DNA from: Dimargaris cristalligena
Taxonomy: Eukaryota
Assembly (NCBI GenBank): GCA_003614675.1
Contig: ML002227.1
Coordinates: 1 to 64,000 of the forward strand
Reading direction: 5' to 3'
DNA length: 64,000 nucleotides
The position numbers and the translations under genes were made by a program. Shown in pieces: positions 1 through 64,000 of the stretch. Each line of letters starts with the position of its first letter. Position 1 is the first letter of the stretch. The notes beneath the pieces are model-generated. The model was not told the origin of the DNA. It worked only from the letters and a program-made list of their open reading frames with translations, and did no database searches.

Positions 1-3000
1 ATGCAAGGTAATGCACGGCACGTAGAAGCCATGTGAGGAGATATGGATGGAGCAATTGGTTAGAGAGAAGCAAAGGCGGCCGATTGGGAGGTGAGCCAAA
101 AATAATTAGGAAATCGGATCCGGTGATGTGAGATACGCCCGGATAGTAAATATAGGCGATGGTTAAGCCCAAAGGGTTACGGGTCCGACGAAGGATAACC
201 TCCGGCCATAGGTAAGAAATATAAAGATATCGATACCATCAGCCGATTACACAATTCTCCAACTATGGGGAATGAGCAGCCAACCTAGCCTTTCATTATA
301 TGTAACAATTTATCTTCAAACAGATTTTTGAGCCGAGCCACTGTGACTCGTGCAAGCTAAAGAGAGCTAAGTGTAAATTGGGGTAGCGCAACACGTCGCA
401 TGGGGCGAGCACCTATGAAATATTAGTGCATTCGTGGATATTGATCGAGTAACAGAAGAATGGAACACTGGGAACATGTTAGAAGGAAAAACATACCAGT
501 CGTTTAGAATTATCAAAGAATAGGGGGAAATTCGGGACAAATAGCAAGACACTGGAGAACATATAGTTGCAAATTGATTTCTAATATAATGGTCAATCGA
601 GGCGTGGTCGGTTTCTAGTGCCAATTATTTGTCATTTACAGTCGCAGAGAATCTATTGCTTGTTATTGACAGCCATAAATTGCCAATGCACTGAGTGGAC
701 CAAGTGCCAGGATATATCAGCCGAACCTGTTTGGACTGGTATTCGGAGGATTTAGATTTTTCCAAAGGCAATTATCTTACTTATATATAATTGATATTTA
801 ATATTTGATACTATTATGTGATATTTGGGTTGTCCAAAATGCTTAATGCTTAACCATTAGAACCTTGGCCGCAGTGGCGATCTTTTTAAAGATGCCCCGC
901 ATGATGCTTGGCAACTTGCAATGCTACAGGTAGCCTTATTCACAGACTCTTTGTCAAGTATCCACTGAATATTTGAAACCCCTTAAAGTAGGCAACCCCC
1001 TGAACCACCCAATTCTGATACAAATATCATTCATAGATGTCTAAGTGGGTAATCAAAGGCCCCAATTGACATCCAACGTGGTCCATTTTAAAACTAGTGG
1101 CCAATATCGGACATTTGCTCACAATTTTTGATACATCCATACATTTTCAGTACCTCACACTAAGTCGCACCCGTCCTATATCTAGGCATCCCCACAGGTT
1201 GATAACAGGAATTGGCTGGTAAATGTACTGCATTTATTGGGGCGTATCCGGCGAGCTCTTGTGTGGTACCTGGGTGTTTAACCATTACAAAATATGCACC
1301 TTTTCTTTTACGGTCTCCCCTTCGCATGCTATAATATTTTTTTACCAAGGTTGTGCGCCATGGGAAGGGTACTGTCGTGGCCCATTAGCCCAGGCTCTTC
1401 TAGGACAATAGTGAGGTAGTCCCGAAAATAATAGCCAATTATAAGAGGCCACTATAGCCCAGACCTGATATACCTCATAGTGGGTCGGTTTCAGCATAGC
1501 AAGTATAGTGGCGTAATATAATAGGCCCCAATAGTGATGGTCGGGTTTCTCAATGTAGTATATAGGAAATAGACTGGCTACTTGAGTGCTCGGCTATTTG
1601 GTGGGATGCATCAAAGTGTGCCTATATTGCAGTGGCAGTGGGTAATAGTGAAAGGGTATTGGCAGTAGCAGCATCCGGCAAAGAAGAGGGGGATGTAATG
1701 GATATTGGAGGATGTGCATGAAAGAACCAAGGAAAAGTGAAATGGCCCGGGCCACATCCAGGATAATGGCACTGTGGAGAGCCCAGGCCACAGAGTCGGG
1801 GAAAAGCCAAGATCACCCACCCTTTTATTTAGGGTCAACACCCTTTCCCCCATATATATTCATATATTTAACCAACTTTTTAAAAAAAATACAAGGCCAA
1901 TAGGCCACTCCCCCAATTCCGAGTAGCCTATTTATAGACACCCCCATTGGATTAGGGGGTAGAGAGAGTCTTTGGCTAGTTAAAGACCCCGGAGTCTTCA
2001 CTAACTGGGTTCTGCTTGCTAGGTCTTTTACATTGGTGAATATGTAGTCCTGGGTGAGGAGGACACCTTCAGCCACACTTGGCTCCTCACCAAGCACTCG
2101 CTTCCACTCCATAAATGATTCGCAACATCGTCAGGTGGATGATGTGGTCCACATTTGAAAACAATTGGCGAATAAATGAGCCCCACCCCCTAGAAATACA
2201 TTTAGATAGCCAAAGCGTGGGAGAGTTGAACTGCCTTCCAGGGTATTAACGAGAGAAGGCTCTATACCGGCTCTCGCTAAACCAGGACCATGGTATACTG
2301 CTTCAGCCACTAGTGTGGCCAAGTTTAAAACAGGGGATTCGGGAATCGGGTACCCCACTAAAATAGGCACAATGGTAGATAGCCAGCTTAATTGGGATGG
2401 TTGGGAAAGGATTTGCACATGAGCCCATCCCTGCATCCAATAAGTTTTTGGGACCCACGCCAGAGTGGCTGTTAGGTTAGTTTAAAGGGCTTGCTACCAG
2501 CCGGAGGCATAGTGTACAGCGGGTAAGGCTGCCGATAACACTAAAAGTATATGTTCCACAGTCGCATTCATAAATTCTTCATCAATGGCCACCTAGCTCA
2601 TTGCTCATGGGTCGGCCTCCATTTTACCAAGGGCCCTGCACACAAGGCTGCTCCCAATGAAAACCATACCCATAGACAAGGGGAGCAGGAATCAAAAAGA
2701 ACAGTTGGCTTAGGGCCCGGATTACGATGGGTCATCCGAGATGACGATACGGCCATTGACGAGGACGCCACAGATCGCCTTCATTGTTGCTCCCTGCGGC
2801 TTTGTAGGGTAGTTTATGCATACGACCAATAGAGACGAGTGATGAAAGCGGGCCAGCCCTGGCATTATATGCTGTACCATGGCGACTGTTCGGTAGAGTG
2901 TGAGTGGTATTCACAGGTTAGTCCATTTGGCCCAAACCACTGTATTTCGTTTGGGCTAACATAGGCTAGTTAATCTACCCACCATGAATCATTGAGAAAA

Positions 3001-3279
3001 ATTATATAAATAGGAGGTTTCCTCTCCCAGTTATTATTGTAATCCAGCTTCTATAAATACATATAACCGCTTAACCCCGAAAAATATTCTGTTTCCTTGC
3101 CACTTTCCTACCCATTGGATCACCATTGCTTTCCAAGTCTTTTGATCTCCAGCCTTGCCCCTTTCTCTCTCTCCTCTCTCTCTCCCTACTTCTCTCAGCC
3201 CAGCAGAATCCAGGCTACCCCTTTGGTTTAAATCCCCTATTATTATTCCTCCACCCCTGTGTTTCCCACCCTATCCGCT

Positions 3280-5194
3280 ATGCAGTCGTTTCGTATGAAC
3301 ACCCTCAGCCTAGTTGCTCTCGGCCTCACTTTAGGCCACAACTTGCAATTCGGCGTGGCCGCCCCCCCTCCGTCCACATTTGGCCTCACTGGTCCCGATG
3401 GTCCTCTGAATCAAGCTCAAGAAGGTGCTACCCTGGCGACCCCCTCCCCAAGTGGCCTGTTGCCCCAAACCGACTGGGGAGTGCAGGTGGAAACCCCTAC
3501 CGTTCCAGTCAACTCACTGGACGATCGGTCCGGGGAATTTGTTGGACAAAGTATCCATGGTGTCGGCTCCGGTCACCCCCCTTTGGGGATCAACGGTTTT
3601 GCTGCAATTCCTGGTGCCGAACAGCCCGAAAGGGGATTGGAGGTAAGTATTGAACACAGCCACTTGTAGGATGGAATATTACATACCCATCACCAAGCTA
3701 GCTGCGGTATTGGTGATTCTCGCTATTCCTGCTCCGCCCGTGCCTATACTTTGCCCCACCAGAGTATCCACCCAATTAATTGGCCACACGGCCGATTCGA
3801 TTAACTGCAAGGTCTTCCTGGATGACCCCTGGCCTATTCTCTAACCAGTGGTTTTATCCAACTTTGTTTTCAACTTTGCTTTCCAGACTGCCTATGACTC
3901 GATTCAGCGAGACTTCGAGCTGGTTCAGCAGTATCATAAAACGATTATCGGGTTAAGCAAACGTAAGGGCAAAGCTACCAACGACGATGAAGATATCAGT
4001 GTCCCCGAAATGCGAGATGTATTACGCAGCTGGAGCCGGTTTATCCGCCCCTGGCTAGCATCTCGGATACGTTCCGTAACTATTCCCAAGTGCCAGAGAT
4101 TTCAGAAAGAATACAAGAAAGCATCCTCTCTCGGATGGGCTGCTAACTTGGGGGATACCGACCCTGCCTACCATGCCCTGACGTACACCCAGGGACTCCC
4201 TTTGTTCCAGCAGGAGGGCTGGCGGTTCATCAATCCAGCCGAATTATCAATTGACACCCTGCAAAAGAATCTGCCCTTACTGGCCTTGATAGATGCGCAA
4301 AAGGACGGTAACGACGCTTGGAGGGTCCTGGCCACTCTGCTAGATCGTTCAATTTGGGAACTCGGTGTCACATTCACGAAAGAGAGAGAATATGAACTGA
4401 AAAATCCGGAAAATATCACTGAAAACGAAGCCACTAACTTTGACCAGCTGGATCGCGTATTGAAAGCCTGGCTCAATTTTTTACCTGATTATGAGTTAGG
4501 ATCCGCCCTCATGCCATTTGGTGAGGAATTATATCTCAATTTGGCAGGTGCCATCATGGCCCGCCTGACTGCTACGGGGAGACTTGGGCACCTAGTGCAA
4601 TTCATGCTTCAATTAAGGAAAGCTCGTTCAAATCCCCGCCGGAGATTCGATATGGGGAAACACGCCTCTGAGGAGCAGCTTGCTGTTGTCCTGGCCACTC
4701 TGGTCGGGAATGCCGAACTATTGATGAAATTACCTAATCCGATCCCTCAAGCTTACGCGTACTTGGACGAATCTAAACATGAACATAAGTGTATTGTGGC
4801 TAAGTTTATGCGGGACAATCAACTACACCGTGGTGCCGAGTTTATACTTCAAAATTTGCCCTGTGGCTCGGAGGATATCACTGAGCTACTTGAGTCAGAA
4901 GATACCTCCACCAATAATTTTCTAAATGGGTATTTCAAGAATCTCCACCTTCGTGAAATCGACGACACGTATCAAGGTGAAGAAAAATTCCACATGGGAG
5001 CGGCCATCTTGATGTCCAAGGGCGATGTGGGAAGCCATGACGAATTAGTCGACATGGGACCTGGACCACTCGCCACAGATCACTGGACTTTCGATGATTA
5101 TGTGACCGATCCCAACTTTTACGAGTACCTCCAGTCCAACGCCAATAATAAAAATTGGGGTCAGTTGGACCTTTTGGATCGTTTAGATTATTGA
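3280..5194 (+). CDS. Orphan secreted protein, ~556 aa, 2 exons (3280-3642, 3887-5194)
   Basis: ATG 3280 (alternative 3295), hydrophobic signal-like segment MNTLSLVALGLTLG; donor GTAAGT 3643, branch CTAAC 3841, acceptor TTCCAG 3886; phase-0 join into the 448-aa ORF; TATA-like elements near 3004 and 3051. No recognised domain. Confidence 0.75.
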
Positions 5195-6834
5195 GCCGCC
5201 CCTGGAGGTGTAAAGCCTTTGGAAATCTATGAGCTCTCCGAAGATTTTTAAAATGCCAAGCCACGAATGGCCATGTCTCCATTTTACTACGGCACAGCCT
5301 TTATTTTTCTGATATTTGGATTGTTCCCAGTTGCGCGCTTGTACTCAGCGACACATGTTTATAATAAGAATAAAAAATACCTTGCTGTGCTAATAACTTG
5401 GGATTGCTCGAATATTTACATGGTTCTATGGGGAAAAAAGTCTGAACTCTAGGCACTCACTCCATGTTTTTATTGCCGATAAATTGTAGGACTTGCCCTT
5501 TATATGTCCTGCGTTAACCATTCATCATACAGTAGGACCATTGTAAGGTGATTTTTGAAAGGGAATACATTGGTGAGGGGTAGATAACACTTCCTAGTGG
5601 GTTATATTTCTCATTCCAAGACGTAGTGAGGCTGTATGGCTTATGACCATACATCAAATCACCACCTATCAACCGGCAATTATAAGGTTTGGCCTTGAGT
5701 AGACAAGCGTGCTAATCTGATGCGCAACTAGGGAAACAATACTATAAAAAAGCCCCAGTGTTAGGAGTTTATACGGTAAGGACCACATAGCTGTACAGAA
5801 ATACTTGTCAACCAACGATTTAATGGCTGGGGAAGTTAAATACGGCAGGTATGAGGGAAAAGGTTGATACCGGCATTCTGTCTAGTTATGGTGGAGACCA
5901 TCCAACGGAGCTCCTTTGTCCATCTGAAGCACCCCTAGCGACGGCGGGAGGAAGGGAAACGGAGGAAACAAACGCGGAGACAAGGAATGGTTTCACCAAC
6001 AGATCATGCGGAATTTCTTTATTGGACGTTTCCATTTATATATTTTGTTACTGTATGAAATAATGGTCAAATATGATGAGCGACTACCGAAAGCCGTGTC
6101 TCGCCAATGTATGGGCCCATAGACATGCCCTAATATGTCAATAACTGCCTTTCCTTTCACGTCCCCTAATAATTACTATAATTATTTATGGAGCCCAGAC
6201 ACAAATGTGGAACAAGAGATCCAAGACCTAGATGCAGTGGGTATTCTATGATCAATGGGGTCTCCTGGTCGAGTGAGCCGCCAAAAAAATAATGACCCCA
6301 TACAGCATCTCGCTATAGTAATGCAAAGTTGCTTAGCCACTGTATTACCAGTTCGGCGGCCCTTGCTTTAAGCGGATTTATTTAAAAATAGAAACATCCA
6401 CGGGCCCAATTGAGTGAACTTGAATTAATCATAATGGGGCCACTGTCGGTATAACTTCCATTTCCGGCTGTTACAAGGGGTATGAAAATGGCACCTGTAC
6501 ACTGTTGCAATTTGGTTTCCTTTGCCTGCCATGGTTAAATAATGCCCCCAATTCCCTGCTAATTCAGGTATGTCGCCCAGCCGACCCCATCTCACCTTGA
6601 CCATACACCCACCGACCAACATGTCTTCACTAGCTTTCATTATGAATATATAAGCTCACCGTACTACCCTCGACTTGGTTCTACCAATCTATTATTCACC
6701 ACCATAGATTATACAGGTATTTACTCACTCGTTCGGATTTTTACTCTCTACAGTTTCGCTCTGCCACATAATATTTCTGGGCATAAGCCACTCGAGCTTT
6801 CACTGCCGTACTTCCCAATTGACAACTGTTGACT

Positions 6835-8407
6835 ATGAGGCAGTACTTTATCACCGTCACCCTGTTAGGCCTAGCCCTGGCCCACTATACACTTAGTCGT
6901 CCTCAGCTTACGAATGCAGGTAAAGAATCCGAAAGTGATCTCCACGATGCGTCTAAGCTCCAGTCCAACGACAAGGAAACAATTAATCCTTCTGACGATC
7001 ACACCCCTCCCGAGGTATCCCAAGCCAACACCCCCTCATTGATGAGCCTCCCCAATGAACTACTAATTGTTGCCATGAATAAATTGGCACTTATCGATCA
7101 GCTGAAAATGTCTAGTATCAACGAGCGATTAAAGTCCGTCGCAGTCGGCACTGTTCCTGAAGCAACTTCTAAAGTAGGTGAACCAACCCCACTCCGCATA
7201 ATTCACTGTTCACTGGTTCGCCCTGATAGCCATTAATCATCCCAACCCTATAAAAGCGATGGTGTACTTTAGAATTGAAAGAATGTGGCTAAAGCTATAG
7301 TACATCAGTTAATTATACACGCCCCTCATCTCCCCATTATTAACCAATAACCAACATATCGCCCCAATATTATATTGGTATATGTATTTTACCCACCTTT
7401 TCATTATTTCACAGTTCATCAAAAATAGCATCGAGCCATTTTTGAATAGTCGCAGAATCAATCTGAAGCAACTCCAAGGACTCTTTCCCATGCAGCCGAG
7501 GGATGTCATCATTGCTCAATTATAGTATACTGTAGCTGGCAATTATGAACAAAGAGATGTGGATTTAATTAACGCCGCCAGTGGAGGCTCTACGGCGGTA
7601 CGACTTATTATACCCAATGGACGAATTGTACAGGCCATTCAAGAGAATTGGGCATATCCGGATTACACCCAATTAAGCGATCTGGCCGGACTTGCCCTGT
7701 TCCCCTGGCTATATATTTTGCCAGGACTGCCTGCGCTCGAGGTTATCCAGATATACGAGAACCTGAACACCATGGTTAATTTGGATATCCCGACACGCGA
7801 ATTGCAAAAGGAATACGGAAGCGACCCAATCATTGAAACCCTTAACCAGTCGGACAATTTAAAGTGGGGTGAAAGTATCCACATTATTCACTTAACCCAA
7901 ATCATGGTCAGCACCAATGCCGTCTTCACCATCACTGGTCAATTTTCCAAGTTAAGAGAACTATTGGAAATCCCCATTGAAAGGTCGCCAACCTGGACTG
8001 TAATTTTTAAGTATGCGTTCCTGCTGCTGTTAGAATTCGACAATTCCGATGCCGACCAAGATGACAAACTAGTCGCCAGATTTCGATATAACTGTGACTA
8101 TGCTGGTGCGCTTGGTTTTAAAACGGCAGAGGAGAAATGCAAGGCCCGCAGTCGTGCTCATTATATGAACCGACATGTCCTTTCTGGATTAACGGCCGAT
8201 GGGTTTGTATATCCACACCGCGACTCCAATGACAATCCCAAGCTGGCCATTCGAGTTTGCCGCTCAACTGTTGTGAAAATTCTTGAAGAAAAGGAGATCA
8301 ATGAAGGCAGCCTCCCCTGGCTGGATAATAACATTCTTTTAGACCAGCTGCATTTGTTAAAATTTCGACCTGGTTTGCCACCACCACGACTCCCTAGCCA
8401 AGAGTGA
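6835..8407 (+). CDS. Signal peptide + F-box-like protein, 2 exons (6835-7173, 7415-8407), interrupted by in-frame TAG at 7523-7525 (pseudogene, recoding or base error)
   Basis: MRQYFITVTLLGLALAHYTLS signal peptide; SLMSLPNELLIVAMNKLALIDQLKMSSINERLKSVA fits the F-box pattern; donor GTAGGT 7174 (phase 0) and polypyrimidine-CACAG acceptor 7414 put exon 2 in frame with the 282-aa ORF apart from one TAG; TATATAA near 6648. Confidence 0.6.
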
Positions 8408-10485
8408 TTGGTCTGGTATTTTCTTGGCTTTGAGTATCGCTTTTAAAATGAGTACTTAGTATCTTTAATTATGATTATTGTGTTACCTTTTAGCTCCTGT
8501 AGGCAGGATTATCTCCCATCTAACCCCAATTACCAATAGATACTTGATCCAATACCTCTATATATACGTATTTACCCGGCTTTGTTATATTCTCTTTTCC
8601 CCAGTAACCTTTTGCTATTAAAAAATGATGGTTTTATACCACCTAGTCTCACAATTATTAGGCCGGATAGCTTTAGTATTAACTTGAAATGGTTTGTTAC
8701 AGTGTTCATCCTGAATATTGGTATCTCCGACTATATATTAAATTATTAAGAACCATCTATTTAACTGCCAAAATTTGAGAGCCTTCAGTAGTATGTTTAT
8801 ACCCAAGCTATCAGTATTTTGCAGCGATTGGTGGCATTAACTATACCCCTACTCTAATAGCTAAGGTTACTTGTAATACATCTCTGGATAAATAGCCCTA
8901 TATTCCGATTCCGGAACCAGTCCTATTGCCCATGTCTTAAAGCGGCACTAGTGTTCGGGCAAGCAATACTGAGTTCGAGGGTAAGGAAACCATTCGTGGA
9001 CTCCTTTTTGGGACCGGTCAACCATCGGTGGGGCGGGGTCCAGGTTAGAAGAGATTGGAGTACTCATCAAATTAGAAAATATAAGATTGGGGAGGGGCAA
9101 ACGCATGCACAGTCGGAACTGGGCGAATGCCATGGTAGAATATTGAGAAAACCCCACCCAATGCGATTGTAATTATTGAAAAAATATATAAAAAAAGGTT
9201 GGCGAACCTTCATAACTCCAAAAACCTCGGGATGGCATTCAAAGTTTCGTGGCGGATGTCTGCTCTATAAATATTTCTACAAACATCGTATATGGAAAAG
9301 TAGCTAATTGCTTAACAACAATCCTAGGATACTCCATAGGTTGGAATAGCCCGAGAATTCTTATCTCTGGCTATTCTGCCAAATATCCAATAGTTTATCA
9401 ATACTACACACATATTTCTACCCTTCTCAGATACCCATTGGGTTAGTAAGAGGCTTTAGAAGTATCACGCACAGGTTCGCTTTGGGACAAGCGCCTTATA
9501 TGCAAGATTTACACATAGTTTTATACATGATTGCCCCCTACCCTGAGCCCACACTAGAACCCACCCTTTTATATAGAACCGCTATTCCACTGCTTACAAA
9601 TACTGATCAATGAACACCCCGTGTTCTGTAGGTGTCTATCCGGTAGACTCAATTCCGTGCTTTGTTCCAGCATCACTCGATAATAAAAGAATTACTACTG
9701 TTGGTCGGTATATCCGCCGTATAGCCACGCCCTAGTCTAGAGTAAATTACTGCTATATGAGTAGAACGTAGTATTAATTTAAGCCACACCTCTCTAACAA
9801 ATATTACTTTCGTATCGACTATTAGCGGTTGTCTGAGTCGAAAAGAAGTCCCTCCACCGCCCGTTCTCCCGAATTATGTCACGCAATTTCCCTAGGTTAT
9901 TGGTGTTTCCTATTAAGCAAGGGCCCGTCTCGTCCCCTGTTAATAATGACACAGTCTGATCCAGCTGTGCCCCGGACAGTCCAGTAAGCGAAGGCTGACT
10001 ATTCTGGCTAAAATTACGTATAATTTGGTGGGCATGGTTATTTTTATTTATAACCATTGCATTTCTGTTGAATTTCCCTGGAATATTTACATGTTGTCAG
10101 TTACTTAAACAGCCTACTGGCAGCACCAAGGGAACCAGCTATTTACGGTAGACCACCATCCCTTAAAACCATCACATTAATCCTATACCAAAATCACTGA
10201 TGAATCTACCTGAAATGGTTGATTATGTTTATTAAAAGCAACCCCCAACAGAGGCTGAAGGAGTAGACAAACATAAAAGCATCATTCAATCGGGTCAGCT
10301 TTGCAAAGTAGCGTTAATAAAAACCGATGGTTGTAACTATGGTCCGTGAATAATGAATACGGCAGCTTTAGGGGAAAGGACAGGGGGATAACGGGAGAAA
10401 GACGCACATACTAAATCAAAGGGGGAGTATAATAATGGACCTTCAATAAAGTGAGGAAAATGGTAAGGGTAAAGGGAGACTAAAT

Positions 10486-11500
10486 CTATTCCTTGGGAGC
10501 GTCAGTGGCCATGTCAGAGTCCTGGTTGGACTCTGGCTGGGGCTCTTCACTGGGCTCGCGGGCGGACTCGTCGTGCTGCTGCTCAGAGGTCCACAGCGTA
10601 AGGTTGTCGCGCAGGAGCTGCATGATAAGGGTGGAGTCCTTGTACGACTCCTCGCTGAGCTGGTCAAGCTCGGCGATGGCTTCGTCGAAGGCACGCTGGG
10701 CCAAATGGCAGGCCTTGTCGGGCGAGTTGGAGATCTCGTAGTAAAAGACGGAGAAGTTAAGGGCCAAACCCAGGCGGATGGGGTGGGTAGGGGGCAGCTT
10801 TTCGTCGGCAATCTTGGATGCCTCGTCGTAGGCCTCCAGAGCGGACTTGGCGGTGGCTTCCTTGCCGGGGCCGGTGGAGAACTCGGCCAGGTACCGGTGG
10901 TAGTCACCCTTCATCTTGTAGTAGAAGACGCTGGATTCGCTGTTCTCGGCCTTGGGGATCAGGTCGTCGGTCAACACCTGCAGGACGTCGTTACAGATGT
11001 CGGCGAGCTCGGCCTCAATCTTGGAACGGTAGGGCTTGACCAAAGCGACGTGGTCGGTGTTACCCTTGTTGTCCTCCTTGTGTTCGATGGAGGACACGAT
11101 GCGCCAGGAAGCCCGGCGGGCGCCAATGACGTTCTTGTAGGCGACGGACAGCAGGTTACGTTCCTCGACGGAAAGCTCACCACCAAGTTTGGCCACATCC
11201 TTCATGAATTTGACCATTTCGTCGTAACGCTCGGCCTGTTCAGCCAGGCGGGCCATGTAGACCTGTTATAATTTCGCGGGGTAAGTCAGTGGATAGGATA
11301 GCGTGAATGATTAGCGAAGTCACGTGAGATCCAGTGGGATGGCGGAATTATTCATAGTATATCCAGCCAGCTGATTGACCCCTATTGATAGTAGACCTAA
11401 GGGGCCACAGATCAAACCAGTGGTAGTAGGGATATGATGGCCAAGGGCACCAGTCAGTGGGGATACCACGACTTACCTTTTCGTCGCGTTCCTGGGCCAT
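10486..11500 (-). CDS. BMH1: 14-3-3 protein, 2 coding exons (11500-11477, 11262-10486)
   Basis: Motifs [79 protein letters not shown]; exon 1 MAQERDEK ends at GTAAGT and joins VYMARL after ACAG. Confidence 0.97.
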
Positions 11501-12968
11501 TGTTGTGGTAGAAGTGAGAGTAGGGTGGTATACAGGGGGGAGAAAGATACAAGGGGATACGGAAGCGGGATGGGCTGGTGAAATGGGGAATAACCAGACG
11601 GTAGTGCAATTTGGGGGGGTAGATGAGGGTAAATTAGGAAGGAAAGCCAATGCGCATAGGGAAAGGGGGGAAGGTTAGATGGGCGGGGTCGGGTCAATTA
11701 GTTGGGAATCCTCTGCTCCGGAGAAAACGAACAGGCGGTATATATCTCAGGTGCGAAGAAACACGCAGATGGACGGAGCCCAGCGATAGTTCGACCGAGG
11801 CAGTTAGATGATGGGACTAGCGAGATGAAGGGAGGGGACAGTATAATCGATGGTAGTGAATGCGCAGCACGACTTACCTTCAGTAAGGTAATATAGAGGA
11901 GAGTAGTACAGAGAAGGAGAGAGAGCGAACCAAAGCGGAACAATGCAGTTGGAGACAAAAACAAAGCGGAAGAAGGAAGAGGAAGGAAGGGGGTGCCGGG
12001 GAGTTTGAAAATAAAAGCTGCTGCCTCGTCTCTCCTCCCCCCTCTTAGGAGGAAGGAATGGGCGCCAGCGAAGCATGCGCGGCTCAGGTGAACGATGAAG
12101 GCGATGGACTGTATGCACCTGGATTGGCCGCTGCCCTCCCCACTTCTAATTAGCCCCTATTCTAATATACGCCTATGTCCTTCCCTCTTTGAACTGCTGC
12201 GTAAAAAATTTACAAAGGGGAACCTCGCCACTATGACCATGACTATGAGACAGATGGTAGAGGTAAGTAGTATTTGGCCAAACGAAGGGTGTGAGTGCGG
12301 GTGGTACAGCCGGGGCAGAGCGGACAAAAGGCTCTTCGCCCTTCCACTCCCTTCTCTTCCCTTAAACAATGCCAATGACACACAATGTCTGTCCCAATTC
12401 CTCCTTTCCCTCTATTGCAATACTATATAGTAGGGGTAAAATAGAGTAGTAATGGCTATAGTAGTAGTAGTATATACTTGGTGATCCATCATTAACAATA
12501 ATTCACCATAGTAAATCTGGCCTGGATTGCATCACCCCCGCCGTTCTTACTGGCAGCTAAAATTTTTTCTGGCCAACCAATCATCGCCAGCAACGCCCAA
12601 AGGCTCTCGACTATTGATCAGGTGACCGACGGAGGTGCACTTCAGTGAATCAAACACCACTCCCTCTCTCTTGATCTCTCTTTATATTCCGCCCTTGGAG
12701 CAATCAGCTTCCTATTGTGTCCCCTTACTAGCCTCATTCACACTGCGCCAGTTGTCAGGGGGGGTGAAAAATGGTTGTAAGGATCACCGATCTTGTTTAT
12801 TTTGGATTTTATTAGCACATTGAGTTGGGTTTACAGGGTCCATTGGATAGGGCCTCGCAATTCGATAGTGAACATCTTGAAACCACCCAGGTGACGAGGT
12901 TGTCATCAAGTGAGAGTGCGTCGTAGAGTGGATGACGCGCGAGTCGCCGGAAAACGGGTGGATATAGC

Positions 12969-15900
12969 CTATAGGGCGTCGAAGTTAATAACGTGTAGAG
13001 TGCGGTCCTTTTCACGCTTGTCTTCTCGCTATGGAATGGCAAGGTGGAATACAGAGAGAGAGGGGGGAGAAAGTCACAAAATTAGGAGGGGGATGTGCAT
13101 ATAATGCAATATTATGAATGTGAGTGTGAGTGTTTAAAGGGTCAGTGGTATGGCCGACTATATAGATCTTAGATAAATGAACCGCAGTAATTAGACACCC
13201 CATCCAAATATCAGCAATCACCACCTCCACTGTTACAGATGGGCGGAACTTACCTTTTCGAACCAGTTAAGGACAAGGACAGTAGCAGCGAGCACGAATA
13301 TGGTTACTAGGAGGACAACAAGAACCCCCAGGGCCGACGAGCTAATATTGATGTAGAGCTCGATGCTCCAGCTGGTGGATTAGGTAATAATAATAGTAGT
13401 AGTAGTAGTAGTAGTAGTAGACGAATAGAAAATGAACAAGTCGTTAATTTGATGATTCATACCAGAATAAGAGTATCAGGGATCAGGGGCACTGATTGAC
13501 CGGTAGTAAATCCAAGACTGGGAGGGTTGGGTGGTGGATCGCTAAAATCATCGTCGGCACCGAGAAAGTTCTCCCTCTCTTAGGTTCAATTACAATCATA
13601 ATAGCAAGCATAACCATCATCATAATCAAAGAGCAGACGACGCGCTCCTCCCGCTCTTGGCCACCCCAAACCCTGTTTTACCTTTCAGCGTCTTTGGAAC
13701 TGCCCTGCCACGGCGAAATAACCAGCTGAGAGTTGGGTATAACCCCTGACCACATGCGATGGCTCCGGGACTGGTTGTAGTTGGACCCCACCACCAACTC
13801 CTCAACATAGTTGTTGGTGCGCCCCAGTCCAAAGAGGTTATACGGGGTCAGGCGGGCCATGTAGTTGCTCTGCGGAAGCTGCGCCAGTTGGGTCACCCGT
13901 TTCGTACCGACGTTATCAACGATGGTGTATTTGATCGTGGCCCCGGGGTAGTTGACTCCGTAGGGCGGGGCCCGGGGGGAGTCCGGATGGCCGCCGGGGC
14001 ACCACTTCAAACACACCCCGTTCAGCATGAGGGTTTTCGCGAAGAAGGCGTCTTTGAAAAAATTATTAAACATAAACTGGCTGTGCCAGGTTCCCGAGTG
14101 GTCCTGCGGGGACTGGAGCTGGATGATATCCAAGGTACCGTCGTCATCCAGGTCAAAGAACAACCCCGTCCGAAGACCCTTTTCCATGGCCAGGTCACTC
14201 ACTCCGTCAACCATGAGGGCCAGCGTCCGGCGTCGGGTCGTGGTCGCCCCCGTGGAGCACAGATTCCCGCTGCACTGGATCGAGTAGAGCAACCGAATCG
14301 CCGTCTGGTCCGTGCCCCCGTCGTTCTTGCGGGTAGTTAACATGGCGTCGGCGAAGCCATCGTAGTTAAAATCGCCGAGCTGTATTCGGAGTGAGTTGGC
14401 GCCCCGGAAATCAGGGTCTTGGAGCACCAGTGTCTCCTCGGGGAGCAGGTCATGCAGCTGGATGATGACGTGGTGGTCGTTCGATTCGCTGGCCTCCGTG
14501 TCGAATTTAAACTGGGGGTCGGCGATACACAAATCAGTGACCCGATGGCAACTAGTGGCCTGGTTGGGTCCGCAGGGTGGGGTTTGCTGGTTGTAAACAA
14601 TGTGGATTTGGCAGGCGCCCGATTTGTCGCCGGGGTCGCACGTGGGAAAGACCATGTCTACTGCCCCATCGCCGTCCATATCGGCGAAACTAACGGGCCC
14701 CGCGTGGGCGGGTAGGCTGCCCGAGCGGGCAAAAACCAGTCCCTTTTCGTTGGAGTTGGTCCAGATTTGATAGATTATATCAGTGGCACTCGCGCCTTGG
14801 CACGTCACAAACAGATCTGCCTGACAGTCTCCGTTAAGATCTAACCAGGCGTTGGAATGGGGGTGATTAAATTTACAAAGCGATTCATTTTGGTCAGACC
14901 ACAGCGTAATGTCTTCCAGCGTAAAGAGGGGCGCGGAGCCGTAGTCCTTGGCGTGATTCTTCCAAAGTTTTACAATATCTTTGCCGTCGGATTGGACGAA
15001 GCCCAGCAGGTCGGTGGTCATGTCCCCATTGGAATCGAAAAGAACGGGGTGGGCAGACGAGGCCGGCGAGAGAATAGACGGATTTGGCTCTGGATAGTGA
15101 AGGCAATGTCAAAGGGGAGGCAAGTGGTAGTTAATATCCGGATAGGTGAGGTCCAATCACCGGCGCATTGTCCTGCATACGCATGCAATAGTTACTAGGT
15201 TTTATACTGGCGGAGACTTACCAAACCCTCCCTGTCCATTCCCTAAATATATTTTCATGTAAAGCGGGCCATTAGCATCGTCTTGAGGATCCACCTGGCC
15301 TATAACCAGCAGGTCGAGCTGGCCATCGTAGTTGAAGTCGCCGGGTATCAGCGAGGTGGCCTGAATGGACGGGTCACTATCTAGTGACCGTTGCGTCAGA
15401 TCCAAGTGTGCCCCATCAGCTTTGTTGAATCCCCCTTCCTCTATGATCCACATGGATAGTACGGGGTGTATGGAGACATGTGCGGTTAGTAGGGTACTGT
15501 GTATGAATGAGCGGGGCATACTTCGGGCTAGATTGAGTAAATTAAAAGTAAACTCCAAATCTCGAAATGGGATCGTGTAGATATAACCTAATCCAAAAAG
15601 GGCGGTACCCATGCCCACAGCTCGACGACCGCCTTAAATTGGCCAGCCACATATATGTTCACTTACTACTATCCCACGTATAAACATCAATCTCGCGCTG
15701 TGAGCTGGACAGGATAAATAGATCGGTACTGTAAAGGGGGGTTGGTGGTATATGGCACACATTATGCACTACAGGTTATATAAGTGCCGCCATACTCAAA
15801 AGCGGGGAGTTATCGATTCAGTCCCAGCATACAATGTCAGTCCTAAGTAATTTTCTACCAAAGGAGCTTATTTACTTACTTTTTATCGTAGTTGAAGTCC

Positions 15901-16064
15901 CCGAAAGCGGCCACTTGGCCGGTCACTCCAGATAGGCCCACGTCGGGCACCGGGTAGAGCCCACTCTTGGGGAAACGCCATTTTCGCCGGGTGGCGGCCT
16001 GGCCTGAGGCCAATGTGACCACTGAAGCCAGGCTCAGACACCCAAGTAGGGCGGTGATGCGCAT
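12969..16064 (-). CDS. ITFG1: ITFG1/LINKIN (TIP) homolog, FG-GAP repeat type-I membrane protein, ~683 aa, 6 exons (16064-15880, 15728-15667, 15440-15222, 15089-13682, 13371-13254, 13028-12969)
   Basis: Signal peptide; repeated GDFNYD/DLNGD/DMDGDG motifs; PYNLFGLGRTNNYVEEL and IPNSQLVI; TM helix; tail EKREDKREKDRTLHVINFDAL; all GT-AG phases consistent. Confidence 0.9.
13384..13420. repeat. (TAA)n(TAG)n microsatellite in an ITFG1 intron; similar tracts at ~34317-34340, ~40383-40410, ~41644-41680 and (CA)n(CT)n at ~32996-33025
   Basis: Directly visible simple repeats. Confidence 0.8.
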
Positions 16065-16816
16065 GGTCTAAGGTCGGGGTGGATGGACCGGAAGTATAAG
16101 GGCAAAGTCCGCCTAAGCGAGGAATGGGCCCGTTGGCGGGATTGGTCTCAGTGGGAAATGCGAGAGGGGGTGGTAGTGGTGGTAGCTATGTCAACGTAGT
16201 GGAGTTGAACATGCGGGAATGGTCAATGGAACAAGTAAAATGGGATATATAAAACAGAAATGCGTAGGCAGGTAGGGATGGGATGGGCCGCTGAAACCTA
16301 TCGCACTGAAGCTTGGCAACCAACCACACCACAGGCCCGCTTCATTGTAAAGTAGTTGTGGATGCACGGCTTGCCCATGTCTCCCTCTATCATTACTAGA
16401 CAGCTCGGCAGTCAACGAATTGACCACGTTGTTGGAGTGACTTGCCAGTACTTGGGCTCGAGGACCCCATTACTCAAAGTAAGCAGTCCTGTGGCTGTGA
16501 ACATATAAATGGCGTTGCGGAATTCCCCCATCAGCAATTAAGGTTACGTCAAGTAAGTAAAGAGCAAACTCCGCCACCGGGTTTGGTGGCTTTTTTCCCC
16601 ACCCCACTACTACCCAAGCCTAGACCCCCTGAAGTCCTGGCCCTGGTCTGGTTTCTAAGGAAAACCTACTTGTCTCGCCCTTCTCTCCAACCGCATTTAT
16701 CCAACTCATATTACCCAGTTCTATTCATTGCAGCACAAGAGCACTGCCTGCTCGCATTTCTTTTATCTATTAGCCCATCCGGGAATTCCTACTATGAGAA
16801 TTGGCCGTTCGTCACC

Positions 16817-19800
16817 ATGCCCATGAAGAACAACGTCGTAATTGACGCCACTCGGCCCTGCCGGCTGGTCCTGAACAAAGTCACCTTGTACGAGACCCGT
16901 ACGGTAAGTGTCCGGTTCGTACCTGTTGCATTTGCCCCGTCACCACCCCAATGCTATTGCGGGTGGCAACCGCCCCTTCGAGCTCAGCTAACCACCATAC
17001 CCTCGTACCGCTTTTGGAAGAAGCCGGCCCCCACCACCTATTTTATCCCCATGATACTATAGTTCAACACCTTCCTATGTGCATACACTTCATGTTCCCC
17101 CGGCCACTACAATGTCAATTAAATAAGGTCGCTTCTCTGCTTACTATACTGTTTGTAATTACCTTCGAATCCCCGATACCGTTCAGCGGTACTATATCGT
17201 CGGTTCCAACCCAAGTGATACCCGTTTTCGGGTGCTCAAAATCGACCGAACCACGATACACAACCTCCAGCTGGTCGAGGACGATGTGGTGTATTCCAAG
17301 GACGAAATCACCGATTTACTATCCATGATTGACCAAGGCAACCGGGCCACGGGCGGTATGCACAAGGTCGTCACGGCGTACGGAATTGTAGGCTTCATTC
17401 GCTTCACGGGGTCGTACTACATTTGCCTTATTACCCAGCGTAGCGCCGTAGCCGTCCTGGGCGGTCACTACATTTACCACATTGACGGCACCATGCTACT
17501 CAACATCACCACCCACGACCAGAACATCCGGTCACCCCAGGAGAACCGCTACCTCAACCTGTTCCACAGTGTAGACTTGACCAAGAACTTCTACTTCAGC
17601 TATACCTATGACATTACCCATAGTCTGCAGTACAACATGACCCACCGGAACGAAGAGCACTCGTTCGCCTACAATGACATGTTTGTGTGGAACCACTACC
17701 TGCTTCAAACCGGTTTCGAAAGCCTGCGGAGCAACTCGGATTGGATTTTGCCCATCATATACGGCTTCGTCAACCAGTCCAACCTCAGCATCTTCGGTCG
17801 CAGTGTCTACGTTACCCTCATTGCCCGCCGGTCCCGTTTCTTCGCCGGGGCGCGCTTTCTCAAACGGGGGGTGAATGACGAAGGCTACGTGGCCAACGAG
17901 GTGGAAACGGAACAAATTGTGCACGAAATGACCACCACTTCATTCCATAAACCGGGTGATCTGTTCGGTAATCCTTCGTATACGTCCTTTGTGCAGCACC
18001 GCGGCTCGATTCCTTTATTCTGGTCCCAAGATACCTCCAATATGACCCCCAAACCACCCATCGAAATTAATACCGTGGACCCCTATTTTTCGGCCGCGGC
18101 CCTGCACTTTGACCATCTATTCAAGCGGTATGGCACCCCTGTCATCATTCTCAACCTCATCAAGGTAAGACCCATCGAGGTATTATACCCACGCCTTTCT
18201 GGAATTCCATTAAGAGTGCCCCGCGCCTCCTGCGAGGCTCACCTTTAAGAAATATATTACTAACTTGAATACGATACCATTGGCGCCATTTGCTTTCTCT
18301 AATGATTTTTATCGTTGGCCCGCCTTACCCTTTTCAGCGCAAGGAGGTGGTAAAGCGCGAGTCCAAATTGGGCCATGAGTTTGAACAGGCGCTTAGCTAC
18401 CTTAACCAGTTCCTCCCCAAGGATAAGCGTCTACTTTACATAGCCTGGGATATGTCGCGGGCGGACAAGAGTCCCCACGAAAACGTGTTTGACGTCCTGG
18501 AGGACATCAGTGAGCAGGCCATCCAGCGTACCCAGTTCTTTCATAGCGGTGCTGAACCTATGATCAATTTTCTCCGGGATACCGAAGCGGATATTGGCGA
18601 AGCTCTGGCCCAGCGCCGGCCCTTCCGTCTCCAGAACGGAATTCTGCGCTCCAACTGCATCGACTGTCTGGACCGAACGAATACCGCCCAGAACCTAATC
18701 GGTAAATGCGCTCTGGGCCACCAACTCTACGCGCTCGGAGTCATCAATACCCCGTTCGTGGCTTTTGACACGGAGGCGGTGCATCTCTTGAACAATATGT
18801 ACCGCCATATGGGCAACACCATTGCCCTTCAGTACGGTGGCTCACAGCTGGTTAACACCATCGAGTCGTACCAAAAAATTAACCACTGGACCAGTCAGTC
18901 GCGTGATATGATCGAAACCTTTCGCCGCTATTACAGCAATAGCTTTATAGGTAAGTGGTGCGTGTGCGATTGATTAGACTGCAACATCCGGCTATGATGA
19001 CTAGTTTATATTATACCGGCAAGGCTCGGAAATTTAATATACACGCCTACTATACCGTACACATATACTTTCCCTACTGCTAGATTCGGAAAAACAGGAT
19101 GCCATCAATCTGTTTCTAGGCAATTTCATATCCCGCACAGGTGAACCGACACTGTGGGAGCTGAGTACTGACTATTACTTACACAATAAGGATCCGCGCT
19201 ACAAACGCCGAAGTCGGAGGTAAGTGGACGCTAGGCCATCCGATAATTCTGAATAGCTTTTGGGAAGCAGGTCTACTACGATTTGCTTCTTGTGGGGTCC
19301 CTTAGACCTTGGAATAGAAAGTTCAACAACCATTACTAACCACACTCATTTTATGATTCCAACCCTATGTGAACCTTTTGGCCTTAGTTATATACATTGG
19401 TGGTCCGACTGCGCCCTCGTTTCCAAATACCAAACGGCCGAGCCCATTCCTCGGCCCATGATCACCCACCCCTCCGGGCCCCACTATCACTTGGATGGCG
19501 AGGATGAGCATCCCCTGATGAGCTACTGGATTGAATATTACCGACCCAAACTGTACACCAGTTTCTCCAAACTATTCGCCTTTAACATGAACAGCACCCT
19601 TAACCGGACCATGAGGTAAATTATTCCCCTTTGGTGGTTTCAAGAGGACACCCACTTGCAGGTATTCAGCCACCGTACTCGGTCGAGTGTCAAATTTGTG
19701 AATAGGTTAACACCTTTCGCTTACAGAAGGGACAATCCTCGCCTAGTTTAGCGCACGTCGGCTAATCCCATTGGGTCAACGCTGGCGTATCATTTCCCCC

Positions 19801-21780
19801 TAATTAATGTCCTTAGTTCAGATGGCGAAGAATGCAGCCCTTTAGTGCGGATTGACGGATCATGGAGTGCCACCTCGCCGTAAGTAACATGATTTAAATA
19901 TTTACTAATACATTGCGGCCAAGGAAAGTAGTATACGCGGCCTGTCGACGACTCTGGCTGGCCCATTTCTTTTCCTTTGCGGCCATGGTGAATGGGGCGG
20001 GTGACTTGCAAAAAAAAAAGGCACTAAGGAACACTGTCAGTCAGCGATATACTTACAATAACGGATGAGCTGGCGATGTAATGGCTTGGTATATAAGAAT
20101 AGGACAAATGTACCAGTCACCTACTCTAGACTGGGCTACATAGTCCAACCGTATTAGCGCGGGTTAATTACCAATGTTAAAGGCAGCGGCCTAATCATTC
20201 CTAGTACTTCCGCACCGTCTGTAATAGTGTGGATACGTAAACCAGGAGGGCGCGCATGATCCATCCGGAGGACTAGTTCGCACCACTCTTTCTCCGCCTT
20301 TTCTCACCACAGTTCTAATGAGAGAGTGGGGCCCAAAAGAAAAAAAGATTACACGATTTGCCAATCCTATTTTAGTTAACCCCTTTACATCGCCAACCAA
20401 CCGAATGCCACAAAAATGATGCTCTAATTACTTATGGCGTATCCTTATTTGGGACCCAACATCATATTTCTTTGACCATATATATCTCCTTCTGTCTATC
20501 AACCACATTTTGACTGTATATACCCCCCACATCACCCTCTTCCACACACTGTCTTTTTTGGTGCCACATCAGGGATAAGCGGCGTCCCGCTCAACAATGG
20601 CTACCCTTGCCCGAAACCACGTCAACTGAAGGGGAGGGGATTGTCAGTGCCCAGAACTCATTAACCAGTTCACCCGCCCAGAGTATCCGCCCACTGGGCC
20701 AGCCGCCCACTCAGTGGGCCGAATCCATTGCCTCATTTGAGACGGATGAACCCCCCATTTTACTGCATAGTCACCAGCCTCCCCCGCCCTTGCTGCACCC
20801 GCCCTATTCCGCCACGGCGGACAGGGAGAAAAGACCACCACCGGCGGTGGTCAACCGATCCCTTTGGACCGCCTGTGACAACCTCGAACCACTTAATGAA
20901 CCGGTTACGGGTCCCGATGAGGTGCAAGAATACCAACGGTAAGTTGTGTTTACTCACCCTGCTGATTTATTTCTAGCAGAAGGTGGATGTTGGAAGAGGG
21001 AGGAGGGGAGAGAGGTCTAATACGCAGTGAATGAATTGCTGTATTGTGTGGCCCTATACCTAATGAGACTAAACTAGTCACTGACGGGAGGGACAATCCA
21101 TCCTAGTTGACATATTTAGATTTGGTCATAATAGGTCCGGTAATGCTGTTAATGTATTCCGGTCCCTGCCGAGGGATGGTTTGGGTCACAGGCGACGCAC
21201 ATCATCCAAATAGGATGTTCTTTTTCTTTTAGAAGCCCGACAATCCTTCCGCATGCTAACATGGCCCGGATAATAGGTTTTCCCCTTCTCCCACTAACCC
21301 GTTCAAAAATCTATATATCCCAACCTGCATCATTTTTGACCTCCTTCCCCGCAACCGGAGAATAGATACATTGATCAATTCAAGGGCAATTTCCAATTCC
21401 ATGCGAACTGGGAGGATTTATCGAGCCTCGGGTCGGTCCAGGTAGGACCCAGCGATAAGCAATCCAGCCACCCGTATTCCCGGTCGATGCGGGGACTAAA
21501 CGAGCACAATGCCCACCTAATCCACCACCCCGACTACCGATTGTACTTTAACTACTACCAACAACCCATCCCCGATATTCAACTGACGGACGGTTCGGGC
21601 TGGGCCGATGAAGCCACTCAGTACTACCGGGACTATATTGAACAACCCCAGCGTTGGGTCGAGGAACCTCTCATTGCCCAAAGGGGGTCGGCTGCGGCCA
21701 ATCATGGTCAGACCACATCCCAGTACGACGGCTATCGCGTTTGGGTTAAAACTGGGAAATACCGGAATCCTAAAAAATGA
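16817..21780 (+). CDS. FIG4: Polyphosphoinositide phosphatase Fig4 (Sac domain), 8 exons (16817-16903, 17187-18164, 18338-18950, 19084-19219, 19388-19615, 19817-19879, 20573-20938, 21366-21780)
   Basis: TLYET start, [59 protein letters not shown], catalytic [25 protein letters not shown]; consistent splice phases. Confidence 0.93.
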
Positions 21781-24700
21781 TGATCATCTGGTCCCTATCT
21801 TATTATGGTGGCGATAGTTCACTTTACCAACCTGAATTGTGTGTGTGGGTTTGATTTTTTTAAAAAAAATGGTCAAAAAATAAGAATATATGTATTTGGC
21901 AATCCTGGCTATGACCACTTATCCAATAAGATTTTTCCTAATAAGATTATTTTTGTTAGATTACGAATAATTGTGGATAAATGCCGCGTTATTAGTGGGT
22001 TCTTCCTTACCCCCCACTGCCCGGAAGTCCTTGCTAAAATCCGACGTGAAACATATAACCCTAAGCATCGTAGTGCCGAATGAGGAGGGGGTTCTTCATG
22101 GAGTTGGAAACTTCCTATAAATGACGACTTGGTGATATGTGATTATTATTACTTCCACGGAAACCATACACTTGACTTATTTAACTTATTGATCCCCGCC
22201 GGGTGAGGGGGTGTGAGTATGTGTATATGGGAGAAAACGAGCCCAGTGGTTTAGGTTTCGGCTGGAAACGCTTAGGGAATTAAATGCGGGGTATTAGTAT
22301 TCAGCTGGGAGGAGGGAAGCGAGCAGGCCCCTCCAGTTAAAGTGGTTTAGGTTAATCAAGCTAACCGGAGCCAATTCCAAATTTTTCTATTTTCCGAACC
22401 TAAGCATCATATTACCAAAACGGGATGGAACGGCCTTTCGGAGTCCGGTGATTGGCTACCTCGATAGTGAACACACACACACCCTCTCTCTTCTCCCCAC
22501 CACTACCACTATCACCATTACCATTACCACAATAACCAACTCGACTTGCCATTAACGACCATTGGTCAGCTGCATTAAATGTTTCCTCTCAATTACCGGC
22601 TACTGATTTTCACACACCTTAACATAAGCTGTCATATACTTCCATACACTTAATGCCCTATTGTCTTGGGGGGCTGGGAATGATTCCGTGGTAACGAACG
22701 ATTTTAAATAACAGTACGGATATGGCAGTATCTCCACTCTCTGAATTAGGCAGTCGGGTGATTTTTCTATAATCCGCCAATATCCGGGGATACGGGGTGC
22801 TACGGGAAATTGGCAGTAGGTCGGAGAGGATTTAGGGAAGAGCAAAAGTGGAGATGATGGAAGGCAGTGAACGATGGGAGGGGCAGTCGAGGACATGTCA
22901 TATTCGAAGGAGTCTTCTGTATCAAGTAATCCGGTGATTGGTCAACGACCGTAAATTAAAAAGGGGCCAGCGATTAGAAGTGTCGTCCCACTTATTCAAC
23001 GGTGGTGCTTAGAAAGTCTTTAGTTATTTGTGGAAGGACAACTCATTAAGTAAATAGTACACTCGAGTATAATCGACTTAAGGTTGGAAGATAAAATGCA
23101 AGTAAACATCTGGGGCTGGAACGTCTTGAATGTGCCTAAATTAGACGACGTTCGGAGTCGCGAGGAAGGGGGAGTCAGAAGACACGGGTTACTTGGAAAG
23201 AGTGGCGATTGGGCCGGCGGAGGGAGTGTACATTGTAAATTACACCAATGGCCAGGGCGACCCGAAGTGTCCCCCCCTCCTCTATCTTTACATTATAGTA
23301 TAGCCCCTCTCATCGATAGGCATAAATGGACATCGCCAACGGGCTACTGTGTTGTGAATATTATTTATGCCTGCCCTAAAGCCCGTGTGTAGCATATCCA
23401 CGCCATATTTCCTTAATGGTTTCCGGTCCAACGGGGGTTTACTCGGCGCCTTTTTTTTATTACTTGGCCCCACCGTCCATCAGCGTGTACTCCCTACAAT
23501 CCACCCGAAGGGTATGGACAATAACCGAATTGCCGCGTTTAGTATGGCCAGATTATAGCCATGCATCAGTCGGTTCGCTGCACCGTGGCCGTCGGAACTT
23601 TTTTCCGGTGGTCTGTTTATCTGTTTCTTTTCCAGCATCGAATGAGTTGGGAGGATCTGCGCCCAGAGTGATACTGCAGTAATAATTTGGGTAGTAGACC
23701 AAACAGGCGGGCCATCCTATTTCAGCGTAATTTTCCCATTATCCAACCATCAAGAACGTGATTCCTATTGAATAAAGGATATTCCATAATATAACCTTGT
23801 TCGGTAGGAAGAGAATGCGGAAGTCCCGGTCCATTCCAGGGATACCTCAACATCACCCATAATAACGTTGGTATGTATTACAACATCAAATCTATTACTG
23901 TTCCCTAGTGATATGGGACCTCTCTAACCATCGCATATCCCTGTGACCCTTCTACTAGAATCTGTGACCACCCCAAGAGGGACGGATTTGCCAGCTGACA
24001 TGGGTATTTATCATTAAACCTTACCAGCTAGGGAAAATAATAAACGCCAAAGTTTTCAAATGTGAGGGTGAGAAGCTGGTATGGGGGGACACAGTTGGCC
24101 ATGTTCGGATCCAATGCTGGGACACCGGGTGGCATGTTGTTGCCTATCATGTAATACTTCCATGCCGACCGGGGGCTATATCACGATTTCAAAAAAAATT
24201 AATGATTACTTAATTGGTGAGTGCCCAATCATTGTCCAAACAGCCAGGCAGTTTCCTAGTTGGTCCGGCGGTGATTATAGAGGGTCGAACACAGACTAGC
24301 GGCTGTGGTGGATCATGGGGCGCAACAAGTATTACCCCATAGATTTGGCCACGCAAAGAATTAATGGGGGAAGCCCACGTTGTCTACTGCGACGGTCGCG
24401 TATTTTAACCAATCCATTATGGTTAAGAGGATAACTTTCCCGGGACCCGGCTCACATCAAGGCCAACGAAAAATAAAGGCGAATTTCCGCCCTTGCCTAG
24501 GTTTCCTCGCGCTTTCTTTCTCCATCTCTCTTCCCGCATGGCTATAGTCTTGGGGAAACCGGGAGACTGAAGATCCGTAATCCATCGGGGCGGCTCTGGC
24601 CTAGAAGGGCCGGGTCAGCCTCATCCGCGATTCTCATATATCCTCGCCATTACAGTCGCTCCCACGATGCTATGGGAGCAACGGCAGTCGGGGTCCATCA

Positions 24701-25592
24701 CACTGAGGCGGGGATGTTAAAATTACTATCTTCCTCCGATCCATAAGAAGCCTTACCCCACGGGGATAAAAGAGAAGGATTCGGCGGAACGCCCTTGCTA
24801 TTAACAGTACTCCACAACCCTGTACATTGGTACGGCCCGAGAGGATTCCCCGGTGTTGTATTTGACGTGTCCTATTTTTGGGAGATGGGGGAGGAGGAGA
24901 GGGATGCGCGGTAATATGCATTCCCTCTCGTGGATAGTCAAAGTCCACAGATCTTCTCATATTGGGTTCTCTCTGGCAGGGCAAGTCAGCGGAGAGAGTG
25001 GGGATTGGACCGCAACTGGTTTATCCGATAAGCACCTGTCTCCACAGGGTGAGTGGCGGCCTGAGAATTCAACGAAAAGGGACTGAGTCCACAAAAAAAT
25101 CCTTCCAACGGAAAATATTCAATAGCCCGTCGTATTGTTGAATCTCACCAAAATAAAATAAAGTAAAGTAACATTACCTTCTAATACAACCCATTCAGCG
25201 GTAGTAATCGCCGTATTTTGTTCGGCTGACGGCTTTTGCTAAATTCGGCGACTAACTGAAAAAGGGCATATTGGACGCTGACGGTTGTTTTCACATTTCT
25301 TGCCTGATTTCTTCCTCGCCTAACACCAATAATACCCGCTGTCCTATCAGCACCGTCCAATACCCGCCTTTGGCAACTCCATCAGCACACATGGGGGGTG
25401 GGGGAGGAGGGCAATTATTAACAAAGGAACGGATACATCATAACTACCATCCTTCGTATCATCCAACCACGGTGTGATTTATTTATCGGCTCAATATGTT
25501 GCTTGGGATTCGGAATCAACGGGTCGGTTGGGAAAGGAAAATACAAATAATACGAAAACGAAAAGAAGAAAAAAGGCACATCAAAGTTTAGA

Positions 25593-26060
25593 TCAGCGGG
25601 TCGATTTGGCGGGAGGGGGAGGCACGTAGGAATAATTCCAGCCCTTAGTCGGAGGGGTTTCGGTGGGAGCTTTCATCGCCCGGGGGAACAGCAAAGTGGT
25701 GTCTTTGTTTACCGCGCCCTTGAACAATCGGTAGTCAGTTTGGCGCAGTTCCTCAAACGCCGTCTGGATACGCTCGAATTTGGCCCGGGAGGCCAGGTCC
25801 CGTTGGGTGGCCTGCTGGGTGGTGTACAGCTGCCAGGCCCGCTCAATGGTCTCATGGCGCGCGAGATCTTCCGGGGTGGGGGGAATCTCGGGCCGGGGCT
25901 CGGTTTCGAAAAGCACCCGCTTGATCACATCGTGGCGCCGATCGTTGCTCTTGTGTTCGGCGGGCGCGTAGCCGGTCTTGGTTTTGATGAACGTGGAGGA
26001 GCGGGCCGCATTGCGGGTGAAATGGGCCCGGCGGGCTACAGAGAGACTGAGATTACGCAT
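25593..26060 (-). CDS. MRPL28: Mitochondrial ribosomal large-subunit protein mL40 (yeast MrpL28 family)
   Basis: Arg/Ser-rich presequence; RHETIERAW, AFEELR and LFPRAMKAPTETPP motifs typical of mL40. Confidence 0.85.
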   Translation of the reverse strand: MRNLSLSVARRAHFTRNAARSSTFIKTKTGYAPAEHKSNDRRHDVIKRVLFETEPRPEIPPTPEDLARHETIERAWQLYTTQQATQRDLASRAKFERIQTAFEELRQTDYRLFKGAVNKDTTLLFPRAMKAPTETPPTKGWNYSYVPPPPAKSTR

Positions 26061-27557
26061 AGCGAATTCGGCGATTCAGAATAGAAATATATACTAGAAT
26101 AAAGGGAATATTAAGGAGGGGGGGGAATGCAGTCTTGGATCGTAGGTGATTTCGACAAAAGGAATGGATAATCTATCTGCTAACAAAGACCTGGAATCCC
26201 ACCAATGGAGTAATGTAGCTGAGCTGCAGAGGAAAATCGGCGGCTTGATAGTGTATGCTAGATTAGACCCACCACTCCCCCACCCATCATCCTATGCCGC
26301 CCAACTCCCTCTAGGCACTTCCTAGTCCAGCTGAATAGGAGTTGTGTTGTTACACTATGAGGGTATCTTAAGCAGAGAAAGTGTGGGCTATAGGGGAGAC
26401 TTCTCCCCTCCTATTACTTACACCCCCACTAATTCCCCCCAAACTGTCTAGGGCTGGCGGCAGCTGAATTAGGCTAGACAGTGATTAATAATGCCATTAG
26501 AGGCTACTAAACCCCCTCAATCACGAATGTAGTCATCAAACTGCCTAAAATAGAAAAGGGTTATTCCCCGCGGCGCAACCATTCTGCATCATTCCGAAGA
26601 TGCCTGTTGCAGCCAGTCTAGCCCGAAACCCCCCCCAGAGAACCGGGCACTTAAAGTACACGGAGTTCAGAGCTCTCCGTGGTATGGGATATGGAGGTGG
26701 GTCCCTTGGGTAGATCAACTGAAGGAACGTGTGCTTCCAATTGTCGGGTTGGGCCTGCGTCCTTCGATGCACACGTCTAGAGGTGATTGATCTTTGTACT
26801 GTTTATCAGGTAGCGGCGACTAAATTATTTGCCCAGTTGCCCATTGAATGTTAAAATGCACATTGTTAGGTATGAGAAAAAACAAAAGGGAACAGTCACC
26901 CTGGAGTTTCCTTTCCGCCCAACTGACCCAATGAGCCTTCCCTCTCCCTATTCTGGGGCGGGTGATGCCAATGCCAAAGAGGGAGATTTCCATATATTCA
27001 TCACCCACCACCACCTATCACTTCAGCAGAAGTATATTACCATTTTAGTTCATCGCCAGAGTCGGCTTGGACGCCAATCCAACTACACTCCATAAATGAC
27101 CCCGTCTTCCAGATACTAAACCCTCACGCAGGGAAGCCCATTTCTGTTTTTTTGTTGTGCTACAAACCTTGGTAATCCCACTTGGATAACCACACACCTC
27201 TATGAAAAAATAATGAATCGGGGGAAATTTTGGTAGTTGACAGCCCCGGTTGCTTTGGTAACCAGCCCGGCGGGCATACTAGCCCAAAGGGCCAAGGTGC
27301 TCGGACGTTCACCCTTCCCCTCATTCATTATACGGATCGTGGAATATAAATAGTCCCTTCGGCGGCTTCCTATGGAGTACAAACCTCACATGCTATCGTT
27401 TATTACAACACATCGTTGTGCAGTAACCCTTGACCTCAGCCAACCAGCTTAAGCTCTCTTCTTGGGCAATCCGCACTATTTTTTTCGTTTTCATACATAA
27501 TACTGCCCCAGCGCCTTATTTATACCCACCCAATTCTCATATCAGCTTGCCATCACC

Positions 27558-30077
27558 ATGAGCTTCGGAGGCTTTTCGATCAATATTAACACCTATGAGG
27601 ATGACAGTCCACCCTATAGCTCCTATGGTGGGGCGGATTCGGCCAGTGAATCAGAGTCGTCCCCCGACCAGGCTGATTCGAGTGATTCGGAAAACAACTA
27701 CTATGATTATTCGCAAACTAAAAAGCAGGACGCCGTAAGTTATTGACCCCCTCCCCTCTCACCCTATTTTCCTTTAGCCAGGATCAAAATGGCGAAGAAT
27801 TCCGGACATTTACTCGGGAGAGTTTTTGTTTTGTTTTACGCAATGACACTCGGTAGACCAAGTGCGGGCTAGGTCAGATCTCTGATTAAGTAGCCGCCAC
27901 CTTGATCCCTAATAGCTCCCCCATTCGCGACCAAAGACATACAATACGTTACCAGCTTATGTCTCCAAATTATAGCTAACTTAACGCCAGACTTTTGACG
28001 ACTACTCGTAACCGATATTCTAGGTGGACACTAGGTCGATAGCCATAGTAGCCGTGAACTCGTACATGAGGTAGGAAATCAAGGGAGTATGACACCTTGA
28101 TTTTACAAGCAGACTTTACCTATATTCGCCAACTTCCCCCTTAGTTAACAAATGACACGCCCTTGACTATTTAATTCTTATACTATCCATTAATAGTAGT
28201 ATGTATTTGAACGATAATCTCCAACGTAGCGAGCGCGATAATAGCGATAACGACGACGACGACGACGACGATGATGATGATGATGATGACGATGATGGGT
28301 AAGTATAGATATTGAATAGGCGATGCAACCTTTGCAGCATCCCTGATATCGCCAATGTTTGATGGAGTGGCTTCCATTCTACCTTGTTGTTGAATGTGAA
28401 TTATAACCGTATTTCTATACCCACAACTGTCCACATGCCTGTAAACACCGCTAATATAAACCCAACAGCAGTAACTCGGATGAGGATGATGTAAGTGCCT
28501 ATACTAGTTTTTAAAACTATCGGGATTCCGGTAGTGCCACGAGTTTCCGCAATTGTTGGCCCGCTGTTGACGGCTACATAATAATGTCTCGCACATCAAT
28601 GGCTAACCTAATTGGTTTTCTTTACTGACTGGTATTTTATTATTATTATTTAGGGCTATTCAGGGTTCAGCTACGGCGCTCCTCGTCGGAAGCGGAACAC
28701 GAAGGTAAGTACTAGTAAATGTATAAGCTCTGTTCAGCCAATCTACATCGCGATATTCTTAAGCGACTTTTACTTAAATCCTAATATCCCTATTACTATC
28801 TGCATGGAAGAATGTTATTTTAACATGGCTATAACTATTATCGCTGTATACGTATATATGTATATATATTTTATCTACACATTAAACTATTCCAGAAACG
28901 ATCGAAATATACACCTTTGAATGCATTGGAATCGGTATGTACATCACCCTGTCGCATTATTTTTGCAACTACTGTTCTCGTCTGTAGGTGTATTGTGCTT
29001 ACAATTGGTATACAATTCGGAACCGCCTAATGTAATACCCCCGTGAGTTCTATTTTACTTTATTGTATTTTATTTCCTTAATTACAGACGTACGAAACCA
29101 ACGATGATGGCCAAATTGCCCTGCCATTGACGTGCTTCACATCCAAGGGGGCTGTTACAGTCTATTCTATAGGTAAGTTAAGTGGTATGTTAACTAGATT
29201 GATTGGGAGCCTACAACACTGACTGAGTTTTTTCTTTATCTCGGGAACTTATTATATATGTATATATCTATCTATCTGCGAACCTTGTGACTTTGACCAT
29301 CGTTCCAATTACCGCCAATAGGGGAAATTTATCACGGGACAGACTTTTCCAAATCAAACCGCATATTCCCAATCAACTTTCACTCGTCAATTCGATTCAT
29401 TGATTACCGGAACTACCAAGAAGGCTACCCCACCCCCGAGGTTGACTACCACACCAAAATTACCTGTGACTATGGGGGTAGAATAATAGTAAGTCGCTGC
29501 ATCCTCGGTACATCCTGACTGCTGACTGCGAACCATTACCGGTTCCAAATAATATTTATAATGGATTCGATATAAACGATGCCGGTTAGTTATATCTAAT
29601 CTCTATTCATCATGATCCATAATAATATCCATTATGCAACCTTAATTGGGGTATTCTGCACGCGGGTTTTAGTTTGAAATCTATGTAGATGACGAAGACG
29701 AGCCCCGATTCCAGGGCAACTCATCCAGTTCGGTATGGAAACCACTTACTGAGCAGCTGCGCAAATGCGGCCAACCAGGCTTAACCAACCTCAGCGGTCC
29801 CCTTGTCATGGGCATTAGTGACCCACGGATTTGCCGAGCCATCCAGGTAAGTAGTCGTACGCTATAGTTCGACTCGCTAAGGCAGTGTGCACTATGTATG
29901 ATAGGAGATTTAGGATAGGTTCTTATATAAATTCTTACCAAAGAGCACCCAGCAAAGGCGTATACTGATTTTCCGACAAGGCTATTCCAATGTATTGTTT
30001 TTTTGGGGGAGCGCATCTTACAGGAATTGCCCGGTGCTGAAATGTGCCCAAAATACGAGTTCAAAGAAATCATTTAA
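27558..30077 (+). CDS. FYRN/FYRC (FY-rich, TBRG1-like) protein with acidic N-terminus, ~305 aa, 10 exons (27558-27734, 28024-28070, 28197-28298, 28469-28490, 28654-28704, 28896-28934, 29088-29172, 29322-29488, 29673-29846, 30024-30077)
   Basis: Manual GT-AG splicing gives a stop-free 918-nt CDS. DDGQIALPL...VTVYSIGEIY...RIFPINFHSS...YHTKI resembles FYRN; FEIYVDD...FQGNSSSSVW...LSGPLVMGISDPRICRAIQELPGAEMCPKY resembles FYRC. Confidence 0.82.
28251..28296 (+). repeat. (GAC/GAT)n microsatellite encoding a poly-Asp tract in exon 3 of the FYR gene
   Basis: Run of GAC and GAT triplets in frame with the spliced CDS. Confidence 0.85.
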
Positions 30078-31023
30078 ATTCAGACACCCCCCCCCCCCAG
30101 GGGGTTTTCTTTTCCATATCTTATACCACAAGGATACGGGTATTATAGCCAGTCAAAATATTACCACCCATTAGTGTAGCGAGCCAAGGGCTCTCTCAAC
30201 CTTACCATATCTCTCAGTAAATACTTTTATTATTCAAGGGTAATTCAATAAAAAGACCCATCTCATCTGCTTTACTGCTGGCTATTTATATTGTTCAAGG
30301 GCGTCTGGAGTTTATGTCCCGTTGATTTAGACATCACGTGGTTTTGGAAAAGGAGAGCCAAAGATCTGATTTTGATACCGATTAGATGATACGATGGCAG
30401 CCACCAATCGTAGTCCTTTAGTCTGTGGGGTTGGTGGAATTTCCTATTCATCAATAGCAGCGGGCGATAAAATCAGCCGATAGAAGACGAGGCGGGATAG
30501 TATTAAAGTAAAAGGCCCAGGTTACAAATACATGTAATGCCCAGAAGCCATTCAGTTGCCCCATTCCCAAACCTCACCAAGAAGGGTCAAGAGCCCCAAG
30601 CTTTGTCTTAGGGGGAAAGTCGCTCAAGCGGGGCCCTTTAAGCCTTCGACGAACGACCTCTAACTATCCGTAATGTTGCAACTTACCGATGGTTGGATTC
30701 CCAGGTAGAGAGCTCTCTCCCCTCCTTTAATACTTAACCTTAGCCTATTACGTTTCGCCCACCTCATACGCAATAGTTTGCGACTTATTTATTCGTAGAG
30801 CTTGTATCGTTATAGTTTGCCAATTAGTGAAAGCGGCTCCTTCTTGTTCAGTTACTAGTTATAGTACTTATTTTCATTCCTTTATACCTGTTGGCAAACG
30901 TAACCATTAGACTAGCGTTGGGTCTTCGATATTATTTCCCCCCAACATCCCCAACTTGTTGGAGTCCACTGTGCCCCATTTAAAAGTATCCATTTAGCTA
31001 GGGTTTGACTCCTCTCCCCACCC

Positions 31024-32959
31024 ATGTATCGGCATTGTCAACAATGGGCTCGCTCCCTTAACGCCCACCCCGCTGGCGGCCGCCTGATTCGCGCCCGAGG
31101 TAAGCATTTGGTGAATTCCACTTCTATACGCCACATGGTCCATGATTAGCGAATCTCCTCGACCACACGCTTAACCCACTTCCGAGCGAACACCGAGTAC
31201 GGGAGTAGGCCTTAAACCGCCCTACTTGCGCTTTTGCCGACGCCACAGCGAGCGATTCCCTTTTTTCGGCAGGGCAATACCACAATAACTGTTGCGGTCC
31301 AGCACTACCTTATAGTCAACTGGTTTGCACTATGTATCTATGGTTTCGCCTTGGTTAAATATACCACCCTACAACAGACACTACCTTCCAATGCCCCTCT
31401 GACTGACCCCCCCCCTATGGTATGATTATTTTTCTATGGAAGCCTTCACCTATTGCCACACCCGCCAGGCGGTGACCCCTTTTAGAATGCCCGCAATGTC
31501 CCCCACTATGACCGAGGGGGGTATCACCCGCTGGGCCGTTAAGGAAGGGGACGCCTTTGCCGCTGGCGACATTCTCCTGGAAGTGGAAACGGACAAGGCC
31601 CAGATTGAGGTGGAGGCCCAGGATGACGGTATCATGGCCAAAATCCTGGTACCCGCCGGGGAAAAGAACATCGCGGTTAATTCCCCCATTGCGGTGCTCG
31701 CGGAAGAGGGCGACGACCTGAGCAACTTAACTCTGCCGGATATGGCGAGCGCGAAATCCCAGGAAACGCCGGCCCAGTCGGAAAGTTCCCCCGCTCCGAC
31801 TTCACCCTTGGCCTCTGCCCCTTCCGCAACGACCTCGGCCAATCACGCCCTACCCCTGTCGCCGGCGGTAGGCCACTTGGTAGCCCTGTACGAAATCGAC
31901 CCGGCCCAAATTAAAGAAGTATCGGGGCCCCACGGGCGGTTGCTTAAGGGTGATGTTCTCCGCTACCTCCAGGCCCAGGGCAAGACCAAGCCGCCGACCA
32001 AACAGGCCCCTCAACCCAAGGCGGCTCCGGCCCCCAGTACCCCAAGCGCTTCCGCTACGAAGGCATCGGCCCCGGGTTCAGGCACAGGTTCGGGTTCCTA
32101 TACCGACATACCCTTGACCAACATGCGTCGTATTATTGCCTCGCGCCTGACCGAATCAAAGGCCACCATCCCACACTCCTACGTGAAGCAGGATCTGTGC
32201 ATGGACAAGCTGATGCAACTGCGTAAACGCCTGAATAGCACGGCCGAGGTGAAACTCTCCGTCAACGATTTCATTATCCGGGCCTCCGCACTGGCCCTCC
32301 GGGATGTGCCGGACGCCAATGTCCGCTTTAACCCGGCCGCGACGGACGACTCTACTCTGGCGACCCGTTTGCCCACGATTGATATTTCCATTGCGGTGGC
32401 CACCCCCGCGGGTCTGATTACCCCGATTATCAAGCATGCTGACCAAAAAGGAATCGCCACGATTTCCCGGGAAATGAAGGCCCTGGCCGAACGGGCCCGG
32501 CTCAATAAACTTAAGCCCGACGAATACCAAGGAGGCACGTTCAGCGTATCCAACCTGGGAATGTTCGGTATCAACGACTTCACGGCCGTCATCAACCCGC
32601 CCCAGGCTTGTATCCTGGCAGTCGGTGGGACCCGCCAAGTGGCCTCCCCCGCCCGGGCTGCCAAGGCCCTGGATGAGGCGTTTGATTTCCTCCTTGATGC
32701 ATCCCACCCGACTCCGACTCCAACTCCGGCCCCGCGAGCCCCCGAATCTACCCTCGACTTGATTGACGAGCTGGCCTGCTTGACCTCGTCGACCAACTCT
32801 TCCCTGTCTTCGGGAACCGCCGCGGCGGATCTGACGGTCCGTAATCTGATGACCGTTAGTTTGAGTATCGATGAGCGTGCTGTGGATGGTGTAGTGGCTG
32901 CCCAGTTTTTGCAGCGCCTGAAGTATTATGTGGATGAGCCTGAGCGTATGCTGCTCTAG
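31024..32959 (+). CDS. PDX1: Pyruvate dehydrogenase complex protein X / E3-binding protein (E2 paralog), 2 exons (31024-31099, 31443-32959)
   Basis: Presequence exon with GTAAGC donor; lipoyl domain MPAMSPTM...ETDKA; peripheral-subunit-binding domain LSPAV...SGPHGRLLKGDVL; acyltransferase-like core whose catalytic DHR is DER. Confidence 0.85.
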
Positions 32960-33736
32960 GGCGGAAAGTACAACTGTACCCCCCCCCCCTTCTTGCACAC
33001 ACACACACACACTCTCTCTCTCTCTCGCTTTCTTCTTTATCCCCAGGATGGACAATGCGTTACATTAATAAATATTTGCCCGATTTTTAGTTGGTCCCGG
33101 AAAGCACCATTTCTCCGTTCCCGCTTTTTACTGTCTATACCTCTCTTCTTATCCACTCTAACCCTACCCTCCCGTTGCAACAGTAGTTTACTGGCTATAG
33201 CCACAGCCACTTGAACAAGGGCTATATAGAGGGAATTGCTTGCTGAAGAATACCCCAACAACTTTCATTAAAATCATTGAACAATTCATTAAAATTCCGA
33301 AAACTTCAATATTATCCCGAAATTGCCGCTTTTTTGATTTTAAAAAGTGTTTTACTGAAGGGTCTCTGCTGATGCTTATGATGACCCGTCTATGGGCATA
33401 TTCACCTACTCCCATCAAGATCAATGTTCTACTTCCAGGAACAAGCAAGAAAAATGAAATATATGTCGCCGAATAAATTAAAAAGGTCATACGGGGACAT
33501 CAGTATATTAGAGGGGGAAAACCATGGGAGGACTAAGGGCTATAAAAGATACGAAAAGATGGGTAAATAAATACACAACTGATGCAACGGGGAGGCGTGA
33601 TATTGGCGGAGTTTCCAGGTCTCTCTCTCCCTCTCCATGAAACCTCGTATTTCAAAAAGAAAAACAAACAGAAAAAGAGGGGGGGGAAGAAAGGAAAGGA
33701 ATGTAATAAAAGTTGAAATGCACAAATGACCGATAT

Positions 33737-35948
33737 CTATTTTTTGGAGGCCCGTCGGCCCGACTGGATAAGGATACCTTCGACCACACCACCCCGTTTC
33801 CGAATCTTTTCCTCCCGCTGTTGTTTCTGGGCATCCAGCCGATCGCGGCGAGCATTGAGGGCCTTGGCCCGCTGGGCTTCGCGGACATTGAGTTTGGCGC
33901 GCACCACCCGTTTGCCGGTCTTGTTGCGACCGCGGGCCCGGTTTTTGAGGGGATTGACGTAGGTCGGGACGTTGGCTTCGGCGGCACTGTCCTTGGAGCT
34001 GTCCGTGGGCTTGTACTGTCCGAGGAAATTGGGGTCCAGGGCAATCATATCGGGTTGGATCTTGTCGAGTAACTGACGAACCACGAGCTCACGACGCTGT
34101 TTGTTGGTCGATAGGGGATTGGCGGTGCTACTGTCCAGGTTGGCTTCACCGGACCCTGGAATCACCAAACTCGAAAAGCCCCCGTGGTGGCCCACGCCCA
34201 ACACATCTTCGTACGGACAGAAGCGGAGGCTTTCAACAGCGGACCGCGGGCTGTGGTGTTCCATGTAGGGTTCCGTTTGCTCGGATTTGAACACATCCTT
34301 CCAGACCTAGAGAAATTAATAATAATAATAATAATAATAAGTCGGCAAATCAACCCAAAGGGGAAGAGGGTAGTAGAGCATAATGGTTGGTATAAATCAA
34401 ATAATTGGTGGAATAGGTTAGTTTAACGATTGGGTGGGTGAAGCAATGGAAAGTGGATGGCAGAATTTGATCCATATGGGAGAAGTTCATCCAAGCTGTA
34501 TAACAAAAAATCCATTAGATTCGGTCAATATTACTAGTTAAAAATCCATTTCCCATAGACGTATAATGTAACCCTTATATAGCTGGGCCGAATTTCACCC
34601 ATATTGACAGTGTCAAGTAGCACAAACGGGGTGAATCCCACTTCGAAGACACTTCCTACACTATTCCAAAAACAATACCAGGCAAAAAATTACTTACCGA
34701 AACGACCTCGCCGGCGCCGAGGGCCACTAATTGCCGTTGACTGATGGTCAGGCAGTGGGGAGTCTCCTTGCTGCGCAACTGGCCCAGACAGCCATAGGTA
34801 CGAATATCGAAGAAGCGGACCATGTGGTCGGCCCCGGCGGTGGCCATGTAGTGACCGGTAGGGTCGACGGCCACGGCATGTACGGAGGAGTTGTGACAAC
34901 GCATCTTAACGAGCGGATTGGGTTGGTTGGGGGACCACATGGTAACCATACCGTCGGAGTGGCCGATGTTAATGATGGCATTCCACGGGTTCAGGGCCAT
35001 GGTGCGGATCGGGCCTAACCGGGGGTTGTGCTTAGCGGCGACGACGCCGGTGGAGATATCCTGGTAGACGAGGTGGCCTGATTCACAGCCGGACGCGAGC
35101 AAGAAATGGTGGGGTAGGTAGGAGAGGACGTTAGGGTCCCGGTGTTGCTTCAGACAATGAACTTCGGCACCGGTGGCGTCGTAGATGTAGGCGTACTGCT
35201 TCTGGGCCACGGCGAACAAACTCTCGTCGTCCTGGAGCCAGGTCACGGCCCGGATGGTTTCCTGGAGCTGGACCTCGCAGGTGAGGTCCCCGCGCTGCCA
35301 GTCAAAAGTGGCGACGTGCCCCTTCCGCCCGCCGAGCAGCAGCTGGCGACCGCTGCGCGAATAATCGACGAAGTAGGGCCCCAGTTTATCCAGATCCAGG
35401 TTGTACATTTTGGCGGCGGTATTGGCATCAACCATGGATTTCAGGGCCTTCTGGGTCACCTTTGAGGTGCGTTCAATCCCTTCGGGTTCCAAAAATCCGG
35501 CATCGCCGACTTGGAGCACTTCAGCCACAGCGGCGGCGGCGGAAGCCTCGGTGTGGTGGTGCACTAGCTGCAGTTTCTGGCCGGTGAGCCAGTCCATCTT
35601 CAGGGTGTCGGTGGGTTTGATCTTGGAGAGCCGGGGCAGTTTGGTGTCGAGCGGACGGGCGTATTTCTGGGCGCTGTCGGCTAACTCGACGTCCACGGCG
35701 GCCACGTCGCCGGCCGAGGATTTCAGACGAGCAGCGACGGCCTGTTTTGCGTACAGGGCAGTGTAGTGGCGGCGTTCCCGAGTGTCGGGGGCCAGGGGTA
35801 ATGGAGCGGGTTCGGCATGGGGCTTGGGCTTAGGCTGGTTTTGGGGGTCGAGGAATTTTAGGTTGGCGAGGCTTCTCTTGATTCGCTGTTGGTCGGAACT
35901 GGGCAGTTCCGAGAGGGCCTTGTTAATGAAGCGCTGTTTTTCCTCCAT
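33737..35948 (-). CDS. UTP7: U3 snoRNA-associated WD40 protein Utp7/WDR46 with BING4CT domain, 2 exons (35948-34698, 34306-33737)
   Basis: GFLEPEGIERT, LGPYFVDYSRSGRQLLLGGRKGHVA, YLPHHFLL, NPWNAII, FCPYEDVLGVGH, PGSGEANLDS, LLDKIQPDMIALDP; phase-0 intron GTAAGT...CTAG. Confidence 0.93.
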
Positions 35949-36437
35949 GGTGCAGTAGATATGTGTGGCAGTGGCTCTCGTTGGTGGTGGTCACTGGACG
36001 ATAAGTTTGTCGGGGCCTGGGTATAGGGCCGGGGAAAGCTGCTATCGAGCGTATAGGGGAAGGAGAAGCGGCGTGAAACAGACAGACACAGGTGACGACG
36101 AAGAAAAGGAAATAATAGTCTAATTAAGCCGTACCATTAGTCCAATGGGTCTCTAAACAAGGTTACGAATAGACTGCAGGGTTTTTGGCAACCTGGAATC
36201 GCTTGCATTGCCCGTATGTCTATTTGTCTCTAATAGTTTTTTTTCGGGGGTAATATACACTCTCTTTTATGCTATACTATACTTGGACACCTCTAGTGGG
36301 CGGGAAACGCATATATTTCTTCTTTTTTTTTTCTCCTCCCAAAAACACAGAGCCAATTGACTACTGCTGTAGTATAGCACCATTTCTGCTATATGGGTTT
36401 GGGGGTTTTCAGTGCCCCCAATAGCCCCGGCTTACAG

Positions 36438-36446
36438 GTCACGTGA
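36438..36446. promoter_or_regulatory. GTCACGTGA E-box (Cbf1/USF-type bHLH site) in the divergent UTP7/TMA20 promoter
   Basis: Exact RTCACGTGA about midway between the two start codons; function inferred only. Confidence 0.3.
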
Positions 36447-36896
36447 TATGCTACCAGCCTGCTTCTCCCAAACTATAGGATTCATTCTGCTGGTGATAAG
36501 GGTTCCTTTAAACCTATATTACCTATATCCTATTACCAATTATAATAAAGTTAACCCTATATCTATAGTAAAGTCTAACTGAGACCTACTAGCTATGTTC
36601 TGGCTTCAGTTAGTAGCCAAATGCAACGCTGTAAAGCAGAGATGGTTCGTAGTAGTAATAATAATAAACACCCAATGTCGAGAGACTGGGAGATAGAGGT
36701 GAGAATACTCTAGGCAATTTAGAATGCCCCTCTCCCTAGTCGTCCATACCACACCCATTCCCAGTGGACTCGGCCTGTCCCCTATTAGCTGACTTTGAAG
36801 TAGTGAATGTCTCTCTTACTCTGACCTCATTCCCTTTCATTTCGGCAACTCCATTTAGTTGTTGTTACATATACTCAAAGATATATATACTAAACC

Positions 36897-37601
36897 ATGT
36901 TCAAAAAGTAAGCATGTCTACCACCCTGGGCTATGCTCATCTTCCGGATCTTCTTTAAGTAGCTCTTGAAGTGGCAACGGTCACCTCCCTCTTATACACC
37001 CCATTAATATCCAGCTACCCATCGGCTTATAAATCCCACCATTGCTTCACCTCCCCGTTCCCGCAGGGTCCATCCCAAAGAGGACATTGCCTCGCAGAGT
37101 CAGGTCAAGTCGTCGGTACAGCGGAACATCCGCACCAAGCTCCTGGACCAAATGCCGGAGCTCGAGAAGCACCTGGACGAGCTCATGCCCAAGAAAGCGG
37201 CCCTAACGGTGGTGAAGTTACGCGAGCACATTAGCCTGGTGGTGGTGAATGGCGAGGTGCTGTTCTTCAACCATTTCGACGAGGCGTACTACCCGACGCT
37301 GAAACTGCTCCACAAGTACCCGGCCCTCTTACCTAAGCTGCAGGTGGACCGCGGGGCCATCCGCTTTGTCCTGTCGGGGGCCAATATTATGTGCCCCGGC
37401 CTGACGTCGCCCGGGGCCCGTATGGATGTGTCGCTACCCGAAGGTAGGGTCGTGGCGATTATGGCCGAGGGCAAAGAACATGCCCTGGCGGTGGGCATCA
37501 CCAAAATGTCCACGGACGATATCCGCCAGGTCAACAAGGGCCACGGGGTCGATACGATTCATTATTTGGGCGATCAGCTATGGAAGAGTCTATTCGAATA
37601 G
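36897..37601 (+). CDS. TMA20: Translation machinery-associated protein 20 / MCTS1 (PUA domain), 2 exons (36897-36907, 37067-37601)
   Basis: MFKK micro-exon; VKSSVQRNIR, PTLKLLHKYP, VDRGAIRFVLSGANIMCPGLTSPG, AEGKEHALAVG, HYLGDQLW. Confidence 0.95.
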
Positions 37602-38491
37602 ATCGACGAAGGATATAATAAATAGCCCTGGCACTTGCCAATACCCGGAAATTAACTGAGTTGGCTCATGAGACATGTCAATGTAATGTATGGCCTTGGA
37701 GGGCGTGGATTTCCCGGCCTGTATTGGTTAGTTAGTTATATAAGATGTCCTTACTCATCTTTTCCATTTGGGGTCTGGCCACTTCCCTTAAAAACGGAGC
37801 CTAATTATGTTATAGAGGCCTAGTTAATCCCACACCACAGTCACAACATACCAACGAGGCCCGTTTGCCAATGGAAATGGCGAGACTAGAGAGAAAAGAC
37901 TGGTTTGGTAGAGATGATACGGAGCCCCTCAAGTCACACCCCCCTCCCTATTTCTACGTCCCTGGGCCAGTTGGAAGAAGAGGGCTTTAGAATGAAACGG
38001 CGGGTCTGGGCCACACCAGGTGACCATGGCCAAGTGACCGCCCCGCTCCAAGTATAGAGAAAACGAGTAGTGCTTTTGGCTGACTAAATTCTCCTTATTC
38101 TGTCTAGTCGTGCCTTCCCACCCTCTGAAGAAACTCTCTCTCTGCTTTAAGTCTCCCCCGCCCACTGACTGCTGCATTCGTGAGCCGTGCGGACTTTCAC
38201 TGCTGCTGCTGCTGCTTCTCCTCAATTCCCTTACCTTTTCCTTCTTCTCCTTTACTCTTGCTTTTCTCCTTTTTCATCTCATCTACTCCATCCGACTCTC
38301 TACTACCTCCTTTATCTTTCGTCCTCGGATACGGCTTATCCAGTGCTCTTCACCAAGCCGGGTCCAGCAAACTGATGACCTTCCGCTGACTCCTCTTTGC
38401 TACGGCTCCCGGTCCCCCCTTCTTTTTAGCTATTATTATTTCCAAACACCCTTTTCCCTCTATCGCCCCCATATATATATAGCCCCTCACC

Positions 38492-39892
38492 ATGAACTTG
38501 GGTACCAAATCCACCAATGAAATTCTCTTCATGAATTTCAACCAGGACTACAGCTGCATCTCCGTTGGCACCCGTAATGGCTACAAAATATACAACTGCG
38601 ACCCCTTCGGCAAGTGCTATTCGCGCGAGGACCACGGTGTCGGCCTGGTCGAGATGCTGTATTGCACCTCGCTCATTGCCGTGGTGGGCTCGGGAGACCA
38701 CCCTTCATCCTCGCCCCGCCGTCTACAGCTCATCAACACCAAGCGCCAGTCCACCATCTGCGAGCTCACCTTCCCCACCACCATTCTGGCCGTTAAAATG
38801 AACCGCAACCGGCTTATCGTCGTGATTGAGGAGCAGATTTATCTCCATGATATCCAAAACATGAAGCTCCTGCATACTATCGAGACCAGCCCGAACCCCG
38901 CCGCCGTATGCGCCATGTCCCCTGGTCCCGGTGGCTGCTATATTGCCTACCCGTCCCCCACCGGGTCCGCCGTGGGTACCTACACTACCACCGCCGGCAA
39001 CAGCTCGCCCGACGCCAGTGCAGGCGCCGCCGGCTACCACAGCCAGACCTCCGGGGACGTGATGATCTTCGACGCCCTCAGTTGCCAGGTCGTCAATGTC
39101 ATTCAGGCCCACAAGCGGCCCGTCTCCTGCATGGCCATCAGCCCCGACAGCACCATGATTGCCACCGCGAGCGACAAGGGAACCGTCATTAGGGTCTTCT
39201 CCTTACCGGACGGCAAGAAACTGCATCAGTTCCGACGTGGCTCCTACCCCGCCCGCATATTTTCCATTTCCTTCAATGCCACCAGTACCTTACTGTGCGT
39301 GTCCAGCGATACGGAAACCGTGCACATTTTCCGACTGGACAACGGTTCGGGGAGTGAGCCGCCTCTGTCCCCCCGTTCCCTCGGCCGACCCCACAGCATT
39401 GGCCGCAGCCATTCGTACCGCGGGCCCGCCAGCCCACCCAATTTCCTGGGTGCCGAGGGGGGCGAGTATACCCCAGGGGAGGGGGATGAATCCCTCCGAG
39501 GAAACGGTGGCGGAAGCGGTAGTACCGCCGCGTCTTCCGCCACAAGCTCAACCCTTCCCGCCCGCTTTAGTGCGGCCACTGGGGTCTTCCGCCGCTCCTC
39601 CCTCCAAGCATTCATGAGCAGCCGGCTGGTGGGTAGCGTAGGCTCCTATCTGCCCGAGGCCCTCACCGAGATCTGGGAACCGTCGCGGGATTTTGCGTTC
39701 CTTAAGCTACCAGCGACCGGGATCCAAAGCCTAGTGGCCCTTAGCGCTTCGACTCCACAGGTCACGGTGATTACTGCCGAAGGTTACTTTTACCAATACT
39801 CCATTGATTTGGAACAGGGTGGCGAGTGTGTTCTATTGAAGCAATACAGTCTACTCGACGTAGGCGATACCATGGGCACTTATATGACCTGA
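38492..39892 (+). CDS. ATG18: Autophagy PROPPIN Atg18/WIPI (intronless)
   Basis: FNQDYSCISVG, ICELTFPTTILAVKMNR, ATASDKGTVIRVF, phosphoinositide-binding FRRG, SSDTETVHIF, EPSRDFAFLKL. Confidence 0.95.
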   Translation: MNLGTKSTNEILFMNFNQDYSCISVGTRNGYKIYNCDPFGKCYSREDHGVGLVEMLYCTSLIAVVGSGDHPSSSPRRLQLINTKRQSTICELTFPTTILAVKMNRNRLIVVIEEQIYLHDIQNMKLLHTIETSPNPAAVCAMSPGPGGCYIAYPSPTGSAVGTYTTTAGNSSPDASAGAAGYHSQTSGDVMIFDALSCQVVNVIQAHKRPVSCMAISPDSTMIATASDKGTVIRVFSLPDGKKLHQFRRGSYPARIFSISFNATSTLLCVSSDTETVHIFRLDNGSGSEPPLSPRSLGRPHSIGRSHSYRGPASPPNFLGAEGGEYTPGEGDESLRGNGGGSGSTAASSATSSTLPARFSAATGVFRRSSLQAFMSSRLVGSVGSYLPEALTEIWEPSRDFAFLKLPATGIQSLVALSASTPQVTVITAEGYFYQYSIDLEQGGECVLLKQYSLLDVGDTMGTYMT

Positions 39893-41329
39893 GTGCCGGG
39901 GCAATAATCGGTGGGGTGGAGCGGGGATTAGTGAACAGTACTGTATGTGTGTGTATTTGATTAGACTATTTCATACCAATACCAATACCAGCATCGGCCA
40001 ATGGCCTTTCGACGGATACTGCTGATATGGCCTGCTCTTTCAAGCATCGCGGTATACGCTTGTTCGTACATGATTCCGTCAGCCACCCCCATTCTAAATG
40101 GTCTATTGGTACGTGTTCCACAAGACTAGAGTGTTTCCCTTTTTTTAATTATTGCTGTCGCTGTTGCCGTCTTTCGGCACTTTTATTTTAAAACAACGCC
40201 AATCACTGTTCTTTTCTCTACTAATTAATTATTCTTATAGCTGAGACTGAACCCCCCTCCTCCTTGTACTGTGGGGTTTGATTGATAAATGTCCTTGATA
40301 CATATCAATGGATCGCCGCTATTGTCACCTTTCAATCAGAGTGTTTAATTGGACCTAATTCCGAACCACCTCTTTTTATTTGACTACTACTACCACTACT
40401 ACTACTACTATTTTTACCATCATTACTGTTCAGCATTCTATTCCAGCCCCCTCCATCTAGGTTTATGCTTGGAGACGTCGGAATCACGATTACTATGCCG
40501 TCGCTTACGACCCCGACCAATTCTTTGGAACCTCCTCTATACCCCTCCGCCCACCTGGATCAGTCAACCCCTCATTTCTTATGCGTGGTTTTTTTTATAT
40601 ATGTTCAGCTTATACTTGGTCGCATTGGTATGTTTATCTAGGTGATGTATATCATTACGTTATTCTACGGCCAAGCTCCGTTTTTTTTTAAAAAAAAAAA
40701 CCCCCCCTTACCTCCCCACTTTTTAATAATCGGAGTATAGGATTATAGGGGGATGTATTGCACTTATCTTGAACACGCAAGTGCCATCCCCGTCCCCCTC
40801 CCCCTGTTGTTTCTTTCGTCATTTTCGCTTGTATTAATAATAAAACGATAATTGAAATTTGACGAACCATTACGAAGGCTGCTATTTAAACCGAGTGAGC
40901 GTGTTTCCCTTGTCTTTCGAGATTCGCAAGGTAGGAGGGATTTTATAAGGTCGCGGCCTCCAATTCGACGAGATCGGTGGGTATTGGCGCTTCTTCAAAG
41001 CTCGTTCCATCGCGGATTGGGCAACCTAATGAAAAGAAGCCGTCACATATGGGAAGGGAACGAGAGGCATGGCATCACAAGAGCGCAAAGGTGGAAGTGA
41101 TATTATTGGTACGGCCAATAACCCCCCTCGCTCTTCTATACTATTATTATACGGCCTGTGCCCATGTGACACGCCAGCTAGTCTGACCCAAACTGACTTG
41201 GCTATGGCGTGCGCTTGGGAGAAGAGGATCGACTTAGTAGTTGGAGAAGAAGGCGGGAACCAAAGATAACAATTTCTATTTCGGCCCCGTTAGCGTGACG
41301 TTTCCCCTGGGGATTGAACGCCTTACAAG

Positions 41330-41580
41330 AAAAGTATTGCTGCCCCAAGTGAGATTAGTGTGTCTCCCCCGTGCGTAGTTTGGTCTTCCGCACCCTTAAA
41401 GATACGGCCCGTTTTCTACGTTGCCAATCGAACGGGACGAATAGTTCCGGACCGGCCGATTCTATTCGTTCGTCTTGCAGCTTCCCGACAACTGACCACG
41501 GGAACAGGGAATGCTGTCCAATGCCGCGCGCCACTCGTTCTAGGCGCTGTGAACCGCGCAGTCTCCCCAACTGTGTGATT
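41330..41580 (-). ncRNA. Candidate structured non-coding RNA, family unassigned
   Basis: Five consecutive GC-rich stems; minus-strand TATATATAA at 41615-41607 about 30 nt upstream; TTTTCTT just downstream; no credible ORF. Confidence 0.35.
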
Positions 41581-42076
41581 AATGTGGTGATGATTCTTCT
41601 GTTATATTATATATAGTACGGGGGGGGCATACGCAGAATCCTTTAATAATAATAGTAGTAGTAGTAGTAGTAGTAGTAGTAAAGAACCCGCTCTGTCGAC
41701 GTTGCCTGGTCTCTTCTCCATCTCTAGCTCGCTTAGTTGGTAAGTCCTTTTACATTGCCCTGTTTCTGCCAGGCTCAAGTATCGTCTCCGTCTGCTATAT
41801 CTATCCACACCTCCTTAGCCACGAATCTGTTAAACCGGGCCTATATATCCCCCCAACAGGCGTGTGACCTACGCCCCCCAACTCTCTGCCTCACCTTCCT
41901 CCTCCGGTCTAATTTCTATAACGAGCCTCATTGCCTATTTGGTCCCCCTACTTGCTTTTCCTTACTTAGAAGCCTCGGTTCCCCCCTCACTCTCCCTCCG
42001 TGCCTATTACGTTCCCATTCTTTCTTTGGCAGCGCTCCCTAAATCGACTTACACTTCTACCGCCGCTTTCCAAACC

Positions 42077-42883
42077 ATGTTGTGTCTAAAACCCAGCTCA
42101 TTGGCCACTGCCTTTCTCCGCCGGTCCCGGCCGTTGAATACCGCGGCCCCAAGTCTACCGTCGGCGATGCGCCGCTTTACCACCTCGGTTGACGGATCCA
42201 TCCCCACCCCCGCTAAATCCGACGACTCGTGCCTGCGTCTGCTGATCGTGGGTGCCCCAGGTGCCGGTAAGGGAACCCAATCCGCCCGCATCCGCAGCGA
42301 GTTCCCCGTGTACCCCATTTCCAGCGGTGACGTGCTGCGCCGGCACATTGCCAAGAACACCACCATCGGCCAACGGGCCGCGCCTATTGTGGCCCGCGGG
42401 GAAATGGTGCCCGATAACATCATGGTGGATCTCATCGACACCGAACTGGACCAGCTGGACCACGAGCATTGGCTGCTGGACGGGTTCCCGCGTTCCGCCA
42501 CGCAGGCCCAGCTCCTGAGCAAGTCGCTCGAGGCCCGGCGTCAGCCCATCAACACCGTCATTAACCTGGTCGTCCCCGAAGACGTCATTTTACAGCGCAT
42601 CGAAGACCGTTGGGTGCACGTGCCCTCGGGCCGGGTGTATAATTTGAGTTACAATCCCCCCAAGACTCCCGGTCTGGACGATGAGACGGGCGAGCCCTTG
42701 ACGAAACGGGCCGACGACAATCCCGAAGTCTTCAAGGCCCGGCTACAAAAGTACCACGAGCTGACGAATCCGTTGCTCGAATACTACGATAAGCTCGGCA
42801 TCTTGATCTCCTTCAAGGGTAACACCTCCGACGAAATTTACCCCCAGATCCGGGACTACCTTACCCCCAAGTTCGCCCACTAG
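42077..42883 (+). CDS. ADK2: Mitochondrial GTP:AMP phosphotransferase (AK3-type adenylate kinase)
   Basis: Presequence from ATG 42077; P-loop GAPGAGKGTQ, ISSGDVLR, WLLDGFPR, LID RWVHVPSGRVYNLSYNPPK, TGEPLTKRADD. Confidence 0.92.
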   Translation: MLCLKPSSLATAFLRRSRPLNTAAPSLPSAMRRFTTSVDGSIPTPAKSDDSCLRLLIVGAPGAGKGTQSARIRSEFPVYPISSGDVLRRHIAKNTTIGQRAAPIVARGEMVPDNIMVDLIDTELDQLDHEHWLLDGFPRSATQAQLLSKSLEARRQPINTVINLVVPEDVILQRIEDRWVHVPSGRVYNLSYNPPKTPGLDDETGEPLTKRADDNPEVFKARLQKYHELTNPLLEYYDKLGILISFKGNTSDEIYPQIRDYLTPKFAH

Positions 42884-43788
42884 TAGTGTGTGAGGGGGGG
42901 GGGGGGCTTTCCGGAGTCGTATAGCCCCGTACTTTTGTCGGGGCCTTCTCCCCTGCCCAACAACTCCTCTTGTTTAAACTCCGGGATTGCTCAATCTCTC
43001 CTATGCTTTCGGTTCGTTTTAACCCGGTTTATGGTAGATAACTATCGCCACCCTCATTAGCTGCACACGTAGCTCTTAATATTGGTTTCTAGATACTGTT
43101 ATAAATATAAATACTGTGCAATACCATTTGATAGGCAGTTGATTGGGCTATCTCCATTGCCTTAAAAACATCAATTCTACCTGCGACTAGGCTAGTTGGA
43201 GATGGCTATTTTGGCACCCAGATATACTTGATATCGAGGCGCACTATATTTGAGAAGTCGTGGTTTCCGTTAGTATATAGGTTGAGGGGATAGTTGTTTT
43301 ATTAAGAGCAGCTTTTTAGTATTATTATACGGATTTAACGCACAGATAGACACTACCAACCGGCCAAGCGAGTACAACTTGGCTGCCCCAGCCCCCGCCA
43401 TAGCAATAAGGCTAGAAGATCATTTGATTGGTGGTGGATGGAAGGAGCCTTAGACAACCCCAGGCTTGTATTGCTTGCTGAGCCTGAAGCGTAGTAGCTG
43501 GTTTGTGATTGCGTGGTATTGGAATCCGTTGATCCCTAATTTCCATCTGCCTGATTCCAGGCCTCTCGCCCTGACTAACATTGCCGCTCCTGAGTCTCCT
43601 TTCCTCACATTGGGCCCATTCCTTGGATCAATAGCTCTTTATCTCCACTTTCCTTACTTTCACGCGGATCTCTCTCCAGCCCGGATCCCCAGTTGATTCA
43701 CCCCAGTTGTCGATCCGTCGTCCCTCACTTCACCATTTCCCACCGGCATTCTTCGTTGTTTTTTTTTTGACTTGACCGTCTGTAAACA

Positions 43789-45230
43789 ATGGCCCTTGTA
43801 CCACTTCGGCGGGCCACAGCCTGGGGCCGCGTCCCGGCTCAGTACAGCGGAATAAAGGTAAATGCCCGCGCCGCCCAGTGGCCGATTGGCCCTGGATCTG
43901 GCTCAGTCGGCCTCGGTTCGCTAGTCCATCTTATGTCTGGGGTGATGTGGTAGAAAGCGTACCTGTCACGCACCCCGTCTCTAAGGAGTGCAATATCCTC
44001 AAAAGCCCCTTAATAACACATTATCATATCCCTCTATGCTTGCCTCTGTGTCTGTCTCTTCCGCTCGACGACAATTTGAACGCCATGCTAGGCGACTCCC
44101 GTGGGTTTACCTTTGGCTGCTTCCGGTCAAATTCGGCTTGCTCATGGTGGCAGGTAAGTTTACCCAACCGAAATACATATGTGCATGGCTGAATCTCCAT
44201 AGATCACCATTATATATATATATATATATACCAGATCCTCTACAATACACCGATATCGGTGCCATAATTGGTTTGACCACTGTTACGTTAGTTTGTAAAA
44301 TACTGGCATTAATGACCAACCCGAATTTAACACCATTGCATTCTACTGTATGTATCATCCTCAGCCAACCCATCATGGAAGCCATGGACCGGATCCTTAA
44401 ACTGAACAAATATAAGCCCATGACCGCAACCCACTCCCCCCCGCTGCCCGAGGCTCTGGCCCGTAAGTACTGACTTCTACAACCCTTCTGGAAACCCTGG
44501 CTATACCGGTATATCATTCTACATGCTCTCATAGATTCACACCTGCCACTTTATTAACCTTGTCTAACTACTCTCTATATCCAATTATGAACCACCGACT
44601 CGACCGCCTACAGCCGCCAAACAAATCCCCGCGCCCGTCGGCCTGGTAAGCTGCAACCTCCATTTCGAGTCCTTTTCCGATCACCGAATAGAATTTTACA
44701 TGGATTTCATCCGCAAGGTGGCCCAGACCATGAAAGTCTCGTGTAGCCAAACCGTCGGTCTGCCCACCCACACCCAGCTGTGGACCGTGGTCAAGTCCCC
44801 CTTTGTGCACAAGAGCGCCCAGGAGAATTTCGCCCGTTTGCGGATCAAGCGGATGTTGCAAATCAAGGACACCCACCCCAAAACGTTGGAAAAATTCCTC
44901 GCTTACGTGGAGGACAATTTGCCCGCCGGGGTGGGTATGCGAACCCACTACTTCGAGTACCAAACATTGGCCGAAGCCGTCAAAGAGGCCGAAGCCGCAA
45001 AACCACCTACGGAGGAACCCCTCTCGCCGCGCCATATTAAGGTCATCGCTGACCGTTTGATCGCCCACATGCAGAAGAACCCCACCGCGTCCATCGATCA
45101 GGTCGCCCGGGATATCATCAAGGAGGTCCGCCCCGACTCGGTACCCCCCGCGATTAAACTCCCTGTCAAGCCGAAGCCCAAGAAACCCGAAGCCCCGCCG
45201 GCCCACGCCAATTCCGGCAAAAAGAAATAA
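43789..45230 (+). CDS. RSM10: Mitochondrial ribosomal small-subunit protein uS10m, ~281 aa, 4 exons (43789-43857, 44092-44153, 44365-44462, 44614-45230)
   Basis: LPTHTQLWTVVKSPFVHKSAQENFARLRIKRMLQI S10 signature, LPAGVGM; consistent splice phases. Confidence 0.9.
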
Positions 45231-45981
45231 GATCATTAACTCACTAGCCTGCCAATAATCCTAATAATGGTAGTCTAGCTGACTGATGATCGTTTCGGTT
45301 AATACTTAACCCGTTGCCTGGGCCGTCGTCTTTTATTGGATGGCGAGCAGGGATGGGTATCCGTTTCACTGTCCCCCCAGGGGGTTTTCTATTATTTTTT
45401 GTTTATCATTTCCGTTTATAGTTGAATCAATCTGGCCTTGTTTTTCGGCCCCACAGTTTAACCATTAAATAAGATGCTCAACTGTAGCGGTTCTAGAGGA
45501 ATTAGAAAGCTGTTTTCCAATAAAAATGAGTCTATTTAATTATGTCCAGGTGGGTTAATTACCATCGTAATTTAGGGGTTATTATACACATGCTGAACAG
45601 CGCCTAACGGGTGGGTACGGGGATGGATGCCCGGGTTATTCAATATAAGCTATAGTGGGCGGTGGCTACTCTGGTTCGAGTTGTTGTAGCTGGTAAAATA
45701 TACCACTACTTGTCTATTTATTCGTGCAGCTTAATTGTCGACAAGAAACAGGATGCGGATAAAAACCGACGACTTGATAAATTGAACAAATTATACATAA
45801 ATTTATCTTTTTTGAATAAAAAAAATAATCAAAAACAAATCAAAAAAACAAAGGCAATTTGTGCGTGCATGTCAATTACGTAGAGAATCCATAACATATA
45901 CATCGGCTAAAATTGGTATGTATGGAGTAACAGCTGTACACGAATAGAGGGGAGGGGGTGGTCGTCGTCGGGGGATCCCTC

Positions 45982-48234
45982 TTAGCTAAACGAGCCGGCG
46001 GCCTGGCGCCTCATATCCCAACGGAGTAACTCTTCGTACACGGTCCATGAAATCGATGTGCTAATCGCTTTGCGGGCCACCCGCAGGGCCGCGCCTCGGA
46101 AGAATCCGTAGAAGCCCTCATCCTAGTATTAGGATTCAAAAGATATTGGTATCATAGCAAGAATGCAAAAACCAAAATTGTATTCGATGGATAATGCATT
46201 AATTCACAATACCCATTTGCCCAAGTATTATGTATGCCCACAGCCTAATAGGCCTACATATTATATCTTAGGAGCCATTCCTGATATAAAACGGGTAAAT
46301 ACCTCGGGATAACAGGGTTTTGGATAGTATATACATGGCAGAACTCATTGGCGGAAACCCTTACTAAGGCCATATGGTGTAAATCAAACTAAACAAGGCG
46401 TCTCCCACCCCTCACCACCTCCCGTATCAGCTTTTTTGGCCCCCTTACCTTCACAATGACCCGAGCTGCCTGCCACATCGTCCTGTATAGATCGGGTTTG
46501 AGTTGCATCCGGGTCTTGATCATATCGAACGGTTGGGTAATAAGGGTCGCGGAGATCCCGGCCAACATTCCCGCGGCCATTCCCGTAGCGGGGACCGGCA
46601 GGCGGAGGGAAAAGTAGCTATCCAACAACATGGGGATCTGGAGTTTAAACTGCTCGTATACAGCAATGTACAGCCCGGCGTAGGGAGCGTCCCGTAGCAC
46701 CGTGGGGATATAGCCGGAGAAAAAGCCCCGGTAGCCATCCTGGGCGATGATGTTTTTAGTCGCCGAATAGAGGCTATTGTAGTTGTAGAAATTGCTCTGG
46801 TGGTTGGATGAATAATAGTGGTAAAATAAGGCAATATTACATAAGCAAAAACAGAAAATGAATAGACAAGGGCGGATAGTTCAGGAGGCAACCACATACT
46901 CCCCTTCTCTCTATAGATTTTGTTTATTCAAATAACACCCTTGATTTGAGTGGAACAGGACCTACCTCATAGCGCACTTTGATAACGGTAATGGGCATTA
47001 GGATAAACCCCACCAGGGCCCGGGCTGACGAACCCGCAATTAAATTGCTCGTATTCGATAGCACGACTTTCTGGGATCCCGCTGGTAAAGAGGAGTCCCG
47101 GGCCGCGGCCTCGGTCACCCGATCGCTGGGATGGACACCTATGTAAGCCTCCGCTTTGGCCAATACTTGTTTAAACTGATTAAGCATGGCGAAGTACGCT
47201 GCCGAACCCGGGGCATTTCTAAGCGATTGGTGGAGTTGTGGGGAATACATCGATACAGTGCCAACCGGAGAGAATGAGTGAGCTACACTAAGTATAAGCT
47301 GGGTAGCGGATTCGTCTCTAACGATAGGGTGAACAACCCCAACGCTAACTTGGAATCAATTCCACGTAAATTGGTTTGCCGATTGGGCGGGGTGTAAACG
47401 GGATTTGGGTTGGCTGACTGACTCCGCCTGTTTAGGCAGGGACCAATCAACTATCGCTCTGATCCAGTAGCACGAGTTGAAGCATGAGTTCTCTATATTT
47501 CATAATTACAACCCATGTATCTATATAGAGGGTCTAACCTACCTTATCACGGTGGGCCAAGTGCCCCGCCAGAGACCCAGGACCCCGTTAGTCGAAACCA
47601 CTTTTCGGACAGTAGTATACAAAGCACTATATTTATCGTGGATCAATAGAGTGGTCAATGGATGAATAATTTCATATTTGGGGTTTGAACTGAAGTTCAA
47701 TCAAGATGATTTGCCAATTCCCTGGGGCGAAACCCCTTTCTGATACTCACCGCAGTAATTCAAGATCCAGCAGAGAGAATATACATTATCGTAGCAGTGG
47801 CTTAAGGTATGTCTGCGCCACGCAAAACTTGTCTATTTCATACATACCCTCCTCCTCTCCTTTCCCCAACCCAACTTATCCCGAAGTATACCGACTGTAT
47901 GAGCTCGGCAAGCCACACCCGCCAAGTGCAGGGTATTGCTAAGTATCATGTTTTTGATACCAAGGGTATACAATCCCCGAATTCTTTTTTTTTTAAAAAA
48001 AAGAAACAACAACCCCATGAAAATAGAGAATCGGAAACAACAGATTCCGCTGGCTTACGTTTGGGTGGGCCGGACATTTTTGATATGGTTGGTGAATGAG
48101 GGCCCCTGTTCCTGCTGTAAACGAGTTTTGAGTAAATCGAACGGTTGGACTATCACACAGCTGGTGAATCCACTCACGCCACCGGCCAGGAAATGGACTA
48201 TCGGGGATACGTTCTGGGCATTCGTGGCGGACAT
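45982..48234 (-). CDS. HEM25: Mitochondrial carrier, glycine transporter Hem25/SLC25A38 type, ~333 aa, 5 exons (48234-48059, 47626-47543, 47218-46966, 46796-46449, 46122-45982)
   Basis: Three carrier repeats: QPFDLLKTRLQQ, MPITVIKVRYES, QPFDMIKTRMQL; LWRGTWPTVIRNAPG, LRDAPYAGLY, RVARKAISTSISWTVYE. Confidence 0.88.
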
Positions 48235-49190
48235 GACGGCGTATATATTTATATATGTATGTAGGGGGTAGCCCGGAAAAGAAGTGGTAAGGATCTCAGG
48301 AACCAGTAGGGGAGTATGAGCGGACAAATGGACACGACTAAGGGCAATGGTAACGCAGTAAAGTAGAATGCGTTGGCCGAATGTGAGGAATGGGGGAAAT
48401 TGGGTTAATATATGCAGTTTATGAGAACAAGTAGGAAGTAGGGGGACACGGGGCGAGAGAGGGCAATATAGTAGTCGGGGTAGGAAAGCGAATGAGAGTG
48501 CGAGTGATGCAGTCAATGGCTAACATTCGTAGTGCGAAAATAAGGTTGGAGGATACAAGAACTGCTTCCAAGGAGCGGATACCAGTGCTGCGCACGATAT
48601 TAATATGGGGAGGCAAACAAGACAAATGGTCACAGGAGCCTCAGTAGGGTGGGTGGCCGTAACAAACTGTTGGAAAGGCAATGTAAATATAGAATAGGCT
48701 TAAGGAACCACTCTACTTCGCCATCACACGGTTATACAGACCAGCCTAAAACACCAAAAATTAAATATTAGTAAATCAAGGATCAATGGATATTTGATAA
48801 AAACAATTTAACCCAAATGAATACCCTCTAAAGTGTTTATTAGACTGATATCTTCAAATTAATGACCGAATTTTATATATATGTACAATAGAAATGGGGA
48901 CCAAAAAAAATAATCTAATGTTAGTATGCAATAGAAACAATAAACAGAAGCCTGTAGATATGAACCATTTAAGGACAGAGAAATAACCACGGGTTGAAAT
49001 TGAAGGAGGTGCCAAAAAGAACATCCGCAAAACATATAATCAAAAACAATGTACTGAACTGGGTAAATATAATAAATGTACAAGAGGGAAATACGGCAGT
49101 AGGATCTCAAAGTCCAGCCGTTTAGATAATCATGAAAGGTCACAGCTAACCATGCCAATCGGATAGAATAGGGGGTTTCTTTAGGCTGCA

Positions 49191-50129
49191 TTACCGCGGG
49201 GAGGCAATGTAGACTACGGGCCGTTTAGATAGAGTGGGCATTTGGAAGTTCAGGTCCGCTACCGCGGGTCGCGGGGTAGACATGCTGGAAACCGAGCTGG
49301 CCCGGGAGACCGTTGATAAAACGGGTGAAGGGCTAGCCAGGACCTCGAATTCCTGGCGTAACATATCACCGCTCTGCGAGGAGTGGAAAGATGACTTGCC
49401 AACTGACCAGCCAGCGCTGGATGGGCCGTGGCTGCTGCTGTGTTCGCGCAGGGAGGGTAGGGTGGGGTGGGCAGCCCGGTTAAATGTTGTAGGAGGCTGG
49501 TGTTGCTGGGGCAGTCCAGGGGATCCAATTTGGGATTGGTCAAAGGAGCCGGCCGGTGAAAAATGGGACCGGTGGGGGGAGGGGCTAGACCAGTTGGTGT
49601 ATACAGTGTTGGGAGAGAAAGGCCCAGGACTATCCAAAGGGGAGAACGGGCCATTGGAGTAGGTCGAGGCCGCCACGACAATCCGGCGGCGGGGCTCCTT
49701 CTTAGCCGCAGCGGCGCTAAAGCTGGCCGCCCGGGTGGTCAGATCCTTGACCATGACCTGGTTGGTGGCAATCTGGCTCCGGAGTTGTTCGCTCTTGCCC
49801 CGGTAGTGCTCGGTCTGCAGCTCAATCGCCTTTCTCGTTAAGTATAAATGGTCGACCAGATGGACCAGCTCTCGGTCAGACAGGTAGGACAGCGCATCCT
49901 GAGGCTCGTTGCACAGCCGGCGAATATTCGCAATATCGAGGGCAACCACGGGTGGTGGAATGGCCGCTTTAGTTCGCAATGGGCTGGGTTCAACAGTGGA
50001 AGCAGGCGAGGGTGTTGAACTATAGTCCTTGGTCAATGGGTGCACGGGGCGCAACGCCCGGTCGGCGACGGTGGGGGCGATAGTAGAACGAGTTTTAGGT
50101 CCACGGCTGCCGTTCATAACTGCGGCCAT
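49191..50129 (-). CDS. 312-aa ORF with coiled-coil segment; in frame with, and probably the C-terminal part of, the giant upstream ORF
   Basis: Same frame as 50145-60821, separated by one TAA plus 5 sense codons; helical LSYLSDRELVHLVDHLYLTRKAIELQTEHYRGKSEQLRSQIATNQ; followed by an AT-rich 3' region. Confidence 0.65.
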   Translation of the reverse strand: MAAVMNGSRGPKTRSTIAPTVADRALRPVHPLTKDYSSTPSPASTVEPSPLRTKAAIPPPVVALDIANIRRLCNEPQDALSYLSDRELVHLVDHLYLTRKAIELQTEHYRGKSEQLRSQIATNQVMVKDLTTRAASFSAAAAKKEPRRRIVVAASTYSNGPFSPLDSPGPFSPNTVYTNWSSPSPHRSHFSPAGSFDQSQIGSPGLPQQHQPPTTFNRAAHPTLPSLREHSSSHGPSSAGWSVGKSSFHSSQSGDMLRQEFEVLASPSPVLSTVSRASSVSSMSTPRPAVADLNFQMPTLSKRPVVYIASPR

Positions 50130-50144
50130 CGAGTGCGGCGGAGC

Positions 50145-53100
50145 TTAGTGTCGACGGGGGCCATGGCTGTTCTTCATGTTCAGGTGGTCCGAGTTTTGAC
50201 GACTATGGGAACTGCTAATGCGGGACTGTGAGAAAAGACTTGAGCGCAGCTCAGAGTGGAATTCATCCAAATCCATGGGGATATCTAGGGAAAAATGGAA
50301 GATTTGCCGAGTACGACGGGTTTTCCAGATTCGATTCCAATTGCCAGTGGTGGCCGTTGGTTGGTTGGCCTGTTGGTCCAATAATTGGTCGCAGAGCCGT
50401 TTGCCGAATCGATAGTGGCGCAATGCCGGTCGGGTAGGTCGGGCCAAGCGAGCGACGGGGGGAGGTGTCGGGGCCGGAACACTGTGTTTAGGGATGGGAC
50501 TAGACGCAGAGTTAGGCCGCGACCACCAGGATGATAGCGATGACCAGGCGCCCGTGGATTTTCCTGAAGGAGGGGGGCGAGGGGGTAGGGGTGGACGAGC
50601 AGCGGCCGCCGCAGTCGGAGGGGCCAATTTCGCATCAAGGCCATTCAGTAGATCACCGGGTATTAAACCACGAAGCCGAGTTTGGACATTCTTGGGCAGT
50701 TCCTCAGATGCTTCCAGTTTAAGCGGGGCGGGGCTGCCACTGGCAGGCGTCCGACCATGGCTATCCTCGCTAAAACTGAAGGCCATAAAAGACTCGAATC
50801 CAGAGAATTCATCATCGCCCCAGCTGGGCGGTTGGGAGAGCTCTCTAGAGGGGGTTCCACTACCGGAGGAGTGAACAACCGCCGAGAAGGGGGGCCGGTG
50901 CTCGGCCCACTGGGCAACGAGCATCGCATTGTACGACTCGTCGCGTGCCATTTCAGACCATGCGCCTAGGGAAATAGTACTTAGGCGATCGGGGGCGTAT
51001 TGCGAAAAGGGCTGAGGCGGTACTAGGCCAGAGGGGTGAGCCGCTGGACGACTTCCAACCACAGGGGATGAAGTGGGCATGCCAATCATTGTAGGGCGAG
51101 ATTGGCGTAGCAACGGTTCGACCACTTCGGGCATAGATGGCGGCATGTGGGGGAACGGGACTCTGTCCACTGGGGCATTTTCGGTGTATGCCTTGTGCGG
51201 CGGCAGATAATCGGCGGTTAGGTTCTTGTCGGACGGAACGGCAAACGTTAGGCCAGGGGACTGTTCCTGGGACCACCGCAGGGGCTCTGTCAACTGGTTA
51301 GCGGTAGGCGGGTAATGCGAGTCGAGCTCCCGAACTACCACTGAGTCCGGGGGAGATGCAAAGGCAACTGGAGTATCCCCGGCTATTGGGTGGGCCATTC
51401 GCTCGGAACTCAACTTAGCACCCCCCCGGTCGTCTGAGCGGCGTGGGGTGGGCAATTGAGTGACGGTTGAGGAACCAACTAATGACACCCGGTCTGCGCG
51501 AACGGGCGGCGGCACTGGTCGGGTTGAGGGTAAGTAGTCTGATTTGGCGGGTGGAGTGACAGATGTGGCATTCGATGCTAATACGCGGTGCCCTTGCAAC
51601 TCAACTGCCCGGACAGGAGTAGATGTCAAAATCTCGGGAGAAGATATTTGCTGCTGCGGAAGGCGTGGTCGAGAAGAATTCGCGGTTTTGGGAGCTCTAC
51701 TCGAGGGGGCGGGGGAGGAGCCATATTCCGGAGGTAAATGCGGCCAAGTGGATACGGGGTGGTCGGCAATCATAGCAGGTCCTACGGGACGACGGTCCAA
51801 TTCTGGATTAGTGGGTGACAAGTCGCGCTGTGGATAAGTTGCCGTTTGAGCCAGAGTGGACTGCTCCCGCTCTGCTGCTTGAAGCGTGGTTGGCCCGACG
51901 GATAAATGATTGGTAGAAACTAGGCTATGTTCGAGGGGAGAAGTAGGTCGAGGTAAGGCTATTGGGACCGGTTCAGTGGGCGGTGCCCACTGAGAGACCG
52001 TAGTGGCCACCATTACTGGCGAAGGTTGATGCTCAGTCGGACTGACTGAACGGGGTGGAGTGGGTTGCTCTAGAGCAGCTATGGCTGCTGATGCTGGAAC
52101 AATCGGGCTCGCCACTTTAGGCCGGGATTCGCTTTCGGTTGGGGACGCAGGTTGGACGAAGGCAGCCTGCCCCGTAACATTAGCTGGTGCCGTGGGAGAA
52201 TCGCCGCATGCTTGAGTCACCGATGATGAGCTATACCTGGCCTGACCAGTAGAGGCTGATAGGTGTAAGGGGGACCCATTTATTGAAGAGTGGGTTCGTG
52301 GGGGTGCAGCTGGCGACTGCCGCGCCGACTGGGCTGGATCTGCCTTGAGTTGACCCAAGTTGGAATACACAAGTGGGGATTGGATAGGTGCCATGGTATA
52401 AGAACCCTGCCGAAGTGGGGCCGCCACCGATACTATAGCGGCTTGGCCAATCTCTTCGTCGTCGGAGCTTAGTGGGTCAAGGTCCGAGGCGGGGGCGGAT
52501 TCTGACGACAGGGACGATGAATGGGTATCGGCTGGGAAGGGGACTGGAGTCCCCGACGGGCTTGGCACAAGTAAAGTGGGAGGCGGTTCAGGACTAGAGG
52601 ATGGCCGTACGGGATCGGGACGGGGGGACCCACCGGATCGGATAATAGCGGGGGTTGGCGAGGCGGGGACCATCAAATGACCCTCACGACCGAAAGGTTT
52701 CGCAAACGGACTAAGGTGGGTGGCGGGGCCGAATTCCCGTGAGTATCGGGCGCTAATGTGGCTCTGTATAGAACTCTGACTATTTCTTCTCGACGCGGAC
52801 AGAATACTGGCAAAAGATTGGGCCGACAAACGTAGCGCTTGGGCTTTTTGTACGCCCACGACGCGCTCTTCGCTGACCCGGTTCTCGATAAAAGACGTTG
52901 AATGGCCTGTGACTATTTCGAAGTCGAATTCATCATCATCATCTACACCATCTTCCTCATCCTCTTGCTCGTCTTCCGAATGATGGTCCTTGGCCCTTGG
53001 AAGGTCTTCATCCGTATCATTGTAGTTCCCCTTATCCTGTTCAGGGTCTACGTCGTCATCGGCGATTGAAGGGTCGGATAAGTTCCTTGATACAGTCTTT

Positions 53101-56100
53101 GGCTCAAACTCGGCCCGATGATGGGTATCTTGGGGCACATCATCCAAGGAGCGATCGGATAGAAAGTAGGGGTCTGCAGCCGAATCCATATAGTCCATGG
53201 AAGGGCGATACATACCCCCTGCCCGTTCGTAGGCATAGTTCTCCGCGTCAACATCCAATGAAAAAGAGCTGGCCGGAGGAAGTTCAGGTCGGGCGCACTG
53301 AAGGGGCCGCTCGGGATAGCCGAGTTCAGTCATGAGACCGAGCTGCTCCGGGGTGAAATCAGGCGATAGATCGAGAGAGGAAATGGAACAAGTGTGGATA
53401 TACGAGTAGGTTGACCGTAGGGAGTGGAAGGAGGGTCGGGTGACAAGGGGGATGGTTGGGGCCGTCGTTAAATACTGGGTAGTGGATACCTCCTCTCCCA
53501 TGCCATTCTGGGCCGTGGGAGTGAAGATGGGGCTGGCCTCTTCCTGTGACGAACCCTCAATGATGGGACAGAGCCCGCTTTTCAAATCAGTCGAAAATAT
53601 CCGTTTCCGGTTGGGCTTGAACTCTGACTCGGGTTGCCAGGGGGCTTGCGAATCAATAGCGGCCGATTGATTCGAATGGGCCGATAAATTATTCAGTGGA
53701 GTCACCGAGGTAGCACAGGGCAGGTCGTCGGACTGCGAATAACTAGTCTCGGGCTGCAGTTGGGTATTACCATTTTGGGCGGGACCATCGATGGCCTTTA
53801 GTAAGGGGGCGGGGCTGTGTCTCAGTGAAGGTGAATAATGGCCAGTGGCAATCCAGTGTTCCACGGGTGAGGTGCCATAGGAACGGGATAAACTGGTGGG
53901 GGGAAGGATAGATTCAATTTGCTCATTAGGGGAGGTACCTCGAGGCAGCGGGAACGGGTGTGTTTTTTCGGACTCCGAAGCGAGCGAGAGCGAGGGGATT
54001 CCTTTTGGGTGCGGAGAAGGGCTGCGCTCGCGGCAGTCTTCATTCACGATAGAGGGGGGTGATGCAAGACTGGATTGGCTGGTCTCGGCATACGTCACCA
54101 CGGGTACGGGCAGCGATTGATCATTGTACTGGTGGTCTGGAATAAAATTATCAGGGGAACCGACTTGCTTAATCGGTGATGAAGTGGAGGTATGGTCACC
54201 TGGTGAAGCCTGGCCATCCTTCCCGGGCAAAAAAGAAGGCTGGGGTCCTTCAGATTTGATGGACTGGTTTAGAGAATCGGTGGACTCTCTGCGCATCTGA
54301 AACACGGACAATTGTGGGGGAGTCATGGGGCTAGACCGGTTGGGCACTCCGCGGACAGGAGCGGATAGCTCGGGCGAATCACGTGGAACCACTTGCTGGG
54401 TAAGCGGTAAAGGGGCCAAGTTATCGTTACGAGGCACATCCTTGGACTCAATCGGGGTAGGGACTGGTGCTACCGCATTCCTGAAGGACAGTTGCTTGGC
54501 TGATAGAGGTGTGCCAATTTGATGAGGCTTGGCAAATGTCTCTGATATGGCTTGAGGCCGTTGGTAATTAGCCCGGATAGCGGAAACAGTGGTAGGGACA
54601 GGGACGCTCTGAGATCGATCAGAAGTACCGGCTGTACCAGATGAGGCGGGTGGGAAACGATTTAATAGTTTGCCCGGCTGGGGCTTCCGAGTTGACATTA
54701 AATCGACGACCTCCTGATGCGCCATAAGATCTGCCATGAGTTGATCAATCTTGGATCTCGAACTGGCCGGGGCCTGGGACTGGCCGGAACGTGAAGTCTC
54801 CGGTTTATCAGAGGGGGCCGCCGGCTGCGCTGAAGTGGACACTGGTGGCGAAGCTGAGCCTAAGGCTGAGGCTGGTGAGGTCAGCTTGGTTGACGACTGG
54901 CTTGCGATGAAAGCACTACCAGGTTCCGAGACCGAGGGAGAAGCATTCGTGATGGGCACAGTAGCAGATGGTGGTGACGCCATTGACTTTCTAATGTCAA
55001 TAAATGGTGCCGGTTCAGTATGAGAGAAGGCCAAGGGAGTAGCATTCGCGATAGGGACAGCAGTAGGTGGTGGTGATGCCGTCGACTCGGTATTGTCAAT
55101 AAATGGTACAGACCCAGTGCGAGGGGAGGCCAACGGAGTAGCACTCGAGATGGGGACAGCAGGAGGTGGTGGTGAGGCCGTCGACTTGCCATTGCCATTA
55201 AATGATACCGACTCGGTGCGAGGGGAGGTCAATAGAGTAGCATTCGTAGTGGGGGCAGTAGCAGGTGGTGGCGACGCCATTGGCTTGGTATTGTCAATAA
55301 ATGGCACCGACTCAGTGCGAGGGGTGGCCAATTCCAGTGGCACATGCGGGGGCGAGCAGGCTACTGAGTAAATGGACACCTCAGGGGCAACCACAAGTGG
55401 GCCGGGTGACACTGAAGAAAATGCGGTGATCCTAGGCGGAGAAACCGACTGGTAGGGCAAACCCGGTGATACTGACGGTGAGGGAGCCTCAGCGGCCCTG
55501 GCCACGGGTTTGGGGGAAGCTGGATCTACCGACGAATAAGTAGGAGGCACAAAGGAGTCGTCGCGTAGTTCGTTTGCAACAGAAGCGAAATCTGAGACCG
55601 TCGGTGGCGACCTCGAGAGGGAGGGCAGAGCCGGGGACAACCGGGGTGAAGATATCTGGACAACTTCAAGCACTGGCTCGCAAACGACAGGGGATGTAAT
55701 GACCTCGACTGGAGATGGGACACCGCGGGCCGGCACGGTCAAAGTTGGCGACGGTGGAGTTGACTTTGTAAGTTCCGATGATGATCTCGATGTGGTAGAC
55801 GTTAGGTCTGATTCGACCAGAGGTGAAGCAATACGAAGGGGTACAGTGGGCGACTGTGGCGGTGAAACCGACCCCACCGTGCTAATTAAGGACTTTGGTG
55901 TAGTGGACGAAGGAGCTTGATCGCCCGATGTAATAGGGCTGACGGGCGGTGAAGATACCGACCGATTCAACTCAGTCGTGGGCTCGGATGTGAAGGTGTG
56001 TATAACCGGGCTCACTCGTGGGGGCATGTCATGAGACGACTGAATCGGTAATAGCGGCGGTGACAATGCCCGGATGACATCGGTGAAAAGGCCAGGTGCA

Positions 56101-59100
56101 ACGGACGGGGAAGGTGATCTTGTAGACACGGCCAATGGAGAGGTGGTAAGTACGGGTGCAAAATCCAGGGGAGAGGACAAGGTCGGAGAGTACAATTTGA
56201 CAATATCCGCGATTTTTTTAGGCGACGGAGACCGGGACTGGTTCAGCCTACTTAGCGATCCCGACATTAGCGGTGCGGGGGATGTGGCAACTGGAGGGTG
56301 TTCTGTTGAGCCGCGGAGCAGGGGAGTAGTGGCAATGGGCATCGATCGGGGCTGATCCAGGGAAGCCGATTTAGGTGCAACTTCTGCCGACAAAAAGTTA
56401 CGCTCCGTGGGGGATAGTGAGCGGGTGGATACAGGCGAGCCACCTAACTTCGCCATCTCGAGGCTGAGTTCGGACTCGAGGGTTTCTAATAAAAGTTGGG
56501 CGGACTTAGGGCTAGCTTGAGGGGAAGTGTTCGTCGCCTGGGTGGTCGGCAGTGGGCTAGTAATGGATTGGGAGCTATTGCGGCTGGACCGTCCCGGGGA
56601 AGGGACGTGGTTATGGTTGGGTACCAACGCCTGAGTCCTCGTTGGGGTAACTGGGGTGGAAGTGCCCGAATCCCGAGACTTGAGAATGGCGGCCATATCG
56701 GTAATAGCCGATAAGTCAGTCGCTTTACCATGGGTGGTGAAGGTCATAGCCGCCTCCACCTTGGGTGGGTTTTTACCCATTGCGGAAGAATAAGGATTGA
56801 TAACAGTAGTGGGGGCTATGGAGGAGCGGGCCGACGCCGGTTTGACCCCTAAATCATGTTGATCAATATCGGGGGATCTACTAGGGGTTGGGGTGGCAGA
56901 CGACGAGCGAGGACCAACAAAGATCTTAGCGCCTATTGGGCGGCGCCCACTCGGAGCTGACCGCGGGTAGGGTGCCCGAATTTGCCGGAAGTGGACGGGG
57001 ATTTCAAGAGGAATATAGTCTTCTAGAATAGGATCACTGGTCGAAATCGGGACCGGTGAGTGGAGGGTAGGGCCTTTTTTAGGTGGCAACGGCCCGGGCA
57101 TAGTTGTAAGAATAGTAGGCTTATCAGCCCCACATTTACTAGCTAAGTTAGTCGAGTGGGAAGGAGGTGGGCCGGATAACCCCAACTCGCTAAGCAATCT
57201 AGCTCCGACGCTAGGACTTACTTCCCCGCTGCTGGCTACTTGCTCATTGAGCTGGCGCTCAATATCCAGCAGAATGGAGTCCACCTGGCGTTCATGAGCA
57301 ATAAGACTAGGGGAGCGGGGAGGTTCAACTTGAGGTTTCATGGGGGAGGCTACCGAAGGTGAAGTGGCCGCTCCTGAGGAACGGCTGGTTCTGGACGATT
57401 TATTCGACTGCGAGTCCGACTGGTGGTGGCCAGAGTGCGCACGAGACCGAACATGATCATTCAATAAGGCGTCAAGAGCATTCGCAATATCAGCGGGGTC
57501 TTCGGCAAGCGGAGGAGACTGGACAGGCTCCTTGGGGGCCAGTGATGAATGAGTGACGGGCTGATCTGACCCAACAACGACAATCGGCGTTTGACCCACG
57601 TGCGGCCGCACTGATGATACATCATCGGCGGGCAAGAAATCGGGTGATGAACGAGTGGATCGACTTGGGTCAGGAAGCCCTCCATAGGGTGAAGTATCGT
57701 CGTGCAGTAGAGTCGGCACGATCGGAGTCGAATAATCATAGTAATTGGCCTCAAAGTTATTGGGATCCTCCATTTGGGGCAGGGCCGAAAGAGAGTAGTT
57801 CATTGAGAACAACTGCTGATCCAGATCCGCGATTTCTTGGGCGATTTCCGCGCTACTCTTGATGACAGGCGAGGTGTATCCGGAGCCGTAAGAATACTCG
57901 GATGTAAAAGTAGAGGTGGATTTACGGGGGGTAGACTGGATCGGATTATCCCGGGGAGCCAAGCCCACAGCCGATGACGCACTCGCGCGCTGAGAGCGAT
58001 TGGGGTGGGTATCAGGCGGGGGGAAATTAAGGAAAGTGGGGTCCGAGAGGCGGTAGATGTGATTGTCCAGAACGTACGAAGTATCGGGCTGAGTCGGTGA
58101 TTGTGCAGCAACCATAGATGTTATGTTACCCTGATCCATCGAATCCATGGAGGGGGACGAGTGTTCGCGTGGGGTAGGGGGAAGGGGGGATAGTATCAGG
58201 GGGGTCGTTAACGCAAGACCCTGCGTTGGGGTGGCTACAGGGGATAATGAAATCGGTCTGTAGGTAGATATGCCAGGAGACTGAGGTTGAGAAGCGTGAG
58301 TGAAAGCCGGGGAGGGGGAAGATATATCAATATCATCAGCAAAGAGGGGCGGCGAACCGACTGACCGCAGAAGCTGTTCAGAGGAGCGGGGGGAAAGGGG
58401 TGGGGGATGGCCCCAATTGCCCCCTGGATCAGCCGTAGAAGCAGGCAGATGAAGATCAAAGGAATGGCCCGCCGACTGGGATTTTGCCACGGGTGTGGGG
58501 GACTCGGGGACCAGAGGAAGGGAGGTCACTACAGATCCTGCGCCGGTAGGTAGAATCACCGAAAATCGATTAGCCAGAGGATCCGACGACCGCCGGGATG
58601 AAAAGGCATCGAAACTAATACCCTTCTCCTCCAATACGTCACTGAGCACCGAATTGCTGGGGAGGGAAGTCCGTGACGATGGTGGAGACCGGTGGCCGAA
58701 TGATGACCCTACGCCAAAACTGATATCTGATGAATAGCTCGCGTTATAGGAATCGCGTGAATCGCGCTGGCGCCGGGACAGCGAGCGCAGCAATTCGTTG
58801 GATGCCCGCTTGGAGTTCTCGGCGGCGTGCTGGCGCTGAACGTGCTTCAGAACCATATGGGGATGGGTCGACGCAGTATCGGAATTCTCGGACATCATCG
58901 ATTCCGAATGGGGAGAGGGTTCGGCCGGCGTGTGGGCGTGTCCCGATGATATACGATTGGGAGATATGCTGGACTGGACCACACTGTCCGTGGCCTGAAA
59001 CGGGGAAATGGGCAGCTGGGCGGAGACGGGGTGCGGCGGGGCCGACTTCTCCGGATCGGCCGGGCCCAGTCCGGCGGTATGGGGACGGGAAAAGGGGCCC

Positions 59101-60821
59101 GACTGGTATCCAGGTCGCACGGGTGGTGGTCCCCCCGTTTTCGGAAGACGGGGCGAGGCCAGATTGGCTATAGATTCGGCCGACGGTATGGTGGTTAGAG
59201 GCTCAGGTCGCGCGGATACCCTTGCCAGAACGGGGCCAGTTGTAAAGAAGGTCGGACGCTCTTGGAAACTGCAATCATCCGTGGACTTTCTGGACGCAAT
59301 AGGTGAGGTCGAGGCCGATACGGATGGTTTCCGAGATGGCTGGGGAACCATAGGGGAGGCCGGGAGGGGAGCCAGAACAGCGGCGGGTAGTGGAGCACTC
59401 TGGGCCAATGGGGGGTCTGTAGGCGACAGATCAGGGGTGTCAGCGACGGTGAAATTACGAACACTTAGTTTTTTGAGTTGGCCATCCAATGGGAGTCTGG
59501 GGGTGCCAGGCTGGGATTGGAACCATCCGGTGGGTACATCGATGGGGGATATAGAAAAAGGCAGCTGGGGCTCCTCAAGATTGAGGGGTGGGTATGTAGG
59601 CCCATTTCCTTCGGTATAGCTGCGGTGGTATACAGGCGATAATGGACCGGTTCGGGTTAGATTAACGGTGATTGCGCCGGTGGGGTCAATTTCCAAAGGC
59701 CGCGTAGGGGGGACTTTACCGTCCTTGTGTGGGACCAGGGGAGATTTAGGTGGCAATTGGCCGGATAGTGGGTCGTCCGTACCCGTCCCAACATTGGGGC
59801 CGACACTGTTAGACTGACGGGGTTTGGGCTGGCCGAGGATGGTCTTGGAGGGGCGAATTAATTTGGATTGGATAGAATTAAAAAGGCTTGTACCAGGGGC
59901 AATGGGTATGGGCCTAGGCTTGGTGGTGGTGGCGGCCGTGGTGGTGGGCGACGAAGTAGGGGAGGTCGCAACCACTGGTGGGGACAGTGGTTCTTCCTGG
60001 TTAGTAGTAGCGATGGGTGCCGCAACAGCAGGGGTAGCCAATGATGGATCAAAGTTAGAGGGACTATCGAGAGAGGCTGTGGCGGGGATGGAAACCCGGC
60101 CCTGTGGGGAGGACTCGCGACTCCTCGGGAGGCGGTTATTGGGGGCCGATGAGGCCAAGATTGGAGTGCAGCCAGCCGCTAGTGAGATGGGAGAGGGGAT
60201 TGGACTGGGTTTGGGCAGGGGACCAGTAGTGGTATTTTCCAAAGGCTCACTGAGTCTCGCACCAGGAGGACCAGGAGGGAAAATACCGGGGACAGGACCC
60301 TCGGAAAGGGGGTGCGATGGAGGCGGCGGGGGCGGCGGGGGCGGGGGGGTATTCAAGGGGGGTGAGTGGAAGGGGGACTGCCGCGCGGGAGCGGATGTTG
60401 ATGCAGCGAACGGCGGCGGAGCGTTATCCACAATGTCCTCTAATTCCCGGTTCGACAGGGGCACGTCCAGGGAAAAAATGGAACCCTGGTCATCGTCACC
60501 TTCGTCGAGGTCGCTGCCGGAGTAATCGGCGGATATTTTAAGCAGGCGTTTCCGACGGGCCCGCTTGCCTAGGGCGCCCCTTATGCGTTTCATTTCGTCC
60601 ATGACTTCATCGTACTTTTTAACCACCTCCTCGGGCACCAGGGGGTTGGCGTTCACGGGGATATCCTCCTCGATTTCAATTTCGATTTCCCGCGAGAGCG
60701 AGGGTTTGGATGGGAGCGGCCGGGAGGCGGACATGGTCGGCCTGGCGAATGGGGATTGGTTGGGAGCGGTCGAGCGGGAGGGCAGAACCGGAGACGACGG
60801 TTTGCCGGTCGGAATGACCAT
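50145..60821 (-). CDS. Giant intronless Pro/Ser/Thr-rich, probably disordered protein (~3558 aa from first ATG)
   Basis: 10.7-kb stop-free frame; first ATG at 60821 (track starts at GTG 60839); abundant SP/TP and PxxP motifs, short helical N-terminal island, acidic tract; no recognised globular domain. Confidence 0.85.
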   Translation of the reverse strand: MVIPTGKPSSPVLPSRSTAPNQSPFARPTMSASRPLPSKPSLSREIEIEIEEDIPVNANPLVPEEVVKKYDEVMDEMKRIRGALGKRARRKRLLKISADYSGSDLDEGDDDQGSIFSLDVPLSNRELEDIVDNAPPPFAASTSAPARQSPFHSPPLNTPPPPPPPPPPSHPLSEGPVPGIFPPGPPGARLSEPLENTTTGPLPKPSPIPSPISLAAGCTPILASSAPNNRLPRSRESSPQGRVSIPATASLDSPSNFDPSLATPAVAAPIATTNQEEPLSPPVVATSPTSSPTTTAATTTKPRPIPIAPGTSLFNSIQSKLIRPSKTILGQPKPRQSNSVGPNVGTGTDDPLSGQLPPKSPLVPHKDGKVPPTRPLEIDPTGAITVNLTRTGPLSPVYHRSYTEGNGPTYPPLNLEEPQLPFSISPIDVPTGWFQSQPGTPRLPLDGQLKKLSVRNFTVADTPDLSPTDPPLAQSAPLPAAVLAPLPASPMVPQPSRKPSVSASTSPIASRKSTDDCSFQERPTFFTTGPVLARVSARPEPLTTIPSAESIANLASPRLPKTGGPPPVRPGYQSGPFSRPHTAGLGPADPEKSAPPHPVSAQLPISPFQATDSVVQSSISPNRISSGHAHTPAEPSPHSESMMSENSDTASTHPHMVLKHVQRQHAAENSKRASNELLRSLSRRQRDSRDSYNASYSSDISFGVGSSFGHRSPPSSRTSLPSNSVLSDVLEEKGISFDAFSSRRSSDPLANRFSVILPTGAGSVVTSLPLVPESPTPVAKSQSAGHSFDLHLPASTADPGGNWGHPPPLSPRSSEQLLRSVGSPPLFADDIDISSPSPAFTHASQPQSPGISTYRPISLSPVATPTQGLALTTPLILSPLPPTPREHSSPSMDSMDQGNITSMVAAQSPTQPDTSYVLDNHIYRLSDPTFLNFPPPDTHPNRSQRASASSAVGLAPRDNPIQSTPRKSTSTFTSEYSYGSGYTSPVIKSSAEIAQEIADLDQQLFSMNYSLSALPQMEDPNNFEANYYDYSTPIVPTLLHDDTSPYGGLPDPSRSTRSSPDFLPADDVSSVRPHVGQTPIVVVGSDQPVTHSSLAPKEPVQSPPLAEDPADIANALDALLNDHVRSRAHSGHHQSDSQSNKSSRTSRSSGAATSPSVASPMKPQVEPPRSPSLIAHERQVDSILLDIERQLNEQVASSGEVSPSVGARLLSELGLSGPPPSHSTNLASKCGADKPTILTTMPGPLPPKKGPTLHSPVPISTSDPILEDYIPLEIPVHFRQIRAPYPRSAPSGRRPIGAKIFVGPRSSSATPTPSRSPDIDQHDLGVKPASARSSIAPTTVINPYSSAMGKNPPKVEAAMTFTTHGKATDLSAITDMAAILKSRDSGTSTPVTPTRTQALVPNHNHVPSPGRSSRNSSQSITSPLPTTQATNTSPQASPKSAQLLLETLESELSLEMAKLGGSPVSTRSLSPTERNFLSAEVAPKSASLDQPRSMPIATTPLLRGSTEHPPVATSPAPLMSGSLSRLNQSRSPSPKKIADIVKLYSPTLSSPLDFAPVLTTSPLAVSTRSPSPSVAPGLFTDVIRALSPPLLPIQSSHDMPPRVSPVIHTFTSEPTTELNRSVSSPPVSPITSGDQAPSSTTPKSLISTVGSVSPPQSPTVPLRIASPLVESDLTSTTSRSSSELTKSTPPSPTLTVPARGVPSPVEVITSPVVCEPVLEVVQISSPRLSPALPSLSRSPPTVSDFASVANELRDDSFVPPTYSSVDPASPKPVARAAEAPSPSVSPGLPYQSVSPPRITAFSSVSPGPLVVAPEVSIYSVACSPPHVPLELATPRTESVPFIDNTKPMASPPPATAPTTNATLLTSPRTESVSFNGNGKSTASPPPPAVPISSATPLASPRTGSVPFIDNTESTASPPPTAVPIANATPLAFSHTEPAPFIDIRKSMASPPSATVPITNASPSVSEPGSAFIASQSSTKLTSPASALGSASPPVSTSAQPAAPSDKPETSRSGQSQAPASSRSKIDQLMADLMAHQEVVDLMSTRKPQPGKLLNRFPPASSGTAGTSDRSQSVPVPTTVSAIRANYQRPQAISETFAKPHQIGTPLSAKQLSFRNAVAPVPTPIESKDVPRNDNLAPLPLTQQVVPRDSPELSAPVRGVPNRSSPMTPPQLSVFQMRRESTDSLNQSIKSEGPQPSFLPGKDGQASPGDHTSTSSPIKQVGSPDNFIPDHQYNDQSLPVPVVTYAETSQSSLASPPSIVNEDCRERSPSPHPKGIPSLSLASESEKTHPFPLPRGTSPNEQIESILPPTSLSRSYGTSPVEHWIATGHYSPSLRHSPAPLLKAIDGPAQNGNTQLQPETSYSQSDDLPCATSVTPLNNLSAHSNQSAAIDSQAPWQPESEFKPNRKRIFSTDLKSGLCPIIEGSSQEEASPIFTPTAQNGMGEEVSTTQYLTTAPTIPLVTRPSFHSLRSTYSYIHTCSISSLDLSPDFTPEQLGLMTELGYPERPLQCARPELPPASSFSLDVDAENYAYERAGGMYRPSMDYMDSAADPYFLSDRSLDDVPQDTHHRAEFEPKTVSRNLSDPSIADDDVDPEQDKGNYNDTDEDLPRAKDHHSEDEQEDEEDGVDDDDEFDFEIVTGHSTSFIENRVSEERVVGVQKAQALRLSAQSFASILSASRRNSQSSIQSHISARYSREFGPATHLSPFAKPFGREGHLMVPASPTPAIIRSGGSPRPDPVRPSSSPEPPPTLLVPSPSGTPVPFPADTHSSSLSSESAPASDLDPLSSDDEEIGQAAIVSVAAPLRQGSYTMAPIQSPLVYSNLGQLKADPAQSARQSPAAPPRTHSSINGSPLHLSASTGQARYSSSSVTQACGDSPTAPANVTGQAAFVQPASPTESESRPKVASPIVPASAAIAALEQPTPPRSVSPTEHQPSPVMVATTVSQWAPPTEPVPIALPRPTSPLEHSLVSTNHLSVGPTTLQAAEREQSTLAQTATYPQRDLSPTNPELDRRPVGPAMIADHPVSTWPHLPPEYGSSPAPSSRAPKTANSSRPRLPQQQISSPEILTSTPVRAVELQGHRVLASNATSVTPPAKSDYLPSTRPVPPPVRADRVSLVGSSTVTQLPTPRRSDDRGGAKLSSERMAHPIAGDTPVAFASPPDSVVVRELDSHYPPTANQLTEPLRWSQEQSPGLTFAVPSDKNLTADYLPPHKAYTENAPVDRVPFPHMPPSMPEVVEPLLRQSRPTMIGMPTSSPVVGSRPAAHPSGLVPPQPFSQYAPDRLSTISLGAWSEMARDESYNAMLVAQWAEHRPPFSAVVHSSGSGTPSRELSQPPSWGDDEFSGFESFMAFSFSEDSHGRTPASGSPAPLKLEASEELPKNVQTRLRGLIPGDLLNGLDAKLAPPTAAAAARPPLPPRPPPSGKSTGAWSSLSSWWSRPNSASSPIPKHSVPAPTPPPVARLARPTRPALRHYRFGKRLCDQLLDQQANQPTATTGNWNRIWKTRRTRQIFHFSLDIPMDLDEFHSELRSSLFSQSRISSSHSRQNSDHLNMKNSHGPRRH
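54937..55326 (-). repeat. Coding tandem repeat, ~4 x 99 bp (33 aa, consensus about SPRTESVPFIDNTKSTASPPPAAVPITNATPLA)
   Basis: GTCAATAAATGG recurs at 54996, 55095 and 55293 (spacing 99 and 198); four aligned 33-aa units in the translation. Confidence 0.9.
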
Positions 60822-63059
60822 CCTGGGAAGAGTTGGCACGGGCAGAGGCCGGCGGAAGAGTGTATGCGAAGCGGACGGTGGTTAAGTAAGACGACGGGCC
60901 AGCCGGCTTGGCTGGGTAAAACGATTTTTGGGAATGTTTTAGCGGACCGCGGAAATAGGCCAGGCGGAGGAGGAAGAAGAGCGGTGGCGGCAGATGGGTC
61001 AGTAAGCGTATCGGAGACGGGCGTGGCGGATATTAGAGAAAAACAGAGCAACGCAGATATAAAGCAGTTATAGAAAAGAGCGGAGCAGAGGGATGAGAGA
61101 ACAATAGGGGTTATGTAAGCAGTCTGGGGTTGGAAAACAAGAATCCTAAAGAGAGTCCAAGCAGATATAGAAAAGGAGGAGAAGGGATCTGAATGGCACT
61201 GCTGAAAGGAAAGGAAAGGGAGTGACGAGCAAGGTGGCCGTGGTAAAAGAGGGGAAAAGAAACTCGTTCTGGTCAGGATACCTTAGCAGCCGCCAGGAGA
61301 GGTTTTACTACGATCACGCATACACAGAGAGCCGGCCCGGGTTGCTGTCAATGCCAAATAAATGCAGTCGGTTCTGGGAAAGCCCCTCTCTCTCTCTCTT
61401 TCTCTCTCTTTCTCTACGGCAGAGACGCTCAGAACGAGAAAAAATGCCAGCTGGCCGATTAGGAGTCCGCCGGAAAACAACAGAGAGCGGCAAAGAAGGT
61501 GGGCATAGTTGGAATTAAACGAATGAGTGAACAACATGTCGCACCAACCCCGCGCCCGCGGAGCCGTCTGCACCACCTCGGGGCCGGGTCGTCATTGGAA
61601 CGGGCATTTTGTGTCAGAAGGTCTTCGTATCTCTCCGGCCAGGAGGCATCGAGTCTTCTTCCAACGAATACCAACGGTGATCCCATTTATTATGGTCGAT
61701 GATTCGCCCTGACGAGGGGTCTTTAGGCTGCGCACTTGACAGAGAGAAAAAGGTTCCGCTATAGTCTAAGAGACGTATAATCCCCACAACGGGCTGGTTT
61801 GGCCAATCACCCGATCGACACAGTTCCTATTTTATTATATTATAGTATAATGCTGAGACGACTAACAGCCCGTTTGGAGGGCACTCAGCCCTACTGACCC
61901 GTTTTTTTCATCGACGCTGGTGTAGTGAGAATGGATGGTCCGTCCAGGGGCGCCTACTGTCACTCCCCTGTCCCGCGCTGATCGAGTATAGTAGCGGCCG
62001 TCACCATAGTACCGATGCTGTCGACCAGCTGGCGGGACTAAAAAAAAAGAGGAAAATCCGGACCAGCTGGGCCCAGACTTTCTGATCCCCGCCGCCGATT
62101 CAGCCCGCGACGGCCTCTTTCCCCCATTGTTCCTGGCCCCCTATAGCCATTCTGAACTGCCCTGGACTGACCAATCCACGCCCCGCCCTCTATTTATATT
62201 GGGACTTGCATTATTATGGAGGCAATCTCACCACGGCCCTGGGAAATGGATTTCCGCTATCATCTCCTTCCGCCCTCCTCTGCTGGGTTTTTATCGCTTT
62301 TTATTATGCCTGTTTGGTCATTCATAACCAACTTTGCCTAAATTAATAATGGTTTGGGAGTGGATAGTGGGGGGCTGGCCCTGACTCTCAGCGCCCTAGA
62401 ACGGGCAGTGCCCATGTATACGCATGCGGACTAACTGAATCTGGCATGAACTTGACCATTTCCCTGCCATTGCCAAATGTACCCGTCTAAATAGTGCAGT
62501 GTCTGAGGCTCGGATAGGATTGTATTGTATTGGGTATTTATAGTACTATTAAAGCGGGTCTCGACTACTTTATTTGCAGTTCACACTCCATAACTGTTTC
62601 TTCACGAATCGCGTATCATTATCCTACGCATCAACTTTGAAGGCTAATACAAGAGACCCACTAAGCACTCTTGTCGGAATTCCAGCTCAGCTTCGACCCG
62701 TCTCGTATTTGCCGAAATATGCCGGATTGTTAGTGTTTAGCAGGAAGCGGAACTTCGACATTGTCTTATCTGCAAATAAATGTAACCCAACCGCTGCTGC
62801 AGCAAAAATAATAATATACAGGGCAAAAAAAAGCAACAAGGAGACAAGAGTGACCGACCACTCCCACCACAAGAACCTATTTCATTGAATATATTCGCAT
62901 TTTCCCAGGTATATCCTACAGCCACCAATAACAGAGTATATGTCTCTGCCACAGTGGCTTCAGCCAATCTCATTCCCACCATTGGACATCTCTCTCGTAA
63001 TCTATTTTAGAAAAGAATCGCTAGCCGTCGACATCCACCTGCGCCCATTCTCTTCCATA

Positions 63060-63865
63060 ATGTCCGACATTGCCGCCATGAACGACGAGTTGGCCCTACT
63101 TCAGAAGAAGGTATGCTGTTTGAAGAAGAGAATCCCCCCCCCAATCAATTACAGCCGTAGCCCCCATGCGGCGCATTACCTGGGTTTCAGAGTAAAAAGG
63201 CAGTTGTAAGCCCTAGTTGTAGCCCAAAAGCCACCCAAGTCTTGTCAGCCTCACCCATTTTGCCTTGTGTAGCACACCCTCTTGCTGAATGGCCGAACTA
63301 GGTCGGCATGTTCAATGTCAAACTCACTCAACTTCCCCATTGCCGCTGTATCTCTCTACCCCTACCCACTGTAGCAACAAGAATCAATGGTCCTCCAAAG
63401 CGAGTTGGAAAACCTCAAAGATACTAGAGTAAGTTTACTATACTGAATACATCCCCACCCACTCTCACTGAGATGTGATGTCAAGTTGACTAAGTGTTTG
63501 TGATTCTGGGCGAATTGTTTGGGGTCTAGTGTATTAACTATTCCGGTTGATGCTTCATTATATATAGAAACTGTACACCAGTCGGGCCCCAGGTGGCATC
63601 TTCTTTGTCGATAAGCGCCAGACTATTCAGACTCGTAACCAGGGTAAGTTGTCCAAATGACTGGGGGGCCGCAAGTTGTCCCCGAGACCAACGAGACCAT
63701 GTCCTCGGTTTACAAAAATGACAGAATTTAGGTATTACGCCTCGCATTATAACCAAACACCCCTCTATCTACGCAACTGCTACTATACCCCACCTAGCCT
63801 CGCAAAAGGAATTGACCAAAAAGATCCAGGATTTGGAAAAAAAAACTGGGCCAAGGGAACAATAA
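63060..63865 (+). CDS. ASDURF-like small beta-prefoldin protein, 82 aa, 4 exons (63060-63110, 63375-63428, 63568-63643, 63798-63865)
   Basis: Spliced product MSDIAAMNDELALLQKKQQESMVLQSELENLKDTRKLYTSRAPGGIFFVDKRQTIQTRNQASQKELTKKIQDLEKKTGPREQ; helix-hairpin-helix layout; ELENLKDTRKLY...GIFF resembles the ASDURF EL.NLK..RKVY...NIFF pattern; canonical phase-consistent splice sites. Confidence 0.75.
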
Positions 63866-64000
63866 TACCCCTACCACGAAATAATACAAAGGGTCTTCCA
63901 AACTACACAGGAGATACCAACTGATTGCGGGAAGGGGATAAAAATAAATCAACACTAATATCCATTAAACATATTCCTGGCATCCGTCAAATAATAAGTG

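Follow-up and report, generated by a model that had tools for sequence, protein, structure and literature searches.

Near the end of the window, by which we mean the whole stretch of 64,000 nucleotides that was analysed, lies a small gene of four exons on the forward strand, between positions 63060 and 63865. Splicing the four exons in silico gives a coding frame of 249 nt, that is 82 codons followed by a TAA stop, and the spliced product includes ELENLKDTRKLY and GGIFFV. The features of the gene, and one downstream of it, are the following:

63060–63110, plus strand: exon 1, 51 nt, residues 1–17, start of the N-terminal helix, with an A at –3 of the ATG
63111–63374, plus strand: intron 1, 264 nt, from GTATGC through a pyrimidine tract to TGTAG, phase 0 (after residue 17)
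63375–63428, plus strand: exon 2, 54 nt, residues 18–35, end of helix 1, containing ELENLKDTR
63429–63567, plus strand: intron 2, 139 nt, from GTAAGT to TATATAG, phase 0 (after residue 35)
63568–63643, plus strand: exon 3, 76 nt, residues 36–60 and one further base, with a central KLYTSRAPGGIFFVD, presumably the beta hairpin, and the beginning of helix 2
63644–63797, plus strand: intron 3, 154 nt, from GTAAGT to CACCTAG, phase 1 (within codon 61)
63798–63865, plus strand: exon 4, 68 nt, residues 61–82, C-terminal helix and TAA stop
63943–63948, plus strand: AATAAA, a possible polyadenylation signal (weak evidence in fungi), 78 nt past the stop

All three introns carry a pyrimidine-rich tract followed by AG at their 3' ends. 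The exon frames, when read on into the introns, run into stops at 63207, 63444 and 63658, i.e. after 5 to 32 codons, and none of the four exons gives a stop-free stretch with at least 40 real residues. We queried the protein database with a 47-residue stop-free frame ending in exon 4, and a single protein of 82 aa (P0001) was returned, to which our spliced model is identical letter for letter. This protein corresponds to KAJ1990541.1 (hypothetical protein H4R33_001684) and RKP40080.1 (hypothetical protein BJ085DRAFT_34224), both from Dimargaris cristalligena, and to UniRef100_A0A4Q0A493, which is named 'Prefoldin' and recorded on 2 contigs, the longest of 70,827 bases. The same four-exon model, as a gene of its own, has been reached by two public GenBank annotations, and the protein is consequently already public, under an uninformative name ('hypothetical protein' or 'Prefoldin'). 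The first-pass annotation had described a four-exon gene with exons of 51–76 nt coding for an 82-aa protein with the motifs quoted above, in an early-diverging fungus. The open frame, the GT..AG introns and the identical database protein confirm the first part of this description, and the second agrees with the placement of the host in the Kickxellomycota, class Dimargaritomycetes.

Another in-frame ATG is present at 62940–62942 on the plus strand, with no stop between it and exon 1. Were transcription to begin further upstream, this ATG would add 40 residues, predicted to be non-helical. With a T at –3 it stands in a weak context, and it is used by neither public annotation.

Profile searches of the 82-aa protein against Pfam gave two families of nearly equal score. 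The top family was PF21975 (ASNSD1-SEP), with an E-value of 7.7e-6 and 26.4 bits over residues 14–75, corresponding to profile positions 27–88 of 96. The second was PF01920 (Prefoldin_2), with an E-value of 1.2e-5 and 25.6 bits over residues 4–76. Both scores are just below the curated gathering cut-offs, PF21975 by 0.6 bit (cut-off 27 bits) and PF01920 with its 25.6 bits against 27.6, and the 0.8 bit between them makes the two families practically tied. The remaining five Pfam rows had E-values of 0.011 or worse, and the precomputed Pfam list held for this protein in the database names both PF21975.1 and PF01920. The profile comparison of ASDURF with canonical prefoldins thus falls narrowly, and not decisively, on the side of ASDURF, and the Pfam scores taken by themselves are too close to tell ASDURF from a generic beta prefoldin.

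These matches also bear on the reality of the gene. It might be supposed that the four exons are a chance set of short open frames that the prediction programs and the first-pass annotation had joined, and it is true that no orthologue was retrieved in our searches and that exons and introns do not differ in G+C content (0.466 versus 0.472). Against such a chance assembly, two related Pfam families match with E-values of about 1e-5 over all four exons, and the only two GTAAGT sequences in the 806-nt region from 63060 to 63865 fall exactly at two of the frame ends, where they serve as donor sites for introns 2 and 3 (the whole window has 24 on the plus strand, or 0.38 per kb). Furthermore, the predicted model described below has a helix-connector-helix architecture, and the neighbours of the protein in the ESM Atlas all belong to one clan, as the ten best matches do for a third of shuffled proteins. 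The two significant Pfam matches, which extend over residues 4–76 and so over all four exons, are the chief statistical support for a splice model that represents a real protein and not a product of chance. We regard it as highly probable that the gene is real, and the chance assembly as very improbable indeed.

Searches for close relatives returned little beyond the protein itself. A word-index search with the full protein, in a near length range, gave 1 candidate, which was P0001. The 30-aa piece from exon 3 was compared with 1.84 billion representatives and had 2 matches, P0001 itself and a 251-aa protein (P0002). P0002 matched in 5 stretches with 33% identity and an E-value of 1.1e-6; it is built from a unit of ~29 residues repeated in tandem about six times, and we judged the match to be spurious, a chance result driven by the repeats. 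Peptides from the exons taken alone (30, 23 and 22 aa) gave nothing in Pfam, where a GnsAB_toxin row with an E-value of 0.11 was considered a chance hit, and 0 matches in the PDB.

Embedding neighbours in the ESM Atlas were more informative about the family. The three nearest clusters were all ASDURF-labelled, at 0.90, 0.88 and 0.88, on a measure in which 4 to 10 of every 100 shuffled proteins also score 0.9. The clusters at ranks 2 and 3, of 85 and 76 aa, partly carry PF21975, and the length of 82 aa lies within this range of ASDURF-like clusters. The 85-aa cluster is commonest in Streptophyta, and PF21975 is found in 14% and PF01920 in 16% of its members. A weak and ambiguous Pfam signal may therefore be usual for the non-animal forms of ASDURF. 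The best cluster carrying Prefoldin_2 only was lower, at 0.85, and when the clusters with PF21975 were set aside the best ones, a 66-aa oomycete cluster and clusters of archaeal prefoldin-beta, had scores of 0.85 to 0.84. Given the calibration with shuffled proteins, we take the Atlas result as supporting evidence, short of proof.

The protein could also be a beta-type prefoldin other than ASDURF, either a shortened and divergent canonical subunit of the PFDN1 or PFDN4 type or a fungal PDRG1. The Prefoldin_2 profile comes within 0.8 bit of ASNSD1-SEP and covers more of the protein (residues 4–76 versus 14–75), the UniRef name is simply 'Prefoldin', and the GG before IFFV may resemble the hairpin of canonical beta subunits. 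On the other hand, ASNSD1-SEP is still the top Pfam family and the three closest Atlas clusters bear the ASDURF label. Moreover, the 82-aa protein is shorter than the canonical beta subunits and PDRG1, whose lengths exceed 100 residues. A phmmer search of the protein against the 177,635 distinct sequences of the PDB did not match any prefoldin chain at an E-value up to 10. As this library includes human and archaeal prefoldin, the result argues against an orthologue of canonical PFDN1/2/4/6; the PDB rows that did appear, for thioredoxin-like 2, glutaredoxin-3 and Lmo0741 (E-values 0.06–0.44), were judged to be chance. A non-ASDURF beta prefoldin is accordingly considered unlikely.

With these comparisons in hand, ASDURF is the best-supported specific assignment of the 82-aa protein. 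We consider that the locus, a separately annotated nuclear gene with four micro-exons, encodes a beta-type prefoldin-like protein with a presumed short strand-turn-strand centre between its N- and C-terminal helices, and that this protein most likely represents ASDURF in the fungus, with a probability of about two in three. The first-pass annotation had called the product an ASDURF-like beta prefoldin. The beta-prefoldin nature is supported, and ASDURF is indeed the best-scoring specific family in both Pfam and the Atlas; the more precise part of the claim is weakened by a PF21975 score under the cut-off and level with that of Prefoldin_2.

The structure of the protein was predicted with AlphaFold2 from the single sequence, with no alignment. 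The model has helices at residues 3–32 and 51–76 joined by an 18-residue connector, with a mean pLDDT of 76. The connector was modelled as coil (pLDDT 57–60), and the beta hairpin is absent from this single-sequence model. The predicted helix-connector-helix arrangement would suit a short beta prefoldin. Foldseek gave 49 matches in the PDB at E-values up to 10 and none at E-values up to 0.001. A wide VIA-align search had a best Z of 8.3 and 696 chains at Z of 5 or more, all of them generic helical hairpins, and the filamentous prefoldin 6vy1 appeared at rank 48 (Z 6.6, rmsd 4.5, 78 aligned), which is within the noise. The fold searches with this predicted model thus speak neither for nor against a prefoldin.

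Human ASDURF is translated from an upstream open reading frame on the ASNSD1 mRNA, and is described among conserved bicistronic transcripts (PMC13303939). We looked at the surroundings of the fungal gene. The 135 nt between the stop and the end of the window (63866–64000) contain no ATG. The AATAAA at 63943 lies in this stretch, together with 3 A/T-rich look-alikes at 63880, 63964 and 63990. Among the 87 stop-to-stop open reading frames of at least 110 aa in the window, Pfam found no member of the asparagine-synthase or glutamine-amidotransferase families (68 frames were scanned at E-values up to 1e-5, 17 at 1e-3 and 2 at 0.1), in a type of scan that can miss an intron-rich gene with short exons. 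In the 2.2 kb upstream of the gene, back to the 5' end of a large minus-strand frame at 60881, neither a coding sequence nor an RNA family could be recognised. Eight frames on both strands between 61171 and 63921 were scanned without a Pfam family at an E-value up to 0.1, except for an AzlD row in a neighbouring frame (E-value 0.045) which we consider to be chance. The search for a longer, fused form sharing words with P0001 gave 67 candidates and none that scored at an E-value up to 10, which is weak evidence by the tool's own account.

As in animals, the mRNA of an ASDURF-like gene might nevertheless continue beyond position 64000 and include a second cistron, be it ASNSD1 or a different gene. 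Just 135 nt separate the stop from the window end, an AATAAA says little in fungi, and, with a recorded contig of up to 70,827 bases for the protein, there is more DNA downstream or upstream. Opposed to this are the lack of an ATG in those 135 nt, the 82-aa product of its own in both GenBank records, the lack of an Asn_synthase match in the 87 frames of the window, the weakly informative search for longer proteins, and the fact that the plant orthologue is free-standing. We find a second cistron improbable. The window up to 64000 and the two public annotations agree with a free-standing gene, presumably expressed from a monocistronic mRNA. The stand-alone gene put forward in the first-pass annotation thus fits with the missing downstream ATG, the AATAAA and the separate 82-aa annotations, for as far as the DNA was seen, which is to position 64000.

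Between 50145 and 60881 on the minus strand there is one stop-to-stop frame of 3578 codons, Ser/Pro-rich and apparently largely disordered, in which no Pfam family was found at an E-value up to 0.001. This frame is unusual for its length and for its lack of introns in a genome with intron-rich small genes. No tRNA was detected in 60800–64000, and Rfam gave only one sub-threshold row there, a mir-2941 precursor at 62501–62566 on the plus strand (25 bits versus a gathering score of 60, E-value 0.011), most likely a chance match. From 10489 to 49000, ordinary housekeeping genes were recognised on both strands in the Pfam scan, as fragments of open reading frames:

10489–11265, minus strand: 14-3-3
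13681–15108, minus strand: ITFG1-like FG-GAP/C2
17127–18245, plus strand: SacI phosphatase
25596–26075, minus strand: mitochondrial ribosomal L28
31403–32956, plus strand: 2-oxoacid dehydrogenase E2
33740–35990, minus strand: BING4CT and WD40
37008–37598, plus strand: Pre-PUA/PUA
38483–39889, plus strand: PROPPIN
41834–42880, plus strand: adenylate kinase
44568–45227, plus strand: ribosomal S10/S20e
46392–48519, minus strand: mitochondrial carrier

If the protein is the fungal counterpart of ASDURF, its role may be proposed by analogy with the human and Arabidopsis systems. It would fill one of the four beta positions in a prefoldin-like hexamer made of URI/Bud27, UXT, PDRG1, PFD2, PFD6 and ASDURF. 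The central hairpin would enter the double beta-barrel of this hexamer, and the two helices would make one coiled-coil 'tentacle'. As a member of the complex, the protein would have a chaperone function. A more specific name could be given to the protein once orthology is confirmed, and the practical value of this would be small.

For the evolution of the family, the point of comparison outside animals is the Arabidopsis gene At1g49245, whose annotation reads 'Prefoldin chaperone subunit family protein'. It is presented as an ASDURF orthologue on the basis of phylogeny, and its product co-purified with UXT, together with URI, PDRG1, PFD2 and PFD6 (bioRxiv 10.1101/2023.12.13.571423, PMC10893143). 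In the first-pass annotation the free-standing fungal gene was said to bear on how the bicistronic arrangement arose. This was overstated, since At1g49245 has already been described in print as an ASDURF gene outside animals that stands free and whose product is bound to the complex, and the evolutionary point is weaker for it. What is new here is a fungal addition to a known family, which is modest and not surprising. Judged by titles and the opening lines of abstracts, none of the papers found that name both ASDURF and fungi has a fungal ASDURF as its main topic. Yeast is described as having Bud27 only, with the prefoldin-like complex absent (PMC10893143, PMC8567396, bioRxiv 10.1101/2023.12.13.571423).

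It is quite possible, as a tentative reading, that early-diverging fungi such as Dimargaris keep a full module of URI, UXT, PDRG1 and ASDURF with PFD2 and PFD6, which was reduced to Bud27 in yeasts, and that ASDURF exists there as a micro-exon gene standing by itself. Such independence would hence be ancestral in eukaryotes, and the capture of ASDURF as an upstream frame of ASNSD1 would be a later event of the animal lineage. With an ASDURF-type subunit in a zoopagomycete, the absence in yeast would have to be read as a loss that took place inside the fungi, and not as a trait of the whole kingdom. The fungal point beside the plant one would show ASDURF to be, as a rule, a gene like any other, its status as an upstream frame in animals being derived, and the time of the capture could then be dated by sampling holozoans and fungi.

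Compared with known systems, the protein has a predicted general architecture like that of the canonical beta prefoldins (PFDN1/2/4/6, the yeast Gim subunits and archaeal PfdB), and its Prefoldin_2 match, at an E-value of 1.2e-5, is significant. It differs from them in that this match scores under the cut-off, that no PDB chain was matched and that the Atlas clusters with Prefoldin_2 only are at 0.85 or less. With At1g49245 it has in common what seems to be a free-standing gene, which in a non-animal organism codes for a small prefoldin-like protein of the beta type. The Arabidopsis protein was found bound to its complex by affinity purification, and the fungal protein is a candidate member on the basis of its sequence. 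Human ASDURF has 96 residues, is encoded in the ASNSD1 5' leader over four exons, and works with the prefoldin-like complex (PMC10187264). The fungal protein has 82 residues, and unlike the human frame on the ASNSD1 mRNA its gene has neither a downstream start in the 135 nt that follow nor an ASNSD1-type domain among the open reading frames of the window. Like human ASDURF, however, it is predicted to be a small helix-connector-helix protein, and its coding region is likewise distributed over four exons.
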